Origin: Acholeplasmataceae bacterium
Lineage (GTDB): Bacteria; Bacillota_I; Bacilli_A; Acholeplasmatales; Acholeplasmataceae
Length of the DNA stretch: 64,000 nt
Direction of reading: 5' to 3'
NCBI GenBank assembly: GCA_963676425.1
Contig: OY781090.1
Span: 1,324,277 to 1,388,276, forward strand
Positions within the stretch are counted from its first letter, which is position 1, and each line of letters starts with the position of its first letter. A program made the position numbers and the translations under genes. The notes under the pieces were generated by a model. It was not told the DNA's origin, did not search any database, and worked only from the letters and a program-made list of their open reading frames with translations. Shown here one piece after another: positions 1-64,000 of this stretch.

Positions 1-2
1 TT

Positions 3-866
3 ACATTAGGTCATTTCGGTGTTAAATATGCAAAAAAAAGAGGTATACCTTTCGTTACTAATTTTTCTACTAACTTTGTGGAATACCTGCCTTATTATAA
101 ACTTGGTTTTTTAAAAGGTTTTGCCTGGAAGTTTTTTAGAAACTTTCACAATCAAAGTCATATGACATTTTGTCCTTCAAACACTACTAAGCTTCTACTA
201 GAAAGTAAAAACTTTAAACATGTTGAACTTTTTGGTAGAGGCATCGAACAAGAATTATTTTCTCCTGATAAATTTGATTTAAATTTAAGACAACAAATAT
301 CAGCTGAAAACAAATATATATTACTATACGTCGGTCGTATATCTAAAGAGAAACATTTAGACACTTTAATTGAGTCTTATAAACTACTATCAAAAGATCA
401 TAAAGATATTCAATTAGTTATTGTCGGTGATGGACCTTACTTACACGAATTAAAATCTAAAAGTCCTAAAGATGTAATCTTCCCTGGTTATAAGACTTCA
501 AAAGATCTTCAATCATATTATGCATCTAGTGATCTATTTGTTTTTCCTTCACCAAGTGAAACATTAGGAAACGTTGTACTTGAAGCTATGTCTTCTGGTC
601 TTCCAGTTGTTGGTGTAAATGCTGGTGGTGTTAAAGAAAATATCATCCCTGGTTATAATGGTTATTTAACTGAAGTTGATGATATTAAAGAAATGGCTCA
701 AACCATTTTGATGATTAAATCAAATCAATATTTAAGCAAACAATTAAAAGCGAATGCGCTTGATTTTACAAAGAAAAAATCTTGGCCAAATGTATTTAAT
801 AAATTATTAAATAAATACCAAGATTTATCATTTAATGAGTTATCATATAGAAAAAGTCTCGATTGA
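3..866 (+). CDS. Glycosyltransferase family 4 (GT-B fold), 5' end truncated by the window edge; possibly a glycolipid synthase
   Basis: The frame stays open back to the window start (TLGHFGVKYAKKRGIPFVTNF...). Motifs: GRISKEKHLDTLI, VIVGDGPY, FVFPSPSETLGNVVLEAMSSGLPVV (EX7E-type GT4 signature). TGA stop at 864..866. Confidence 0.8.
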   Translation, partial: TLGHFGVKYAKKRGIPFVTNFSTNFVEYLPYYKLGFLKGFAWKFFRNFHNQSHMTFCPSNTTKLLLESKNFKHVELFGRGIEQELFSPDKFDLNLRQQISAENKYILLYVGRISKEKHLDTLIESYKLLSKDHKDIQLVIVGDGPYLHELKSKSPKDVIFPGYKTSKDLQSYYASSDLFVFPSPSETLGNVVLEAMSSGLPVVGVNAGGVKENIIPGYNGYLTEVDDIKEMAQTILMIKSNQYLSKQLKANALDFTKKKSWPNVFNKLLNKYQDLSFNELSYRKSLD

Positions 867-871
867 GACTT

Positions 872-1732
872 TTATTTTTGTTTATTCATAAAATCTATCA
901 TGATTTGTTTTGCTTCTTCTACACCATCTTTTTCTAATTCAATAAAGCCGTGAACTGAATCCATAAATTCATGTAATTCAACATCGACATCAGCTGATTT
1001 TAATCGATTCGCATAATCAAGACCTTCATCATGCAGTGAATCATGACCAGCAAGTATCATTAATGTATTAGGGTTCTTTTCTATGTCTTGCTTGGTTGCG
1101 TATATAAGTGATATTTCAGGTGTGATTGCTTTATCTTTATCATCACCTACATAAGATTCATTAAACATAGTTGCAAGCTTTGGATGAACAGCACCTTTAA
1201 CTTTCTTTTTAAGTTCTGGTTTTCTTGCGAGATCTAATGGTGGATATAGTAATATTTGATATTTAAAACTAAACTTGTTTAAATGTCTTGAACGATTAAC
1301 GAGCGCAGCAGCGAGATTAGCGCCAGCACTATTACCTCCAATACCGATATGTTTAGGATTAAATCTATAAACATCTGAAACTTCTTTATACGTTTGAATC
1401 ACTTCATAAATTGACTCAATCGCGATAGGATAAGGGTATTGTGGTGCCTTAGGATAATCAATACTAATAATTTTAATTTGTGCTTTTTCACTTAATTCAA
1501 TATTTGTCTTAATATTGTAATCAGCAGACATTAAAACGAATCCTCCACCATGTAGGTCGACATATAGTGGTTGAACTTCTTTTCTATGAAAACCAATTTC
1601 TAATACTCTAACTTTTCCATGAGTCGTATTAATAAAACGTTCATTGATTTGTCTGCGATATTTCTTAAATAATTTTCTACCTTTTGTCTTGGTTAATTTC
1701 TGTAATAAAACTGCTTTTAATCTTGTCGCCAT
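872..1732 (-). CDS. Alpha/beta hydrolase fold-3 esterase/lipase (HSL family)
   Basis: Oxyanion motif HGGGF (VDLHGGGFVL), nucleophile elbow GNSAG, downstream DSLHDEG and HGF for Asp/His. 286 aa. Confidence 0.8.
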   Translation of the reverse strand: MATRLKAVLLQKLTKTKGRKLFKKYRRQINERFINTTHGKVRVLEIGFHRKEVQPLYVDLHGGGFVLMSADYNIKTNIELSEKAQIKIISIDYPKAPQYPYPIAIESIYEVIQTYKEVSDVYRFNPKHIGIGGNSAGANLAAALVNRSRHLNKFSFKYQILLYPPLDLARKPELKKKVKGAVHPKLATMFNESYVGDDKDKAITPEISLIYATKQDIEKNPNTLMILAGHDSLHDEGLDYANRLKSADVDVELHEFMDSVHGFIELEKDGVEEAKQIMIDFMNKQK

Positions 1733-1837
1733 GATTAACCTCTCTTTATGCTATATAATTTATCATATCATTAACACCTATATTTAAAAAGGACATATAT
1801 GTCCTAAAAAAATAAAAGGACTTTTTTTATAAGTCCT

Positions 1838-2851
1838 TTACCTAATCTGATAAATAGATTCGTCCATTTCATCACATATATGAATAAATCTATGTTCTTG
1901 TTCTTTAAATACTTCTACTATTTCTGGATCAAAATGAGTACCACTTTGATTGATGATAATATCTTTAGCCTCTTCAAAAGTAAATGCATCTTTATAAGTT
2001 CTCTTTGATGTTAATGCATCAAACACATCCGCTAATGCTACAATTCTTGCAGGCAATGGTATTCTAGTACCTTTTAATTGCTCTGGATAACCTGTCCCAT
2101 TAAAGTATTCATGATGATACTTAGCGATTGATATCGAAATTTTTAAGAATCTTGAATGTCTTCTTGTTTTATATTGAGACTTTAATATTTGAGCACCTTG
2201 TAATGTATGGTTTTTCATAATTGCATATTCAACTTCAGTGAAAGTCTCAGAACTAAATAAGACTTGATCTTTAATGACTAATTTACCAACATCATGTAGA
2301 TGACTTGCCCAAAATATATCATCAATAAAACTGCTTGTTATGAGTTTTTTATATTTCTCATGCTCTCTTAACCCTTCAGCTAAAACTTTACTATAGTAAG
2401 CGACTCGCTTTAAATGATCTGCTGTTTCAATATCTCTTCTATCCATGAGATCAATATATGTTTGAACCAGTGATAATTTCTGATATCTATTTGAGGCATG
2501 CTTAAGAAAAGTCAACTTCCTCATAATTGACATATAAGATTCACTATTGAAAATTACACCATCAAATTGAAAATCTATGAAGACATCTAGATTTGCTCTA
2601 TCTTCTTTAGATAATAATAGATATATTGATGTTCTTGTTTCATAATGTTTTTTTAGTTCATGAAGTACCTTACTTCTTTCAAGTAACGCTGCCTTTGATT
2701 TAACAATCATTACATCATAGTTAAACTCATTATGTCTTTCTAACACTTGATCAAAGCTAGGTAAATAATCAATTGTCGAACATACTTTATTTAATGCACG
2801 ACTAACTGTTTCACTTATATGGTTGCCTTCACCAATAATTAAAACTTTCAT
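1838..2851 (-). CDS. HD-GYP domain phosphodiesterase with an N-terminal receiver-like domain lacking acidic phosphoacceptor residues
   Basis: HLHDVGKL (HD) and HHEYFNGTGYP (GYP) motifs. The N-terminal ~110 aa have a CheY-like pattern, but VLIIGEGNH replaces the DD pocket and DVMIVKSK replaces the phospho-Asp position. Confidence 0.8.
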   Translation of the reverse strand: MKVLIIGEGNHISETVSRALNKVCSTIDYLPSFDQVLERHNEFNYDVMIVKSKAALLERSKVLHELKKHYETRTSIYLLLSKEDRANLDVFIDFQFDGVIFNSESYMSIMRKLTFLKHASNRYQKLSLVQTYIDLMDRRDIETADHLKRVAYYSKVLAEGLREHEKYKKLITSSFIDDIFWASHLHDVGKLVIKDQVLFSSETFTEVEYAIMKNHTLQGAQILKSQYKTRRHSRFLKISISIAKYHHEYFNGTGYPEQLKGTRIPLPARIVALADVFDALTSKRTYKDAFTFEEAKDIIINQSGTHFDPEIVEVFKEQEHRFIHICDEMDESIYQIR

Positions 2852-2915
2852 AATTATACCTGCCTTAACTTAATTATACATTATATAATATTAAGCAGTA
2901 GGATAATTACTCAAT

Positions 2916-3590
2916 CTATTTTATATATTCCAAAATCTTAGATGTCACTAAACGATAGCCATCAATCGATAAATGAAGCCCGTCATATGTATAAGCTTCA
3001 TTTAACTGGTTGTCTTTTGATAATGTGTCATTTAAGTCAATTAAAGTTACTTGTTTCATATCTTTGATTGCTTCCACAATTTCCATGTTGATTTGATTGA
3101 TGATTTCATTTGTTCTAGATTGAACCACACCGCCAAATTTTTGATCTTTGTTTACTGGATAAACTGCTTCTACAAATATACGAACTTCTGGATTATCTTC
3201 AATTGTCATTTCACACATCTTTTTAATGTTAGGTGCAACTTCTTTAACACTTGGTGCTCTTTCAATATCATTAGTACCTACAAGTAAAACAACTGTTTTT
3301 GCTTTTACATCTAGGATTTGATGTTGGATATTATCAAGTATTTCTCCAGAGGTAATGCCACTGATACCTCTATTATACATCGGACCTAGGTCACATTCAT
3401 ACATTTCTGCTAATGGATATCCTTCAGTAATTGAATCTCCCACAAATAAAATCCCATCAGCTTTAACTGTTTTGTTTAATGCTTTAAAATTATTTACTTT
3501 TCTTTCCAAATCTCCAATCATCCAACAATTGAACATTTGATTTAATTTTTCTTGCTCTTCTGGTGTAAACACCGGCATTTTGCATTCCAT
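2916..3590 (-). CDS. SGNH/GDSL hydrolase family protein
   Basis: Block I FVGDSITEG, block III GTND, block V DGLHLS. SD AGGGGAG lies 7 nt upstream of the ATG at 3590. Confidence 0.8.
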   Translation of the reverse strand: MECKMPVFTPEEQEKLNQMFNCWMIGDLERKVNNFKALNKTVKADGILFVGDSITEGYPLAEMYECDLGPMYNRGISGITSGEILDNIQHQILDVKAKTVVLLVGTNDIERAPSVKEVAPNIKKMCEMTIEDNPEVRIFVEAVYPVNKDQKFGGVVQSRTNEIINQINMEIVEAIKDMKQVTLIDLNDTLSKDNQLNEAYTYDGLHLSIDGYRLVTSKILEYIK

Positions 3591-3733
3591 AAAGTAACTC
3601 CCCTTTTTATATTGTTATCTATATTTTATCATTTAGTTTATCACTTTAACAATGTTTAATTTTACGATAATCAAATTGACAAAATCAAAGGTGTTTGCTA
3701 ATATTATTTTATACACATCCTAGGGGGTTTAAG

Positions 3734-4510
3734 ATGCAAGAGATCAATTATGATATGGTCATTGAAGAATTACAAAAAAAGAATTTATATAATATTCAAA
3801 AAGAGTTAACAATTCAAAGAAAAACAAGAACGTTTGTGATGAGTTTATTGCTTGCTGCTTTTACTTTTACATTTGTTTATGGAACGTTAGAAAATCCTTT
3901 TACTTATACATTAAGTAATATTGGAAACTTTTTTAATTATAGATTTTTATTTATTGTTTGGTCAGTGTTAAGTGGGTTAAGTATTGAGATCACTTTAGTC
4001 ACATTGATGCGACTAGAAAAATATAGCGATAAGAAGACTATTTTATATTTATATCTAGCAACATTTTTCTTGATTGCAACAGCACTCATTCCAGCATTAA
4101 AACAGGATTTCCCTTTCTGGCATTATACACATGTCACAACTTCCGTATTACTCGCCATTTTTTATACGTTATCAGTTATACCGTTTTCAATTTGGATATC
4201 AAAAGAGAATCCTAGACTTAGACGTATTATCATGGGTTGGTTAATCACGATTTGGGTTGGTTCAGTACTTATGGTCATCTTCTATCAACATAGTGCATTA
4301 TTTGAAATATGGTTCTTTGGTTCAATGATATTATTTACTTTATATTTATCGCTCATTTTATTTGAAGAAAAGATAATTAAGATGAGTATTAAGTTAATGT
4401 CTGAAGAACAGAATCTAAATGAAGCTGTTGAAAAAATATTTATTGACTTAGAAGCTATACAAAAAGCAAAATTAAAGAAAGCTTTAAAACAAGCTAAAAA
4501 AGAAAAGTAG
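3734..4510 (+). CDS. Multi-pass membrane protein of unknown function with a Lys-rich C-terminal tail
   Basis: Six or more hydrophobic segments. The start at 3734 is preferred over the ORF-track 3695 because a GGGGG SD sits 6-7 nt upstream of ATG 3734. Confidence 0.6.
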   Translation: MQEINYDMVIEELQKKNLYNIQKELTIQRKTRTFVMSLLLAAFTFTFVYGTLENPFTYTLSNIGNFFNYRFLFIVWSVLSGLSIEITLVTLMRLEKYSDKKTILYLYLATFFLIATALIPALKQDFPFWHYTHVTTSVLLAIFYTLSVIPFSIWISKENPRLRRIIMGWLITIWVGSVLMVIFYQHSALFEIWFFGSMILFTLYLSLILFEEKIIKMSIKLMSEEQNLNEAVEKIFIDLEAIQKAKLKKALKQAKKEK

Positions 4511-4546
4511 ACAAATATGTCTACTTTTTTGTTGTCAGATTAATAA

Positions 4547-5404
4547 TTATTGTTCATCCATGAAAATACCAATACCAATAACATCAGGTCCTACATGTGC
4601 ACCAACAACTGGTGTTGAAGGAGCTTCATATAAGTTTTCTAGATTTAGTCTTTCCTTAACTGTTTCTTTAAAGAATTCTTTTAATCTTGGATTACCTGTA
4701 TAAATGATATATGCTTTAAACGGTCTACCATTTGTATATGCTAGCACTTTATCAGCAATTGAATTTAGTGCTGTTTTAATATTTCTAATTTTCTCAATTG
4801 ATACAATTTGTCCAGTTGATTGAACTTGTAAGATTGGTTTAATTTTTAATAATTTACCAACAAATGCTGCTGCACCTGATAATCTACCATTCTTAACTAA
4901 ATATGATAGTGAATCAACAGCAAAGAAAATCGTGTTATTCTTTTTCATTGATTCTAATTTTTGATCTACTTCTTCAAATGATTTACCTTCTTTGATCATC
5001 TTTGAAGCTTCTAGCGCAAACATACCTTCATTAAAACATACTGTATATGTATCAAATACATGAATTTCCATTTTATCTTGAAGTTCTTCTGCAGCTAATT
5101 GAATAGCATTATGCGTACCACTTAATTTTGATGAAATAGTCGTTACATAAAATTTATCATATCCTTGTTCATTTAAAGATTCGAAATAAGCAATCACTTC
5201 ACCAATTGCTGGTTGTGATGTTTTTGGCACTAATTCAGGATCTTTATTTAAGATATCATAAAATTCATCCGCTTTTAATTCTGTACCATCTAGGTAACCT
5301 TTATCATCTAAAAAGATTTTTATTCTTAGTATTTCTATATCATGTTCAAAAGGATAGTAATCTAATCCCCCTGTTGATGTATCAATCACGAGTGTTTTTC
5401 CCAT
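4547..5404 (-). CDS. DegV family fatty-acid-binding protein
   Basis: 285 aa. PKTSQPAIGE and SSKLSGTHNAIQLAA match DegV hallmark segments (TSQPS / SGTYQSA). Confidence 0.8.
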   Translation of the reverse strand: MGKTLVIDTSTGGLDYYPFEHDIEILRIKIFLDDKGYLDGTELKADEFYDILNKDPELVPKTSQPAIGEVIAYFESLNEQGYDKFYVTTISSKLSGTHNAIQLAAEELQDKMEIHVFDTYTVCFNEGMFALEASKMIKEGKSFEEVDQKLESMKKNNTIFFAVDSLSYLVKNGRLSGAAAFVGKLLKIKPILQVQSTGQIVSIEKIRNIKTALNSIADKVLAYTNGRPFKAYIIYTGNPRLKEFFKETVKERLNLENLYEAPSTPVVGAHVGPDVIGIGIFMDEQ

Positions 5405-5489
5405 AAGAACCTCCTAAAAGTCTTAATAGTATTATAACAAAAAAATCAGTAACATGATAGTATATGTTATAATTTATTTGGTGAATAAT

Positions 5490-6095
5490 ATGTATGAAAT
5501 TAATCAAATTTATGAAAATAAAATAACAATCAATAAATCCGATTTTATCGCGATATTATATCCTGTATCTTCTAAAGAAGATATTGATATATGTTTAATG
5601 GATGCTAAAGAGCGATATCCTAAAGCAACTCATTATTGTACTGCTGCGACTTTAGGTGATAACAGAGAGTGGGCAAAATATGATGATAACGGTGAACCTA
5701 AAGGGACTGCTGGTCTTCCAATTTTAGATGTCATTGATCATCATAACTTAACAAATGTCTTTTGTGTAGTCATTAGATACTTCGGTGGTATAAAACTCGG
5801 CGCTGGTGGACTCGTTCGTGCTTATTCGAATGCTACCTCAGAAGTATTAAAAACTGCCAAATTTCAGGAGAAAAAGGCAGTTTATACGTATTTATTAACA
5901 TTCCCATACACATTAATCCATCAAATTGAACAAATTGTTTTGGATAAAGGTGTTATCTTAGAAAAATCTTTTCTTGAAAACGTAAGTTATCAAATTTATT
6001 TAACTGAAGATGATATAAGTTGTTTTGATGAAATTAAGCATTTAATTGAAATCGAAAAGCAAGATATTAAATATATATATGTACCTATTTTATAG
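5490..6095 (+). CDS. yigZ: YigZ / IMPACT (UPF0029) family protein
   Basis: KATHYCTAATLG...DDNGEPKGTAGLPILDVI and VVIRYFGGIKLGAGGLVRAYS are typical of the IMPACT N-domain. ATG 5490 is preceded by GGTGA; the ORF-track start 5454 is less likely. Confidence 0.75.
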   Translation: MYEINQIYENKITINKSDFIAILYPVSSKEDIDICLMDAKERYPKATHYCTAATLGDNREWAKYDDNGEPKGTAGLPILDVIDHHNLTNVFCVVIRYFGGIKLGAGGLVRAYSNATSEVLKTAKFQEKKAVYTYLLTFPYTLIHQIEQIVLDKGVILEKSFLENVSYQIYLTEDDISCFDEIKHLIEIEKQDIKYIYVPIL

Positions 6096-6107
6096 GTACT
6101 TTTTTTA
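6081..6107 (+). terminator. Rho-independent terminator between convergent yigZ and the CotH gene
   Basis: Hairpin GTACCTAT-ttt-ATAGGTAC (6081..6099) followed by TTTTTTT. It overlaps the yigZ stop codon. Confidence 0.55.
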
Positions 6108-7634
6108 TATCTCTTCAAACCTTCCTTGTTGGTATTCATTTGTCATAACTGCATCCGCCATCCAATTGACTCTATCTTCAATATATGATGATAAATACTC
6201 ATATTGTTTAAAAGCTGTATTAGCCTCTATCACTTCATTAGGATTTGGCCAAATTGATAAACCTAATCTGTGCCATACTTGTTCATCTTTAGATAGCATT
6301 AATTCTAACGATGTATAAAGTTCATGTATCTGATTTATATATGTATCTTTATCATTTAAATAAAATGATAGAAATCTCTCTTTAAACATATCTCTAATTT
6401 CTGGTATTTGCATCATCTTATTAAACCAAATATTTTTATCAGATCTAAGTCCATAAAAACCTACTGGTCCATAATCAATATAATCAGCATTACCATAAGC
6501 AAAATCAAAATCCCATAATGGTCCAAATGTTAATTTACCCGACTTATCTTTAAATAGATAAACACTACTGTACCAATTATCAACATTTTTAGTAATTTCT
6601 TGAACTATGAAATAATCTATCCATTGATTGATATCGACGTAATTTTGATATGTTCCTAGATCGAATGATTGGTATGCTTCACTCAAATAATTTTCAATAG
6701 CATCCCTATAATCTTTTGTAAATGTTAAATCTGTAGGATTTAAATCTTTAATCTCATAATATGTTTGATTCATTTCAATACACGCAAGCGTATCAATATT
6801 AGGATAATAATCCACATATCTCATATCAAGTTCTATAAAAAAACTTAAATCATTGATATCTGCATCAATTGTTAAATCTAATTTGTTATTTGTAACTTCT
6901 ACTTGTTCTGTTAAAACATAAACACCTAAATAAGCATCATTAATATATAGATCAACATATCTAGTTTCTAATGTATGTCTTAAATCAAAATATTTCGATA
7001 ATTGATGTGTCACTACATTTCTCATCAATGATGGATCTGCATATTCAGCTAATAACACATAATCTTTTGATTTAGGCATACCAAGTAATGATATACTTTC
7101 ATCAAATTTCAATCGATATGGCTTTTTAGGATAACTATACCAAGTAGAGTTCCCACGCCCTCTTATTTGGGCACTTGTATTATTTGTGATAAATTGTTGT
7201 TCACCATTTATTTCTGATATAAGTGAAGTTGTTACAGGTAAATATGTATCTCTATTAATATCATTTAAATCACTATCCATTTCAATAAATAAAAATGATT
7301 CATAATTTGCTAATGTGAGACTTAAAAGTTTTACTGTTTTTTTATCAGATGCTTTTGAAAAACCTTTTTCGACTACGACTTCTATTTCAATATCTTGATC
7401 AGTATCAGGACTTATAAATTCATAGACATCGACGTATGTTATATCATCAACAATAAAACTTATGCCATAGCCCTGTTTACTAGGGATAATATAATCACTA
7501 TTAATCTCATCTGGTATTAAATCAATAATTTCTAGTAATTTTTGATCGACGTCATTTTGATAAAATCCGATATCACAACTTGCTAAAATAAACGCCAAAA
7601 AAAGAATGATGAGGATTGGGCTCGTTTTTTTCAT
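6105..7634 (-). CDS. CotH kinase-family lipoprotein
   Basis: Signal plus lipobox MKKTSPILIILFLAFILASC. CotH-type segment IRGRGNSTWYSYPKKPYRLKFDESISLLGMPKSKDYVLLAEYADPSLMRN. SD GGGAGA lies 8 nt upstream of ATG 7634; the ORF-track 7649 is a TTG. Confidence 0.75.
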   Translation of the reverse strand: MKKTSPILIILFLAFILASCDIGFYQNDVDQKLLEIIDLIPDEINSDYIIPSKQGYGISFIVDDITYVDVYEFISPDTDQDIEIEVVVEKGFSKASDKKTVKLLSLTLANYESFLFIEMDSDLNDINRDTYLPVTTSLISEINGEQQFITNNTSAQIRGRGNSTWYSYPKKPYRLKFDESISLLGMPKSKDYVLLAEYADPSLMRNVVTHQLSKYFDLRHTLETRYVDLYINDAYLGVYVLTEQVEVTNNKLDLTIDADINDLSFFIELDMRYVDYYPNIDTLACIEMNQTYYEIKDLNPTDLTFTKDYRDAIENYLSEAYQSFDLGTYQNYVDINQWIDYFIVQEITKNVDNWYSSVYLFKDKSGKLTFGPLWDFDFAYGNADYIDYGPVGFYGLRSDKNIWFNKMMQIPEIRDMFKERFLSFYLNDKDTYINQIHELYTSLELMLSKDEQVWHRLGLSIWPNPNEVIEANTAFKQYEYLSSYIEDRVNWMADAVMTNEYQQGRFEEI

Positions 7635-7646
7635 GTATTTTTCTCC

Positions 7647-7676
7647 CAAAAAAAAGCATAGAAATGTCTATGCTTT
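7647..7676 (-). terminator. Rho-independent terminator ending the atp operon
   Basis: On the minus strand, stem AAGCATAGA-cattt-TCTATGCTT is followed by a T8 run. Confidence 0.65.
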
Positions 7677-7893
7677 ATAATAAAAATTCTGCAAATAGTT
7701 TAGAAAATCTTACCATGATTTCAGCTAAATTATGTGCAAAGATCAAGGCAATTAAGAAGTATGCTGCTTTTATTTCCCAAATTTGATATTTTTCAAATTT
7801 ATTTTCAATATGAAGTGCTCTAAGAATTCTTAACGCAATCATGAAGAATATAACAATTGATATAAAATATATAATTTGTTCCATTTGCTCCAT
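7675..7893 (-). CDS. Small two-helix membrane protein co-transcribed after atpC
   Basis: 72 aa with two hydrophobic helices. SD AAGGAGAG lies 6 nt upstream of the ATG. It sits between atpC and the operon terminator. Confidence 0.5.
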   Translation of the reverse strand: MEQMEQIIYFISIVIFFMIALRILRALHIENKFEKYQIWEIKAAYFLIALIFAHNLAEIMVRFSKLFAEFLL

Positions 7894-7904
7894 AGTATCT
7901 CTCC

Positions 7905-9688
<1,784 letters not shown>

Positions 9689-10528
9689 CTACACATTTGA
9701 ACCATTGACTACGTCAATAAGTTCACTTGTAATTTCTTGTTGTCTCGCTCTATGATATTGCATGTGAAGACGATCAACAATTTGGTTTGCATTATCGGTT
9801 GCGTTTTTCATCGCGATCATACGTGCTGCATGTTCACTTAATTTCGCATCTGCTAATGACTCGAATATTTTTGCTTCGATATATATACTAATAGTTCTAT
9901 CCATGACAAGTTCAGGACTTGCATCATAAATATAGTCACTATGTACTTTTTCTTCATCAAACTGAATTGGAAGAATTGATTTTTTTTGGACAACTTGTGA
10001 TGCAGTATTTTCATAATGATTATGGAAAATAACAACTTCATCAACAAAATCATCTGCGTAAGCTTTTTTAATCACATCTGCATAAGATCTAATAGACATT
10101 GTAATTAAATCATCACGATGGAAAATAACTTCATCATTAATCATAGGTAAGTCATTCTTTTGTGCAAAGTAATATCCTTTTTTACCTATGGCTAATACTT
10201 TGTAATGATCTTTTTTCATATCTTTTGTTTCAGTTAAAAATGCTTTGAAAAGTTGATTATGATAACTTCCGCATAATCCACGATCAGCAGTGACTAAAAT
10301 ATATAATTTATTTGGATCATTAATGGGCTCACAATATCTAGATACGCCATCAATATTTTCGTTTGCATATTTTAACACATCTAATAACTTACTTGAAAAT
10401 CCTGATGTATGACCTAGTAGGTCTGTTGATTTTCTAATTTTAGATAATGCAATATTATGCATTGCTTGTGTGATCGTTGCTGTTTTTTTGATGGCATCCA
10501 TTCTAAGTTTAATTTCTTTTAAACTCAT
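9689..10528 (-). CDS. atpG: F1 ATP synthase gamma subunit
   Basis: [16 protein letters not shown]...ITQAM N-terminus and [16 protein letters not shown]-terminus are typical of gamma. Confidence 0.95.
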
Positions 10529-12045
10529 CTGATAACCTTCTTAAGTGATTTAATAAACTTCTCTAGTTCTTTTGTATCTGGAAGACTCTTAGTTTCAGTT
10601 AATACCTTGTAAATTTCTTTACCATGATCATTCATATGAAGACCTTGAGTGATTTCTGATTGTAATTTAATCACTTGTTCTAAGTTAAGATCATCCATGA
10701 AACCATTAGCAAGCGCATAAATCGTCACGATTTGAGTAGGCATTTCAATAAGCTCATGAACATCTTGTTTTAAGATTTCAACAGTCTTACGTCCACGTTC
10801 TAATCTTCGCTTAGCATTTTGATCAAGATCAGAACCAAATTGAGCAAATGATTCTAACTCACGATAATTCGCTAAGTTAATACGAAGTGTACCAGCTACT
10901 TTTCTCATCGCTTTCCATTGTGCTGAACCACCAACACGTGATACAGATAAACCAGCGTTAATCGCAGGTCTTACACCTGAATAAAACAATTCTGTTTCCA
11001 AGAATATTTGCCCATCAGTAATTGAAATAACATTCGTTGGAATATATGCTGAAATATCGCCAGCTTTAGTTTCAATAATAGGTAGGGCAGTAATTGATCC
11101 TCCACCTAATTCTTTATTTAACTTAGCTGCACGTTCTAATAATCTTGAGTGAAGATAGAATACATCCCCTGGATATGCTTCTCTTCCTGGAGGTCTTCTA
11201 AGTAATAATGATAACTCTCTATATGCAACCGCATGTTTAGATAAATCATCATAAACAACCAATACATCCTTACCTTGTTCCATGAAATATTCCGCCATGG
11301 TTACACCAGCAAATGGTGCTAAGTATAATAATGTACCTTCTTTAGATGCACCAGCATTAACGACGATTGTATAATCTAGGGCACCTTTTTGGTTAAATAA
11401 TTTAACAAGTGATGAGACACTTGATTCTTTTTGTCCAATAGCAACATACACACAAATAACATCTTTACCTTTTTGATTGATGATTGCATCAATCGCTAAA
11501 GTTGTTTTACCTGTTTGTCTATCACCAATAATTAATTCTCTTTGTCCTCTACCGATTGGTACAAGGGCATCAATAACTTTAATACCAGTTTCCATAGATG
11601 CATTAATACCACCACGAGCCATGACGCCTCTAGCTTTTCTTTCAACTGGTAAGAATTCATTTGTTTCAATAGGTCCCAATCCATCAAGTGGTTGTCCAAG
11701 TGGATTAACAACACGTCCTAATAACGCATCACCAACTGGTACTTCAAAGATACGTTTAGTTGTTTTAACTAAGTCGCCTTCTTTAATTAAATCACTTTCG
11801 CCTAATAGAATGACACCAACTTGATCTTCTTCTAAGTTGAATACAAGACCTTTAACACCATGAGGGAATTCTAATAACTCACCCATCATGGCTTGCCCGA
11901 TACCATAAACAATCGCGATACCATCACCAACAGATAAAACTTTACCTATATTTTCTAATTTAACATCTTTTTCAAACGATTCAATTTGTTGTTTAATGAC
12001 CTCAGTCATTTCTTTAACTTTTAATTTAGCCAATTTTTTCACCAC
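10525..12045 (-). CDS. atpA: F1 ATP synthase alpha subunit
   Basis: Walker A GDRQTGKT; conserved alpha subunit sequence. Confidence 0.98.
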
Positions 12046-12552
12046 CTATAATGTCGTAAACAATTCTTCTAATTCGTGAGCAATAGAATTATCAAGTGAT
12101 TGTCCTTGGTAAACCATTCTTAACCCACCAATAAGATTTTCTCTTACTTTGACATGAATTTCTATGGTTTGTTTCTTGAATCTCGGTTGTAATCTTTTTG
12201 TTAAAGCATCAATTTGTTTTTGATTTAAATCTTTAACACTATACACATTAATATGTGCAATTTTATTCTTTTCACGAATCATACGTACCCATTCTGGATA
12301 AATTTCATCATATAAATACATTAATTTGTTTTCAGCTAACATCTTAAGCAAATGGCTTAAATGTTTGTTCAATCCTAAAGCATCTATATATTGATCTTTT
12401 TTTTCTTTGGAAACCATTGGTGAATCCATCATCTTTAACCACTTCTTTTGAGTGAATACAGAATCATTAAGTTCATCAAACTGATATGCAATTTCATCAA
12501 CTGTATTGTTTTCAACAGCAATGTCCATGAGGGCTTTTGCGTAACTATTCAT
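12046..12552 (-). CDS. atpH: F1 ATP synthase delta (OSCP) subunit
   Basis: 168 aa, located between atpF and atpA. C-terminal GGLRMVYQGQSLDNS is like OSCP. Confidence 0.85.
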   Translation of the reverse strand: MNSYAKALMDIAVENNTVDEIAYQFDELNDSVFTQKKWLKMMDSPMVSKEKKDQYIDALGLNKHLSHLLKMLAENKLMYLYDEIYPEWVRMIREKNKIAHINVYSVKDLNQKQIDALTKRLQPRFKKQTIEIHVKVRENLIGGLRMVYQGQSLDNSIAHELEELFTTL

Positions 12553-13099
12553 GTTTTAAGTCATCTCTTTCTTTGATAATTTCATCAATGATATCTTGAT
12601 GTTTATCATGATCGATTTCTCTTTTAACAATTTTTTCTGCAGCAGTAAAAGCAATCTCTTTAATAGACTGTCTTATATCTTCATTCGCTTGTGCGATTTC
12701 GTATTCAATATCTTTTTCTGCTTGTTTGATTCTCATCTTAGCTTCATTTTTAGCATCTTCGACAATGCGTTCTTGTTCTTTATATGCTTCTTGTGTAAGC
12801 TTAGATTTTAAATCCTCAGTTTCAGCTTTCATTCTTTCGTAATCTGAAATGGCTTGTTGCTGAACTTCTTGAGCATGTTTTCTTTCTTCAGCAGCTTTAT
12901 CAAATTCTTCTGAAAGGGCATTTTGTCTTTTTTCCAAAAAATTAGTAATTGGTTCCCAAAAATATATACGTACAACTGTTAACATGATTAAAAACACGAT
13001 AACATTAAGTACCACTACACCTGGGTTTTGGATAATAGAGTTTAATCCTTCTAGAATTGACTGAGCAGCTTCGTTGAATATTTCTTGTAAGTCATTCAC
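12545..13099 (-). CDS. atpF: Fo ATP synthase subunit b
   Basis: One N-terminal TM helix followed by a long charged coiled coil. Operon position matches. Confidence 0.85.
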   Translation of the reverse strand: MNDLQEIFNEAAQSILEGLNSIIQNPGVVVLNVIVFLIMLTVVRIYFWEPITNFLEKRQNALSEEFDKAAEERKHAQEVQQQAISDYERMKAETEDLKSKLTQEAYKEQERIVEDAKNEAKMRIKQAEKDIEYEIAQANEDIRQSIKEIAFTAAEKIVKREIDHDKHQDIIDEIIKERDDLKHE

Positions 13100-13116
13100 T
13101 TAGATCAAATCCTTTA

Positions 13117-13467
13117 TTAGAATAGTACTTTAAATGCAGCTTCTGCTGCTGCGGCTGCATCTGCTGCGATACCAGCTTGTGCTGCAGAGATTAAGATAAA
13201 TGCAATAATAAAGCCATAAATACCTGTAGATTCAGCAATACCTTGACCGATGATCATTGTCATTTGAATCTTACCTTGTGCTTCTGGTTGACGACCTACT
13301 GCTTCTGCAGCTTTACCAGCAGCTATACCTTGACCAATACCAGTACCTAACCCTGTTAATACGGCAATACCAGCACCTAAATATGCAAGACCACTACTAA
13401 TGTTTCCTGATACTTCTAAAATATTTGGTAATAATTGTGTGAATTGTGTAAATACATCTAATAGCAT
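13117..13467 (-). CDS. atpE: Fo ATP synthase subunit c, long form with N- and C-terminal extensions
   Basis: [29 protein letters not shown]...[13 protein letters not shown] hairpin. 116 aa with an Ala-rich tail [22 protein letters not shown]. Confidence 0.95.
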
Positions 13468-13482
13468 GTGTTTTCTCCTTTT

Positions 13483-14202
13483 TTATTCAAAATCTAAATC
13501 ATTTTCATCTACTTTAGTTGATGATAAAATGAGTGTTAATAATACAAATACAACGGTTTGAATTAAACCGAATCCAATATCAAAAATAATATGAAATATT
13601 GGTGTTAATATAATCGATAACCACGATAGGTTAATAGATCCAATCTGTATTGCTCCAGGTAGAGCATAAACCAAGTAAAGAATTAATGCACCACTGGCAA
13701 CATTACCGAATAAACGTAATGCAAGTGATACTAAAGGTGTAATTTCACCAATAATATTTAAAGGTGCAATAAATGGTGTTGGTTCTATGAAACTGTTCAT
13801 GTGTTTTTTCCCTTTAGAAATAAAACCCATCATTTGAATTACAAATACGGCTACAATTGATAAACTAAAAGTTATTGCACTGTATTTGGTTGGTGTATAT
13901 GGTATCCCTGTGATACCTGATATATTTGAAATAAATATATATAAACCTAAAGATAATATTACTGGAGTAATGATGCGCCAATGCTTACCAATAACATCTT
14001 TAACAAAATCATTCAAAAATGATATACCGCTAATAACTAATGACATTAGTTTCCCCGGTCGAGCTTTAGGATCAAGTTTTTTAACTTTATTCCCTACAAT
14101 TACTGAAAACAACATAATTAATGACATAATAACAACTGATGTAATAAAGTATGGTGCAGTAATTGCTTTTAACAATCCATCAAGAATTGTTTGCATTGAC
14201 AT
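13483..14202 (-). CDS. atpB: Fo ATP synthase subunit a
   Basis: Multi-pass membrane protein with LALRLFGNVASG (conserved Arg motif). The second ATG at 14196 has better SD spacing. Confidence 0.93.
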   Translation of the reverse strand: MSMQTILDGLLKAITAPYFITSVVIMSLIMLFSVIVGNKVKKLDPKARPGKLMSLVISGISFLNDFVKDVIGKHWRIITPVILSLGLYIFISNISGITGIPYTPTKYSAITFSLSIVAVFVIQMMGFISKGKKHMNSFIEPTPFIAPLNIIGEITPLVSLALRLFGNVASGALILYLVYALPGAIQIGSINLSWLSIILTPIFHIIFDIGFGLIQTVVFVLLTLILSSTKVDENDLDFE

Positions 14203-14584
14203 CTCCCTCCTTTTCTTCTAGTCTTAACTTTACAAAATAAGGAATAGGTAAATGGAATATAAATACGCCGACTTTGGTATTAATAGCACCTACAAAAAAG
14301 AATATGTAGCTATACATTAATAACATAGTTTGATCACCTAATAAGAAATACATGAATGCTAAAACAATGAGATATATCACTGTACGTAAAATAATAAGTA
14401 GATATAACGTTTCTTTACTTGCTTTATTTTTTGTAAATCTTACCATTAAACTATAATTAAACAACGCAGTAACCGATCCTAGGACAGTCCATATGTAGTA
14501 TGATCTAAAAAATAAATATGATGCTAAACCAACTACAATTGAGTATAAGATTGCCATATAATTAATCACGACGATGTTTTTCAT
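14180..14584 (-). CDS. atpI: ATP synthase protein I (AtpI)-like membrane protein
   Basis: 134 aa with four hydrophobic helices, immediately upstream of atpB and overlapping it. Confidence 0.6.
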   Translation of the reverse strand: MKNIVVINYMAILYSIVVGLASYLFFRSYYIWTVLGSVTALFNYSLMVRFTKNKASKETLYLLIILRTVIYLIVLAFMYFLLGDQTMLLMYSYIFFFVGAINTKVGVFIFHLPIPYFVKLRLEEKEGDVNANNS

Positions 14585-14852
14585 AGGCTTCCTCTCTTTT
14601 AATAAAATTAATAAAAGCTATGATACTGACAACAAATCCAACAACAAGACCAATTGCAGTCAATATTAAATCCATGTCTGTACCTGGGTAAAATCTAGTT
14701 CCAACATAATCGCCGATGAGTGATAATCCGACAACCGTAAAGATCATTTGAACAATCATCGTATAACCAAAGACGCCTCTTCTTAATGTTGAATATTTTT
14801 TACTTCTTTTTTGTGGTTTTTGATTATTTGGTTCCAAATAAACGATCCCCAC
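14562..14852 (-). CDS. AtpZ/ATPase-gene-1-like small membrane protein; start uncertain
   Basis: Basic N-terminus followed by two TM helices ([15 protein letters not shown] ... [18 protein letters not shown]). The GTG start at 14852 with an AGGAG SD lies inside the upp 3' end. An alternative ATG is at 14759. Confidence 0.5.
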
Positions 14853-15450
14853 AATCTCCTAAACCTGGGACAATATAACCAACTTCATTTAGATGTGAAT
14901 CTAATGCAGCTAGATAAATTGCAACATCAGGATGATCTTTTTGTAATCTTTCGACACCTTCAGGACAACCTACTAATCCAACAAATCGAATATCTTTAGC
15001 ACCTGCTTCTTTAACGATATCAATTGCTTTTACTGCAGAACCTGCAGTCGCAAGCATTGGATCAACGACTAAGACAACACTGTTGTCTAATCCTTCAGGG
15101 AATTTTTTATAATATACTTGTGGTTCCAAAGTTGTTTCATCTCTAAATAGTCCCACATGTCCAACTTTAGCAGTTGGAATTAAATTATGAATACCTTCTA
15201 CCATACCTAAACCAGCACGTAAGATTGGTACAATCACAACTTGTTTTTTAAGTTCATGAACTGTTGTTTCACAAATAGGTGTTTGAATCACTTTAGCAAC
15301 TGTTTCTAAATCTCTAGTGATTTCATAAGTAATTAAACTACCTACTTCAGAGACAGATTCTCTAAATTCCTTAGTACCTGTGTGAATATCTCTGATTTTA
15401 GCCATTTTATGGTCGATTAAAGGATGTTTTAAAACCATAACTTTACTCAT
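14824..15450 (-). CDS. upp: Uracil phosphoribosyltransferase
   Basis: [22 protein letters not shown]-terminus, PRPP loop [15 protein letters not shown]-terminal [17 protein letters not shown]. The internal ATG at 15450 gives the canonical 208 aa. Confidence 0.95.
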
Positions 15451-15889
15451 TTTCAGATTCCTCGATTTCCTCAATTTTATTGATTCTCTTTTGGTGTCTT
15501 TCTTCGAAAGATGCTGCCATGAATGTATCAACTAATTTAAATGCTTTATCTTTAGGTGTCGTTCTACCACCTAAAGCAATAACATTTGCTTTATTATGCT
15601 CTTTGGCAAGTCTTGCAGTGTTTTCATCATAGATTAAAGCAGCTCTAACACCTTTTACTTTGTTAGCTGCTATGCTTATACCAATACCTGTACCACAAAT
15701 TGCTACACCAAAATCATATGGGTTATTAACCATTTCTTCTCCTAATTTTCTACCGTAATCAGGATAATCAACTGAATCTAGGCTATAAGTACCTAAATCA
15801 TTAACCTCAACTTTTTGATTCTCTAAATGTTTTTTTACTTGTTCTTTTAATTCAAATCCAGCGTGATCGCTAGCGATTGCTACTTTCAT
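15443..15889 (-). CDS. rpiB: Ribose-5-phosphate isomerase B
   Basis: [31 protein letters not shown]; RpiB/LacAB family; 148 aa. Confidence 0.92.
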
Positions 15890-15945
15890 AATAACCTCCG
15901 CAATTATCTCTTTTTATTATAACATATAACATATTCATCTTGCCT

Positions 15946-15980
15946 TAAAAACAAAAAAAGGATAAATACTATTTATCCTC
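15946..15980 (-). terminator. Rho-independent terminator ending the RHS-LRR cassette
   Basis: 9-bp stem AGGATAAAT/ATTTATCCT (15959..15979) with a 3-nt loop, followed on the minus strand by TTTTTTTGTTTTT. Confidence 0.7.
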
Positions 15981-16112
15981 TTACTTTTAGTTTTACAATA
16001 TAATAAGCAGCTAATAATTATTTAATGAAAATCTATAATAAGTTATCTTGTTTCAAATTACTACTGATAGAAAAATCTCTTATAAATTATTCTAAATAAA
16101 CTTATCGAAAGA

Positions 16113-17075
16113 TTATGCATGATATATTCTTCTCCAAAAATCTATTTGATCATCTCCAAAATCTCTTGCCCCAAAAGGAAATGTTTCTAATCTAGGTTTT
16201 TTTCTTTGACCATCAACATCAACAAAGTAATGTTTTTTAATAGGATAAACAGACGATTTTTGAAGTCTCATCAACACATTTAAGTTACCATCAATTATTG
16301 TTGTACTTTCAATCTTACATGTTTTTAATTCATTCAAATTCTTTAAAAAATCTAAGTTATCTATCATTGGTCCATAACTCATCTCAAAATAAACTAGTTT
16401 GCTTAAATTGCTAATCACATGAAGATTTGTTATCTTTTTAGATAATATAATTTGTAAACTCTTAAGTGTATCCTTCATAGATACAAGACTTTGTATATCG
16501 CTTAAATACTTGTTTTCTCTTAATATGAGCCTCTGAATTTTCATACCTTCTAAAAAATTTAAATTAGTTATATCGGTATTGTGTATATAAAGTGTATCCA
16601 ATTGTGTTAAATGCTTAATTTGATCTAATATTGATAAATCCTTACCGGGAATGTAAAAGTTATAAATAAGCAGTGATTTAATTGACTTACAATCCTTTAA
16701 ATTTTTTACAATATTTTTAACATACAGACTAAAAGCTTCCAATTGTGTAAAAGCTGACATATCAATATCATATGTCATTTTATGACTTACACCTAAGAAT
16801 TTTAGTTTGTTTAATTTATGTAAAACCTCTTGATCAAAATATCCATCTATTTCCAAATATATAACATTATCAATTGATAGCATAAACCTCATGTCTTTAA
16901 TCGATTCTTTTGAATTGTCGAATAAAAATTTATCAATCTTATTTTTGTTAATATATTCTATGTCAATATGACTTAGCTCCTTATCGATATATAAAGCTTC
17001 TTTTGGTTCATGTAAATATCGAAATATAGTATTAAAAAGATACCCATCCTTTTCTAAACTACCAAAATTTATCAT
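16113..17075 (-). CDS. Leucine-rich repeat protein; candidate immunity protein for the upstream RHS toxin
   Basis: 320 aa with no signal peptide. It has repeated LxxLxLxxxxIxxLxxL units of about 22 aa (LTQLDTLYIHNTDITNLNFLEGMKIQRLILRENKYLSDIQSLV...). SD AAGGAG lies 8 nt upstream, and the start is 13 nt after the RHS stop. Confidence 0.85.
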   Translation of the reverse strand: MINFGSLEKDGYLFNTIFRYLHEPKEALYIDKELSHIDIEYINKNKIDKFLFDNSKESIKDMRFMLSIDNVIYLEIDGYFDQEVLHKLNKLKFLGVSHKMTYDIDMSAFTQLEAFSLYVKNIVKNLKDCKSIKSLLIYNFYIPGKDLSILDQIKHLTQLDTLYIHNTDITNLNFLEGMKIQRLILRENKYLSDIQSLVSMKDTLKSLQIILSKKITNLHVISNLSKLVYFEMSYGPMIDNLDFLKNLNELKTCKIESTTIIDGNLNVLMRLQKSSVYPIKKHYFVDVDGQRKKPRLETFPFGARDFGDDQIDFWRRIYHA

Positions 17076-17088
17076 TTAATTTCTCCTT

Positions 17089-20000
17089 TTAACTTCCATA
17101 AAGAGGATCCAAGTAATAATAAGACCCATGATCTTGCAAATAGAAATTTCTACCTGGTGACCAAATTTTATTTTTTAATTGAGATCCATCTGTACCAAAA
17201 CCATAATTACACATGATTATGTATTCCATTTTAAATGCCTCTCTTTCATTTTCCGCTGGCATCCATATAATTGCAACAGGAATAGTTGTATCTTCAACAG
17301 AGTGTCTTACTGCTGAAGCTATTACTCTTAGAATTCCACCTTTACCTACGTAAGATTCCCCATCAGCAAATGCAATTACATAAACTCCACTATTCTTGTT
17401 TTTTGGCTTTGTTATTGCTACTGCAATTGGAATTACTACACTATCAATCAATTCTTTTGCTTTATTGCGAATTGAAGACCCAATTTTTTCCAATGTTGAA
17501 GTAATATCATCACCTATATCTCGTATTGAGTCTGCAACACCGGATGCAAACCCACTATTTGGAGCTGCATCTGATATCTCTTGTGCTGCCTTGAGCATAA
17601 GTATTGTTGCTGCATAAACAACTATAGCAGCAATTCCTATTAATGCTAACGTAGCTAATGTTAGAGCTTCGTTACCACTTGGATCTATATTCATGATTGG
17701 ATTATTTACTGCATAAGCATATAAATTAATACTTGAAGATGCATCATCACTTATGTAATTAGCATCATCTATACTAATAAATCTTCCTATTTCAGGATCA
17801 TAATATCTAGCTTGTAGATAATAATATCCTGTTTCAGTGTCATATCGGTACCCTCGATATCTATACGGATTAATGTTTCCGATAAATATAGGTGATTGAT
17901 TTTCCACACCATTAGCAGCTACGACTCTTTGATTACCCCATGCATCATATGTATATGTTACCACTAATTGACCTGATTCATTCATCAGTCCAATCACATT
18001 ACCTAATAAGTCAAACACATAAAAATATTCACTGCCATTATAATTCATACTTAATAATTGATCATTGGCATCATATGTATAATATATTGGATTTCCATTA
18101 ATAAATTCTACAAGCACTAAATTTCCATCTAATACATATTCATATTCATATTCCTCTTCACCAATGGTAATTTTTTTAAATGTTCTAATACCTTCACTGT
18201 TGTATTTGTATTCGATGCTTTGTGTAATTGCACCATCATCATAAATATTGATACCATCAAGTCTTCTTCCACTCCAATTATAGTCTACAGAATGGATATC
18301 ATAATAATCTACTGTATCAAGTAGATTACCTAAATCATCAAAATCATAGTCTCTTTCAACAACCTGCCCTGTTTCATTATAAGCATCAATTTTAACCAAT
18401 TGTATACCATCATATGTCAATACTGTTTTATATGTATAAGGATCAAAATATTCACCTGTATTAACATCGTCTTCATCAATGATATCTTCTTGTGATTGAT
18501 GATAGTTGTATTTTGTTATTTTAATTAAGTTTCCTAAACCATCATATTTGTACGTATATGAATAATCGCTACTTCCTGTTAAATTGATATCTTCTCTAAT
18601 TAATTGATTTAAATTATCATAATGATAATCATATTGTTCAATAATTGTTGTCCCTTGTAGTTTTTTAATTTGAGTAATATTTTGATTACCATCATATTGA
18701 TATCTATATTTGAAATCTGTTGCACTTGAAAAATCATAAACGATTTCATAGATTCTTGTTGTTGCATTTCCTTGTTGAACTGAGATGTCACTATAATTAT
18801 ACATCATTGTTAATATATCATAATGATTGATTGACAGTGTTATTTCATCTAATCTTTTTAATGAGTCATTTGAATAATCATATGTTTTTTCGACATAATC
18901 ATTATTTGATATTAAATAAGATGTATAGTCATATTCTCCTGTAATGTCATTATAATGATACATGACTTCTCTTTCAACACCGCTCACATGATACTCATAT
19001 TCAGCTAAATTACCTTGCTCATCATATCGATAAAATATTTTATTATCTGATGCATCCGTAATTCTTTCTAATTTACCAGCTAAATCATATGAGTAATAAT
19101 AAGCATTATTGTTAACATGATCTAATACTGATCCCAGTCTTCCATTTGCGTCATATTCATATTCATACGATGGATTGCTTGTTTCATTGAAATATACACC
19201 AACTAGCATATCCTCATCGTTATATTTAAAATAATAGTAATCACCGTTACCATATGTTTTTCTTTCTAATAAATCAGTCACATATGATTCGGTTCCAATT
19301 TGATTTGGTTTAGTATAGTAATCATAATGTACAATAAGTTCATTATCAATATAAACATCTGTTAAATGATCAACATCATCATATGTAAATTCATAAGTCA
19401 CACCTGAAACAGTCAAGGTATTTAATCGATGCTCATCATCATAACCATATTCATATGTAACATCTGCACCAAAAGTTTTTTCTAACACTTGTCCAAGGTC
19501 ATTATAACTATAGGTCACTGAACCACCTTCATCATTAATGATTTCAGATAGTAATCCAGTATGTTCATTATACTCATAAGTTGTAACATTGCCAAATTCA
19601 TCAGTTTGTGTATGAATATATTGACTATTATATATATAGCTCGTTGATGTTTTAAACCACTTATCTTGTGTAGTTGAATCTTTGTCATAACCAATGTATT
19701 CATTTTCTACATGTTTGGTTGTTGGATTATATTCAACTGTGACTCTTACATTATTTTGTTCTATTGTTTCTACCATATTAGCATTGTTATAAGTGATATC
19801 AGTTGGTTGATCGTTAGTTTCAATACCTGTAAGGTTGCCATCACTATCATATGTATATGAAGTAATGGTGCCATCTTTGTTTTCTACTTCTGTCACATAA
19901 CCTGTAGACCCATCATAATCATATGCGGTTGCGACATTATCATGATACATTTGTATGTTATCAAAATATGCAGTCCCTTCACCTTGATATGCGCCATAAA

Positions 20001-23000
20001 CTTTTGCACTCACAACATCTACTGGCATTTCAAATGTTGTCATTTGATATTGCCAATCTTCAGTATTTGTATTAAATGGTAGATATACAAATTCATGATA
20101 TGTTACACCACCCTCTTCATCAGGTGCTATACATGTGAAGTCAATATATATACCAAAAAATCTATTATCGTCATAAATACTGTTTGTAGCATATGATTTA
20201 TGTGGCACAGCTGGGGCTTTACCCCAACCACCAATCATAAATGTTTCTCCAGCACTACTGGCTAAGCTATATACCTGTTGATAAAAATACTTCTCTGTAC
20301 TTCCATCTCCACTAATATACATTGAATATCTACCTAAGATATCGTCCATACCTGATGCATTGTTATTGGTTGTAATATAAGCATTACTTCTTGTCCATCC
20401 TGTTGTGCTATTTTCAAATCCACTATTAGACAACACATTATATCTAGATTCACTAAAACCTTCATAAAGTTGTATGTTATCAAAATAAGCTGTTGAAATG
20501 CTTTCATTACATAATTTCAATGTAACACTACGTGCTGTTGAAATGTAGAAATCAATTTTATATGATTTCCATGAATCACTATTAGATATTTGATCGTCTT
20601 CTTGATACGTCGCTGAAGTTGCATTTGATATTTCTAGAAACGCACCTTTACCATTAACTAAAGATCCATCATTTTTAATATATCCATACACTGTATAATA
20701 TCCAGGTTCTAAATAAAAATTTTGTGATGCATATGGATTTGATCCTGAGTTTGTAATAGCCATTGATCTTTGTCCAAAAACTGAATAATCCGAGCTGTAA
20801 GAGAAATGTCCTGTTGAATTTGCAGTTAACGTCCAACCTCCAGCATGCTCAAACCCATGATTACTCACTTGATTTTGTGTTTGTTTTAATACATCTGATT
20901 TCGTTAGTAATTTATGAACTAAAAAATAATTAGGATTTGCATTGATTATTTCTGAATAATTAAAATCATATTCGCTTAATCCAACATAAGTAAATAGTCC
21001 TGCATACTTAAAATATTGTGCATTACCCTTGTTATCTTGAATATTTATCGTATGTCCATAGTTATCAAATAAATATGTTGTATTGTTTCCTAAATCATCA
21101 CTATAAATAGTTTTTTGATGTGCATATTCAATATCAATATTGCTCACAGGTTGATTACTATCAGATAAATTTATTTGAGTTATTCTATCTAAGGTATCAG
21201 ATGTGTAAATGATTTTTTGTTCACTATTTTCAAGTTCAACACTAAAAAGTGAGTCATTACTATTATAGACATAATTAATTTTGTTTGAACTTGCATATCC
21301 TTGATTTGGATCCGGATCTGGATCTGGTTCATCTGGTGGTGTAATAATGATAATACCTGGTAATGCTTGGATTGAAACAATTTCTTCATCTAAACTATGA
21401 CTTAAAACTGTAGTTGCTAAATTATCATCATAATTTGAATATGAAATCAATGATGTTAATTCACTACTACTATTATATGTATATCTCTTATATTCTATTA
21501 ATTTATGTAACCCATTTTCTTGAACTAAATAAAGGTTTGATCTAATAAGTTTGTCACTATAGTAAGTAAGTGTAATCTTATTACCTACTGTATCAGTCAC
21601 TTGAGAGACTTTTAGTGTTGTCGTATCAACATATGAAACGACCAAAAAGTGACCATTCTTTGTATTGGTAATTCTTGTCAATCTTCCTAGATTACTACTT
21701 TCAAAGGTATATTTTATACCTTCTTGTGATTCTAAATTAAGATTGCCTTGCACATTGCCTTGATAAGTACTATACGTTAATGACATACCTGATCCATTTT
21801 CTGCTAACCAAGTATATTGATCGACACCAGAATAAACATTTTCAATTTGCATTAAAACAAAAAATATTTTTTCCCCATCTGGTTTTAGTAGATAATATTG
21901 ATCCAAATCATCATCATGTAATATTTGTTGATTATAACTTGTTTTCCAACCAATACCATACCCTTCATTACTTTGTGTAGATGAATATTCATGATTATAT
22001 ATCATATCTAATGATAGTGACATATATTCATTCTTTAATGCATAGTCATTTCTTACCCATGTAAGATGTCCTGTATAATCACTCACATATCCCTGCCCTG
22101 CTGGTCCTAAATCTTGAGAAGTATATGTCCAATAATCCTTTAAACCTTTAGGACTTTCATAACCAATCGTAATAACAGGATTATGACTGCCTGATGTTAC
22201 ATTTTGATAAACTGAATTAAAAGATCCATAGTTATCATCAAGTGCAATCGTAAATCCAGTTGTTCTTCTGACTCCTGTTGCTTGCCATTCTTTGACAGGC
22301 TTAGTAATATCAAACATAAATGGTGTGTTAGAATTAATCGTATAGTAATCAATCACTTTCGAACTGTAGCTAGGTGCATTGTTCCATGTAGCTGTACTAC
22401 TAGAAAAATTTTCATTATTTTTGTATATGTTTATTTGCCCACTTGTGGTTGTATGTTTATCAAATCCTAATTTGGCATATGTTATGGTTTGATCCATGAC
22501 CTCTGTTGGTAATGTAAAATACAGTAATCCCCTATACTCAGTTGTTGATGTCGTACCACTGACATACATATAACTTAAATTATAGTTTTTTGCATCAGGA
22601 TTAGCTTCTGAAATATATGTATCAAATATTGACATTGAAGTCGTTGTACTATTTAAGCTTGGATCAATTCTTACTGGATAACTAGCGTTCATTAACCAGT
22701 TTTCATCAGGTATCACTTTAAACGAATATTTGTTATTTGATATCTCTTTAATTTCATACGTGATATCAGATGAATAATTGTCAAGATTATCATACATAAC
22801 AAAAGGATCAAAACTAAATATAGCTTCTCCTTCTTCATTAACAAGCACTAATTGTCCATCAACTTCAATAAACGATAAGCCTTTGACTTTATACTCAAAT
22901 TCAAAAGACAAATCTTCTTGATATTTATTAACTATTATATCTTCTTTAATTTTAGAACCTTCTAACGTATACACTAAATCAATATCTTGCATGATATTTT

Positions 23001-23601
23001 TATATGTAACTTCTTGACTTATGTTTATTAGTTCTCTTAAATCTTGTTCGTTAACTTTCATCTTTTCGCTTGCGACAAGTACCTCTGATGACTTGCTACC
23101 TAAAAGATGCCAACTGATATCATATTTACCCATAGATAATTTAACATCAGATTTAGTTATATTTTTAGGAAATTGTATATCAAATTGATTAGATTTATTA
23201 TTGTATGTTTTAGTTTTTGTATCATAATCTAATCGATTATCTATATCTATCCAGTCATCGCCATCTTTATAGTGCACAGCACTATCGTAGATCGCAACTT
23301 CGTAACTTCCATCCTGTTTTCTAAAATGCTTTTCATTAAGTTGTCTTTTTGATGTGTCTTCCGATATAACAGGAATATCAGATGCATCTACATCTAGATT
23401 GTAGACTTGATCATCTACCTCTGTGATTTCTTCTGTTACTGGTTTTGTATCAGAAAACTCTTCTGCAATTGCCTGATATGGCACTAAACTTAAAAACATC
23501 GCAATCAATAATAAGATTGCCATGAATTTCTCGCGGTGTTTCATTCTAATGGTCATATTTCTGACTTCATCAGAACTAAACGGTGTAAACATTCGTTTCA
23601 T
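17089..23601 (-). CDS. RHS/YD-repeat polymorphic toxin precursor with Sec signal, DNRLRE-like domain, two jelly-roll CBM-like domains, YD shell and C-terminal toxin module
   Basis: Many YD repeats (YTYDSDGNL, YEYDANGRL, YRYDEQGNL, YKYDGLGNL, YTYDAWGN). RHS core end RYYDPEIGRFISIDD ... NPIMNIDPSGNE. SD GGAGGG lies 7 nt upstream of ATG 23601; the ORF-track start 23616 overlaps that SD. Confidence 0.93.
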   Translation of the reverse strand: MKRMFTPFSSDEVRNMTIRMKHREKFMAILLLIAMFLSLVPYQAIAEEFSDTKPVTEEITEVDDQVYNLDVDASDIPVISEDTSKRQLNEKHFRKQDGSYEVAIYDSAVHYKDGDDWIDIDNRLDYDTKTKTYNNKSNQFDIQFPKNITKSDVKLSMGKYDISWHLLGSKSSEVLVASEKMKVNEQDLRELINISQEVTYKNIMQDIDLVYTLEGSKIKEDIIVNKYQEDLSFEFEYKVKGLSFIEVDGQLVLVNEEGEAIFSFDPFVMYDNLDNYSSDITYEIKEISNNKYSFKVIPDENWLMNASYPVRIDPSLNSTTTSMSIFDTYISEANPDAKNYNLSYMYVSGTTSTTEYRGLLYFTLPTEVMDQTITYAKLGFDKHTTTSGQINIYKNNENFSSSTATWNNAPSYSSKVIDYYTINSNTPFMFDITKPVKEWQATGVRRTTGFTIALDDNYGSFNSVYQNVTSGSHNPVITIGYESPKGLKDYWTYTSQDLGPAGQGYVSDYTGHLTWVRNDYALKNEYMSLSLDMIYNHEYSSTQSNEGYGIGWKTSYNQQILHDDDLDQYYLLKPDGEKIFFVLMQIENVYSGVDQYTWLAENGSGMSLTYSTYQGNVQGNLNLESQEGIKYTFESSNLGRLTRITNTKNGHFLVVSYVDTTTLKVSQVTDTVGNKITLTYYSDKLIRSNLYLVQENGLHKLIEYKRYTYNSSSELTSLISYSNYDDNLATTVLSHSLDEEIVSIQALPGIIIITPPDEPDPDPDPNQGYASSNKINYVYNSNDSLFSVELENSEQKIIYTSDTLDRITQINLSDSNQPVSNIDIEYAHQKTIYSDDLGNNTTYLFDNYGHTINIQDNKGNAQYFKYAGLFTYVGLSEYDFNYSEIINANPNYFLVHKLLTKSDVLKQTQNQVSNHGFEHAGGWTLTANSTGHFSYSSDYSVFGQRSMAITNSGSNPYASQNFYLEPGYYTVYGYIKNDGSLVNGKGAFLEISNATSATYQEDDQISNSDSWKSYKIDFYISTARSVTLKLCNESISTAYFDNIQLYEGFSESRYNVLSNSGFENSTTGWTRSNAYITTNNNASGMDDILGRYSMYISGDGSTEKYFYQQVYSLASSAGETFMIGGWGKAPAVPHKSYATNSIYDDNRFFGIYIDFTCIAPDEEGGVTYHEFVYLPFNTNTEDWQYQMTTFEMPVDVVSAKVYGAYQGEGTAYFDNIQMYHDNVATAYDYDGSTGYVTEVENKDGTITSYTYDSDGNLTGIETNDQPTDITYNNANMVETIEQNNVRVTVEYNPTTKHVENEYIGYDKDSTTQDKWFKTSTSYIYNSQYIHTQTDEFGNVTTYEYNEHTGLLSEIINDEGGSVTYSYNDLGQVLEKTFGADVTYEYGYDDEHRLNTLTVSGVTYEFTYDDVDHLTDVYIDNELIVHYDYYTKPNQIGTESYVTDLLERKTYGNGDYYYFKYNDEDMLVGVYFNETSNPSYEYEYDANGRLGSVLDHVNNNAYYYSYDLAGKLERITDASDNKIFYRYDEQGNLAEYEYHVSGVEREVMYHYNDITGEYDYTSYLISNNDYVEKTYDYSNDSLKRLDEITLSINHYDILTMMYNYSDISVQQGNATTRIYEIVYDFSSATDFKYRYQYDGNQNITQIKKLQGTTIIEQYDYHYDNLNQLIREDINLTGSSDYSYTYKYDGLGNLIKITKYNYHQSQEDIIDEDDVNTGEYFDPYTYKTVLTYDGIQLVKIDAYNETGQVVERDYDFDDLGNLLDTVDYYDIHSVDYNWSGRRLDGINIYDDGAITQSIEYKYNSEGIRTFKKITIGEEEYEYEYVLDGNLVLVEFINGNPIYYTYDANDQLLSMNYNGSEYFYVFDLLGNVIGLMNESGQLVVTYTYDAWGNQRVVAANGVENQSPIFIGNINPYRYRGYRYDTETGYYYLQARYYDPEIGRFISIDDANYISDDASSSINLYAYAVNNPIMNIDPSGNEALTLATLALIGIAAIVVYAATILMLKAAQEISDAAPNSGFASGVADSIRDIGDDITSTLEKIGSSIRNKAKELIDSVVIPIAVAITKPKNKNSGVYVIAFADGESYVGKGGILRVIASAVRHSVEDTTIPVAIIWMPAENEREAFKMEYIIMCNYGFGTDGSQLKNKIWSPGRNFYLQDHGSYYYLDPLYGS
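17092..17667 (-). other. C-terminal toxin module of the RHS protein (hydrophobic helix plus GIY-YIG-like nuclease signature)
   Basis: 192 aa follow DPSGNE. A TM-like helix ALTLATLALIGIAAIVVYAATILML lies at 17593..17667. Then GVYVIAFADGESYVGKG ... AVRH ... ENEREAFKMEY ... LKNKI lies at about 17152..17388. Confidence 0.55.
19939..20869 (-). other. Tandem pair of CBM4_9-like (galactose-binding-like jelly-roll) domains in the RHS protein
   Basis: Two paralogous units: NHGFEHAGGWTL...STAYFDNIQLYE (20461..20869) and NSGFENSTTGWTR...GTAYFDNIQMYHD (19939..20434). Confidence 0.55.
22160..22650 (-). other. DNRLRE-like domain of the RHS protein
   Basis: SIFDTYISEANPDAKNYNLSYMYVSG...YRGLLYFTLP...AKLGF...WNNAP resembles the DNRLRE module seen at the N-termini of Firmicute wall-associated/RHS proteins. 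Boundaries are approximate. Confidence 0.5.
23464..23601 (-). other. Signal peptide region of the RHS protein
   Basis: Basic n-region, hydrophobic core MAILLLIAMFLSLVPY, AxA site QAIA|EE. Confidence 0.65.
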
Positions 23602-23750
23602 TATAATTCCCTCCATTTAATGAACATATTAAGTTGTGTATCGTCGATACCCCCATATGTATTATTCTAATAATAATATTAAATTCATAAAAAATCAAGA
23701 ACCTTTTATGTTTGGTTAGGGTATTTTAGAACAATTTTCATGCATTATAC

Positions 23751-23780
23751 AAAAAAGTATCACATACTAATATGTGATAC
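23751..23780 (-). terminator. Rho-independent terminator after typA
   Basis: 10-bp stem GTATCACATA/TATGTGATAC (23757..23780) with a 4-nt loop, followed on the minus strand by TTTTTT. Confidence 0.7.
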
Positions 23781-23807
23781 TTTTGATAAAAATCTATATA
23801 GTTGAAA

Positions 23808-25631
23808 TTAATTATTTTCTTCCTTAATTGTATAATTCGCTTTTTTTCTTTCTTGTGCCGTTAATATTGCTTTTCTTAAACGAATGTTTTGTGGTGTGAT
23901 TTCAATTAATTCGTCATCATTAATAAATGCTAGACAAGCTTCTAAATTCATATCTTTTGGTTTCTTTAATACAACTGTTGAATCTTTACCTGCTGAACGC
24001 ATATTTGATAATTGTTTAGCTTGAGTTAAGTTAACAACCATATCTGTATCTTTATTAGATTCACCAATGATCATACCTTCATATACACTAGTTCTTGGAT
24101 CAACGAACATGATACCACGATCTTCAAGTCTACCAATTGCATAAGCAGTTGTCATACCTTGATTCATTGAGATTAATGCACCACTTCTTCTGTTACCAAC
24201 AGCTTCAGTAATCATTTGTCTATAATCTAAGAAGATATGAGATAAAATACCATATCCTTTAGTTGCTGTTAAGAACTGAGTAGCAAACCCAATTAAACCA
24301 CGTGATGGCATAATATAGTTAAGTCTTGAATAATCACTTGCTTGATGCATAGTAACAAGCTCAGCTTTTCTTTCACCTAACATTTCCATAACGCCACCCA
24401 TATATTCAGTAGGTAGGTCAACTTGAACTTCCTCATAAGGTTCTAGTTTTTGTCCATCAACTTCTTTGATGATAACTCTAGGTCTTGATACTTGGAATTC
24501 GAAACCTTCTCTTCTCATATTTTCAATTAAAATACCTAAGTGAAGTTCTCCACGTCCAGATACAATCCATGACTCAGATTTACCAACACGTTCAACTTTT
24601 AAACTCACATCTTTTTGGAGTTCTTTATTTAAACGTTCTTCAATTTTAGATGCAGTCACATGTTTACCTTCTTTACCAGCAAACGGTGAATTGTTTGTTA
24701 AGAATGTCATTTGTACTGTTGGTTCATCAACATGTAATAAAGGTAATCTTTCTGTTGATGCAGTATCACATACAGTTTCGCCAACATGAATGTCAGGAAG
24801 ACCAGCGATTGAGACGATATCTCCAGCAAATGCTTCTTTAACTTCTATTTTTTCTAATCCTGTTGATTGATAAATTTTTTGTACTCTAAATTCAACTCTA
24901 GAACCATCAGCTCTAAGACATGCTACATTATCATTTAAAGATACTGACCCATGATAGATTTTACCAACACCCATACGTCCAACATAATCGTTATAATCAA
25001 CTAATGCTGGTTGGAATAAGAATGGTTTATCATAATCTTGTTCTGGATTAGGTAGAGCTTCAATGATTGTATCTAGAATTGGTGTCATTTTAACATGAGG
25101 GTTTAATTTAGGTTCGTAACTTGATAAACCTTGTAAGCCTGATGCATATAAAACAGGGAATTCTAATTGATGATCATCAGCACCTAAATCAATAAATAGG
25201 TCGTAAACTTCGTTTACTGTTTTATTGATATCAGCAAATTCTCTATCAACTTTATTAACAACTACAATAGGGAATAAGTGAGCTTCAAGTGCTTTTTTAA
25301 GTACGAATCTGGTTTGTGGCATAACACCTTCAAACGCATCGACTAATAATAATACACCATCCACCATGTGCATGATTCTTTCTACTTCACCACCAAAGTC
25401 AGCATGACCAGGAGTGTCTAAGATATTAATTCTTGTATCATTATAAATGATCGCAGTATTTTTCGCTAAGATGGTAATACCACGTTCTCTTTCAATATCA
25501 TTACTATCAAGTACTCTGTCATCTAACTCAGCATGCGCATCATACTTATCACTTTGTTTTAATAATTGATTCACTAACGTTGTTTTCCCATGGTCAACGT
25601 GAGCGATAATCGCTATATTTCTAATTTCCAT
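23808..25631 (-). CDS. typA: Translational GTPase TypA/BipA
   Basis: MEIRNIAIIAHVDHGKTTL, DTPGHADFGGEVER, NKVD; 607 aa. Confidence 0.96.
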   Translation of the reverse strand: MEIRNIAIIAHVDHGKTTLVNQLLKQSDKYDAHAELDDRVLDSNDIERERGITILAKNTAIIYNDTRINILDTPGHADFGGEVERIMHMVDGVLLLVDAFEGVMPQTRFVLKKALEAHLFPIVVVNKVDREFADINKTVNEVYDLFIDLGADDHQLEFPVLYASGLQGLSSYEPKLNPHVKMTPILDTIIEALPNPEQDYDKPFLFQPALVDYNDYVGRMGVGKIYHGSVSLNDNVACLRADGSRVEFRVQKIYQSTGLEKIEVKEAFAGDIVSIAGLPDIHVGETVCDTASTERLPLLHVDEPTVQMTFLTNNSPFAGKEGKHVTASKIEERLNKELQKDVSLKVERVGKSESWIVSGRGELHLGILIENMRREGFEFQVSRPRVIIKEVDGQKLEPYEEVQVDLPTEYMGGVMEMLGERKAELVTMHQASDYSRLNYIMPSRGLIGFATQFLTATKGYGILSHIFLDYRQMITEAVGNRRSGALISMNQGMTTAYAIGRLEDRGIMFVDPRTSVYEGMIIGESNKDTDMVVNLTQAKQLSNMRSAGKDSTVVLKKPKDMNLEACLAFINDDELIEITPQNIRLRKAILTAQERKKANYTIKEENN

Positions 25632-25875
25632 TAATTACACCTCATTTTTTTAACCGTTACTATTATATATCATTTTCGCCTTTTTTATATAAAAAAAGGC
25701 TGTTTGTTAAATAATAACGCATACATAAAGAAAAAGTGAATATATTTCAAATCACTTTAACATATAAATCGATTAATTTTCTAATTCAAATAACATTCAC
25801 CAATTTTTTAACACTGCTAATTTAAATATAGGTCATCCTAGATTAACTAATTTAATCATGTGATATTATCATTAT

Positions 25876-26235
25876 TTACCACTCACGATAAGTATCAAAA
25901 TCAAAATCATCATATGACATATCATAAAGTGATAGTACTTGTTCAATATATTCATATATTGAGTCACGCTCTAATGTTTCAATTAAAGGATTTTCAAATT
26001 CAGTATTCAAACGATTCAAATCTATGATATAAGCTTTTGTGATTTCATATACTTCTTGAGTCGTTTCAACTAACATTACTTTTTCAATATAAAGATCTGT
26101 GATTTTGTTGAATTTTGCTAATGATTTGGGATCTAACTCATCCAACAAATCCTCATACAAATCATCTTCTAAATAATCCAACGGTTTCATTTCTAATAAT
26201 TGTTTAAGCTTGAGTTTTCTTGCCTTTGTTTCCAT
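25876..26235 (-). CDS. Small acidic hypothetical protein
   Basis: 119 aa from ATG 26235 (SD GGGGAG 7 nt upstream). I recognised no motif. Confidence 0.5.
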   Translation of the reverse strand: METKARKLKLKQLLEMKPLDYLEDDLYEDLLDELDPKSLAKFNKITDLYIEKVMLVETTQEVYEITKAYIIDLNRLNTEFENPLIETLERDSIYEYIEQVLSLYDMSYDDFDFDTYREW

Positions 26236-26315
26236 GTAAAATCTCCCCATTTTTTTTATCACTGATTTTTTTATGTTGACTATTTATAAAGATTATACTA
26301 CAAAAATACAGTATT

Positions 26316-26867
26316 TTAAAGAACTTGTAATAAATCATCTAATTTGATTGTACCTTCTCTTAAAACTTTGATTTCATCATCTTTAAACATAATCACAGTT
26401 GAGGATACATGACTCTTTGGATAATCACCATGCTCATGTATTTCTGCAACCACATCACCAAAAATTTCTTTGATTTCTTCAACAGTTTCTAGCGGTGGTT
26501 CACCACTTTTATTCAAGCTCGTAACTCTGAGTACTCCATACTCATTAATGAGTTCTAATGCTTTCGGATGTTTAGGCATTCTTATAGCAATTGTATCTTC
26601 ACCTGTTTTATCTTTAAATTCAGGTGTAGTTTGCATCACGATAGTAAGTGCACCTGGCCAAAAACTATGCATGATTTTTTCTATTTTTTTATCATATTTA
26701 GCAATACCAAACACTTGATCAATATGACCAACTAAAAGCGGGATTTGTTTTGATTGTTCTCTGCCTTTAACTTCATAAATCTTATGAAGCGCTTCTTCAT
26801 CATATAACATTGCTGCTAAGCCATAAACTGTATCAGTTGGCATCACAATTAAATCACCTTTATTCAT
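26316..26867 (-). CDS. tsaC: L-threonylcarbamoyladenylate synthase, short YrdC-type
   Basis: IVMPTDTVYGLAA and SLNKSGEPP motifs of the Sua5/YrdC/YciO family; 183 aa. Overlaps the prmC stop by 8 nt. Confidence 0.85.
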   Translation of the reverse strand: MNKGDLIVMPTDTVYGLAAMLYDEEALHKIYEVKGREQSKQIPLLVGHIDQVFGIAKYDKKIEKIMHSFWPGALTIVMQTTPEFKDKTGEDTIAIRMPKHPKALELINEYGVLRVTSLNKSGEPPLETVEEIKEIFGDVVAEIHEHGDYPKSHVSSTVIMFKDDEIKVLREGTIKLDDLLQVL

Positions 26868-27714
26868 CAGCTAAAACGCCTCCTATACCGACAAATGTCA
26901 TTCTGTCTTTGCCTTGAAGATCTTGCAGTTGAATAAGTTTTGCATCTGGGAAATACTTTTTAACATATGATGCGATTAAAGCCTTTTGTTGGTATCCATG
27001 TTCAAAACCAATCAATGCTTTTTCTTTTAAATATGGTTTTATTTCTCTTAAGATAAGTTCATAAAAATCAGTGCCAGTTTTTCCACCGTATAATGCAACC
27101 TCTGGTTCCTTTTGAACAATATCTTCAACAATTTCATCATCAGGAATATATGGTGGATTTGATATGATGATATCAAATGTGTCATCAATGTTATCAAACC
27201 AGCTACTTAATATCGCTTTAGCATTTACATCTAATTTCTTTGCATTACTTTTAGCAACCTCTAAAGCATCACTACTCACATCAGAAATAGTTACATCCAA
27301 GTTCTTCTCTTCTGCAGCTAAAGTTACACCGATACATCCACTACCAGTACCTAGATCTAGTAATTTAAGTTTAGCCCCATCAAAATATTTATCATAATAA
27401 AATAATGTATTTTCTACTAATTGTTCTGTCTCAACTCTAGGAATTAAAACAGCGTCAGATACATTAAATTGATATCCATAAAAATATGCGTAACCTAAGA
27501 TATGTTGAACAGGCACATGATCATAGATATATAAATTAGCTTTTTCAATAAAATTTTTTTCAAATGTTTCATCAACTTCACTTTTTAGATTTAAATAAAA
27601 CTGATGTGCATCCAAAGGTGATAGCTCCATCAGTAATAATTTAATCGCTTCTGCTTCTTTATTTTGTTTAAGTGCAGTATTTGAAACTTGTCTTAATAAA
27701 GTTTCTAATGTCAC
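26860..27714 (-). CDS. prmC: Release-factor glutamine N5-methyltransferase
   Basis: LDLGTGSGCIG SAM motif and IISNPPYIP (NPPY). 4-nt overlap with prfA. Confidence 0.92.
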   Translation of the reverse strand: MTLETLLRQVSNTALKQNKEAEAIKLLLMELSPLDAHQFYLNLKSEVDETFEKNFIEKANLYIYDHVPVQHILGYAYFYGYQFNVSDAVLIPRVETEQLVENTLFYYDKYFDGAKLKLLDLGTGSGCIGVTLAAEEKNLDVTISDVSSDALEVAKSNAKKLDVNAKAILSSWFDNIDDTFDIIISNPPYIPDDEIVEDIVQKEPEVALYGGKTGTDFYELILREIKPYLKEKALIGFEHGYQQKALIASYVKKYFPDAKLIQLQDLQGKDRMTFVGIGGVLADE

Positions 27715-28775
27715 TCTGTTTCTCCTAATAATTGACGTTTTTGGAATTCATTAATTAAGTCATCCATAATTAATTCTAGACGACCTTCCATGATTGCGTC
27801 TAATCTTTGTAATGTTAAACCAATTCTATGATCAGTCACTCTATTTTGTGGATAGTTATAAGTTCTAATCTTTTCACTTCTATCTCCACGACCAACAAGT
27901 GATTGTCTTTCAGCTTCTTCTTTACTTAATTGTTCTTGTAAGAACTTATCATATATTCTTGTTTTAAGAAGTGTGAAGGCTTTATCTTTATTTTCGTGTT
28001 GTGATTTACCTTCTTGACATGCAACAGCAATCCCTGTAGGAATATGTGTTAAACGTACAGCTGATTTCGTTGTATTAACTGATTGTCCACCTGGACCACT
28101 TGAGTTAAATGTATCAAAACGAATATCATTCCATGAAATATCAATTTCAATATCTTCTGCTTCTGGCATCACTAAAACAGTTGCAGTTGATGTATGGATT
28201 CTACCTGCAGATTCTGTTTGTGGAACACGTTGTACACGATGTGTACCTGATTCATATTTAAGTTGAGAATATACTTGATCTCCTGAAACCATAAATTCGA
28301 TTGTTGTAAATCCACCCATAGAACCTTCCATGGCATTTAATACTTCAATTTTCCATTTTTTAGTTTCAGCATATTTTGAATACATTCTAAATAAATCACC
28401 GGCGAAGATATTACCTTCATCTCCACCTGCAGCACCTTTGATTTCTACAATAACGTTTTTATCATCATTAGGATCTTTAGGTAGTAATAAAATTTTTAAT
28501 TCTTCTTCAGTACGTTCTAAGAATGTTTCTATCTCATCGATTTCCATTTGAGCCATATCAATTAAATCTTGATCTTCTTCTAATTTTGTCATTTCTTTTA
28601 AGTCTTTTAGCTCAGCTGCTTTTTCTTTATATGAACGATAAGTTTCTACTGTTCTTGTAATTGTACTTGATTCTTTTAATAATTTTGTCATTTCTTTTAC
28701 TTCAACAGTACCTGTTGAAAGTAAGTCTTGTATCTCTTGATATCTTTTTTCGATTAATTCGAGTCTATCAAACAT
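27711..28775 (-). CDS. prfA: Peptide chain release factor 1
   Basis: GGQSVN (GGQ) and RVQRVPQTESAGRIHTS; 354 aa. Confidence 0.97.
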   Translation of the reverse strand: MFDRLELIEKRYQEIQDLLSTGTVEVKEMTKLLKESSTITRTVETYRSYKEKAAELKDLKEMTKLEEDQDLIDMAQMEIDEIETFLERTEEELKILLLPKDPNDDKNVIVEIKGAAGGDEGNIFAGDLFRMYSKYAETKKWKIEVLNAMEGSMGGFTTIEFMVSGDQVYSQLKYESGTHRVQRVPQTESAGRIHTSTATVLVMPEAEDIEIDISWNDIRFDTFNSSGPGGQSVNTTKSAVRLTHIPTGIAVACQEGKSQHENKDKAFTLLKTRIYDKFLQEQLSKEEAERQSLVGRGDRSEKIRTYNYPQNRVTDHRIGLTLQRLDAIMEGRLELIMDDLINEFQKRQLLGETE

Positions 28776-28885
28776 AATATATCACCCGCTATATATTACC
28801 ACAATTTAGGTTTTTTTTCCACTGTTAAAATCATTGATTAAACTATAGTTAGTGGTATAATGGAGGTAGAAAAGAAAGGTGGGAT

Positions 28886-29323
28886 ATGATGAATAAATTA
28901 TATCAAGAATTAAATAAACAAGTAGCGAATTTAAGTGTATTTTTCACTAAGTTACACCACTTCCATTGGTATGTAACTGGTCCTGAATTTTATGCACTAC
29001 ATGCTAAATTTGAAGAACTGTACGACGAAGTGAATGAACTTTATGATGCAGTAGCTGAAAGATTATTGATGATCGGTGGGGAACCAGTATCTAACCTAAA
29101 ACAATACTTAGAACTAGCAACACTTGAAGAAGGTCACGGAAAACAAGCCCCAAAAGAAATGGTAAAACATATTCTTGATGACTTTAAAGTGTTACGTGCT
29201 GAATTCTTAGAAGCTTTAAAAGTAGCTCAAGATTTAGGTGATGAAGGTACAGCTGATTTATTAATCGGATCTATCGCATCATTTGAAAAACACATTTGGA
29301 TGTTATCTGCTACAATTGCTTAA
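28886..29323 (+). CDS. dps: Dps family DNA-protection/ferritin-like protein
   Basis: HHFHWYVTGPEFYALHAKFEELYDE ferroxidase-site pattern; 145 aa. Confidence 0.9.
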   Translation: MMNKLYQELNKQVANLSVFFTKLHHFHWYVTGPEFYALHAKFEELYDEVNELYDAVAERLLMIGGEPVSNLKQYLELATLEEGHGKQAPKEMVKHILDDFKVLRAEFLEALKVAQDLGDEGTADLLIGSIASFEKHIWMLSATIA

Positions 29324-29351
29324 TTTAATCCAATATCAATTGATATAGATG

Positions 29352-29389
29352 AAAGCCCATGCCTTTGATTGGGCTTTTATTTTTTTTTG
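29352..29389 (+). terminator. Rho-independent terminator after dps
   Basis: Stem AAAGCCCA/TGGGCTTT (29352..29377) followed by TATTTTTTTTTT. Confidence 0.7.
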
Positions 29390-29507
29390 CTTATGCCATT
29401 TTCTCACATAATATATTGTTTTTAAACTATACTGTGGTATTATATCAATATGTATTATTGTTTTGAATATCAAACTAATTATAATTAATCTATTAAAGGA
29501 GCATTTT

Positions 29508-30953
29508 ATGGAAGCACAGAAATTGCCAGAAATCATTCAAGGTGGCATGGGCATTGGGGTTTCAAGTGTTAAACTTGCAAGAACAGTTTCAAAAGAAGGA
29601 TATTTAGGTGTTGTCTCAGGTACTGCAGTTGCTACAACACTTGTTAGAAGATTACAAACATTAAGAGGTCGTAAGACATATGTCGATGCGATTAATCATT
29701 TCCCATTTAAAAAAATGGCGAAACGAATCTTAGATAAATATGAACCAGATGGTCAATTAGACACAATTAAACGTAGATTTAAACCATTAGAGATGCCATC
29801 TCTACATCAAACTGATGAACTAACTGAATTAATTGTAGTTGCTAACTTCGTTGAAGTTTATTTAGCTAAAAAAGGTCATGATGGACTTATTGGTATTAAC
29901 TTACTTGAAAAAATACAAATACCAACACTCGCATCTATCTATGGTGCGATGCTTGCAGATGTTGATTATGTCATTATGGGTGCAGGTATACCTAAATATG
30001 TCCCTGCAGTATTAGATGCCTATGTCAATCATGAAATAGGCACAATGCCTATTAAAGTTGCTAATGACACAGAAAATACTGTTAATACATTTGATCCAGT
30101 AGCATTCGCTAAGGGTGAGGTCCTACCTAAACTTAACAGACCTAAGTTTTTAGCCATCATATCATCAAATACTCTAGCACTTCATTTAACAAGAAATGAA
30201 GAAACTAGACCTGATGGGTTTATTGTTGAAAAACCAATTGCTGGTGGTCATAATGCACCACCTCGTGGTCAATTAAATTTAACTGAATCTGGCGAACCTA
30301 TATATGGTGTAAAAGATGAAGTTAATTTAGAAAACTTAAAAAAGTTAAATCTACCTTTCTGGTTAGCAGGAGGATACGGAAATCATCAAGCTTATCTAGA
30401 AGCTAAGGCGCAAGGTGCTGTTGGTATTCAAGTCGGTACAGCTTTTGCCTTTAGTAAGGAATCTGGTATGAAAAGATCTTTAAAAGAAAGAGTGATTGAA
30501 GCACTTAAAAAAGGTGTCACTTATGTTAAAACTGATTTACTCGCTTCTCCTACTGGTTTTCCGTTTAAAGTCGTTGGTTTAAAAAATACAGTTAGTGAAG
30601 ATGAGACTTATGAGTCTAGAAAACGTATATGTGATGTTGGATATTTAAGAGAACCTTATCGTATGGAAAATGGCAAGATTGGATATCGCTGTCCATCAGA
30701 GCCTGTTGAAGCCTATGTTAAAAAAGGTGGTAAACTAGAAGATACTGTTGGCCGTAAATGCTTATGTAATGGTTTAGTATCTACGCTAGGTTTTGGTCAA
30801 AAGAAAAAAGATGGTTCAACTGAACCACCTATTATCACTGCTGGTGATGATTTAAAATATATTCTTGAATTCTTAAAACCTGGAGAAAAATTATATAGTG
30901 CACTAGAAGTTATTAGACAGATTATTGGTAAACCCTTAAATCTTTCCTATTAA
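29508..30953 (+). CDS. Nitronate monooxygenase / FabK-like FMN oxidoreductase family protein (long form)
   Basis: IQGGMGIGVSS, FWLAGGYG, IQVGTAFAF. SD AAGGAG lies upstream of ATG 29508; the ORF-track 29463 is less likely. Confidence 0.65.
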   Translation: MEAQKLPEIIQGGMGIGVSSVKLARTVSKEGYLGVVSGTAVATTLVRRLQTLRGRKTYVDAINHFPFKKMAKRILDKYEPDGQLDTIKRRFKPLEMPSLHQTDELTELIVVANFVEVYLAKKGHDGLIGINLLEKIQIPTLASIYGAMLADVDYVIMGAGIPKYVPAVLDAYVNHEIGTMPIKVANDTENTVNTFDPVAFAKGEVLPKLNRPKFLAIISSNTLALHLTRNEETRPDGFIVEKPIAGGHNAPPRGQLNLTESGEPIYGVKDEVNLENLKKLNLPFWLAGGYGNHQAYLEAKAQGAVGIQVGTAFAFSKESGMKRSLKERVIEALKKGVTYVKTDLLASPTGFPFKVVGLKNTVSEDETYESRKRICDVGYLREPYRMENGKIGYRCPSEPVEAYVKKGGKLEDTVGRKCLCNGLVSTLGFGQKKKDGSTEPPIITAGDDLKYILEFLKPGEKLYSALEVIRQIIGKPLNLSY

Positions 30954-30991
30954 AAAGAAATAAGATATGCAATTTTGCATGTCTTTTTCTT

Positions 30992-31921
30992 TTAGTAATT
31001 AATTTCATATATATCTAAGAGTTTCTTATATTTATCTTGTCCAAATAAACAAGTATCTATTAAGTATCCTCTTTCATCTAAATATTTACTTAATCCTCTA
31101 TAATATAAAGCTTTTATAGCGTCATCAATTGTAAAAGGTACGAGCCCATGTCTTAGACATTCTTTAAATGCAATGAGTCTTCCTACTCTACCATTACCAT
31201 CTTGAAATGGATGTATACATTCAAATTGATAATGGAAATCAATAATATCTTCAAAAGTATATGTTTTTTTATTTTCATATATACCAATTAAAGAAGCCAT
31301 TTTACTTTGAACTTCACTTGGTTTAGCTGTTTCAATACCACCAACTGTATTAATTCTTCTTTTATATTCACCCACATTAAACCAATCAAGTTTTGAATCA
31401 CTTGTATTTGATTTTAAAATCTTATGAATATCTTTAATAAGATTTTCAGTCACAGGTTCTAATGCTGACTTGATCATATAGTCTATACATCTAAAATGAT
31501 TTTGTGTCTCAATAACATCATCTATATTAATTGTTGTATCTTGATCAATTCCTATCGTATTTGTTTCAAAAATGTATCTCGTTTGATCTGCAGTCAATTT
31601 ACTACCTTCAATATGATTTGAATTATATGTTAGAAGAATTTGTGTCTCGTGATAAATACTGCCTTTAATTTTATGTGTCATTTCTTCTTTTAGTCTCAAC
31701 AATAATTCTGAAGAATTATCTACTGTAATAAATTCAACGACATCGTTTAAAGTAACATTCAAATATTTACATATTGCCTCTAATGTCTGTAGTGACACAT
31801 ATTCACCTTTTTTAAATTTAGCCTGTGTAGCAGAAGAAATATTAAGATCTTGCATCATTTGTGAGAGTGTTATGTTTCGTTTATTTAAAACATTATATAA
31901 TCCTCTAAAATTCATACTCAT
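30992..31921 (-). CDS. XRE-type HTH domain fused to a Fic (AMPylase family) domain
   Basis: N-terminal HTH (ITLSQMMQDLNISSATQAKFKKGE). Fic motif HPFQDGNGRVGR at 31178..31213. Inhibitory-helix motif SNHIEG (S-x-x-x-E-G) at 31604..31621. Confidence 0.88.
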   Translation of the reverse strand: MSMNFRGLYNVLNKRNITLSQMMQDLNISSATQAKFKKGEYVSLQTLEAICKYLNVTLNDVVEFITVDNSSELLLRLKEEMTHKIKGSIYHETQILLTYNSNHIEGSKLTADQTRYIFETNTIGIDQDTTINIDDVIETQNHFRCIDYMIKSALEPVTENLIKDIHKILKSNTSDSKLDWFNVGEYKRRINTVGGIETAKPSEVQSKMASLIGIYENKKTYTFEDIIDFHYQFECIHPFQDGNGRVGRLIAFKECLRHGLVPFTIDDAIKALYYRGLSKYLDERGYLIDTCLFGQDKYKKLLDIYEINY

Positions 31922-31951
31922 ATGATCACCTCATAATTATTATACCATTAA

Positions 31952-31998
31952 ATTTAGTTTTCTAAATATTTTATTGATATATATTTAGTTTTCTAAAT
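31952..31998. promoter_or_regulatory. Two identical 16-bp palindromic operator-like sites upstream of the HTH-Fic gene
   Basis: ATTTAGttttCTAAAT occurs at 31952..31967 and 31983..31998, with 31 bp centre-to-centre spacing. The proximal copy lies just upstream of a TATAAT box (minus strand, 31939..31944). Confidence 0.55.
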
Positions 31999-32009
31999 TT
32001 ATCCAGTCA

Positions 32010-32036
32010 ATAAAAAACCACTCATTTGAGTGGTTC
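32010..32036 (-). terminator. Rho-independent terminator after dnaB
   Basis: Stem AACCACTC/GAGTGGTT (32016..32035), followed on the minus strand by TTTTTATT. Confidence 0.65.
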
Positions 32037-32043
32037 TATCTTT

Positions 32044-33405
32044 TTAGTCTCTATATGCTTCGTAAGAAGTATCTTCTCTTTCTTCTTTAGATAAGAATCT
32101 AGAGAATTCAGTATCAAATCTAAATGGCAACATAATACCTGCAGCACCTTGACGGTTTTTTGCTACAATTAACTCTACGTCTCCAGTTTTCTTTTCAACA
32201 TCACGTTGGTAATAATCATTTCTATATAAGAACATAACGATATCGGCATCTTGCTCAATAGATCCAGATTCACGAAGATCGGCAAGCACCGGTCTCTTAT
32301 CTTCACGTTTTTCAACATCACGTGATAATTGAGATAATGCTAATACTGGAATTTTTAACTCTCTGGCCATTTCTTTTAAGCTTCTTGAAATTTTAGCAAC
32401 TTCTTCTTGTCTATTACCGCTTCTTGAATCACCTTTAATTAATTGAAGGTAGTCAATAACAACAAAGTCTAGTTTGCCTTCTTGTTTTAATTTACGACAT
32501 TTCGCTCTAATATCAGCAACTGTTACAGCAGCTGAATCATCAAAGAAGATTTGTAGTAGAGAAAGTGTTTGAATACCACCTTCCATATGTTGCCATTCAG
32601 GTGCTGTTAAATGTCCACTCTTAATTTTAGAGTTTTCGACATTTGATTCTGCACTAAGCATTCTGGCAGCAATCTGATCGTTACTCATTTCCAGTGAGAA
32701 AATCGCAACTCCAGCTTTACCTTCTTTATTCTTTTTAGCGATATTAATCGCTAGGTTAATCGCGAATGCTGATTTACCCATAGATGGACGTGCAGCTAAG
32801 ATAATTAACTCTTCACTTTGAAGACCTGCAGAAAGTTTATCGAATTCAGCGAATCCTGTTGATAAACCTGTAATACCACCTTTTTTATTTCTATTCATTT
32901 CAGTCTTTTCTTTAACGACTTGAATAACTTTATCAATTTGAGTGAATGCTGATGTTTTACGTTTTTGAGCTAAAGCAAATATTTCTTCTTCCGCTCTAGT
33001 AATATAATCAAAAGCCATTTCATCCTTTTGATAACCATCTTCTACAATATCACTTGCAAGTCTGATGACTTGTCTTTTTAATGAGCCATCTTTAACAAGA
33101 TCAATATATGTTTCTAAGTGATCAATTGATGGAACCATATCAGCAAGTTGTAATAAATACTTTCTACCACCTGCTCGTTCTAAACTTTGTGTTTGTTCTA
33201 ATCTAGAAGCCACACTCGCATAGTCAATATTTAAAGATTCATTAAATAAATCTTTCATCGCTTTAAAAATCAGTACGTGACTTTGTTCAAAGAAATCATA
33301 TTCAGTTAATTCATCAACAACAGTAACAATCTCTTTAGGATCTAGAAATACAGTACCTAAAACTGATTGTTCGGCCTCTTGATGATAAGGTAAAACTTTT
33401 GCCAT
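32044..33405 (-). CDS. dnaB: Replicative DNA helicase
   Basis: LPYHQEAEQSVLG N-terminus, Walker A ARPSMGKSAF, VIDYLQLI; 453 aa. Confidence 0.96.
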   Translation of the reverse strand: MAKVLPYHQEAEQSVLGTVFLDPKEIVTVVDELTEYDFFEQSHVLIFKAMKDLFNESLNIDYASVASRLEQTQSLERAGGRKYLLQLADMVPSIDHLETYIDLVKDGSLKRQVIRLASDIVEDGYQKDEMAFDYITRAEEEIFALAQKRKTSAFTQIDKVIQVVKEKTEMNRNKKGGITGLSTGFAEFDKLSAGLQSEELIILAARPSMGKSAFAINLAINIAKKNKEGKAGVAIFSLEMSNDQIAARMLSAESNVENSKIKSGHLTAPEWQHMEGGIQTLSLLQIFFDDSAAVTVADIRAKCRKLKQEGKLDFVVIDYLQLIKGDSRSGNRQEEVAKISRSLKEMARELKIPVLALSQLSRDVEKREDKRPVLADLRESGSIEQDADIVMFLYRNDYYQRDVEKKTGDVELIVAKNRQGAAGIMLPFRFDTEFSRFLSKEEREDTSYEAYRD

Positions 33406-33414
33406 ATCACATAC

Positions 33415-33858
33415 CTACTTTTCTATAACTTTTACTTCGAATTGCGCCTTAATATCTTTGTGTAATGATACAAATGCTGTATATATACCAATAGAGTTGA
33501 TTTCACTTTGCAATTCTAGTTTTTTCTTATCTATTAGTATACCATGAGTTTCTTGAAATGCTTCAGCAATTTGTTTAGTTGTGATACTTCCAAATTGTTT
33601 ACCATCTTTACCCACTTGTATTTGTAATACAACTTGTTTACCATCAATTTCAGATTTAAGTTTTTTCATTAAATCTAAATGACGTTGTTCAGCTTCTTTT
33701 TGTTTTTGTTTTTCAGCCTCTAAACTAGATAAATTATCATCACTTGCGAGTACTGCTTTCTTTTGATTTAGTAAGAATTGACCATATCCGTTTGCAACTT
33801 CAATAATCTCATCTTTCTTACCTTTACCTTTAACATCAGTTGTTAAAATTACTTTCAT
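33415..33858 (-). CDS. rplI: Ribosomal protein L9 (internal in-frame start within the gdpP ORF)
   Basis: MKVILTTDVKGKGKKDEIIEVANGYGQFL is a canonical L9 N-terminus. SD GGTGGAGG lies 8 nt upstream of ATG 33856..33858. 147 aa. Confidence 0.85.
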   Translation of the reverse strand: MKVILTTDVKGKGKKDEIIEVANGYGQFLLNQKKAVLASDDNLSSLEAEKQKQKEAEQRHLDLMKKLKSEIDGKQVVLQIQVGKDGKQFGSITTKQIAEAFQETHGILIDKKKLELQSEINSIGIYTAFVSLHKDIKAQFEVKVIEK

Positions 33859-35847
33859 CTTTTCGCCTCCACCATATTCCATTTCTACATACATACGTAA
33901 AGATTCATAAACTTCACGAATTGATGTATCTTTAATTTGAGCAGCAGCACTATTAAAGTGTCCACCACCACCGATCATTTCCATTAATATTTGAACATTG
34001 ATATCATGAATACTTCTTGCTGATACGGCAACCGTATGGTCATCCATTCTCGCAATTGTAAATGCTGCATCAATACCATTAATCTCTAATGCTGCATCTG
34101 ATACTTGAGCAAGTAATACTCTATCTTCATAAATATCAGATGTTACAATAAATGCAAATTTGTTTAACACTATTTCTACTTGGTCTAATAAGTTATTAAT
34201 TTCCATAATACGCATCATATCACGTCTTAACCACGTTTTAACTAAAGTAGCATCTGCACCCAATTCTTTTAGTCTAGATGCGACTTCAAATGTTCTTGAT
34301 GATGTTCTAAATAAGAAATTAGATGTGTCTACAATTAAACCACCATACATGATTGATGCTTCAATTGGAGATATCTTAGTTTCTTCTTCTATATTATAAA
34401 AACCAATGAGATCCATCATAAGTTCTATCGTTGAACTTGCTGATGGTTCGATAATTGAGAATATCGCATTGAATCTTTCTTCACCAGCTCTATGGTGATC
34501 AATAACGATGACGTTTTCTGTTTTTTCTAATAATTGCGGTACCATCACCATTTTTGGAGATTGTGAATCAACAACAATTAATAAACTTTGTTCTTTAATA
34601 TTTTCTAAAGCTTGAAGTCCTGTAACTACTTCTTCATCAATATCACTTAATTGATCTTTAACTGCTTCATATACTTTAGTCACTGTAGGATCTAACTTAT
34701 CTTTATCAACAACGATATAAGCTTTCTTCTTTGAAGCCCTTGTCATATGATAACAAGCTAGTGCAGATCCAAAAGCATCCATATCAGACATGTGATGACC
34801 CATGATATATACATCTGCAGCTTTTTCAATAAAATCTTTGATTGTTTGTGCATTAATTCTAACACCAACTCTTGAGTTCTTAATAGAGGCATCAGATTTC
34901 GCACCAAAGTACATAATTTTTTGATCTTGAATATTAACTACAACTTGATCTCCACCGCGTTTTTCGGCTAAATCTACAGCATTTTGAGCATAAACACCAA
35001 TTTCTTCATATGAGATATCCCAAGAAGCGATACCCATTGATATTGATACTCTAACTTTTTCTTCTGCTGAGATTTTTCTAATCTTATCTAATAGACTAAA
35101 TTTATTTTCAATCATTAAATTTAAGTTTTTACGATCAGTTACTAGTAAAATCTTTTCATCTGCGAACGGTTTAACATAACAATCAAAGTCAGCTGCCCAA
35201 TCATTGATAGCTGCTAAATAATCACCTTTAATCATTGATTGTTCTGAAACATCTAGAACTGATAATGCTTCATCTAAGTTATCTAAGAAAACTAAAGCTA
35301 AAGCTGGAATTTGTTCTTGATATTTTTGGAACACTCTTTCTCTTTGTGTTGCTTCAAATAAATAGAAGAAACGATATTCTGGACGATAGGTAACATCATA
35401 ATACTTATCATCTTTTTCTATAATAAAATTCATTTTACTATGTGTGACTAAATCATACATACGTTCATGAATATCTTCTAATTTTTTACCATTAACCTTA
35501 TGTCCAAATATTGTTTGGGCATGAGGGTTTGTCCATTTAATTTCAAAATTCTCATCGACTGCTATCATGCCAATTGGTAATTCATTAAATATCTCATCAC
35601 CGGCTTGTGAAATATGATAAGAAAGTTTAGACCACATTTGTAATCTATTTTGCAATGTTGATATCTTTTGATGTGATCGTTGATTAAGTAGAATAAACAT
35701 ACCTACAAATAATAAGACATTCGCAAAAAAAATCACGATAAACGCAATCAATTCACGTGATGATTCAAAACCTAAATAAGGTAGATATAAAATTATCCCA
35801 ACGCCAGCAAATACTGCTGCTAATGCTAAAAATATCCAACGTTTCAT
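33415..35847 (-). CDS. gdpP: GdpP-type c-di-AMP phosphodiesterase (2 TM, PAS, degenerate GGDEF, DHH/DHHA1) with no stop codon before rplI, giving an 810-aa GdpP-L9 fusion ORF
   Basis: Two N-terminal TM helices; LPIGMIAVDENFEIKWTNPHA (PAS-like); HHMSDMDAFGS, VIDHHR (DHH); GGGHFNSAAAQ (DHHA1). The junction reads ...YVEMEYGGGEK-MKVILTT with no stop codon. Confidence 0.85.
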   Translation of the reverse strand: MKRWIFLALAAVFAGVGIILYLPYLGFESSRELIAFIVIFFANVLLFVGMFILLNQRSHQKISTLQNRLQMWSKLSYHISQAGDEIFNELPIGMIAVDENFEIKWTNPHAQTIFGHKVNGKKLEDIHERMYDLVTHSKMNFIIEKDDKYYDVTYRPEYRFFYLFEATQRERVFQKYQEQIPALALVFLDNLDEALSVLDVSEQSMIKGDYLAAINDWAADFDCYVKPFADEKILLVTDRKNLNLMIENKFSLLDKIRKISAEEKVRVSISMGIASWDISYEEIGVYAQNAVDLAEKRGGDQVVVNIQDQKIMYFGAKSDASIKNSRVGVRINAQTIKDFIEKAADVYIMGHHMSDMDAFGSALACYHMTRASKKKAYIVVDKDKLDPTVTKVYEAVKDQLSDIDEEVVTGLQALENIKEQSLLIVVDSQSPKMVMVPQLLEKTENVIVIDHHRAGEERFNAIFSIIEPSASSTIELMMDLIGFYNIEEETKISPIEASIMYGGLIVDTSNFLFRTSSRTFEVASRLKELGADATLVKTWLRRDMMRIMEINNLLDQVEIVLNKFAFIVTSDIYEDRVLLAQVSDAALEINGIDAAFTIARMDDHTVAVSARSIHDINVQILMEMIGGGGHFNSAAAQIKDTSIREVYESLRMYVEMEYGGGEKMKVILTTDVKGKGKKDEIIEVANGYGQFLLNQKKAVLASDDNLSSLEAEKQKQKEAEQRHLDLMKKLKSEIDGKQVVLQIQVGKDGKQFGSITTKQIAEAFQETHGILIDKKKLELQSEINSIGIYTAFVSLHKDIKAQFEVKVIEK

Positions 35848-35914
35848 ATAAGCACCTACTTATTCATATTATATCAATAATATGAGTCAAATACAATAAA
35901 CTATGCATCAAGGG

Positions 35915-35943
35915 CATAAAAAAAAGCTGCAAGATTGCAGCTT
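35915..35943 (-). terminator. Rho-independent terminator after rpsR
   Basis: Stem AGCTGCA/TGCAGCT (35925..35942), followed on the minus strand by TTTTTTTT. Confidence 0.7.
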
Positions 35944-35948
35944 CTAAA

Positions 35949-36188
35949 TTATTCTTTTACGAATGGTAGCAATGCCATATGGCGAGCACGTTTGATTGCG
36001 ATTGCTAATGGTCTTTGCCATTTAGCAGATGTTCCAGTCACACGTCTTGGTAAAATCTTACCGCGATCAGTGATAAATCTTCTTAATAATTCAACATCTT
36101 TGTAATCGATATGTTCTACTTTATTTTGTGTAAAGTAGCATACTTTTTTACGTCTCTTGTAGCCACCACGTCTATAGTTATTAGCCAT
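35949..36188 (-). CDS. rpsR: Ribosomal protein S18
   Basis: RRKKVCYFT...IDYKD...[18 protein letters not shown]; 79 aa. Confidence 0.96.
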
Positions 36189-36202
36189 ATTTGGTTTCCT
36201 CC

Positions 36203-36643
36203 TTAGAATGGTAAATCTTCTTCAGCTGCGAGTTGTTTACTTGTTTCGTAAAACTCGTCGCTGTCATCATTTGAAGCTTTTGTTTGGTCAGTATATCCAG
36301 AATAACTATTGTTATTACTGCTATCGCTCTTGTTTTCTAAGAACTGTACTGAGTCACAAACCACTTCCGTAATGTATCTAGTGCCTGTTTCAGCTTCATA
36401 CGTACGCGTTTGAATTCTTCCTTCAACGCCTAGTAATGCACCTTTTTGAATATATTGTGCTAAGTTTTCGGCTTGTTTGCGCCATACGATACATTGAATA
36501 AAATCTGCTTGACGTTCACCTGAAGCATCAGAAAATTGACGGTTAACAGCCAGCGTAAAATTAACAAATGCTATGTTTGACTGAGTCATTTTTAATTCTG
36601 GATCTTTAGTGATACGTCCAACTAGGATAACGCGATTAATCAT
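36203..36643 (-). CDS. ssb: Single-stranded DNA-binding protein
   Basis: [19 protein letters not shown]-fold N-terminus and acidic tail EEDLPF. Confidence 0.95.
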
Positions 36644-36644
36644 A

Positions 36645-36932
36645 TTATTCGCCTTCCTTTACAACAATGTAACGAATTACTTCTTCAGTAATATTTACAA
36701 CACGGTTATATTCAGCAATTGCTTCTGGTGTAGCGTTAACAAGTAACCATACATAGTAACCTTTGTTGAAATGTTGAATTTCATATGCTAAATCTTTAAG
36801 TCCTAACTCTTTAAGTTCTAGTACTTCACTATTGTAGTTAGCAAAAATTTCTGAGAAATTGTTTACAATACCTTTAATACTTTCACTTTCAACAGTTGGA
36901 CGGATGATATACATAATTTCGTATTTTTTCAT
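36645..36932 (-). CDS. rpsF: Ribosomal protein S6
   Basis: [13 protein letters not shown]-terminus; 95 aa; rpsF-ssb-rpsR synteny. Confidence 0.95.
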
Positions 36933-36999
36933 CTTTCTACCTCCTTCTGGTCTTTGGTCTCACTCTGAAGTAAGACAAGGATATATCTTACGCCAAATC

Positions 37000-37028
37000 A
37001 TTATATCATATATACCTATATATGACAA
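37000..37028 (-). promoter_or_regulatory. Sigma-70-type promoter for rpsF-ssb-rpsR
   Basis: Minus strand TTGTCA-17 nt-TATAAT (-35 at 37023..37028, -10 at 37000..37005), about 60 nt upstream of the rpsF ATG. Confidence 0.55.
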
Positions 37029-37505
37029 CTATATACCTGTTTTTTTCATAATAAATGAATTTAGTGATTGATAGATCTCATCAACTGTTTTTTGTTGAGC
37101 TTCTATCCTTGTTTCTTCACTAAATTTTAAATGATATATTTCACAAGATTCTCTATGACAAATCGCATAGTAAGCATGTCTTTCGTTCTTGCCTTCTTGG
37201 TTTGTTGGACCTGCATCTCCAGTGATGCCTACTGATATATGTGTATTAAATAATTTCAATACAGAAGTCGCCATTTTTTGAGCGATCTCCTTAGACACAA
37301 CACCATATGTTTTAATATCATTTGAATCTATATATAATACTCTATTTTTAATCTCATTTGAATAAGCTACAATACTACCTTTGAATACAATGGAAGCTCC
37401 AGGAAGTTCAGTTAACTTAGATGATAGTAAGCCACCAGTCATACTCTCAGCAAAACTAATTGTTAATTGTTTTTCTTTAAGTAATTTTAGTGTTTTTTCT
37501 ATCAT
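37029..37505 (-). CDS. pncC: CinA C-terminal domain / PncC-type nicotinamide-nucleotide amidase
   Basis: TISFAESMTGGLLS and SVGITGDAGP motifs; 158 aa. Confidence 0.85.
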   Translation of the reverse strand: MIEKTLKLLKEKQLTISFAESMTGGLLSSKLTELPGASIVFKGSIVAYSNEIKNRVLYIDSNDIKTYGVVSKEIAQKMATSVLKLFNTHISVGITGDAGPTNQEGKNERHAYYAICHRESCEIYHLKFSEETRIEAQQKTVDEIYQSLNSFIMKKTGI

Positions 37506-39289
37506 GATAATGTCACGACAATTTCTAATGTTAATACATTACCTTGATCATCAATTCTTATAACACTTAAAGTGATATCTGTACCAAAGTCTTTGCCTGT
37601 TAATTCAGCTATAAGTTCATCAGTCGTAATAACATCAATACCATTAACTGCAACGATCAAGTCAAATAATTCAATCACATTATAAGCGTTTCTCGTATAG
37701 TCAAATCCTGTAACTAATACACCACTTGTATATTCTTCTGGATAATTAATACCAGTTGATTCATCAAATGCTTTATCATAATTAACAACTGTTACACCTA
37801 ATTTAGGTGATCTTTCAATTAATTGCCAACCTTCTTCAGTGAATTTTGAAATAGCATTTCCAACAGCATTGATATTTAGACTATAATTAATACCTTCAGT
37901 ATAAACGACATCACCATCAGCATTCATATTAACAACTTTAGCAACGTTAACACCAATGACTTCACCATTTAAATTAAATAATGGTCCACCACTGTTACCA
38001 GGATTAATTTCAGCTTCATGTACTAATCCTAAATTCATCACACCACGATATGTATAATTTAATTTAGAGATAATCCCTTGAGTTGCATAATTATGAAACA
38101 AAGTTGAATAAGGTGTACCTATTGCGTAAACATCTTGGCCAACAACAATATCAACATAATCTAATGCATTAATTGGTGGAATATCATATACTGGTAATTC
38201 TTCTTCAGTTTCAACACGCAAAACTGCAACATCATAATTTTCATTTGCTTGATAATCAGTGACGGCAACTTCATCTTCATCAGCTGCAAACTTAATTCTT
38301 ACTTCTGAACTCGAACTTACAACGTGATTATTTGTTAATACATAATAACGAAACCCGCCAGTTTCTAATACCTCTTTTTTATAGATGATACCTGATCCAA
38401 GTCCACCACTACCAATAACTGAAATAATTGAAGGTGTGACGCTTGCGATCATGTCTTTTGCGATATCATTATAATTTAGATCATTTGATACTGATAATTC
38501 TGTAGGTGTTTCCTCACTTAATTGAAACGCACTATCAAAGCCAAGTACGATAGGTGCTAATATATTCATATCTAATGCATAGTTGATACCTTCAATAGGA
38601 ATACCATCAACTGTATCATCAGTCATATATAATTTAGTTAATTGAATACCAATAAGTTCACCATCAATATCAAATATCGGTGCACCTTCCATACCAGGAT
38701 TAGTTTCAGCACTATGAACAAACACTAAATCATTAACATTACCATATTGATTGTGAAGTTTACCTAAGATACCTTGTGATACATAATTAAATAATGTTTG
38801 TGAGTAAGGTGTACCTATCGCATACACATCTTGTCCTTGAACTAGTGGGACGCTCGTACCTGACAACTGTGTAATATTAAACACACTTAAAACAGCAGTT
38901 GTTTCAAAGTAAACAACAGCAATATTATAAGTTTCATCAGACTTAATTTCAGTCACTTCAAATGATTGTCCATTTTCTAATACAACATCAACATCAACAA
39001 CTTCAAGATAACCTGTAATATTTGAATATGCAGTTAACACAGCATATTTATATGTATGAGTTGTTGTATCAATTTCTTCTTGATAGAAAATAATACCTGA
39101 ACCATAATCACTTGGATTTTCTACAACGACAACAGCATCTGATACTTCATTAATCATCTCAATACGCATACTTTCATAATCGCTTGGTGATTCATAATCA
39201 GTATCTGCTTGTAAATTTAAATTACAACTTGCAAGTACAACAATCAACATTGCACTTAAAATAAGCATACCTACTTGTTTAATTCTCAT
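37502..39289 (-). CDS. Lipoprotein with tandem trypsin-like (S1C/HtrA-type) domains and a C-terminal PDZ-like domain; the first protease domain is degenerate
   Basis: Lipobox VVLASC. Domain 2 has VLTNNHVV, NYDVAVLRV and NPGNSGGPLFN. Domain 1 has VLTAYSNI, TYNIAVVYF and NPGMEGAPIFD at the equivalent positions. Confidence 0.85.
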   Translation of the reverse strand: MRIKQVGMLILSAMLIVVLASCNLNLQADTDYESPSDYESMRIEMINEVSDAVVVVENPSDYGSGIIFYQEEIDTTTHTYKYAVLTAYSNITGYLEVVDVDVVLENGQSFEVTEIKSDETYNIAVVYFETTAVLSVFNITQLSGTSVPLVQGQDVYAIGTPYSQTLFNYVSQGILGKLHNQYGNVNDLVFVHSAETNPGMEGAPIFDIDGELIGIQLTKLYMTDDTVDGIPIEGINYALDMNILAPIVLGFDSAFQLSEETPTELSVSNDLNYNDIAKDMIASVTPSIISVIGSGGLGSGIIYKKEVLETGGFRYYVLTNNHVVSSSSEVRIKFAADEDEVAVTDYQANENYDVAVLRVETEEELPVYDIPPINALDYVDIVVGQDVYAIGTPYSTLFHNYATQGIISKLNYTYRGVMNLGLVHEAEINPGNSGGPLFNLNGEVIGVNVAKVVNMNADGDVVYTEGINYSLNINAVGNAISKFTEEGWQLIERSPKLGVTVVNYDKAFDESTGINYPEEYTSGVLVTGFDYTRNAYNVIELFDLIVAVNGIDVITTDELIAELTGKDFGTDITLSVIRIDDQGNVLTLEIVVTLS

Positions 39290-40050
39290 TGTTCATCATC
39301 TCCTAATTGGAATAATTTTGTAGCATTCTTAGTTGTTTGTTTTTCTATTTCCATAACTTCACTACCTCTGAGTTCTGCAATGGCTTCTAAAACAAGTTTT
39401 ACACGTTTTGGCTCATTGCGTTTCCCTCTAAAAGGATGTGGAGATAAAAAAGGGCTATCTGTTTCTATTAATAATTTGTCTAATGGTATTTCTTTTGCTA
39501 TTTCTTTTATTTCTGGTGCATTCTTAAATGTTACCGGTCCATCTATGCCGACATAAAAACCTAAATCTATAGCTTTCTTTGCATCTGCTAAATCGGATGA
39601 AAAGCAATGAAACACACCACGGACTTTGCCTTTGTAAGGCAATAAACAGTTATATGTTTCTGTAAATGAATTTCTCGTATGTACGACTAATGGTAAATCA
39701 TATTCTATAGATAATTCTATTTGTTTTATAAACATTTCTATTTGTAAATCTTTGTTATCAGTTGTGTGATAAAAGTCTAGACCACACTCTCCAACAGCAA
39801 CTACTTTAGGATGACTAAATAAAGGCTCAATACCTTCTAATGTGCCTTCATTTACATCAACTGGATGAAGTCCTACTGTTGCGTATAAACCACTATATTT
39901 TTCTGCAAGTTCGATTGCTCTTTGATTATGATATGTGTCCATACCGATAACTAAAAGTTTTTCTACACCTGCTTGTTTTGCTTCTAAAATTACTTGATCA
40001 ATATCTTGATCATAATCTTTCATATTAATGTGACAATGCGTATCTATCAT
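39286..40050 (-). CDS. tatD: TatD family metal-dependent hydrolase (DNase)
   Basis: MIDTHCHIN, VGECGLDF, ETDSPFL; 254 aa. Confidence 0.9.
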   Translation of the reverse strand: MIDTHCHINMKDYDQDIDQVILEAKQAGVEKLLVIGMDTYHNQRAIELAEKYSGLYATVGLHPVDVNEGTLEGIEPLFSHPKVVAVGECGLDFYHTTDNKDLQIEMFIKQIELSIEYDLPLVVHTRNSFTETYNCLLPYKGKVRGVFHCFSSDLADAKKAIDLGFYVGIDGPVTFKNAPEIKEIAKEIPLDKLLIETDSPFLSPHPFRGKRNEPKRVKLVLEAIAELRGSEVMEIEKQTTKNATKLFQLGDDEQ

Positions 40051-40116
40051 AAATTCATACCTCTATGTTATTTTAACATAGAATTTAAACTATAAATTGA
40101 TACACACTTAATTTTA

Positions 40117-40152
40117 CACAAAAACAAAAAAGCACAGCTTTCGCTATGCTTT
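40117..40152 (-). terminator. Rho-independent terminator after tuf
   Basis: Imperfect 9-bp stem AAGCATAGC/GCTGTGCTT (one mismatch) at 40130..40152, followed on the minus strand by TTTTTTGTTTTTG. Confidence 0.55.
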
Positions 40153-40171
40153 AAGTTTTTTAAGTTAAATA

Positions 40172-41356
<1,185 letters not shown>

Positions 41357-41411
41357 TGTAATATTTCCTCCTAATTTATAAGAAATTAATTATTTTTTAT
41401 TTACCATATTT

Positions 41412-41440
41412 ATTCTATATGAATTTATGATTTTTTGCAA
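41412..41440 (-). promoter_or_regulatory. Candidate internal promoter for tuf
   Basis: Minus strand TTGCAA-17 nt-TAGAAT in the fusA-tuf spacer. Confidence 0.4.
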
Positions 41441-41449
41441 GTAAGTGGA

Positions 41450-43522
41450 TTAATTAGACCCACGTTTTTTAATGATTTCTTCCATGATTGATTTTGGAGT
41501 CTTATCATAGTGAGCAAATTGCATTACGAAGTTCGCACGTCCTTGTGTGTTTGAACGTAATGATGTAGCGTAACCAAACATTTCTGATAGTGGTACGTAT
41601 GCTCTAATTGCTACTGCGTTACCGCGTCCTTCTTGAGATTCAAGACGTCCACGACGTGATGTAATATCACCGATAACGTTACCTACATAGTCGTTTGGAG
41701 TTACAACTTCAACGTCCATGATTGGTTCTAATAATACTGGGCTTGCCTTAGTCTTAGTGTCTTTAAGCGCCATTGATGCAGCGATCTTATAAGCCATTTC
41801 AGATGAATCGACATCATGGTATGAACCGAATTTAAGTGTAGCTTTTAAATCGATTACTGGGTAACCAGCTAAAATACCATTTGGAAGAGCTTCTTCTAAC
41901 CCTTTTTGTACTGATGGAATGTATTCTCTAGGAATTACCCCACCAACAATTTTATCAACGAATTCAAAACCTTTACCTGGGTTTGGTTCGAAATCAATCA
42001 CAACGTGACCATATTGTCCACGACCACCTGATTGACGAACAAACTTAGCTTCGATTTCAGCAGCTTCACTGATTGTTTCTCTATAAGAAACTTGAGGTTC
42101 AGCAACGTTTGCTTCAACTTTGAATTCACGTTTCATACGGTCAACGATGATATCTAAGTGTAACTCACCCATACCAGCGATGATTGTTTGTCCTGTTTCA
42201 TGATCAGTAAACGTTCTAAATGTTGGATCTTCTTCAGCTAATTTAACTAAAGCAGCACTCATCTTGTCTTGATCTTGTTTTGTTTTAGGTTCGATAGCAA
42301 CGTTAATAACTGGTTCAGGGAATACCATTGATTCTAAGATGATATCATCTCCAACCATAGCTAATGTATCACCAGTAGTTGTGTTCTTTAAACCTACAAC
42401 AGCAGCGATGTCCCCAGCGTAGATATCTTGGATTTCTTCACGAGTATTCGCGTGCATTTGAAGGATACGTCCGAAACGTTCTTTTGTATCTTTGTTAGTG
42501 TTCATAACATATGAACCTGCAGAGATTTTACCTGAGTAAACACGGAAGAATGTTAAGCGACCTACATAAGGGTCAGTCATAACTTTGAACGCTAATGCTG
42601 TAAATGGTTCATCATCGTCAGCATGACGTTGGATTTCATTACCGTCTGAATCTTCACCAGTGATCGCTAATACGTCAGTTGGTGCAGGTAAGTAATCTAT
42701 TACTGCATCTAATAGTAATTTAACACCTTTGTTTTTAAATGCTGTACCACAGATAACTGGGAAGAATTTAACATCAAGTGTTGCTTTACGCATAGTTTCT
42801 TTTAAATCTTCAACTGCGATTTCTTCACCTTCTAAGTAAGCCATCATAATGTCTTCATTAAAATCAGCTAATGCTTCAACTAATTCAACACGTTTTTCTT
42901 CAACGATGTCTACTAAGTGACTTGGAATTTCGATTTCAGTTGCGATTTCTTCAGCGTTACCATCGAAATGATAAGCTTTTCTTGTTAATAAATCAATAAC
43001 ACCATCAAATTCTGCTTCCGCACCAATTGGCCATTGGATAGGAACAGCTTTAACACCTAAACGGTTGTGGATTGATTTGATTGCTTTTGCAAAGTCAGCA
43101 CCAATTTTATCCATTTTATTAATGAATACAATTCTTGGTACTTTATACTCTGTAGCTTGACGCCACACAGTTTCAGTTTGAGGTTCAACACCGGCTTGCG
43201 CATCTAGAACTGTTACTGCACCATCAAGAACACGCAGTGAGCGTGATACTTCAACTGTGAAGTCTACGTGACCTGGAGTATCAATAATGTTTACTTTATG
43301 ATCTTTCCAGAATGCTGTAGTCGCAGCAGAAGTGATCGTAATACCACGTTCCTGTTCTTGGGCCATCCAGTCCATTGTTGCCGCACCTTCGTGAACTTCA
43401 CCGATTTTATGAATTCTACCAGTGTGGAAAAGAATTCTTTCTGTAGTCGTTGTTTTACCAGCATCGATGTGAGCCATGATACCAATATTACGAACTTTGT
43501 TTAACGGATATACACGAGGCAT
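41450..43522 (-). CDS. fusA: Elongation factor G
   Basis: [29 protein letters not shown]; 690 aa. Confidence 0.99.
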
Positions 43523-43540
43523 AATTTAGTTCTCCTTCTT

Positions 43541-44011
43541 TTACCAACGGTAGTGTGCGAATGCTTTATTAGCTTCAGCCATTCTATGCACATCTTCACG
43601 TTTCTTAACAGCAGCACCTGTACCATTTGCTGCATCCATAATCTCTTTAGCTAATCTTTCTTCCATAGTCTTTTCATTTCTAAGTCTAGCGTAGTTGATT
43701 AACCATCTTAAGCCTAAAGTTTGTCTACGAGAAGCTCTAACTTCTACTGGTACTTGGTAGTTTTGACCACCAATACGTCTAGAACGAACTTCGATAACTG
43801 GCATAATATTATTTAATGCTTCGTTAAATACTTCAATTGGTTCTCTTCCTGTTACTTCTTTAACACGGTTGAATGAACCATATAAAATACTTTGAGCAGT
43901 TCCTTTTTTACCATCGATCATAATTGTGTTAACGATTCTAGTTACTAATTTTGATTGGTAAATTGGATCAGGTAAAACATCGCGTTTTACGATATGTCCT
44001 TTACGTGGCAT
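43541..44011 (-). CDS. rpsG: Ribosomal protein S7
   Basis: MPRKG...DPIY...; 156 aa; str operon position. Confidence 0.97.
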
Positions 44012-44066
44012 ATTTTCACCTTTCCTTTCATTTCAGATTTTTATCTTTTAGGTTATTGTTTGTTTA

Positions 44067-44486
44067 TTATTTTTTTGCTTTTGGGCGTTTAGCACCATAT
44101 TTTGATCTTGCTTGTTGACGGTTAGCAACACCAGAAGCATCTAGTGTACCACGTACGATATGATAACGTACCCCTGGAAGGTCTTTAACACGTCCACCAC
44201 GAATTAACACGACACTATGTTCTTGAAGTGAATGTCCAATCCCTGGGATGTATGCTGTTACTTCAGTTTGATTACTTAATCTTACTCTGGCATACTTACG
44301 TAAAGCTGAGTTAGGTTTTTTAGGTGTCATTGTTGTAACACGAGTACATACTCCACGTTTTTGTGGTGATGCATAAACACTTTCAGATTTTTGTAAACTG
44401 TTATAACCGTATCCAAGTGCAGGTGACTTTGATTTGTATTTTTTGTCAGTTCTTCCTTTTTTTACAAGTTGTTGCATTGTAGGCAT
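44067..44486 (-). CDS. rpsL: Ribosomal protein S12
   Basis: [17 protein letters not shown] and [14 protein letters not shown]; 139 aa. Confidence 0.98.
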
Positions 44487-44608
44487 ATGATTGTTCTCCT
44501 TTCTATAGACACATATCCATGCGTTTCTTTTTTTAGTCTCAAAAAATTTTTTGGCTTTGTTAAGCCAATTTGGTTATTTAATTTGTGCGTAAATCACACA
44601 GCGTTTTT

Positions 44609-44637
44609 ATTATATAATAAAGGGTGGTTAATGTCAA
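44609..44637 (-). promoter_or_regulatory. Consensus sigma-70 promoter of the str operon (rpsL-rpsG-fusA)
   Basis: Minus strand TTGACA (44632..44637), exactly 17 nt of spacer, then TATAAT (44609..44614). This gives a leader of about 115 nt before rpsL. Confidence 0.65.
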
Positions 44638-44667
44638 TAATTTTAAATGAGTTTTTTGTAAAATTTA

Positions 44668-44703
44668 ATCAAATAAAATACCCAGATATATGTAATCTGG
44701 GTA
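44668..44703 (-). terminator. Rho-independent terminator after the 179-aa lipoprotein gene
   Basis: Stem TACCCAGAT/ATCTGGGTA (44679..44703), followed on the minus strand by TTTTATTT. Confidence 0.65.
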
Positions 44704-44748
44704 CGATATATGATTTAGAATAATTTTATTAACTAAGATTGGTTATTT

Positions 44749-45288
44749 TTAATTAGCAGTAACAACTATATCAGCATCATACCAAATGGTTTGTTTTTCA
44801 GATTCTGATATACATACTTGAATTTTATATGTGCCTGCTGGTTTTAGTTCATCAAAAACATCATGAAAGTCATCTCTTGAAAATTTCTTTACGATTTCAT
44901 ATCTTTGACCCATCGTAAAATTTTCATATGTCGTATATCTTGATTCATCGACACCGTCAAACTCATTATATAATTCTACATTTTCATCTTCAGTACTTAT
45001 GAGTCTAATTTGTGCAATGTCTCCAAAAATGACATTATATCCTACAAAATCAAGTGCTTTAGTTGTTTCAAATATCATCGTCACTTCAACAACATCACTA
45101 TCTGATGTTAGTTCTGTTTTATCTACTGATACATAGATACGATAATCACTTAAAACTATTTGCCATTGAAGTGCTTCGGTTTGGTTGCTGTTTTCTATTT
45201 CATCATCTGATTCTGATGATTGGCAACTAAATAATACAAATGTCATAATTAAAACAAGAAATAAAGAAAGTATTCGCTTCATCTTCAT
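44749..45288 (-). CDS. Lipoprotein of unknown function
   Basis: Signal plus lipobox LFLVLIMTFVLFSC; 179 aa; no recognised domain. Confidence 0.65.
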   Translation of the reverse strand: MKMKRILSLFLVLIMTFVLFSCQSSESDDEIENSNQTEALQWQIVLSDYRIYVSVDKTELTSDSDVVEVTMIFETTKALDFVGYNVIFGDIAQIRLISTEDENVELYNEFDGVDESRYTTYENFTMGQRYEIVKKFSRDDFHDVFDELKPAGTYKIQVCISESEKQTIWYDADIVVTAN

Positions 45289-45319
45289 GCCATCCCCCTT
45301 TGTTTTTAAATATATTACA

Positions 45320-47122
45320 TCACTTTAATGTTTTAGTCAATCTTTCAATTTCATCAACCGTGTCACTAATGAATTGAATTGCATCTTCTAATGGTTTAGG
45401 AGTATATAAATCAACACCAACCATTTTAGCTAAATCTAGAGGTTTTTTAGTGCCTCCTGCTTTTAATACTTCTATCCATTCATTTGGATCTAGTTCACCT
45501 TTATATATCTTATCTGATACAACTGTACCCACAGTTAACCCTGCTGAATAAGTATAAGGATATAATCCCATAAAGTAATGTGGTTGTCTCATCCATGTTA
45601 ATCCTGCATAATCAGGGATTTCAACTGCATCTCCCCAGAATTCTTTTAAGACACTTAGTTTTAGATCATTTAATACTCTAGCTGATAACGGCTCGCCAAG
45701 TTCAACTTTATCATAGACTTTTCTTTGATATGCAGCTTCAAGTAAATGTGTGACGAAATTATGATAGTAAGTTCTTGAAATCATCACTGATAATATCCAA
45801 CGTTTTAATCTTGGATCTTCTTCTTTTTTAATGAGGTGTCTAGCCATAATTAATTCGTTTGTTGTTGATGGTGCTTCAATGAAATACATTGAAGGTCTTG
45901 TGTTAAATATGTTTTGAGTTTTATTTGCATATTGGAAATGTCCTGCATGCCCAATTTCATGTGCTAAAACCATCACTTCATCCATTTGACCATTCCAGTT
46001 AATTAATATGTATGAATTTTTACCATAAGGAGATGAACAGAATCCTCCAGTAGATTTACCCGCATTTTGAGGGAAATCTGTCCAACGTTCATCAAATGAA
46101 CGTTTAGCAATATCCAAATATTCTGGTCCTAAGATTGATAGGCCTTCTAAAATATATGTTTTAGCATCATCAATTGACACTTTCGGTTCTAATTCTGGAT
46201 CAACAGCGATTTTTAAATCCGCATATGTCATTTTATCTAATCCATGAATTTCTTGAAGTAGTTTAGCATATTTTCTCATTGCAGGTGCTAGTTTTTCCAT
46301 GATGACATCAATTTGACGATCCATCATATCTTTACCAACTTTTTGTCCTCTAAGTAAATAATCATATACTGTATCATAATTAGTTAGTTTAGACATCGCT
46401 TTTTCTTTTAATACATGTGCTTGATAATTATTTGCTAAACCATTTTGATATTTAGCTAATACATCATAAAAAGCCTCATATGCTTTTCTTCTAAGTTTTT
46501 CATCTTTTTCATATTCCCACTCATTTTCAAATAGCGTAAATGAATTAGGGTATTTCACACCTTCTACCTCAAAATCAGGGAAGCTCATATCAGCTAATTT
46601 AAATCTTTGGTAATTAGGATATGCGGCATTTAATGTTTGAGATAATGTTACAATCGCTTTTTCTGCATCAGGTGATAAGATATGTGGTCTATCATCAATG
46701 ATTTCTTGTAAGTAATTAGCATTTTCAACGCTTTGTTTTTTAGCTTCTTCTAATACTTCTAATGGACAAGCATTTAATTCAACTGAATGAAATAATAATT
46801 TTTGATTAACATCTTGCATCTTAAGTCCGAACATACCCATGCGCATTTGGTTTTGTTCAGATAATGAATCAGTAGATGTTTGAAGTTGTGCATATGATCC
46901 AAGAACAACAAATGTTTCTTGAAGTTCTCTCATATCATCTAAACTATCATTAATCGTTTTTGCGTTATTTAATTTGCCTTTGTATTTGTTGACATATACA
47001 TCAACTTTAGCTAATACATCAGCAAGTGCTTCTTCATAATCTTTTTCTGTTTCATATAGATGGTTGATATCCCATGTATATTTAACTTCTACTTCACTAC
47101 GTTTTGGTAATTGTTTTTTCAT
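45320..47122 (-). CDS. pepF: Oligoendopeptidase F (M3B metallopeptidase)
   Basis: Zinc motif HEIGHAGH; 600 aa; typical PepF N-terminus (VKYTWDINHLY). Confidence 0.92.
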   Translation of the reverse strand: MKKQLPKRSEVEVKYTWDINHLYETEKDYEEALADVLAKVDVYVNKYKGKLNNAKTINDSLDDMRELQETFVVLGSYAQLQTSTDSLSEQNQMRMGMFGLKMQDVNQKLLFHSVELNACPLEVLEEAKKQSVENANYLQEIIDDRPHILSPDAEKAIVTLSQTLNAAYPNYQRFKLADMSFPDFEVEGVKYPNSFTLFENEWEYEKDEKLRRKAYEAFYDVLAKYQNGLANNYQAHVLKEKAMSKLTNYDTVYDYLLRGQKVGKDMMDRQIDVIMEKLAPAMRKYAKLLQEIHGLDKMTYADLKIAVDPELEPKVSIDDAKTYILEGLSILGPEYLDIAKRSFDERWTDFPQNAGKSTGGFCSSPYGKNSYILINWNGQMDEVMVLAHEIGHAGHFQYANKTQNIFNTRPSMYFIEAPSTTNELIMARHLIKKEEDPRLKRWILSVMISRTYYHNFVTHLLEAAYQRKVYDKVELGEPLSARVLNDLKLSVLKEFWGDAVEIPDYAGLTWMRQPHYFMGLYPYTYSAGLTVGTVVSDKIYKGELDPNEWIEVLKAGGTKKPLDLAKMVGVDLYTPKPLEDAIQFISDTVDEIERLTKTLK

Positions 47123-47201
47123 ATGGCACCTCTATTTTTTATTTATTATTTTATCATATAATGCTATACTAGAGACAAATTATCTACGTTGGGGTGTAAA
47201 T

Positions 47202-48008
47202 ATGTACGATTTTAGAAAATTCAACATACTTAAAACGTTATATGAGATTTTAACCGGTGTTGGCATATTCGCATCAATTTTATTGTCAATTGCTTTGACT
47301 TCTTCACTGTGGTTGTTACTTCCATTAGTGATATCATTATTTACCATTTTTATTTGTTTCTATCAATACAAACATTTGTCAATTAAATTTAAACAGACAC
47401 ATGTGCTAGATGCATTTAAAGAAATAAACCCTTCTTTTTCATATGTACCTGATAAAGGTTTCACTAAAGATGAAGTTTATCAAACATTTGTTATAAGTAA
47501 AGGTGATAATTATAGATCAGAAGACTATTTATCAGGCATAATCAAAGATCATAAATTCCAATCTGCAGATGTTTCTGTATTCACGACTAGCCCTAATACA
47601 GTTACAGGATTTAAAGGTAGAGTATATAAAATTGAAATGCCTAGTATAAATAATAATGAAGTTTATATTATGCCAAAAATGTATAACAATCTATCTTTTA
47701 ACCAAGGATTGAAAAAGATCGAATTGGAATCAATGTCTTTTAATCAAAAATTTAATGTGTTCGCAAGCAACTCTTTTGATGCTTTTTATATCTTATCACC
47801 AAGAATGTTAAGTCGTATTGAAGATTTTTCAAGAGGTGATATTAGATTTATGTTAAGTTATCAAAAAAACATATTAACGATAGCTATTGATACAAAGAAA
47901 GATTATTTTAATTTGAAAGTTTTTGAGCCGATTGATGCTTCATTTATAATAGAGATAAAAAATGAAATAAAAATACTAGAGTATATCATAACTGCATTAC
48001 AAAAATAA
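47202..48008 (+). CDS. Membrane protein, possibly DUF3137 family
   Basis: Two N-terminal TM helices. FNQKFNVFASNSFDAFYILSPRMLSRIEDF resembles the DUF3137 signature as I recall it. ATG 47202 is preceded by GGGGTG; the ORF-track start 47064 overlaps pepF. Confidence 0.6.
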   Translation: MYDFRKFNILKTLYEILTGVGIFASILLSIALTSSLWLLLPLVISLFTIFICFYQYKHLSIKFKQTHVLDAFKEINPSFSYVPDKGFTKDEVYQTFVISKGDNYRSEDYLSGIIKDHKFQSADVSVFTTSPNTVTGFKGRVYKIEMPSINNNEVYIMPKMYNNLSFNQGLKKIELESMSFNQKFNVFASNSFDAFYILSPRMLSRIEDFSRGDIRFMLSYQKNILTIAIDTKKDYFNLKVFEPIDASFIIEIKNEIKILEYIITALQK

Positions 48009-48028
48009 AAAAGCCAAATGGCTTTTTT

Positions 48029-48826
48029 TTAATCTTTATTAAATCCATAGAGTAACCCAATGATCCAAACTACAAATCGTTTAGGTAATACTTTTTTTAG
48101 AAACATGAATACCTTATATTTAAAACCTATGGTTTTAGTTAGCGGTATTTTTTTCTTTTTAATAAGTTTGTGGAAAAGTTTTGCAGCTTTAAGTGGTGAC
48201 ATACCATTTTGTTCATCATGTGCCATCACATCAATCGATTTCTCCACTCTTGTTTTATATACATCACTTTCAGTTTCATTTTTTCTTCTGTTTTTTGTAA
48301 ATCCAGTTTTAATATCTCCAGGCAATACATTACAAACTTGTATACCCAATGGTTTTACTTCTATTGATAATGCATCAGTAAATGCTTCGACTGCAGCTTT
48401 TGTTGCACTATAAAATGACTGAAACGGTATTGATAGACTCCCAGCAACAGAACCAACATTAATGATCTTACCTTTAGACATTTCTAAATATGGCAATGAT
48501 GATTGTACCATATAGACTAATCCTTTAAAATTAACATCTATGATCGTATCGATATCCTTATTAGAAGTGTATGCGACACTGCCACTAATACCCATACCAG
48601 CATTATTAATGATGACATCTATTTGTTTTTCTTTGTCAAATACTTCTTTAATTGCTTGTTCTACCTGCGCATGTTGTGTCACGTCTACTTGCTTACTAAA
48701 AAACTTCTCATGCTCTATTTTAGAGCGTGAGAAACCATAAACAGTATATTCTCTACTTTGTAAGTATCTAGCAGTAACTAAACCAATACCACTGGAAGCT
48801 CCTGTAATAATGACAACTTTACGCAT
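48029..48826 (-). CDS. Classical SDR oxidoreductase with a hydrophobic C-terminal tail; candidate 3-ketosphinganine reductase
   Basis: TGASSGIG, NNAG, YSATK (YxxxK), C-terminal FVVWIIGLLYGF. The start shares nucleotide 48826 with the stop of the upstream alpha-oxoamine synthase gene. Confidence 0.85.
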   Translation of the reverse strand: MRKVVIITGASSGIGLVTARYLQSREYTVYGFSRSKIEHEKFFSKQVDVTQHAQVEQAIKEVFDKEKQIDVIINNAGMGISGSVAYTSNKDIDTIIDVNFKGLVYMVQSSLPYLEMSKGKIINVGSVAGSLSIPFQSFYSATKAAVEAFTDALSIEVKPLGIQVCNVLPGDIKTGFTKNRRKNETESDVYKTRVEKSIDVMAHDEQNGMSPLKAAKLFHKLIKKKKIPLTKTIGFKYKVFMFLKKVLPKRFVVWIIGLLYGFNKD

Positions 48827-50013
48827 TACTCTTTCATATCCTTTAATAACTCTAAGACTTCTGCAATTTTATCTGCTGCTTCATCCATAAGTTCTTTCGT
48901 ATGTGTTGATGTATAAGATGTTCTAATTAAACATTCTCCAACTGGTGTTGCTGGTGGAATCACTGGGTTTACATAAACCCCACGTTCAAATAACATATTA
49001 CATGCTACCATTGTTCTAACTGGTGTGTATGTAAATATAGGAATAATAGGTGTTGTTGATTCTCTTAATTGTAATCCTCTTTTTTTAAGTGCAGTTCGCA
49101 TATAATCAGCAATATCATTTAAGTTTTGAACTCTCTCGGGTTCTTTCTTTAATATATGTAATGCCTCAAGTGCTGAAGCCACATTACCTGCAGGAATAGC
49201 TGCAGAGAATATATAAGGTCTTGAGTTATGTCTGATATATTCTACAACTTCTTTTGTAGATGCTACATAACCACCAAGACTTGCAAGAGATTTAGAAAAA
49301 GTACCCATATAAATATCCACTTCATCTTCTAAACCAAAATGTTCAGCTGTGCCTCGACCATTTTTGCCTAACACACCTAACCCATGAGCATCATCTACCA
49401 TGATACGTGCACCATAAGTTTTAGCAATTCTTACAATTTCAGGAAGATTACAAATATCGCCACTCATAGAAAACACACCATCAGTCACAATCAAAAAGCC
49501 TTTATTAGGATCTGCCTTTTTAATTTTATTTTCTAAATCTTCCATATCGCTATGCTTATATCTTACGACATCTGCATAACTTAATTTAATACCATCATAA
49601 ATACTTGCATGGTTTTCTTTATCTGAGAAGATAATATCATTTCTTCCAGCAATGGAAGATATGATCCCAAGATTAGATTGAAAACCAGTTGAAAAAATAG
49701 TTACCGCTTCTTTGTTTAAAAAAGCTGCCATTTCTTCTTCAAATTGCATATGTAAATCAAGTGTACCATTTAAAAATCTTGACCCCGATACACCTGTACC
49801 AAAATGATTTGTCGCTTCTACACTAGCTTTGATCACATCAGGATGTGATGCCAAACCTAAATAATTGTTAGAACCAATCATGATCATACGTTTGCCTTCC
49901 ATTTCGACAACCGTGTCTTGTTTTGATTCTAAGACATGAAAGTAAGGATAATACCCTTCTTTTTTTGCTACTTCAGCAGTTTTATACTGATAGCATTTGT
50001 TAAATAAATCCAT
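48826..50013 (-). CDS. PLP-dependent alpha-oxoamine synthase, serine-palmitoyltransferase-like
   Basis: GYYPYFHVLESKQDTVVEMEGKRMIMIGSNNYLGL N-terminus and PLP-lysine segment GTFSKSLASLGGY. The GTFSKS form is the one I recall for bacterial SPT, unlike the KBL or BioF forms. Confidence 0.85.
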   Translation of the reverse strand: MDLFNKCYQYKTAEVAKKEGYYPYFHVLESKQDTVVEMEGKRMIMIGSNNYLGLASHPDVIKASVEATNHFGTGVSGSRFLNGTLDLHMQFEEEMAAFLNKEAVTIFSTGFQSNLGIISSIAGRNDIIFSDKENHASIYDGIKLSYADVVRYKHSDMEDLENKIKKADPNKGFLIVTDGVFSMSGDICNLPEIVRIAKTYGARIMVDDAHGLGVLGKNGRGTAEHFGLEDEVDIYMGTFSKSLASLGGYVASTKEVVEYIRHNSRPYIFSAAIPAGNVASALEALHILKKEPERVQNLNDIADYMRTALKKRGLQLRESTTPIIPIFTYTPVRTMVACNMLFERGVYVNPVIPPATPVGECLIRTSYTSTHTKELMDEAADKIAEVLELLKDMKE

Positions 50014-50065
50014 AGTTTTGTCCTTTTAAATCCTTTATACAAATTATTTTGTTTGATATCTAAAC

Positions 50066-50093
50066 ATTTTACCTTGTAAATTATAAAAGTCAA
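50066..50093 (-). promoter_or_regulatory. Candidate promoter of the SPT-like/SDR operon
   Basis: Minus strand TTGACT (50088..50093)-16 nt-TAAAAT (50066..50071), about 50 nt upstream of the ATG. Confidence 0.4.
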
Positions 50094-50351
50094 TAAAGCA
50101 TATTTAAATTAAAACGGACATTTTATTTTTAATTTGCCTAAATTTGACTAGGATTTTAGACGGATTATGTGAACTTGTGTTATTTTAAGCAATCGCTTAC
50201 ATTTAACTTTTATATTCAAATTATTATGCTATAATGAACTTGAAATTAAAACATGCAACTGATAAGTGACCATTGTTTATTTTCTTTGTTTTTCTCATTT
50301 TCTTTATGAGTCTCTCTAAAACTATATTTTTATTTATTCGGTCAACTTATC

Positions 50352-50386
50352 AAAAAATAAAAGCCAGAATGCGTCTGGCTTTTTTA
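50352..50386 (-). terminator. Rho-independent (potentially bidirectional) terminator after psuG
   Basis: Stem AGCCAGA/TCTGGCT (50362..50380) with a 5-nt loop. A-run on one side and T-run on the other. Confidence 0.7.
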
Positions 50387-50390
50387 TTTG

Positions 50391-51302
50391 CTATAAAGTT
50401 GAAAATGATAATGCAATTTGAGCAGCGACTTTAGCATTGTTATATACTAATTCTAAATTCGCTTTTAATGAATCACCATGAGTATGTGTTTTAATATAAT
50501 CTAGTAAGAAAGGTGTTGTATCTTTACCTTTAATACCTCTTTCATCAGCTGCTGTTAAAGCTTCTGAAATAACTTTATCCATTTTATCTTTATCTTGTGA
50601 AAATTCTACTGGAATTGGATTAGCGACTACCATACCACCAGATAGGCCTAATTGCCATTTCGTGTGCATTAGTTTAGCGATTGCTTCAGCAGATTCCATA
50701 TTATAATCAACATCAAATCCACTTTCTCTTGTATAGAATGCTGGTAGTTCACTTGTTTGATAACCTAGAAGTTCTACACCTTTAGTTTCTAAGTATTCTT
50801 TAGTTAGTCCTAAATCAAGAATTGATTTAGCACCTGCACAAACTACACAAACTTCTTGTGAAGCGAGTTCTTCTAAATCTCTTGAGATATCAAATGTTGT
50901 TTCTGCACCACGATGCACACCACCAATACCGCCAGTAGCAAACACTTTAATGCCTGCCATTTTAGCAACTAACATTGTTGCTGATACTGTAGTTGCACCA
51001 GTTAAACTTTTAGAGATGACATATCCAAAATCTCTTTTACTTACTTTAACAACTTCTTTTGCTTGTGCTAAATAAAGTAATTCTTCATCTGATAAACCTA
51101 CTTTAATCACACCATCAATGATTGCGATTGTTGCAGGAACTGCACCTTCTTTTTTAATGATATTTTCTACTGTTCTTGCCATATCCACATTTTCAGGGTA
51201 AGGCATACCATGAGAAATGATTGTTGATTCTAAAGCAACCACTGCTTTATTTTCTTTTAATGCTTTTTCTACATCTGCACTAATTTCAATGTATGGATTC
51301 AT
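50391..51302 (-). CDS. psuG: Pseudouridine-5'-phosphate glycosidase
   Basis: VALESTIISHGMPYPEN and GGIGGVHRG (IndA family); 303 aa. Confidence 0.93.
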   Translation of the reverse strand: MNPYIEISADVEKALKENKAVVALESTIISHGMPYPENVDMARTVENIIKKEGAVPATIAIIDGVIKVGLSDEELLYLAQAKEVVKVSKRDFGYVISKSLTGATTVSATMLVAKMAGIKVFATGGIGGVHRGAETTFDISRDLEELASQEVCVVCAGAKSILDLGLTKEYLETKGVELLGYQTSELPAFYTRESGFDVDYNMESAEAIAKLMHTKWQLGLSGGMVVANPIPVEFSQDKDKMDKVISEALTAADERGIKGKDTTPFLLDYIKTHTHGDSLKANLELVYNNAKVAAQIALSFSTL

Positions 51303-52178
51303 TTAAGCTTCCTCCAAATTCTTTTTATTCATATTTTCACTTACTGCTTGATTCGAATGAAGGGCAATAAGTGCTGCTTTTCTTGCATATTCTAATGGAT
51401 CTAATCCATGAACTTTAGCATAAACGATACCTGCTAAATATGCATCGCCTGCACCTGCTGTGTTAGTCACATCAACTTCTACCGCTGGTGTTCTTTTCAC
51501 AGTTTCTCTATTCATAAATAATGATCCTTCTTTACCTAATGTGATATAGACTTCATTAACACCTTGTGTAATAAAGTATTTAGCAATTACTTCGATATCA
51601 TCTTCTTCAATACCACTTAAATATTTAGCTTCTAAAACATTTAATTTAATACCATGTATATATCTATAAAATGGTTTAATTTTTTCACCTTTTTGACAAG
51701 ATATGACATCAACATATGTTTCTTTAGGATATGTTTTAAATATATATTCTAGTGTTTCTTGTTTTAAATTTGTATCAATGACTAAGTAATCGGCATTCTT
51801 AAATAGAATGTCTCTTTTTTTAATATCTTCTTTACAGATATTTTCGATTTCATCCATTTCTGCAATTGCAGCAACCATATCATGATTATCATCCATGATT
51901 GATAAATATGTTGGTGTCTTAACACCACCAACAGCAGATAATTTAAGCATCACGTCTTGTGCGTTTTGCATAATCATCTTTTTACCTTCATCTTTACCTA
52001 AGACAGTAACGAGTGTTGTATCAACTTCTAGTCTTGCTAAGTTTTCAGCAATGTTTCTACCAACACCACCTAAAGATTTAGTTAAATATCCTGGGTTAGA
52101 ATCTCTCATGATGAACTTGTATTTTGGTTTTGCAAATATATCAATAACTGCACCACCGACAACAACAACTTTTTTCAT
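51303..52178 (-). CDS. psuK: Pseudouridine kinase (PfkB family)
   Basis: GGVGRNIAENLARL and NTAGAGDAYLAG. Directly abuts psuG. Confidence 0.85.
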   Translation of the reverse strand: MKKVVVVGGAVIDIFAKPKYKFIMRDSNPGYLTKSLGGVGRNIAENLARLEVDTTLVTVLGKDEGKKMIMQNAQDVMLKLSAVGGVKTPTYLSIMDDNHDMVAAIAEMDEIENICKEDIKKRDILFKNADYLVIDTNLKQETLEYIFKTYPKETYVDVISCQKGEKIKPFYRYIHGIKLNVLEAKYLSGIEEDDIEVIAKYFITQGVNEVYITLGKEGSLFMNRETVKRTPAVEVDVTNTAGAGDAYLAGIVYAKVHGLDPLEYARKAALIALHSNQAVSENMNKKNLEEA

Positions 52179-52232
52179 ATAAAAACCTCTTTACTTTAAA
52201 TCATACCTATTATATCACTTATTGTCTAAAAA

Positions 52233-52261
52233 TAGAAAAAAATCAAACCTTTAGGTTTGAT
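52233..52261 (-). terminator. Rho-independent terminator after the GNAT gene
   Basis: Stem ATCAAACC/GGTTTGAT, followed on the minus strand by TTTTTTT. Confidence 0.6.
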
Positions 52262-52270
52262 ATCTTTACA

Positions 52271-52729
52271 CTATATTTTGATCTTTAATATCTGTTCATC
52301 AGCATCTTTTAAACCCGTGTCAACAAATCCTAGTTTTAAATAAAACTTATAGGGCATCTCATGATCCATTGTACAACTTAAATATAAGTATTTTTGATTA
52401 TCTTGTTTGCACTTATTAATTAAAAGCTTAACAGCTTCTCTTCCATAACCCATACCTTGGTAATCTTTTCCAATCATGAAACGCCATAGATAATATGATG
52501 GTTGATCTTCATCAGGTATTTCAGGATCAGTCAATGCAATCATGATAAAACCTACGAGTTCGTTATCATAATAAATAGTTTTAGGCCATGCATAATCGCT
52601 TTCGACATATGCTTGAGCAAGTGATATTGTATTAGATGCTACTGATGTTTTTTGATCTTCATCTAATGTATCCCATAACTTAATAACTTTGATGAAGTTG
52701 TCTTTTGTAACATCTTCAAATCTAATCAT
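52271..52729 (-). CDS. GNAT family N-acetyltransferase
   Basis: Acetyl-CoA pocket YQGMGYGREAVKLL; 152 aa. Confidence 0.85.
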   Translation of the reverse strand: MIRFEDVTKDNFIKVIKLWDTLDEDQKTSVASNTISLAQAYVESDYAWPKTIYYDNELVGFIMIALTDPEIPDEDQPSYYLWRFMIGKDYQGMGYGREAVKLLINKCKQDNQKYLYLSCTMDHEMPYKFYLKLGFVDTGLKDADEQILKIKI

Positions 52730-52801
52730 ATTAATTTCCCCTTTTATATATTAAAATCTCAATCTATATTTTCAACTATATTATAACATCTATTTTTGGT
52801 T

Positions 52802-52829
52802 AAAAAAAAGGTTATCAAGTGATAACCTT
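52802..52829 (-). terminator. Rho-independent terminator after the 477-aa membrane protein gene
   Basis: Stem AGGTTATCA/TGATAACCT (52809..52828), followed on the minus strand by TTTTTTTT. Confidence 0.65.
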
Positions 52830-52834
52830 ACTCA

Positions 52835-54268
52835 TTAATTATTTGTAATATACTCTAGAAATGTTTGATCAAATAAAAGCACTGGGTCTTCATCATATAT
52901 AATACTTGAATCAGACTTATTACTTTGACCATAAAATAATTCATAATGCACTAGAGATTCTATCGTACTTGCACTTCCTCGTTCATCAATTAAAAAATCT
53001 TCAAATCCATAATTTTCAATTTGATAACCAAAATCATTTTCTTGAATGATATAGGTGTAATTCATATTAAATTCTTTAATGGATATCTTACTTTCTAATG
53101 CATTATATTTATATGAAGTATTCAAACGATTTATGCTGAAGTCTTCTCTATCAAAATAAAACAGGAATCCATCTGATTTATAATAAAACGGTGAATCTTT
53201 AAATTTCTTATACTCATAATATTCTATTAAACTTTTTCTATATACTAATCTATTATCAATGATGCTAAGTTCACTTTCGTTATACTGTGAGTCAGTCATT
53301 GAGATCACTCTATTTCCTTCGCTATCAAAACCTTTTTTCCCCTCAATACTTATACCACCATTAACATATACATCAAAACTATTATTATCAAATGAAATGA
53401 TTGTTTCAGTATGTTTTTGTGGTGTTATATTTGTAAAATTGTAGTGCTCTATTTTTTCTAAATCGTCAAAATTTGACATTTCGTTCATATAATAAATCGT
53501 TTTTACTTTAGTCAACGAATCATCTAGATATTCATATATAGTGATTTCTTTTGTGTCTGCATAATATTGTTCATCTCTTAAATATCTATCTTCATATTCA
53601 TGATATAAATCAATGTCATAATAACCTGAATTTTCATCAATTTCTACAGAGTCTTCATCAAGCATTTGATATACTCTTAAATTTGTTACAATCGCATGTT
53701 GTTTTTCAAAATAAACAATCTTGTTATTTTGATCGTAGTTTATAGAAATATCTATAACACTATATCCTTCTGTGCTTTTATACATATAATGATCTTTATA
53801 TCTTAAATCTAACATTGTTTTGTAATCTACAAATCTGTTTTTAAACCTAATTTGTAATTTACTTTGAGTATTTTCTATAATCTCAACTTCTGGCACTTCA
53901 TATTGATATGTATTATCGCATAATAAATTTCCATATTTATCATAATATGTTATAGTATGCAATGCAGGAGTTTCAAACAATTGTATATATTTGACTTGTA
54001 AAAAACTAACAGCACTAAGTAATATGACAAAAATGAATATCGTATAACTTCTTAAATAAACAAGTCTCTTTCCTTTAATCGTATCTTGATGCTTTCTCAC
54101 ATATCGATTAAATATATATATTAATGATATGACAATGAGGTAAGTGATAAATGAAAATATGGCAAGGTTCTTGATTAAAAAATTAAACTGATTGACGTCA
54201 GGTAATAATTGTAATATAAGTGTCACTGAAAGCAACACAAAAAAAGTGATTAATTTTTTCTTTCTCAT
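52835..54268 (-). CDS. Membrane-anchored protein of unknown function (three N-terminal TM helices, large Tyr/Asn/Asp-rich ectodomain)
   Basis: Long ORF with hydrophobic segments in the first ~95 aa. No recognisable motif. Confidence 0.65.
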   Translation of the reverse strand: MRKKKLITFFVLLSVTLILQLLPDVNQFNFLIKNLAIFSFITYLIVISLIYIFNRYVRKHQDTIKGKRLVYLRSYTIFIFVILLSAVSFLQVKYIQLFETPALHTITYYDKYGNLLCDNTYQYEVPEVEIIENTQSKLQIRFKNRFVDYKTMLDLRYKDHYMYKSTEGYSVIDISINYDQNNKIVYFEKQHAIVTNLRVYQMLDEDSVEIDENSGYYDIDLYHEYEDRYLRDEQYYADTKEITIYEYLDDSLTKVKTIYYMNEMSNFDDLEKIEHYNFTNITPQKHTETIISFDNNSFDVYVNGGISIEGKKGFDSEGNRVISMTDSQYNESELSIIDNRLVYRKSLIEYYEYKKFKDSPFYYKSDGFLFYFDREDFSINRLNTSYKYNALESKISIKEFNMNYTYIIQENDFGYQIENYGFEDFLIDERGSASTIESLVHYELFYGQSNKSDSSIIYDEDPVLLFDQTFLEYITNN

Positions 54269-54314
54269 TATTTTTTCCTTTCATTATTCTATTTTGGCAA
54301 AACAAAATAATGAA

Positions 54315-54659
54315 TCAACAACGAATCACTTGATATTTTCTAAATATTTGATTGATTTCTATTTGAATTTGATAATGATTAACAAAGTTTACAAATTTGT
54401 TTACTGGTAAAACAATACGTATTCTTAATTTAAACCCAATAAGTTTAATCGCTAGTATTATTGGAAAAACATATAATATAACAATTAAATATAAAATGAT
54501 GACGGCACAACCTAATATATAGCTTATCGCATTCATGGTTATGCCTGTTTGAACTACGCCTTCTATATTTGATAGCGTAATTAATTGAAAAACAAGGAAC
54601 ATCAAAAAAACAATCGCCATAACGAATTCTAGAATGTTTAACTTAATGATTGATTTCAT
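54315..54659 (-). CDS. Small multi-pass membrane protein
   Basis: SD GGGGGA lies 6-7 nt upstream of ATG 54659. Three to four hydrophobic helices. Confidence 0.55.
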   Translation of the reverse strand: MKSIIKLNILEFVMAIVFLMFLVFQLITLSNIEGVVQTGITMNAISYILGCAVIILYLIVILYVFPIILAIKLIGFKLRIRIVLPVNKFVNFVNHYQIQIEINQIFRKYQVIRC

Positions 54660-54731
54660 TATTTGTTCCCCCAACATATTTTATATTAGTTATATTATAT
54701 CAAACGCATATCATTATTTCCATAGTCAATA

Positions 54732-54760
54732 AATAAAAAAGACATGCTTTCGCATGTCTT
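54732..54760 (-). terminator. Rho-independent terminator after rpoC
   Basis: Stem AAGACATGC/GCATGTCTT (54739..54760) with loop TTTC, followed on the minus strand by TTTTTTATTT. Confidence 0.75.
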
Positions 54761-54773
54761 TTAACTCATAATA

Positions 54774-57700
54774 TTAGAATCCGTAGTCTTCCATTGTGTC
54801 ATCTTCTTCTTCACTATAAGCGTTAGAACGATCATATGCGAAGTGTGAATCTCTTAAGATACCAGTACCAGCTGGGATTAATCCACCAATAATAACATTT
54901 TCTTTTAGACCATGTAACTCATCAACTTTACCTCTGATTGCAGCATCCGTTAAGATTCTTGTAGTTTCTTGGAATGATGCAGCAGATAAGAATGAATCAC
55001 TTCTTAGTGATGCTCTTGTAATACCTAATAAGATTGGACGACCAACAGCTGGGCGTTTACCTGCCTTAAAGGCTTTAAAGTTTTCACGTTTGAATTCTGA
55101 AACTGATACTTCAGTACCTGGTAATAATTCAGTATCTCCTTCAGTAATGACTGTAATTCTTCTTAACATTTGACGAATAATTAATTCAACGTGCTTATCA
55201 GAAATTTCTACCCCTTGAGCACGGTATACTTTTTGTACTTCTTCAAGAATATATGTTTCAGCAGCTTCAACTGATACAATTCTAAGTAATTCTTTCGGAT
55301 TAATAGAACCTAAAGTTAATCTTTGACCAGCTTTAACTGATGTACCTTTTCTTACTAATGATTCAACACCAGCATCGATTGTGTATTTATATTCTTTATC
55401 TTCACTATCAGTGATTGTAACCACTGATAATCCACCACGTTGGCGATCAACTGCTTTAACTTTACCGTCAACTTCAGTTAACACTGCTTTCCCTTTAGGG
55501 TTTCTAGCTTCGAAAAGCTCTTGAATACGTGGAAGACCTTGTGTAATATCTGATGCAGAGGCAACCCCACCAGTATGGAATGTTCTCATCGTTAACTGAG
55601 TACCAGGTTCACCAATTGATTGTGCAGCGACAACCCCTACAGCTTCACCAACTTCAACAGGTTTATTTGTTGCAAGGTTTCTACCATAACAGTAAGCACA
55701 TACACCATTATCAGAATTACATGTTAAGTTACTTCTAATTTCTACTTCAGTAATACCAGCAGCAATAATTCTAGCAGCAGTTTCTTCTGTTACTAATTCA
55801 TTACGTCTAGCATAAACTTCTTTAGTTTTTGGATTGATCACATCTTTAACAACATGACGTCCAACGATACGGTCATATAATGGCACAATTTCTTTTGTTC
55901 CATCTTCAATGACTGACTTCATCACAATACCACGTTCTGTACCACAGTCTTCTTCAACAACGATTACATCTTGAGACACGTCTACTAATCTTCTTGTTAA
56001 GTATCCTGACTCAGCTGTTTTAAGCGCTGTATCGGTAGAACCTTTTCTGGCACCATGTGTTGAAATGAAGAATTCAGACACTGTTAACCCTTCTCTAAAT
56101 GACGCTTGTACCGGAACCTCAATAATATCACCTTTAGGGTTATTCATCAGACCACGCATACCAGCTAGTTGCGAGAAGTTTGATGCATTACCACGGGCAC
56201 CAGAATCAGACATCATATAGATGTTATTATCTTTATCAAATTCAGCCATTAAGCCAACTTGAATATCATCACGAGCGACTTGCCATTCTTTAATAACAAG
56301 ATCTTTACGTTCAGAATCAGTTAACCAACCTTCATCAAACCAATTATTGATTTGGTCGATTTTTTCATTTGCTTTGTCAATTCTATCATGTTTACCAGAA
56401 TATACGTTGATATCAGCAAATGATACTGTAATACCAGCAACTGTAGAATATTTAAATCCTAAATCTTTAAGTCTATCTAACATCTTAGAAGTTTCTGAGA
56501 TATGTAATTGTTTGAAGACTTGAGCAATAATTTGTGATAAGAATTTTTTCTTAAATGGTGTTGGAACTGGAAGAGCTTCTAAGAACTCAACTGGGTTCGT
56601 ACCTTTAGGCATGAAATACTTATCAGGTGTTTGATCTTCAAGATTTGTTGTTGTTGGTTCATTTAAGTATGGGAATGATTCAGGTAAAATTCTATTAAAG
56701 ATTAATTTACCTAAAGTCGTTACTAAATACTTAGATTTTTGATCTTCAGTGAATGCTTGGTTAATACTATTTGGATCAATAATGATTCTAGTATGTAGAC
56801 CAATTTCTTTGTGGTCATACGCAAGATAAGCTTCATCGAAATCAAAGAAGAAATGTCCTTCGTTTCTATGTTTTTCACTATGTTCTTGTGTTTTGATTTC
56901 ACCACGGTATCCACTAAATGTTTTAGAGCGTTTTGCTTCAATTGTTAAATAATAGTTACCTAAAACCATATCTTGAGATGGTGTAACTACTGGTTTACCA
57001 TCTTTAGGGTTAAGGATGTTATTAGATGCTAACATAAGAAGTCTTGCTTCTGCTTGAGCTTCATTTGATAGTGGGACGTGAACCGCCATTTGGTCACCAT
57101 CGAAATCGGCATTAAACGCAGGTGTTACAAGTGGATGTAGACGGATAGCTTTACCATCAATTAATTTTGGTTCGAAAGCTTGAATACCAAGTCTATGAAG
57201 TGTAGGTGCACGGTTAAGTAGTACTGGATGTTCTCTAACTACTTTTTCTAATGCTGCCCATACATCATCATCCATTTTTTCATATTTAGCATTTGCATTT
57301 TTCTTAGATGAAGAATCACCAGATAATCTTTGTAATTCTCTTAATACAAATGGTTTGAATAATGTGATCGCCATTTCTCTTGGGATACCACATTGATACA
57401 TTTGTAAGTCTGGTCCAACGATAATTACTGAACGTCCTGAGTAGTCAACACGTTTACCAAGTAAGTTTTGTCTGAAACGTCCTTGTTTACCACGTAACAT
57501 ATCAGATAATGATTTTAAGTGTCTATTACGTTCAACAGCCGCTTTTTTACCACGTTTAGCATTATCGAATAATGCATCTACTGCTTCTTGTAACATACGT
57601 TTTTCATTCTTAGTAATTAAGCGAGGTGCCATTTGTTCTTTTTGTTTCTTTAAACGGTTATTACGGTTTAAGATACGACGGTATAAGTCATTTAAGTCAG

Positions 57701-58958
57701 TTGTTGCGAAACGTCCACCATCAAGTGCAACCATTGGTCTTAAATCTGGTGGGATAACTGGAATGACGTCCATAACCATCCATTCTGGTTTATTATCAGA
57801 ATTATTAAATGCTTCAACAACTTCTAAACGTTTAATAACTTTATCACGTTTTTGTTTTGATGCAGTTTTTAATTTACGACGTAAAGATTTAACTTCTTTG
57901 TCTAAATCTAATTCTTGTAATAATTTCTTAACAGCTTCAGCACCTGTTAATGCTGTAAACTTATTCCAATATTTTTCAGTTAACATTGAATAGTCTTGTT
58001 CTGATAAGATTTGTTTTTTAGCAAGTGGTGCAGATCCTGGATCAGTAACGATATATGATGCATGGTAAACAACTTCTTCTAATGCTTTAGCTTTAATACC
58101 TAAAAGGATTGCTAATCTTGAAGGAGAGTTTTTTAAATACCAAGTATGAACAACTGGTGCTTCTAACTCGATATGTCCCATACGTTCACGACGTACTTTT
58201 GATTCAGTGATTTCAATACCACATTTTTGACAGATTTGTCCTTTGTTACCACTTTGTTTTTTACCACAAGCACATTGATAGTCTCTTGTAGGTCCAAAGA
58301 TTCTTTCACAGAATAATCCACCAACTTCTGGTTTAGAAGTACGGTAGTTAATTGTTTCATGTGTTTTTACTTCACCATAAGACCATTGTCTAATTTCATC
58401 AGGTGATGCAAGACGAATCTTAAAGTGTGAGAATGTTCTACTGCCGTATCCTTTTTGCACAGTATGTGCTTGTGAGTGAACACGATCAGTAATATCCATA
58501 TCTAATGCACTTTCAACAGCATCTTCTTCAACTGCTTCAGCAACAACTTCTTCAACAACACTATGATCGTGGTGTGAATGTTCTACTAATGCATCAAAGC
58601 CATAGAATTCTAGAACTTGATTGATTTCTTGTTTTAAGAATTCATCATCTTCAAATAAGTGATATAGAGCATGACGATCATACTCGATGAATTCAATTAA
58701 ATCATAAACACCATGAGTGTTTAATACTTTAATTGCTTCTGCACTTAAGTTTAAGTTTTCTAAATTTCTTGGTAATTGATAGCGTCTAAGTACACTCTTA
58801 ATTTCTTCAAATGATTCAGCAAGTAACATTTGAAGTTCTTTTAAGTTGAATGTATTAAAATCTTCTAATTGGTCAATCCCAGAGAGTTTAAGATTTTTTA
58901 ATGCATCTTCTGATAATTTTAAAGATTCAACACGTAATGTTAATTTTTCTTTAGCCAT
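54774..58958 (-). CDS. rpoC: RNA polymerase beta-prime subunit with an N-terminal extension of about 175 aa
   Basis: [12 protein letters not shown] catalytic motif. The canonical start region [23 protein letters not shown] begins only at about aa 176. 1394 aa. Confidence 0.98.
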
Positions 58959-61900
58959 TAACGTAACCCTCCTTTGCTATATTTACTAGCATATTGATCA
59001 ACAAGTGATTTCTCAGTTTCATTTTCACCAGTTTCTGCGTCGATTAACTCAACGTATAAACCAAGTGCTTGTAATTCTTTTGTTAATACTCTAAATGATT
59101 CTGGAATACCAGCTTCTGGTATAGCTTTACCATGTGTTACAGCAGAATAAACTTTATTTCTACCTAACATATCATCAGATTTAACTGTTAACATTTCTTG
59201 TAGGGTATGAGCAGCTCCATAAGCATATAATGCCCAAACTTCCATTTCCCCGAAACGTTGACCACCATTTTGGGCTTTACCACCCATTGGTTGTTGTGTA
59301 ACTAATGTATAAGGTCCAACTGAACGTGCATGAAGTTTATCGTCAACCATGTGAGATAATTTGATCATGTACATCACACCAACAGAAATTCTGTTTTCGT
59401 ATGCTTGTCCTGTTCTACCATCATATAATGTTGTTTTACCATCTGGATCAAGACCAGCTTCAGCCATGATTGCTTTAAGATCATCGTCATCCACACCATC
59501 AAATACTGGTGTAGCAACTTTAACACCTAAGCGTTTAGCAGCCATACCTAAATGGATTTCTAGAATTTGTCCGATGTTCATACGAGATGGAACCCCTAGT
59601 GGGTTAAGCATGATGTCTACTGGTGTACCATCAGCCATGTATGGCATATCTTCTCTTGGTAATATTTTAGAGATAACCCCTTTATTACCATGACGACCGG
59701 CCATTTTATCCCCTTCAGAGATTTTACGTTTTTTAGCGATGTAAACTCTAATTGATTCGTTTACACCTGATGGAAGTACATCTCCATTTTTCTTAGAGAA
59801 GTATTGGATTGATTGAACAACCCCTCCACCACCATGAGGTACGCGTAATGATGAATCACGGTATTCTCTTGATTTTTCACCGATAACGGCATGAATTAAT
59901 TTTTCAGATGGACTTGGTTCAAATACCCCTTTAGGTGTAATCTTACCAACTAAGATGTCGCCTTCTTTAACTTCAGAACCAGGTACAACAATACCACGTT
60001 CATCTAAGTTCTTTAATGCTTCATATCCAGCATTTGGTACTTCACGTGTAATTTCTTCACGTCCAGAACCTGTTTTTAATTCTCTTGTTTCTATTTCATA
60101 TTCATCAATGTGGATTGATGTATATACGTCATTTTTAACTAAATCTTCACACATGATGACAGCATCTTCATAGTTATAACCTTCCCATGTCATGAATGCT
60201 ACGGTAACGTTACGTCCTAATGCTAATTCACCTTTATCTGTAGATGGACCATCAGCGATGATATCACCTTTATCAACCCATTCACCTTCACCTACAATTG
60301 GTTTTTGTAGAACTAAAGTATCTTGGTTTGATCTAAAGAAGTTGATTAATGGGAATTCTTTACTATCGCCCATGCCATATGATGCTAAGTCTTTTGCACT
60401 ATTGATATCAAATGGTTTAGATGGATCGTATAATACGTTATTTCCAACAACTACTTTTTCTTCAGGTTGTTGTGTAATGATAATTTTAGTACCATCTGTG
60501 TAAGTTACGAAACCTGACACATCAGATACAACTGTAGATCCTGAATCTTTCGCTGCACGGTATTCGATACCAGTACCAACGATTGGAGAATCTGTTTTAA
60601 GTAGAGGCACTGCCTGACGTTGCATGTTGGCACCCATTAACGCACGTGAAGCATCATCGTGCTCTAAGAATGGAATTGTTGAAGTCGCTACTGATACAAT
60701 TTGTTTTGGCGAAACGTCCATAAATGTTACATCCTCAGGATCGAACATTGATGTTTCACCACGGTGACGACCAATAACTTTTTCGTCAGCAATTGTTCCG
60801 TCTTCGTTAAGTGTAGTTGCAGCTGAGGCAATAACTTGATCGTATTCTTCATCTGCAGTTAAGTATGCGAACTCTCTAGTAACAACATGTTTACCAGATG
60901 ATAAATCTACTTTTAAGTATGGTGTTTGAATGAATCCATATTGATCCACTTTACCATATGTAGCAAGTGATGAAATCAGACCGATTGAAGGACCTTCAGG
61001 TGTTTCAATTGGACAGATACGACCGTAGTGAGAGTTGTGAACGTCACGGACTTCAACGCCGGCTCTATCTCTTGCTAAACCACCTGTACCTAACGCTGAA
61101 ACTCTACGTTTTTGCGTTAACTCAGCAAGTGGGTTAATTTGATCCATGAATTGTGATAACTGTGAACTACCGAAGAATGTCTTGATAGCACCAGCTAACG
61201 GTGTCATGTTAATAATATTTGATGGTGTTGCATCTTGGAAAGTTGTTGTAGACATTTTGTCTTTAATGTTCTTTTCAGCTCTTGCAATACCAATTCTAAA
61301 TTGATTCTTTAATAATTCACCGATTAATCTTAAACGACGATTACCTAAGTGGTCAATATCATCAGTGAATCCTAGACCATCATATAAGTTTAAGTAGTAA
61401 CTCATAGATGCTACGATATCTGATAATGTAATGTATTCTCTTGATTCTCTTTGATCGTTACCGATAACTTTAACTGGATAAATCTTATCAGTTTCTTTAT
61501 CTTTAACTGTAACTTCAATAGCTTCAACTAAAACGCCTGTACGTTCTTTTTCTTTTTCAAATACATCTTTAGCACCGAAGAAATATTTAATAACTTTTTC
61601 ATCTAATGCTTGTCTGTTTTTTCTAAGAACTGAGAATACTTCTTCATTTACTTCTGAGTTCTTAACAACTAGAACTTCACCAGTACGTAAATTTAAGATA
61701 TTTTCTTTTGTATATAATTTATCGCCACCATCAGGTAGATGAACTGCTAAAATTTCATCAGGAGTTTCATTTTGTAATGAATCTTCTTTAGCAATAACTT
61801 CAGTAAGAAGTGCATCTCTGTGGTCTTTTAATAAATCAATTGTGTCTTTTGTAATTTTTGTCTTAGCAGCAACTAATACTTCTCCAGTGTTTGGATCAAT

Positions 61901-62785
61901 AATATCTTTTGCTGTGTATTGTCCTTCAATACGTGATAATACGTCTAACTTCTTATTGAACTTATAACGTCCAACAGCAGCTAAATCGTAACGACGTGTT
62001 TCGAATAAACGCATACGAATAAATTCTCTCGCAGCTTCTGCAGGAACTTTTTCGCCTTGTCTTAATTTTGAGTATAAGTCAACGATTGCTTCATCTGAAT
62101 TTTTAGCATCATCTTTATCAAAAGTTGCATCCATGAATTTAGATTTACCGAAAACATCATAAATGTCTTTTTTCTTTTGGAAACCTAAAGCACGCATCAT
62201 TGTTGTCATAGGCACTTTTTTAGAACGGTCTAATTTAGCATACATGATGTCTTTAGAACCTAATTCGTATTCTAACCAAGCACCACGTGTAGGAATTACT
62301 TGTGCAGAGAATTTGATACGATTGATTTTCTTATCTAATTCACTTGTAAAGTAAGCTCCAGCCGAACGAATGATTTGTGATACAACTACACGCTCAGCTC
62401 CGTTAATAACAAAAGTCCCCGATGGAGTCATAAAAGGGATTTCACACATTAACACTACATTTTCTCTAACTTCACCTGTAATCGCATTTTCTAATTTAAC
62501 ACGAGCTGATAATTGTTTTGCGTAATTAACATCTCTTAATTTAGATTGTTGAATGTCGAATTTAGGTTCTGATAAAAAGTGTTCCTCAAAATATAATTTT
62601 AAATCACCATTGTGGCCTTCGATCGGTGATATATCATCGAGTAATTCTTTGATACCTTCCTCTATGAACCAGTTGAAAGATTTCGTTTGAATTTCGATTA
62701 GGTCTGGTAAGTCAATATCGTAACGCATTCTCGAAAAATTTCTACGTTCCGCTTTCTTACCATACTTGACGTTTTTATATCCCAT
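58958..62785 (-). CDS. rpoB: RNA polymerase beta subunit
   Basis: [18 protein letters not shown] and [14 protein letters not shown] stop/start overlap with rpoC. 1275 aa. Confidence 0.98.
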
Positions 62786-62904
62786 AATCCACTCTCCTAT
62801 CGCATTTGGAATTTCACAAATTTATATATATATTTATATATAAACACATTATTATGCATTTAATAATATTAACATATAGTTTGTAAATAGTCAATCTTTT
62901 TATT

Positions 62905-63498
62905 TCACTTTATAGCTAAAAGTACCCAATACCCTTTTACTTTCGCGATTACCTCGCAATTTCCAAAAAGCTCTTCTAGTTTTTTAACTGAAGATGGTGC
63001 ACCTTGTTTTTTCTGTATTACAGCATAAAATCTACCGTTTTTAAGAAGGTGATCATATGCTTGATCATATAAATCAAACACTGTTTTTTTACCTGCTCTA
63101 ATCGGTGGATTAGACATGATTAAATCAGCTTTTTGTGTAATATTTTCGAACAAAAAGCTGACATAAACTTCTGCATTTTCAACCATATTCTTAGATAAAT
63201 TTTGCGTTGCTAAAAGGGCTGCTCTTTCATTAACATCAGCCATAATGACATGCGCATTTGGACACATTTTTGCTGCATAAATACCCATTGGACCATAACC
63301 ACAACCCATATCAATGATTTGTGTTAAATCCGCTGAAAAATTGATGTTTTCAAGTAAAACGCGTGATCCAAAATCAAGCCCATCGCGACTGAAAACACCT
63401 CGATCTGTGTCTAAATTTATCTCATGATTGTTAATCTTAAATTTAATTGTTTGAATCTCATGATTGAGTGTTTTATCATTTAAATAATAGTGACTCAT
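62905..63498 (-). CDS. Class I SAM-dependent methyltransferase, RsmC/YbxB-like
   Basis: DMGCGYGPMG SAM motif and MSNPPIRAGK (NPPxxxG). It has the same position between rplL and rpoB as ybxB in Bacillus subtilis. Confidence 0.85.
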   Translation of the reverse strand: MSHYYLNDKTLNHEIQTIKFKINNHEINLDTDRGVFSRDGLDFGSRVLLENINFSADLTQIIDMGCGYGPMGIYAAKMCPNAHVIMADVNERAALLATQNLSKNMVENAEVYVSFLFENITQKADLIMSNPPIRAGKKTVFDLYDQAYDHLLKNGRFYAVIQKKQGAPSSVKKLEELFGNCEVIAKVKGYWVLLAIK

Positions 63499-63518
63499 GA
63501 AACCCCCGTATTACGGCG

Positions 63519-63543
63519 AAAAAACCCGAGAGTTAATCTCAGG
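63519..63543 (-). terminator. Hairpin plus T-run in the rplL-downstream spacer (attenuator/partial terminator)
   Basis: Minus strand CCTGAGA-ttaac-TCTCGGG (one G-U pair) followed by TTTTTT. Confidence 0.5.
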
Positions 63544-63566
63544 TCTATCGCATTAAATTTTAGTAA

Positions 63567-63938
63567 TTATTTAACTTCAACTGTTGCACCAGCATCTTGT
63601 AATTGAGTCTTAAGAGCTTCTGCATCTTCTTTAGATACTTTTTCTTTGATTAAAGCATCTGGAGTTTCTGTTAATTTTTTAGCGTCAGCTAAACCAAGAC
63701 CTGTAACTTCACGTACAACCTTGATAACTGCGATTTTGTTTGAACCAAATGTTTTTAAGATTACATCGAATTCTGTTTGTTCTTCAGCTGCTGCACCTGC
63801 TGCTGCTGGACCAGCTACTGCTACTGCAGATGGGTCGATACCGAATTCTTCTTTTAATCCGTCTACTAAATCTTTAATTTCTAATAAAGTCATTTCTTTT
63901 AACGCTGCTACGAAATCAGCTTTTGTTAATTTTGCCAT
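63567..63938 (-). CDS. rplL: Ribosomal protein L7/L12
   Basis: Ala-rich hinge [16 protein letters not shown] and C-terminal domain LGLADAKKL...VKE; 123 aa. SD AGGAGG upstream. Confidence 0.97.
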
Positions 63939-63955
63939 TTTAAATTTCCTCCTAA

Positions 63956-64000
63956 TTAAGCTTGAGCTTCTGTTTCTGTTTCTTCACTAATCATATTAAG
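63956..64000 (-). CDS. rplJ: Ribosomal protein L10, extreme 3' end only
   Basis: The open minus-strand frame ends ...[17 protein letters not shown] at 63956..63958, directly upstream of rplL. The assignment rests on rplJ-rplL synteny only. Confidence 0.45.

Follow-up and report, generated by a model that had tools for sequence, protein, structure and literature searches.

The window analysed here, a stretch of 64,000 nucleotides from an Acholeplasmataceae chromosome (contig OY781090.1), carries two adjoining reverse-strand genes in the spacer between typA and rpiB, with prfA, prmC, tsaC and typA on one side and rpiB, upp and atp on the other. The larger gene starts at 23601 (MKRMF...) behind a GGAGGG, and its product is identical to database protein P0003; read back to its full extent, the ORF (17089..23616, minus strand) has 2175 codons for amino acids. 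The smaller gene begins 13 nt past the TAA of the larger and has its own AAGGAG Shine-Dalgarno, as the initial annotation described. By TypA (best match 89%) the host is Acholeplasmataceae-like, also in keeping with that annotation, and the MAGs nearest to it come from free-living bacteria of sediment and lakes. Cultured Acholeplasmataceae are cell-wall-less (PMC11122141), and from this taxonomy we infer a wall-less host. The features, in window coordinates, are:

23747..23784 (-), typA intrinsic terminator (14-bp hairpin and T-run), upstream limit of the cassette
23670..23698 (-), promoter-like element TTGATT-17-TATTAT ahead of the RHS gene (9/12 match; weak, unproven)
17089..23601 (-), gene for a probable RHS/YD-repeat polymorphic toxin (2170 aa, counted from the ATG behind the Shine-Dalgarno; ORF open back to 23616)
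23464..23601 (-), putative export signal at the N-terminus, with a basic n-region, a hydrophobic core FMAILLLIAMFLSLVPY and the Sec/SPase I-like site QAIA/EE
22660..23181 (-), DUF7948 (PF25778, 34.4 bits, cutoff 27)
22165..22623 (-), DNRLRE domain, beta-sandwich, CBM96-like in homologues (NF033679, 67.7 bits, cutoff 34)
21859..22080 (-), DUF6531-like domain before the YD shell (PF20148, 20.3 bits, under the 24.1 cutoff)
20014..20439 (-), CBM_4_9-like insert (PF02018, E 7e-4, 20.3 bits, under cutoff)
17950..19911 (-), distal YD/RHS repeat array, predicted shell (PF05593, 91.4 bits, 7 repeats; TIGR01643 match)
17674..17949 (-), RHS repeat-associated core, RYYDPEIGRF...NNPIMNIDPSG (TIGR03696)
17584..17667 (-), hydrophobic helix ALTLATLALIGIAAIVVYAATILMLKAA directly past the core motif (KD 2.64, aa 1981-2012)
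17431-17583 (-), helical linker of about 65 aa (helices in a low-confidence model)
17092..17388 (-), C-terminal toxin domain, candidate divergent GIY-YIG/URI-fold nuclease (AF2 model, Foldseek, alignment A3)
17173..23737 (-), 6.5-kb segment missing from sister genome L084 (blastn breakpoints)
16113..17075 (-), gene for the putative cognate immunity protein (cytoplasmic, LRR-like, 320 aa)
15949..15982 (-), cassette terminator, hairpin and T-run (RNA fold)

The two hairpins thought to bracket the pair as strong terminators both fold, each followed by a T-run (-15.2 kcal/mol, z -4.5, for typA; -10.4 kcal/mol, z -2.2, for the cassette), and neither was listed by a G+C-biased terminator scan. The conserved rpiB promoter (TATGTTATAAT) comes after the cassette terminator, and its -10 box is kept in L001, L002, L003, L005 and L084. 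As for the private promoter proposed for the RHS gene, TTGATT-17-TATTAT does exist at 23698..23670, but this A+T-rich DNA contains no more 9/12 matches than chance would give (65, against 74 expected from shuffles).

The large protein matches the three models proposed for checking it, namely Rhs_assc_core TIGR03696 (74.3 bits, cutoff 32.5, aa 1890-1981), the YD repeat TIGR01643 (48.7 bits) and RHS_repeat PF05593 (80.9 bits over the whole protein), and contains the motifs RYYDPEIGRFISIDD and NNPIMNIDPSGNE as quoted. The 'dozens' of YD repeats first reported were a loose count: repeats are present, but the regex [YF]x[YF]D finds 18 and Pfam 7 clean ones, in the distal half. Just two segments are hydrophobic, the N-terminal signal (aa 28-52, KD 2.18), a feature common to most homologues, and the helix past the core. 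Delivery by 'Sec only' is suggested by the hydrophobic N-terminus and the AxA site; alternatively, the signal might stay uncleaved and serve as a signal anchor. Sequence and domain searches of the protein revealed no lipobox, LPXTG or wall-binding domain. Two modules of the pattern ...GFE..GW...YFDNIQ(L/M)Y resemble each other; the CBM_4_9-like insert is the second of them and is possibly receptor-binding. The homologues carry related domains: PF02018 is recorded in P0006, P0010, P0018 and others, DUF6531 (PF20148) in several, and, corresponding to DNRLRE, PF24517.

About 40 full-length homologues (36-60% identity) were found in Acholeplasmatales, Izemoplasmatales (Izemoplasma) and Haloplasmatales (Haloplasma). 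The core motif is the divergence point in all of them: from NNPxxxxDPxG on the tails are unrelated, and they include AHH and canonical GIY-YIG tails, so that the C-termini, when compared across relatives, are polymorphic and not invariant. The matches to core and repeat models, together with a common body and unrelated tails past the core motif, thus bear out the reading of the protein as an RHS polymorphic toxin. Such homologues are common in Acholeplasmatales, Izemoplasma and Haloplasma, and several are already annotated as RHS, WapA or DNRLRE proteins. The supposed rarity in Mollicutes was overstated. Our literature search found no paper that characterises an Rhs system in Mollicutes. Several toxin domains (Tox-ART-RSE, BECR-fold RNase) as well as LRR-repeat immunity proteins had already been listed for Tenericutes (Zhang et al. 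2012, PMC3482391).

The tail past ...NNPIMNIDPSG, given earlier as 192 aa, is indeed a non-repeat module but has 194 aa, made up of the hydrophobic helix, the linker and a domain of about 100 aa. The pattern of this domain is G-x-Y ... Y-V-G-K-G ... R ... E-Y ... N-K-I-W-S-P-G-R; Y17, G29, K30, G31, R35 and N87 are invariant in alignment A3, and Y27 and E69 are at least 90% conserved. No Pfam, NCBIfam or PDB entry matched the domain by sequence, the Pfam GIY-YIG and Tox-URI2 models included, and hhalign against one canonical GIY-YIG tail gave no match; SegE_GIY-YIG matched 2 of 38 family members (E=0.05). The AF2 model (pLDDT 92.1) has as its top Foldseek match in the PDB the GIY-YIG domain of UvrC (1yd6; prob 0.99, rmsd 2.7 A over 74 columns), followed by BH0048, which we take to be a GIY-YIG protein. 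Named top matches in BFVD are mostly GIY-YIG endonucleases (prob up to 1.0), and phage GIY-YIG endonucleases are among the top matches; E-values are modest (2e-3 to 7e-2). The model thus makes the domain a candidate divergent GIY-YIG/URI-fold nuclease. Its family numbers 627 cluster representatives (E<=1e-3), in which it is always C-terminal, in proteins of 61-2769 aa, and in many of which it comes after an RHS core or a PT-TG-like region.

Pfam LRR matches of the 320-aa protein are weak and below cutoffs, and it has no hydrophobic segment. A homologue of it lies directly downstream of the toxin-domain family in 64 of 69 metagenome loci, a count that overstates the number of independent cases since the 73 loci collected include near-duplicates; the same holds past the toxin domain in L082, L083, L085 and L086. 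This immediate pairing suggests a cognate toxin–immunity pair.

In about 40 Acholeplasmataceae genomes typA directly adjoins rpiB and the cassette is absent, which shows that the insertion consists of the cassette alone and that typA, in its place in the family-wide order prmC-tsaC-typA-rpiB-upp-atp, is native. The cassette itself is variable, as anticipated; part of it is also missing from the sister genome L084 (TypA 98% identical in amino acids). Positions 1-1688 of L084 align with window 25425-23738 at 95%, and the blastn breakpoints, 23738 and 17172, delimit a missing segment that spans the upstream region and the whole RHS gene minus its last 28 codons. In its place L084 has 639 nt of unrelated DNA with an unrelated 145-aa ORF, followed by an 84-nt toxin remnant holding a premature stop, the LRR gene and rpiB. 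The LRR gene is intact (89% amino-acid identity, dN/dS 0.24, dS 0.21) and, judged from these substitutions, is under purifying selection. Pairing and selection together support the claim of an adjacent immunity gene, and the LRR-like protein appears to behave as cognate immunity.

We conclude that the two genes probably make up a polymorphic toxin–immunity module of the Rhs (YD-repeat) kind, WapA-like and Sec-exported. The sequence suggests that the N-terminal signal would export the 2170-aa protein, in which, by analogy with solved Rhs and Tc structures, the YD repeats would form a shell around the last 194 residues. The RHS core, a predicted autoproteolytic boundary, would by family knowledge serve at its ...DPSG motif as the aspartyl autoproteolysis site that releases the tail. 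DUF7948, DNRLRE and the CBM-like beta-sandwich modules are candidates for target-surface binding, and the post-core helix for membrane entry; once delivered, the predicted metal-dependent GIY-YIG/URI-fold nuclease would kill the neighbouring cell. In producers and kin the LRR-like protein would bind and block the nuclease. The module is strain-variable: the sister genome has lost the toxin gene but retains the immunity gene as an orphan, which is what continued circulation of the toxin in the population would lead one to expect.

With the assignment to toxin and immunity protein unchanged, the toxin might be released as a soluble, bacteriocin-like particle instead of acting by contact, which we regard as possible but doubtful. 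Carrying a cleavable AxA signal and retained by no wall, the shell would diffuse and its CBM-like modules would bind targets; the SPase I-like site, the lack of a recognised lipobox, LPXTG or wall-binding domain, and the location of the sole other hydrophobic segment inside the cargo are consistent with this. However, an uncleaved signal would work as a teneurin-like type II anchor, and those WapA systems of Gram-positive bacteria that have been characterised depend on contact. It is rather unlikely that the tail has the GIY-YIG fold without being a DNase, that is, that it is an RNase/tRNase or a non-catalytic binder with a different lethal target. The classical GIY-YIG signature is not known to include NKIWSPGR or the K of YxGKG, both invariant here; the canonical models give no sequence-level match, and the EREAF stretch is replaced in P0052. 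Against these points, the family conserves the Y/Y/G/R/E/N residues as well as their spacing, and the fold matches are nearly all DNA endonucleases.

Some RHS/YD proteins are anti-eukaryotic. A Tc/teneurin-like, insecticidal role against a eukaryotic host or prey, to which the animal or plant association of many Acholeplasmataceae (PMC11122141) might point, is nevertheless very improbable here, because the tightly linked cytoplasmic immunity gene, its retention as an orphan in the sister strain and the hypervariable tails together are a signature of inter-bacterial conflict; the free-living nearest relatives also argue against it. Least credible is a structural adhesin or surface protein devoid of a toxin role, or a decaying relic. 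The large beta-sandwich and CBM-like N-terminal modules would suit an adhesin, and the closest homologue, P0004, is split in two ORFs beside an IS element, yet the 6.5-kb ORF is intact, its catalytic-type residues are conserved, the tails are polymorphic and the cognate immunity gene is under apparent purifying selection.

Of the known systems, the Sec-exported Gram-positive WapA toxins of Bacillus subtilis and Streptococcus suis share with the module an N-terminal signal peptide, here predicted, in place of PAAR/VgrG or LXG, a long YD-repeat body with the RHS core motif, a variable nuclease-type C-terminal toxin with the immunity gene directly downstream, and the absence of dedicated secretion genes nearby. 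As reported initially, no T6SS or T7SS family was found among the about 40 window ORFs scanned; the other ORFs (40172-44486, 54315-62785 and further ones) are presumed to be housekeeping. Cell-wall-binding repeats, in contrast, were not detected in the window protein, which fits a wall-less host; its N-terminus consists instead of DUF7948, DNRLRE and CBM-like modules, its candidate toxin has a GIY-YIG fold where WapA has a tRNase, and it has a hydrophobic helix past the core motif and an LRR-like immunity protein.

The T6SS Rhs effectors (RhsA, Tse5, Tse15, TseI, Tre23) and the TcB/TcC cocoons of Tc toxins likewise encapsulate a C-terminal cargo in a YD shell, with unfolded or hydrophobic cargo freed by core-motif aspartyl autoproteolysis, here predicted; hydrophobic cargo is also described for Tse5 (PMC10684867). 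Unlike the T6SS effectors, the window protein has no PAAR, VgrG-binding or prePAAR region, the scanned ORFs include no T6SS genes, and the host lineage is monoderm and presumably wall-less. With Tox-URI1 and Tox-URI2 (Zhang et al. 2012, PMC3482391), too, RHS proteins end in a domain of the URI/GIY-YIG fold, here predicted, and the Tox-URI1 signature 'Y, YxG, R, [RK]xxE, N' equals the window pattern, Y-(10)-YxG spacing included; the window domain differs in matching neither Pfam GIY-YIG nor Tox-URI2 and in its extra invariant NKIWSPGR. The immunity partners listed for them (Imm9, 12, 14, 26, 39, 44 and 51) include no LRR protein, whereas the partner here is LRR-like. The Imm-LRR class, already reported for firmicutes and tenericutes in the same work, is similarly a cytoplasmic leucine-rich-repeat-type protein encoded beside polymorphic toxins, there T5SS toxins and poly-immunity loci; here a specific family of about 320 aa pairs nearly one to one with one family of toxin domains, and the Pfam LRR scores of its window member are below cutoff. 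In Enterobacteriaceae (PMC2935791, PMC3967940), C-terminal displacement brings in a new tail, whereas L084 has undergone deletion or replacement of the entire toxin body; the orphan rhs-CT/immunity modules described there resemble both the L084 toxin 3' remnant with its kept immunity gene and L083, which holds an orphan CT plus an LRR array.

We found that the window carries, between typA and rpiB, an uninterrupted minus-strand ORF of 2175 aa (17089..23616) and, after a 13-nt spacer and with its own Shine-Dalgarno sequence (AAGGAG), a second minus-strand ORF of 320 aa (16113..17075). For the first gene, the start at 23601 is preferred over 23616, because GGAGGG precedes it and the product is then exactly the 2170-aa database protein P0003. 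The proposal of the initial annotation that the pair is an RHS/YD cassette was borne out by both ORFs and by the three models it had named: TIGR03696 Rhs_assc_core scored 74.3 bits (cutoff 32.5; aa 1890-1981), the TIGR01643 YD repeat 48.7 bits (cutoff 15.8) and Pfam RHS_repeat PF05593 80.9 bits (cutoff 22), the last rising to 91.4 bits over 7 repeats when the distal RHS part was scanned alone. The core-ending motif of the PxxxxDPxG type is present as NNPIMNIDPSG. Both terminators described around the pair also hold, as hairpins with T-runs folding at -15.2 kcal/mol (z -4.5) and -10.4 kcal/mol (z -2.2). The promoter-like hexamers do exist, but we rejected them as evidence because their number does not exceed that expected from shuffles of this A+T-rich DNA (65 sites versus 74).

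Domain layout of the RHS protein (2175-aa numbering; gene on the minus strand)
aa 28-52: Sec-type signal, a hydrophobic segment then QAIA/EE; the protein has just one other hydrophobic segment
aa ~146-319: DUF7948, 34.4 bits
aa 332-484: DNRLRE domain, 67.7 bits
aa 513-586: DUF6531-like, under cutoff
after aa 586: two similar CBM_4_9-like modules, the second at aa ~1060-1201 with E 7e-4; PF02018 is recorded in homologues
up to aa 1889: YD repeats
aa 1890-1981: RHS core, TIGR03696
aa 1982-2175: 194-aa tail
aa 1984-2011: post-core hydrophobic helix, KD 2.64, directly after DPSG, then a helical linker before the C-terminal (CT) domain

We detected no wall-binding, PAAR, VgrG or LXG modules among the Pfam/NCBIfam matches of the RHS protein, whose predicted N-terminus is of the WapA type, with a Sec signal and without PAAR, VgrG or LXG. 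Families of T6SS or T7SS were likewise not found in the ~40 window ORFs scanned.

Among 5.8 billion proteins searched, 78 matched at E<=1e-20, the best ~40 of them full-length (about 2000-2100 aa) and 36-60% identical to the query. Named full-length homologues are all of Mycoplasmatota type: Acholeplasmataceae MAGs, Acholeplasma manati, Liberiplasma polymorphum, Izemoplasma B36, 'Ca. Izimaplasma HR2' (annotated there as 'WapA precursor'), Haloplasmataceae (as 'wapA1'), Tenericutes HGW-6 and a MAG labelled 'Ca. Phytoplasma sp.'. With ~40 full-length homologues, this Rhs class is therefore not rare in these lineages and has already been machine-annotated. Our literature search found no paper discussing it in these wall-less lineages; Tenericutes were already listed for some toxin domains and LRR immunity proteins by Zhang et al. 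2012 (PMC3482391).

The bodies of the homologues align, and from the NNPxxxxDPxG motif on their tails are unrelated. This holds for every homologue with a locatable core motif, about 55 of the 78 listed; P0015, for instance, ends in an AHH nuclease and P0019 in a canonical PF01541 GIY-YIG domain. Unrelated tails on shared bodies are the defining behaviour of polymorphic toxins. A structural adhesin would keep an invariant C-terminus, and the polymorphism of the tails among homologues excludes that reading. Even the closest homologue, P0004 (60% identity), occupies another locus and has another tail and another downstream gene (205 aa). Its locus (L081, 8796-15922, ERZ21878193 ctg13474c) has an IS (rve) transposase ~5 kb upstream; the RHS gene there is split into ORFs of 388 aa (DUF7948) and 1760 aa, has a glycine-rich hydrophobic tail and is followed by the unrelated 205-aa gene.

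The last 197 aa of the window protein had no match in Pfam or NCBIfam, and a word index yielded only two homologues of the tail. When 1.84 billion cluster representatives were searched exhaustively with a profile, 627 matched at E<=1e-3 (165 at E<=1e-10). The domain always sits at the very C-terminal end of the protein, whose length ranges from 61 to 2769 aa; many members come after an RHS core or what we take to be a PT-TG-like pre-toxin region. In a 38-sequence alignment (A3), Y17, G29, K30, G31, R35, A65, N87, S91, P92 and G93 are invariant, and G15, Y27, S39, A40, F66, E69, Y70 and Y86 are at least 90% conserved. From this alignment we modelled the CT domain alone, replacing an unusable model of the 197-aa tail (3-sequence alignment, pLDDT 50). 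The AlphaFold2 model (pLDDT 92.1) has a beta-beta-alpha-beta-alpha core (E15-21, E26-30, H33-47, E51-58, H62-75), so that the predicted structure has the GIY-YIG/URI core fold. In the PDB, Foldseek ranked UvrC's GIY-YIG domain first (1yd6_B; E 0.07, TM(target) 0.55, prob 0.99, 74 columns aligned with rmsd 2.7 A); the second was BH0048, named in the output only as UPF0213, which we take to be a GIY-YIG family protein. Among predicted viral structures, the named top matches were mostly (phage) GIY-YIG homing endonucleases (prob 0.99-1.0, E 2e-3 to 1e-2). The residue pattern, Y-(10)-YxG-(5)-R...E...N, presumably resembles the catalytic spacing of UvrC and I-TevI.

At the level of sequence, links to curated GIY-YIG models failed. 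The window CT domain had zero matches at E<=1 to PF01541, PF15653 Tox-URI2 or PF19835; a Pfam scan of the 38 family members gave chance-level matches only, except for 2/38 to SegE_GIY-YIG (E=0.05); hhalign against the canonical GIY-YIG tail of P0019 found no match (prob 0.2); and the family profile had zero matches among PDB sequences. We have therefore kept the CT domain out of PF01541 and regard it, on the strength of the model, as a candidate divergent GIY-YIG-fold nuclease.

The 320-aa protein has no hydrophobic segment and is therefore cytoplasmic. It contains LxxLxLxxN-like motifs, its LRR scores stay below cutoff (LRR_14 18.7 bits, cutoff 40; LRR_4 19 bits, cutoff 27), and its homologues match PF12799 or PF23952 at a weak to faint level. 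A metagenome scan with this protein as query found no relatives. Loci retrieved with the tail profile (alignment A2) numbered 73, of which 69 had a downstream ORF; that ORF matched the LRR-family HMM in 64/69, mostly at E 1e-40 to 1e-111 and with lengths of 280-341 aa, a count that overstates the independent cases because many contigs are near-duplicates from human-gut assemblies. The pairing nonetheless spans very different hosts. On a Clostridia-like contig with dockerin genes (L082), an RHS body only 27% identical to that of the window carries the same tail family, followed by a 327-aa LRR homologue (E 9e-8), and at three more loci (L083, L085, L086) the tail family lies directly upstream of LRR homologues. 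We consider this co-occurrence decisive for predicting that the 320-aa protein is the cognate immunity protein, the role that the initial annotation had assigned to the downstream gene and which is upheld also by an orphan copy kept in a sister genome (see below).

The toxin-LRR pair is most abundant in human-gut contigs. Among metagenome contigs L088-L160, mostly from human gut, a GIY-YIG-like tail with an ~320-aa LRR gene is common, and in gut contigs the pair often takes the form of a full-length LRR gene behind a short (70-120 aa) orphan CT ORF, which suggests that orphan immunity and CT cassettes may be widespread in gut Firmicutes. One orphan array (L083, 1-1864, Logan SRR15311598) opens with the 3' end of an RHS gene whose tail differs; next come a 170-aa gene, an orphan GIY-YIG-like tail that begins within the core motif (TPVIYIDPSG) and the start of an LRR homologue.

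The cassette is flanked by prfA, prmC, tsaC, a 128-aa ORF and typA on one side, and by rpiB, upp and atpB/E/F on the other. A comparison of the window's TypA with 185,579 species genomes placed it nearest to MAGs and isolates of the Acholeplasmataceae: JBFWMH010000007 (89% identity), 'Mycoplasmatota bacterium zrk7' (85%), 'Tenericutes bacterium MO-XQ' (81%), Peloplasma aerotolerans (78%), and Acholeplasma laidlawii and A. granularum (66-69%). Since cultured Acholeplasmataceae are cell-wall-less (PMC11122141), a wall-less host is a reasonable taxonomic inference, of which the window itself gives no sign. The order prmC-tsaC-typA-rpiB-upp-atpB recurs in ~40 Acholeplasmataceae genomes with a typA-rpiB gap of ~70-200 nt, and we found no RHS or LRR gene in the gap of any of them. 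It follows that typA is native to the block in this family, and the possibility that it belongs to the insertion is rejected, as typA adjoins rpiB in these genomes. The extra DNA at the site is the ~7.8-kb cassette only, from the typA terminator to the conserved rpiB promoter (TATGTTATAAT). A mobile element as its vehicle was considered and rejected: no integrase or transposase is nearby, no flanking repeats are evident on reading both junctions, and the G+C content of the cassette, 29.4%, is close to the window mean of 31.7%.

That the cassette is variable, as had been supposed, was confirmed in a sister genome. There, ENA contig ERZ21831032:contig_41 (locus L084) encodes P0232, a homologue 89% identical to the LRR protein; the contig is collinear with the window, with TypA 98% identical at the amino acid level. 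Positions 1-1688 of L084 align to window 25425-23738 at 95% nucleotide identity, and from 2328 onward L084 aligns to window 17172 onward at 85-92%. The stretch enclosed by these breakpoints measures 6,565 nt in the window, where it spans the upstream region plus the RHS gene minus its last 28 codons, and 639 nt in L084, where it carries an unrelated 145-aa ORF without matches in the window, 80 related loci or Pfam. What remains of the toxin in L084 is its last 84 nt, which read KKIWSPGRGYYR, a premature stop, then DHGSYDYLDPLYGS and a further stop; the LRR gene is intact. Between the two genomes, dN/dS of the LRR gene is 0.24 (dS 0.21), compared with 0.05 for typA, 0.09 for rpiB and 0.03 for upp; the LRR gene thus evolves faster than housekeeping genes, yet is clearly under purifying selection. 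Loss of the toxin with retention of immunity is predicted by polymorphic toxin theory, and this pair of sister genomes points to what may be ongoing inter-strain conflict.

Several further observations concern the surroundings of the cassette. The 128-aa ORF (25876-26262, minus strand; DUF5713, 27.9 bits, just above cutoff) fills the tsaC-typA spacer, which is 685 nt here versus ~90-280 nt in most related Acholeplasmataceae loci; it had zero tblastn matches in those loci and looks like a second small lineage-specific insertion. A further Acholeplasmataceae genome, Tenericutes bacterium HGW-Tenericutes-2, has an RHS-repeat match (L013, 1209-1895; 42%, 162 bits) some 7 kb upstream of prmC, which shows rhs genes at varied sites near the conserved block. 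Elsewhere, the scanned ORFs of the window are core chromosome, with dnaB, ssb, rplI and gdpP among them; outside the scanned set, the large ORFs at 40172-44486 and 54774-62785 presumably encode tuf, fusA and rpoBC, and tRNA and Rfam scans of the window gave no matches. One 810-aa ORF (33415-35847, minus strand) carries GdpP domains (PAS, GGDEF-like, DHH, DHHA1) and, at aa 664-808, both L9 domains; gdpP and rplI share one reading frame uninterrupted by a stop, which would reflect a gene fusion or else no more than a start of rplI inside the ORF. A CotH kinase-family protein (6105-7649, minus strand; 143.8 bits) occurs in this non-sporulating lineage and is kept in the sister genome (L084 12335-13183). 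An HTH_26 and Fic/DOC protein (30992-31921, minus strand) lies amid housekeeping genes and may be a toxin-antitoxin-type or AMPylation regulator.

The tails share a feature next to the core. A hydrophobic 19-mer within 60 aa after DPxG was found in 28/34 tails of close homologues versus 9/20 of distant ones (Fisher p = 0.007); the post-core helix also occurs outside Mollicutes, the taxonomy of the hits being known for a minority. In most of the tails P0003-P0080, the transmembrane-like 19-mer sits directly after NNPxxxxDPxG, regardless of the toxin domain beyond it. We did not find a hydrophobic segment after the Rhs autoproteolysis motif described in Zhang et al. 2012. Our evidence is of gene structure, membership of the body family, tail polymorphism, toxin-immunity co-occurrence, presence or absence of the cassette, and a predicted fold with conserved residues. 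By analogy with established Rhs/Tc biology, the RHS protein would leave the cell by Sec export, its tail enclosed in the YD shell; the tail would be freed by aspartyl autoproteolysis at the core motif and delivered into a neighbouring cell, where the nuclease domain would kill the recipient, and the LRR protein would bind and neutralise the toxin. A speculative and rather improbable extension is that free-living wall-less Bacilli (Acholeplasmatales, Izemoplasmatales, Haloplasmatales) own a Sec-exported Rhs clade, without wall-binding domains and with a transmembrane-type helix right after the autoproteolysis site, in which the Rhs shell would be a chaperone for a self-inserting helix that takes the nuclease across the single unprotected membrane of a wall-less cell, allowing receptor-light, contact-dependent or diffusible competition. 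To our knowledge, such competition among Mollicutes has not been described.

The findings show Rhs toxin-immunity modules carried and turned over by wall-less Acholeplasma-type bacteria, the competitive biology of which is, as far as we know, essentially unstudied. Three points are modestly new: a clean case of toxin loss with immunity retained between two genomes, located at one defined site on the chromosome of an Acholeplasmataceae species; an uncurated toxin family of predicted GIY-YIG fold with a dedicated LRR-like partner for immunity, a pairing absent from the 2012 polymorphic-toxin catalogue; and an Rhs clade without wall-binding modules that is widespread in free-living wall-less Bacilli. 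The sizeable toxin family outside curated models (627 representatives) and the ~320-aa immunity family could enter annotation resources, and wall-less Rhs systems could serve as a simple model of Rhs cargo crossing a lipid bilayer, since at its target the cargo would meet a single membrane without any wall.

These findings leave the general understanding of Rhs systems as it was. The cassette is of a known type, the Sec-dependent WapA-like Rhs toxin-immunity module. Rhs effectors of T6SS and T7SS have a PAAR/VgrG-binding or LXG/WXG N-terminus, whereas the window protein has no such domains. WapA-type Rhs proteins carry wall-binding repeats that attach to peptidoglycan, unlike the window protein, in which Pfam/NCBIfam scans found none. 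For the putative nuclease, the published signature of Tox-URI1, the RHS-borne URI nucleases, is a Y, YxG, R, E, N pattern (PMC3482391), and it equals that of the CT domain.

Follow-up and report, generated by a model that had tools for sequence, protein, structure and literature searches.

We found that the window, by which we mean the whole 64,000-nucleotide stretch of Acholeplasmataceae DNA that was analysed, carries what is probably (at a rough probability of 0.72) a two-gene polymorphic-toxin unit, made up of a Sec-exported Rhs protein with a helix-linker-GIY-YIG tail and a leucine-rich-repeat (LRR) immunity protein. The unit is inserted among housekeeping genes; neither the Rhs protein nor the TypA protein is on record, and the window gave no rRNA, tRNA or Rfam match. 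The reading builds on the observed domain architecture, the family of the tail domain, its predicted fold, the conservation of its residues and the linkage of toxin and LRR genes.

Architecture of the Rhs protein

The toxin gene (17089..23616, minus strand) encodes a protein of 2175 residues, identified as an Rhs polymorphic toxin by its open reading frame and by matches to RHS_repeat (PF05593, E 7.3e-23), YD_repeat (TIGR01643), DNRLRE and Rhs_assc_core. Residues about 21-51 (MTIRMKHREKFMAILLLIAMFLSLVPYQAIA followed by EE; 23464..23556, minus strand) form a probable Sec signal peptide, called from the sequence and from hydropathy (KD19 above 1.6 at residues 28-52) rather than by a signal-peptide predictor. 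On this probable signal peptide, the protein would be of Sec type; Pfam and NCBIfam scans found no T6SS or T7SS domain, and specifically no PAAR, VgrG or LXG domain, in its 2175 residues. A DNRLRE domain at residues 332-484 (22165..22623, minus strand; NF033679, E 1.2e-18) is likely a carbohydrate-binding or adhesion module.

The repeats lead into an Rhs-associated core at residues 1890-1981 (17674..17949, minus strand; TIGR03696, E 8.2e-21), and the match covers profile positions 1-75 of 76, ending at G1981 of a DPSG that fits the DPxG end of such cores. This end, ...NIDPSG, is the presumed autoproteolysis site. The Rhs protease has a degenerate first Asp motif (IDDAN-X24-DPSG, against an expected DPxG-X18-DPxG), so cleavage of the tail is not assured. 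By analogy with the Tc, RhsA and Tse5 structures, the tail would be encapsulated and released by autoproteolysis.

The tail after the core has 192 residues (about 20.6 kDa) and comprises a 25-residue helix, an acidic linker and a 104-residue domain. After ...NIDPSGNE the translation runs through ALTLATLALIGIAAIVVYAATILML, a Ser/Asp-rich stretch and then GVYVIAFADGESYVGKGGILRVIASAVRHS...ENEREAFKMEYIIMCNYG...LKNKIW. The sequence-only reading had described this order, with a hydrophobic helix immediately after DPSGNE, a Ser/Asp-rich linker and a nuclease-like motif series up to LKNKIW; the helix lies exactly where it had been placed, and the linker and motifs are present in the tail. A Tyr-rich C-terminal extension (QDHGSYYYLDPLYGS; 17092..17127, minus strand) is common to the closest subfamily (...YYPGDPGW), and model confidence (pLDDT) is lower at this end.

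A large family of C-terminal domains

The last 104 residues (tail residues 89-192, 11.7 kDa) belong to a family with 204 matches in an indexed search and, in an exhaustive search, 799 clusters at E <= 1e-3 and 524 at E <= 1e-10 (clusters at 50% identity). The nuclease-like motif forms the conserved core of this 799-cluster family and did not arise as a random match. The family spans several phyla, and every match listed in the exhaustive search has the domain at its C-terminal end. Among the members, the long ones are RHS proteins and others follow PT-HINT; the domain is found on many Rhs bodies and also as orphan cassettes, as a variable payload would be.

Curated sequence models were silent on this family. 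The window's tail has no Pfam or NCBIfam match at E <= 1 save a chance-level MCPVI hit in Pfam, so PF01541 and its relatives give it no significant match. Scans of the tail and 66-120 relatives with Pfam, NCBIfam and PHROGs returned only chance-level or sub-threshold matches, of which the best curated-model scores among 120 relatives were SegE_GIY-YIG (E 0.05) and LEM-3_GIY-YIG (E 0.084). PDB sequence and profile searches returned nothing relevant. Pfam presumably holds a Tox-URI2 model, and since no Pfam family matches the tail at E <= 1 (the MCPVI hit aside), Tox-URI2 does not match it either. That Rhs toxins can carry URI/GIY-YIG payloads was established by 2012, and the present family is an uncatalogued branch of this kind, with no Pfam or NCBIfam model and no existing annotation.

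Structural similarity to GIY-YIG nucleases

The GIY-YIG (URI)-like nuclease domain proper occupies tail residues 94-180 (17128..17388, minus strand) and is delimited by structure prediction, Foldseek, conservation and profile alignment with UvrC. AlphaFold modelled the C-terminal domain alone with high confidence (pLDDT 94.9, pTM 0.86) as a three-stranded sheet flanked by helices in the order β-β-α-β-α-α. In a Foldseek search of the PDB with this model, all top five matches were GIY-YIG structures (UvrC 1yd6_B, 1ycz, 1zg2), with 1yd6_B superposing at 2.7 Å over 74 columns (probability 0.99, TM 0.55) and I-TevI at rank 11. In BFVD, the named top matches were almost all GIY-YIG endonucleases (probability 0.9-1.0, best E 3.1e-3). 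Across both databases the GIY-YIG neighbours had probabilities of 0.9-1.0 and TM scores of 0.45-0.57, the best E in the PDB was 0.074, and neither database gave a match at E <= 1e-3. The domain-only model was required because three long helices swamped the search with the whole 192-residue tail, in which the sole GIY-YIG entry was 1zg2 (rank 2, E 0.36). The GIY-YIG fold suggested earlier from motifs is supported by Foldseek on the domain model; the curated models stay silent and no structural match passes 1e-3.

The closest relative by structure is the N-terminal domain of UvrC (T. maritima 1ycz, B. caldotenax 1yd6), which has the same order of secondary-structure elements. The alignment of the family profile to T. 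maritima UvrC spans 69 columns (hhalign P 0.0032), matching GxY, YxGK, NEREAFxxE and YN and placing UvrC positions Y19, Y29-G31-K32, F73, E76 and N88 in register; the window has the identical NEREAF hexapeptide. Only 4 of 5000 shuffles reached this score (empirical P ~8e-4), and the same comparison with E. coli UvrC gave an empirical P of ~5e-3. The hhalign probabilities are low, at 10% for T. maritima UvrC and 1.6% for the E. coli-type UvrC profile, and there is no significant sequence-model match. I-TevI, to which the motifs had originally been compared, fared differently: its score was reached by 937 of 5000 shuffles, so the resemblance in sequence is not above chance. Fold and active-site pattern together support reading the tail domain as a predicted GIY-YIG/URI nuclease.

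Conservation of the predicted active site

The key residues of the domain are G94-x-Y96, Y106-V-G108-K109-G110, R114, S118, A144-F145, E148, N166 and S170-P171-G172 (tail numbering). Across 246 aligned domains, conservation is near complete at Y96 (242), Y106 (244), G108 (246), K109 (245), R114 (245), S118 (244), F145 (234), E148 (243) and N166 (245). In the AlphaFold model G94-V-Y96 lies on β1 and Y106-V-G108 on β2, forming the GIY/YIG hairpin, and R114 opens the helix predicted at model positions 24-38, placing the Arg at α1. E148, in α2, aligns with the metal-binding E76 of UvrC, and N166, after α2, aligns with N88.

The GIY-YIG layout proposed from the sequence therefore holds in outline, with near-invariant Tyr, Tyr-x-Gly, Arg, Glu and Asn, although the Arg and the Glu had been misidentified. 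The Arg-His of VRH (R122-H123) is variable, with His in 80 of the 246, and the near-invariant Arg is R114; the two Glu positions of ERE are Glu in 21 and 95 domains, and the near-invariant Glu is E148 of 'MEY'. Some of the distances also needed correction: the spacer between GVY and YVG is 9 residues, not 10, which is one below the usual 10-11 range, and the gaps given as 20 residues after RHS and 10 after CNYG are 15 and 7.

The family also departs from UvrC and I-TevI. R114 sits 8 residues past the YxG Tyr, compared with 10 in both enzymes, and it was not aligned to UvrC R39 by hhalign because these loop lengths differ. A Ser (S118) stands at Arg+4 in place of Tyr/His (Tyr43 in UvrC), and an extra invariant (I/W)SPG(R/K) motif follows the Asn. 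UvrC is furthermore a DNA-repair enzyme with partner domains, whereas the window domain is a stand-alone toxin payload. The family domains are basic (median pI 9.6), and the window's own copy is an acidic outlier (pI 6.1) in which the residue before the Asn is Lys, a position occupied by Tyr in 225 of 246 members.

By analogy with UvrC and I-TevI, Y106 (of YVG) and Y96 (of GVY) would be the catalytic Tyr pair, R114 would stabilise the scissile phosphate, and E148 would hold a single divalent metal in a site supported by N166. Conservation above 98% of all five canonical catalytic positions in 246 sequences favours a catalytic role. GIY-YIG enzymes of characterised function are endonucleases that act on DNA (Zhang et al., 2012; PMC3482391), and by the same analogy we infer DNase activity for the tail domain, which would nick or cut the DNA of rival cells.

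The hydrophobic helix as a pre-toxin module

The first 25 tail residues (ALTLATLALIGIAAIVVYAATILML; 17593..17667, minus strand) form a transmembrane-like helix with a KD19 maximum of 2.64 and a mean Kyte-Doolittle value of 2.40, predicted to be helical at pLDDT 61-65. The only other stretch of the whole Rhs protein with KD19 above 1.6 is the N-terminal signal peptide. Tail residues 26-88 make up an acidic helical linker (pI 4.8; 17404..17592, minus strand), as judged from sequence, model and hydropathy, and within it a short second hydrophobic stretch (LIDSVVIPIAVAIT; 17410..17451, minus strand) recurs in relatives.

Twelve close relatives have equivalent helices (KD19 2.1-3.05). The helix module is present in 22 of 168 family members, most relatives carrying other modules instead, and on an Izemoplasmatales contig it precedes an unrelated HExxH payload. 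Among labelled loci, helix-type modules occur in MAGs labelled Haloplasma contractile or Izemoplasmatales and in others whose labels, Bacillales or Bacillota, are vague, whereas Clostridia loci join a different, amphipathic pre-toxin module to the same payload. The helix is a separable, lineage-specific pre-toxin module. For the pre-toxin module of most relatives, PT-TG was considered as a candidate, and the label was dropped when Pfam did not return it; the sole match to that module, below threshold, is to the H3TH/SAM fold of 5'-3' exonucleases.

The sequence-only reading had offered two possible roles for the helix, passage through the single membrane of wall-less targets or anchoring. We think it most likely that the helix helps the released tail engage or cross the cytoplasmic membrane of the target. 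Literature searches turned up no work on Rhs proteins in Mollicutes or on a hydrophobic helix following the Rhs cleavage site. Hydrophobic helices of Rhs effectors have been tied to reaching or crossing the target membrane in two T6SS-dependent settings: the pore-forming hydrophobic tail of P. aeruginosa Tse5, which is the toxin itself (PMC10684867), and prePAAR transmembrane domains, which are N-terminal and chaperone-dependent (PMC7773334). Unlike these, the window's helix is placed between the C-terminal cleavage motif, which it directly follows, and an enzymatic payload, in an Rhs protein of Sec type.

An LRR protein as candidate immunity partner

The LRR gene (16113..17075, minus strand) starts 13 nt past the toxin stop codon, behind AAAGGAG, and encodes a cytoplasmic protein of 320 residues with no signal peptide and no membrane segment. 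The protein is 29-34% identical to the products of genes downstream of toxin homologues (E 1e-33, 1e-53). Of 29 genome loci, which come from several phyla and were found with a peptide pattern that the window's own NKIWSPGRNF does not match, 26 have an LRR homologue directly downstream of the toxin, and four further metagenome contigs show this arrangement as well. On its own, the window protein has weak Pfam matches (LRR_4, E 0.0017; LRR_14, E 7.8e-4). A profile of its family matches the LRRs of Roco proteins (E 4e-31) and internalins (E 1e-27), and LRR_4 (PF12799) matches 24 of 25 members; the assignment to tandem LRR proteins is secure. This is a dedicated LRR family (312-346 residues) that tracks one GIY-YIG-like toxin family across phyla.

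Since the LRR gene directly follows the toxin gene here, as at 26 of the 29 loci, the LRR protein is likely to be the immunity protein. It would stay in the cytoplasm of the producer and neutralise the GIY-YIG domain by binding. Downstream of the LRR gene, an AT-rich hairpin (ggataaat-agt-atttatcc, then seven T; 15953..15978, minus strand) can be read in the sequence as a possible terminator of the toxin-immunity pair; a terminator scan requiring three G-C pairs reported none after the LRR gene.

Relation to catalogued toxin and immunity families

Zhang et al. (2012; PMC3482391) described two nuclease domains of the URI/GIY-YIG fold, Tox-URI1 and Tox-URI2, that end RHS-repeat toxins, Firmicutes included, with the signatures Y, YxG, R, [RK]xxE, N and Y, KxG, [EQ], respectively. 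All of the Tox-URI1 elements Y, YxG, R, E and N are present in the window family, but where the published signature has Arg or Lys, three positions ahead of the Glu, 234 of 246 members have Phe. The immunity partners listed in that work, Imm14, Imm26, Imm44 and Imm51 for Tox-URI1 and Imm9, Imm12, Imm39 and Imm44 for Tox-URI2 (PMC3482391), are not LRR proteins, unlike the partner of the window family.

LRR immunity itself has precedent. Imm-LRR is listed next to T5SS toxins only (Zhang et al., 2012; PMC3482391), and an LRR immunity protein was predicted for a Stenotrophomonas Rhs with an LHH RNase tail (bioRxiv 10.64898/2026.07.13.738213), in a preprint whose lists, if matched by order, pair GIY-YIG tails with Knr4/Smi1 and LRR with the LHH RNase. 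The window's LRR protein resembles this class in being encoded beside a polymorphic toxin that it is presumed to neutralise by binding, and differs in belonging to a family dedicated to GIY-YIG-like toxins instead of a T5SS toxin or an LHH RNase.

Alternative interpretations

Several observations could be read differently. The helix might be a Sec stop-transfer anchor that keeps the Rhs body on the surface of the producer, with linker and nuclease held in the cytoplasm on the LRR protein until some later event, a tether that could be useful in a wall-less cell. This is a possible but doubtful reading that bears on the helix alone and leaves the nuclease untouched. An N-terminal signal peptide without any T6SS or T7SS domain, a KD19 of 2.64 over 25 residues (well inside the range of integral membrane helices), the Lys immediately after the helix, the cytoplasmic immunity protein and the occurrence, among labelled loci, of helix-type modules in MAGs labelled Haloplasma contractile, Izemoplasmatales and, vaguely, Bacillales or Bacillota, with another module in Clostridia, are all consistent with an anchor. 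Yet both flanks of the helix are acidic, against the positive-inside pattern, there is no evident route from the cytoplasm to a target, and the helix begins two residues past the presumed cleavage site, so that autocleavage would leave the Rhs body without an anchor; the relatives, being mostly orphan cassettes, are uninformative on topology. The bolder proposal, that in wall-less Mollicutes relatives the toxin is export-arrested across the producer membrane in a manner comparable to CdiA, body outside and nuclease inside on the LRR protein, and is resolved on contact with a target, we consider improbable. Less probable still is a Tse5-CT-like arrangement, in which the hydrophobic segment would be the actual toxin and depolarise membranes, with the C-terminal domain accessory. 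Rhs shells can hold hydrophobic pore-forming tails (PMC10684867), and a neighbouring Rhs at one relative's locus (L001) has a hydrophobic, Gly-rich tail at its end and is followed by a multi-pass membrane protein, but in the window family the conserved, widespread unit is the C-terminal domain with its cytoplasmic LRR protein, the helix is missing from most members and the immunity protein has no membrane segment.

For the payload, the departures described above (Ser at Arg+4, the shorter loop and the invariant (I/W)SPG(R/K) motif), together with the acidity of the window's copy, would suit a GIY-YIG-like domain that acts on RNA or only binds without catalysis. We regard this as unlikely given the >98% conservation of the five catalytic positions in 246 sequences, the basic character of the family overall and the cutting of DNA by characterised GIY-YIG enzymes (PMC3482391). 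A coincidental likeness, with the domain adopting another small α/β fold such as that of a deaminase-like toxin, is very unlikely. No sequence model or Foldseek match passes a conventional threshold, and the weak PDB matches include blasticidin-S and cytidine deaminases (probability 0.2-0.33). The top five PDB matches and nearly all named BFVD matches are GIY-YIG nonetheless, the conserved residues fall in register with GIY-YIG catalytic positions, and the lack of any conserved Cys or His in the family, as a zinc site would need, speaks against a deaminase-like fold, which we reject.

Implications

The preferred reading, a Sec-exported Rhs toxin with a helix-linker-GIY-YIG tail and an LRR immunity protein, has consequences beyond the window. 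With a profile built on the family alignment, hundreds of toxin tails and orphan cassettes now called 'hypothetical' could be given a name. The strict pairing of the toxin with one LRR family offers a clean model for inhibition of a GIY-YIG active site by a repeat protein, in which bacteria would have their own equivalent of the LRR ribonuclease inhibitor. A helix placed right after the cleavage motif bears on how Rhs payloads cross the target membrane without a T6SS, and the occurrence of helix-type and amphipathic modules with the same payload makes this question testable. Export arrest, if true, would mean that bacteria lacking both a cell wall and a T6SS deliver Rhs toxins by a new logic.

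A divergent GIY-YIG-like toxin domain

The Rhs toxin gene (17089..23616, minus strand) encodes a protein of 2175 aa comprising, in order, an N-terminal segment that reads like a signal peptide (…KFMAILLLIAMFLSLVPYQAIA followed by EE), a DNRLRE domain (residues 332-484), RHS/YD repeats, an Rhs-associated core whose TIGR03696 match extends to G1981 of …NIDPSG, and a tail of 192 residues (17092..17667, minus strand) encoded at the 3' end of the gene. The sequence-only reading had reported the tail sequence exactly; its spacers were miscounted, with nine residues instead of ten between GVY and YVG, and 15 instead of 20 and seven instead of ten in the others. The Rhs protease motif (17674..17820, minus strand) is non-canonical, RYYDPEIGRFISIDDAN-X24-DPSG (IDDAN-X24-DPSG) as against DPxG-X18-DPxG, and because of this degeneracy we treat autocleavage of the tail as putative. 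The motif is degenerate in like manner in clostridial relatives.

The tail had no match at E ≤ 1 in Pfam or NCBIfam and none in the PDB by sequence. A single-sequence search recovered two relatives and a three-sequence profile 204, while an exhaustive HMMER search with A3, our 66-sequence alignment of the toxin-domain family, recovered 799 clusters at E ≤ 1e-3, of which 524 reached E ≤ 1e-10, the domain being C-terminal in all matches listed. The long members, at 1267-2769 aa, have RHS repeats; two of the relatives scanned for domains carry a PT-HINT domain ahead of the toxin domain, and many members are cassettes of ~190-200 aa whose first residues are the final part of an Rhs core (…YAYCxNNPVxxxDxxG), arrayed behind full-length Rhs genes. 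This distribution at the C-termini of Rhs bodies and in cassette arrays is the normal behavior of a polymorphic-toxin payload. A scan of species-representative genomes found the domain encoded at 29 loci, mostly in Bacillota, with some in Bacteroidota, Lentisphaerae, and Ignavibacteria-group MAGs.

AlphaFold placed a C-terminal domain with pLDDT above 90 after three long low-confidence helices of the tail, and Foldseek searches with this whole-tail model were uninformative. The domain-only model from A3 (pLDDT 94.9, pTM 0.86) has the order β(6-12) β(17-21) α(24-38) β(42-49) α(53-66) α(84-92), and its best five Foldseek matches in the PDB were all GIY-YIG domains: three Bacillus caldotenax UvrC chains (best E 0.074, prob 0.99, TM 0.55, 2.7 Å over 74 columns), Thermotoga maritima UvrC, and the UPF0213 protein BH0048. 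I-TevI appeared at ranks 11 and 21. Against BFVD, the named matches in the top 50 were almost all GIY-YIG nucleases or homing endonucleases (prob 0.9-1.0, TM 0.45-0.57, best E 3.1e-3). Since no match in PDB or BFVD reached E ≤ 1e-3, the structural case comes from the agreement among matches and not from any single score.

When we aligned 246 domains to the family profile (tail numbering), conservation was nearly complete at G108 (246/246), K109, G110, R114, N166, and G172 (245 each), Y106 and S118 (244), E148 and P171 (243), G94, Y96, and S170 (242), and A144 and F145 (234). The conserved residues correspond to the canonical GIY and YIG motifs and to the canonical Arg, Glu, and Asn. Using I-TevI and T. 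maritima UvrC sequences checked against PDB entries, we aligned the family profile with T. maritima UvrC over 69 columns (hhalign P 0.0032), pairing GxY with G17-V-Y19, YVGK with Y29-I-G31-K32, AFxxE with A72-F73-I-L-E76, and YN with Y87-N88; the window's domain and this UvrC have the hexapeptide NEREAF in common. Only 4 of 5000 shuffles reached the real score with the T. maritima UvrC domain and 26 of 5000 with that of Escherichia coli, and a profile of E. coli-type UvrC domains matched the family profile with P 0.03. The resemblance to I-TevI suggested earlier did not hold up at the sequence level, where 937 of 5000 shuffles did as well.

Taken together, the fold matches, conserved positions, and UvrC profile alignment make this family a divergent, UvrC-like GIY-YIG clade. 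It differs from canonical GIY-YIG domains in having two residues fewer in the loop before the Arg, an invariant Ser at the position of UvrC Tyr43 and I-TevI His31, and an added (I/W)SPG(R/K) motif. The GIY-YIG interpretation of the sequence-only reading thus stands in its fold and active-site pattern and needs correcting in the Arg and Glu it named: in the proposed Arg-His the His occurs in 80/246 domains, and the Glu residues of 'ERE' occur in 21/246 and 95/246, so R114, E148, and N166 replace them as targets for catalytic mutants. The window's copy is atypical in its pI (6.1, family median 9.6) and in a Lys before N166, where 225/246 members have Tyr, yet all its catalytic positions are intact. 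DNase activity of the domain is putative.

An exchangeable hydrophobic helix

The 25-residue opening of the tail is indeed as hydrophobic as had been noted (mean Kyte-Doolittle 2.40, 19-residue maximum 2.64), a level matched in the whole Rhs protein only by the signal peptide. In 12 close relatives, a helix just as hydrophobic directly follows DxxG (19-residue maxima 2.1-3.05), and a short second hydrophobic stretch lies just ahead of the nuclease domain. Among family members with enough upstream sequence, 22/168 carry such a helix; most of the others have an amphipathic acid-studded module (FxDxxxDxxSL…WAWxGLxGDxxDxxPFVxGxGE) or a PT-HINT domain. Helix-type genome loci (L009-L012) come from MAGs labelled Haloplasma contractile, Bacillales, Bacillota, and an unnamed bacterium, and one helix-type cassette is labelled Candidatus Izemoplasmatales, while Clostridia loci have the amphipathic module. 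On the Candidatus Izemoplasmatales contig (L002:1-615), a different tail (…NNPVMYLDITG) continues with the membrane-like helix SAVLGLLFQFAVSVLCYIGIAIVAIF directly after the DxxG cleavage motif and then a HEFGH-motif domain; a small lipoprotein-like ORF follows. Because the helix is replaced in relatives and also precedes the HEFGH payload, it is an exchangeable pre-toxin module and not part of the nuclease.

We weakly favor a putative role in which the helix helps the tail engage or enter the membrane of the target, since its flanks are acidic rather than positive-inside and it would form the very N-terminus of the released fragment. A serious rival is that it acts as a stop-transfer anchor in the producer: the Rhs protein relies on Sec, and a helix of such hydrophobicity could insert into the membrane.

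The WAWxGLxGDxxDxxPFVxGxGE module is found in most members (P0002, P0012, P0018, P0120, and others; loci L013-L031). In 33/120 members it matches PF01367 (5'-3' exonuclease H3TH/SAM fold) below threshold (best E 4e-07, with 30.9 bits where 40 are required). It may assist the nuclease by binding DNA, or the likeness may be no more than motif convergence.

A linked LRR gene and its genomic context

The candidate immunity gene, an LRR ORF of 320 aa (16113..17075, minus strand) that lacks a signal peptide, starts 13 nt past the toxin stop codon behind AAAGGAG. Alone, its product gave only weak LRR matches. It is homologous to genes directly downstream of toxin homologues on other contigs (29% identity, E 1e-33; 34% identity, E 1e-53); the same toxin-LRR arrangement occurs on contigs L004/L005, L006/L007, and L008, and an LRR homologue lies immediately downstream on the same strand in 26 of 29 genome loci, one of the other three being cut by a contig end. 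A 25-member profile of the LRR family matched Roco LRR domains (E 4e-31) and internalins (about E 1e-27), and PF12799 matched 24 of the 25 members. Such linkage argues strongly that this LRR protein confers cognate immunity, and it would do so by binding and inhibiting the toxin.

The pair sits amid housekeeping genes, with the atp operon, upp, and rpiB on one flank and typA, then Sua5, prmC, and prfA on the other. The immunity gene region (16000..16999) has the lowest G+C nearby, 24.6% versus 30-33% in the flanking housekeeping genes, consistent with cassette acquisition. On three unrelated contigs, large serine recombinase genes (Resolvase, Recombinase, Zn_ribbon_recom; L001:10812-12389, L006:4392-5633, L008:10964-12271) lie within a few kb of orphan toxin/LRR cassettes, directly upstream in L006, where holin and CHAP genes follow downstream; these recombinase genes may point to a prophage or another mobile element, or may take part in moving cassettes. 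Upstream of the L001 orphan cassette, a full-length Rhs (L001:2-6223) with a Gly-rich, very hydrophobic tail (…GAFIGAAVGFTFSVGSQMIAGG…) is followed by a multi-pass membrane protein (L001:6216-6698), a pairing suggestive of a toxin that targets membranes and an immunity protein that resides in them.

Elsewhere in the window, an 810-aa ORF (33415..35847, minus strand) joins a complete GdpP-like cyclic-di-AMP phosphodiesterase (PAS, GGDEF, DHH, DHHA1) to ribosomal protein L9 in frame without a stop codon (…EMEYGGGEK-MKVILTTDVKGKG…), either as a real fusion or with L9 started from an internal ATG. A 309-aa protein with an N-terminal Cro/C1-type HTH and a Fic/DOC domain (30992..31921, minus strand) is encoded between dnaB and an NMO-like gene.

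Comparison with known systems

URI-fold toxins (Tox-URI1, Tox-URI2) have been described on RHS proteins with other immunity families, and Imm-LRR is listed only beside T5SS toxins (Zhang et al., 2012, PMC3482391). In a preprint from 2026 on the Rhs tails of Stenotrophomonas (bioRxiv 10.64898/2026.07.13.738213), both GIY-YIG tails and LRR immunity proteins are listed, each paired with other partners if the lists are read in order. Two hydrophobic elements known in Rhs effectors, the pore-forming tail of Tse5 (PMC10684867) and the N-terminal prePAAR transmembrane domains (PMC7773334), are T6SS-linked, whereas the helix described here follows the cleavage motif of a Sec-type Rhs. We accordingly class the unit with known systems in which an Rhs toxin carries a GIY-YIG nuclease and is accompanied by an immunity protein. 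Uncatalogued, as far as we found, are a distinct toxin clade without a model, a dedicated LRR immunity family, and a membrane-like helix that, in this lineage, comes straight after a Sec-type Rhs cleavage motif.
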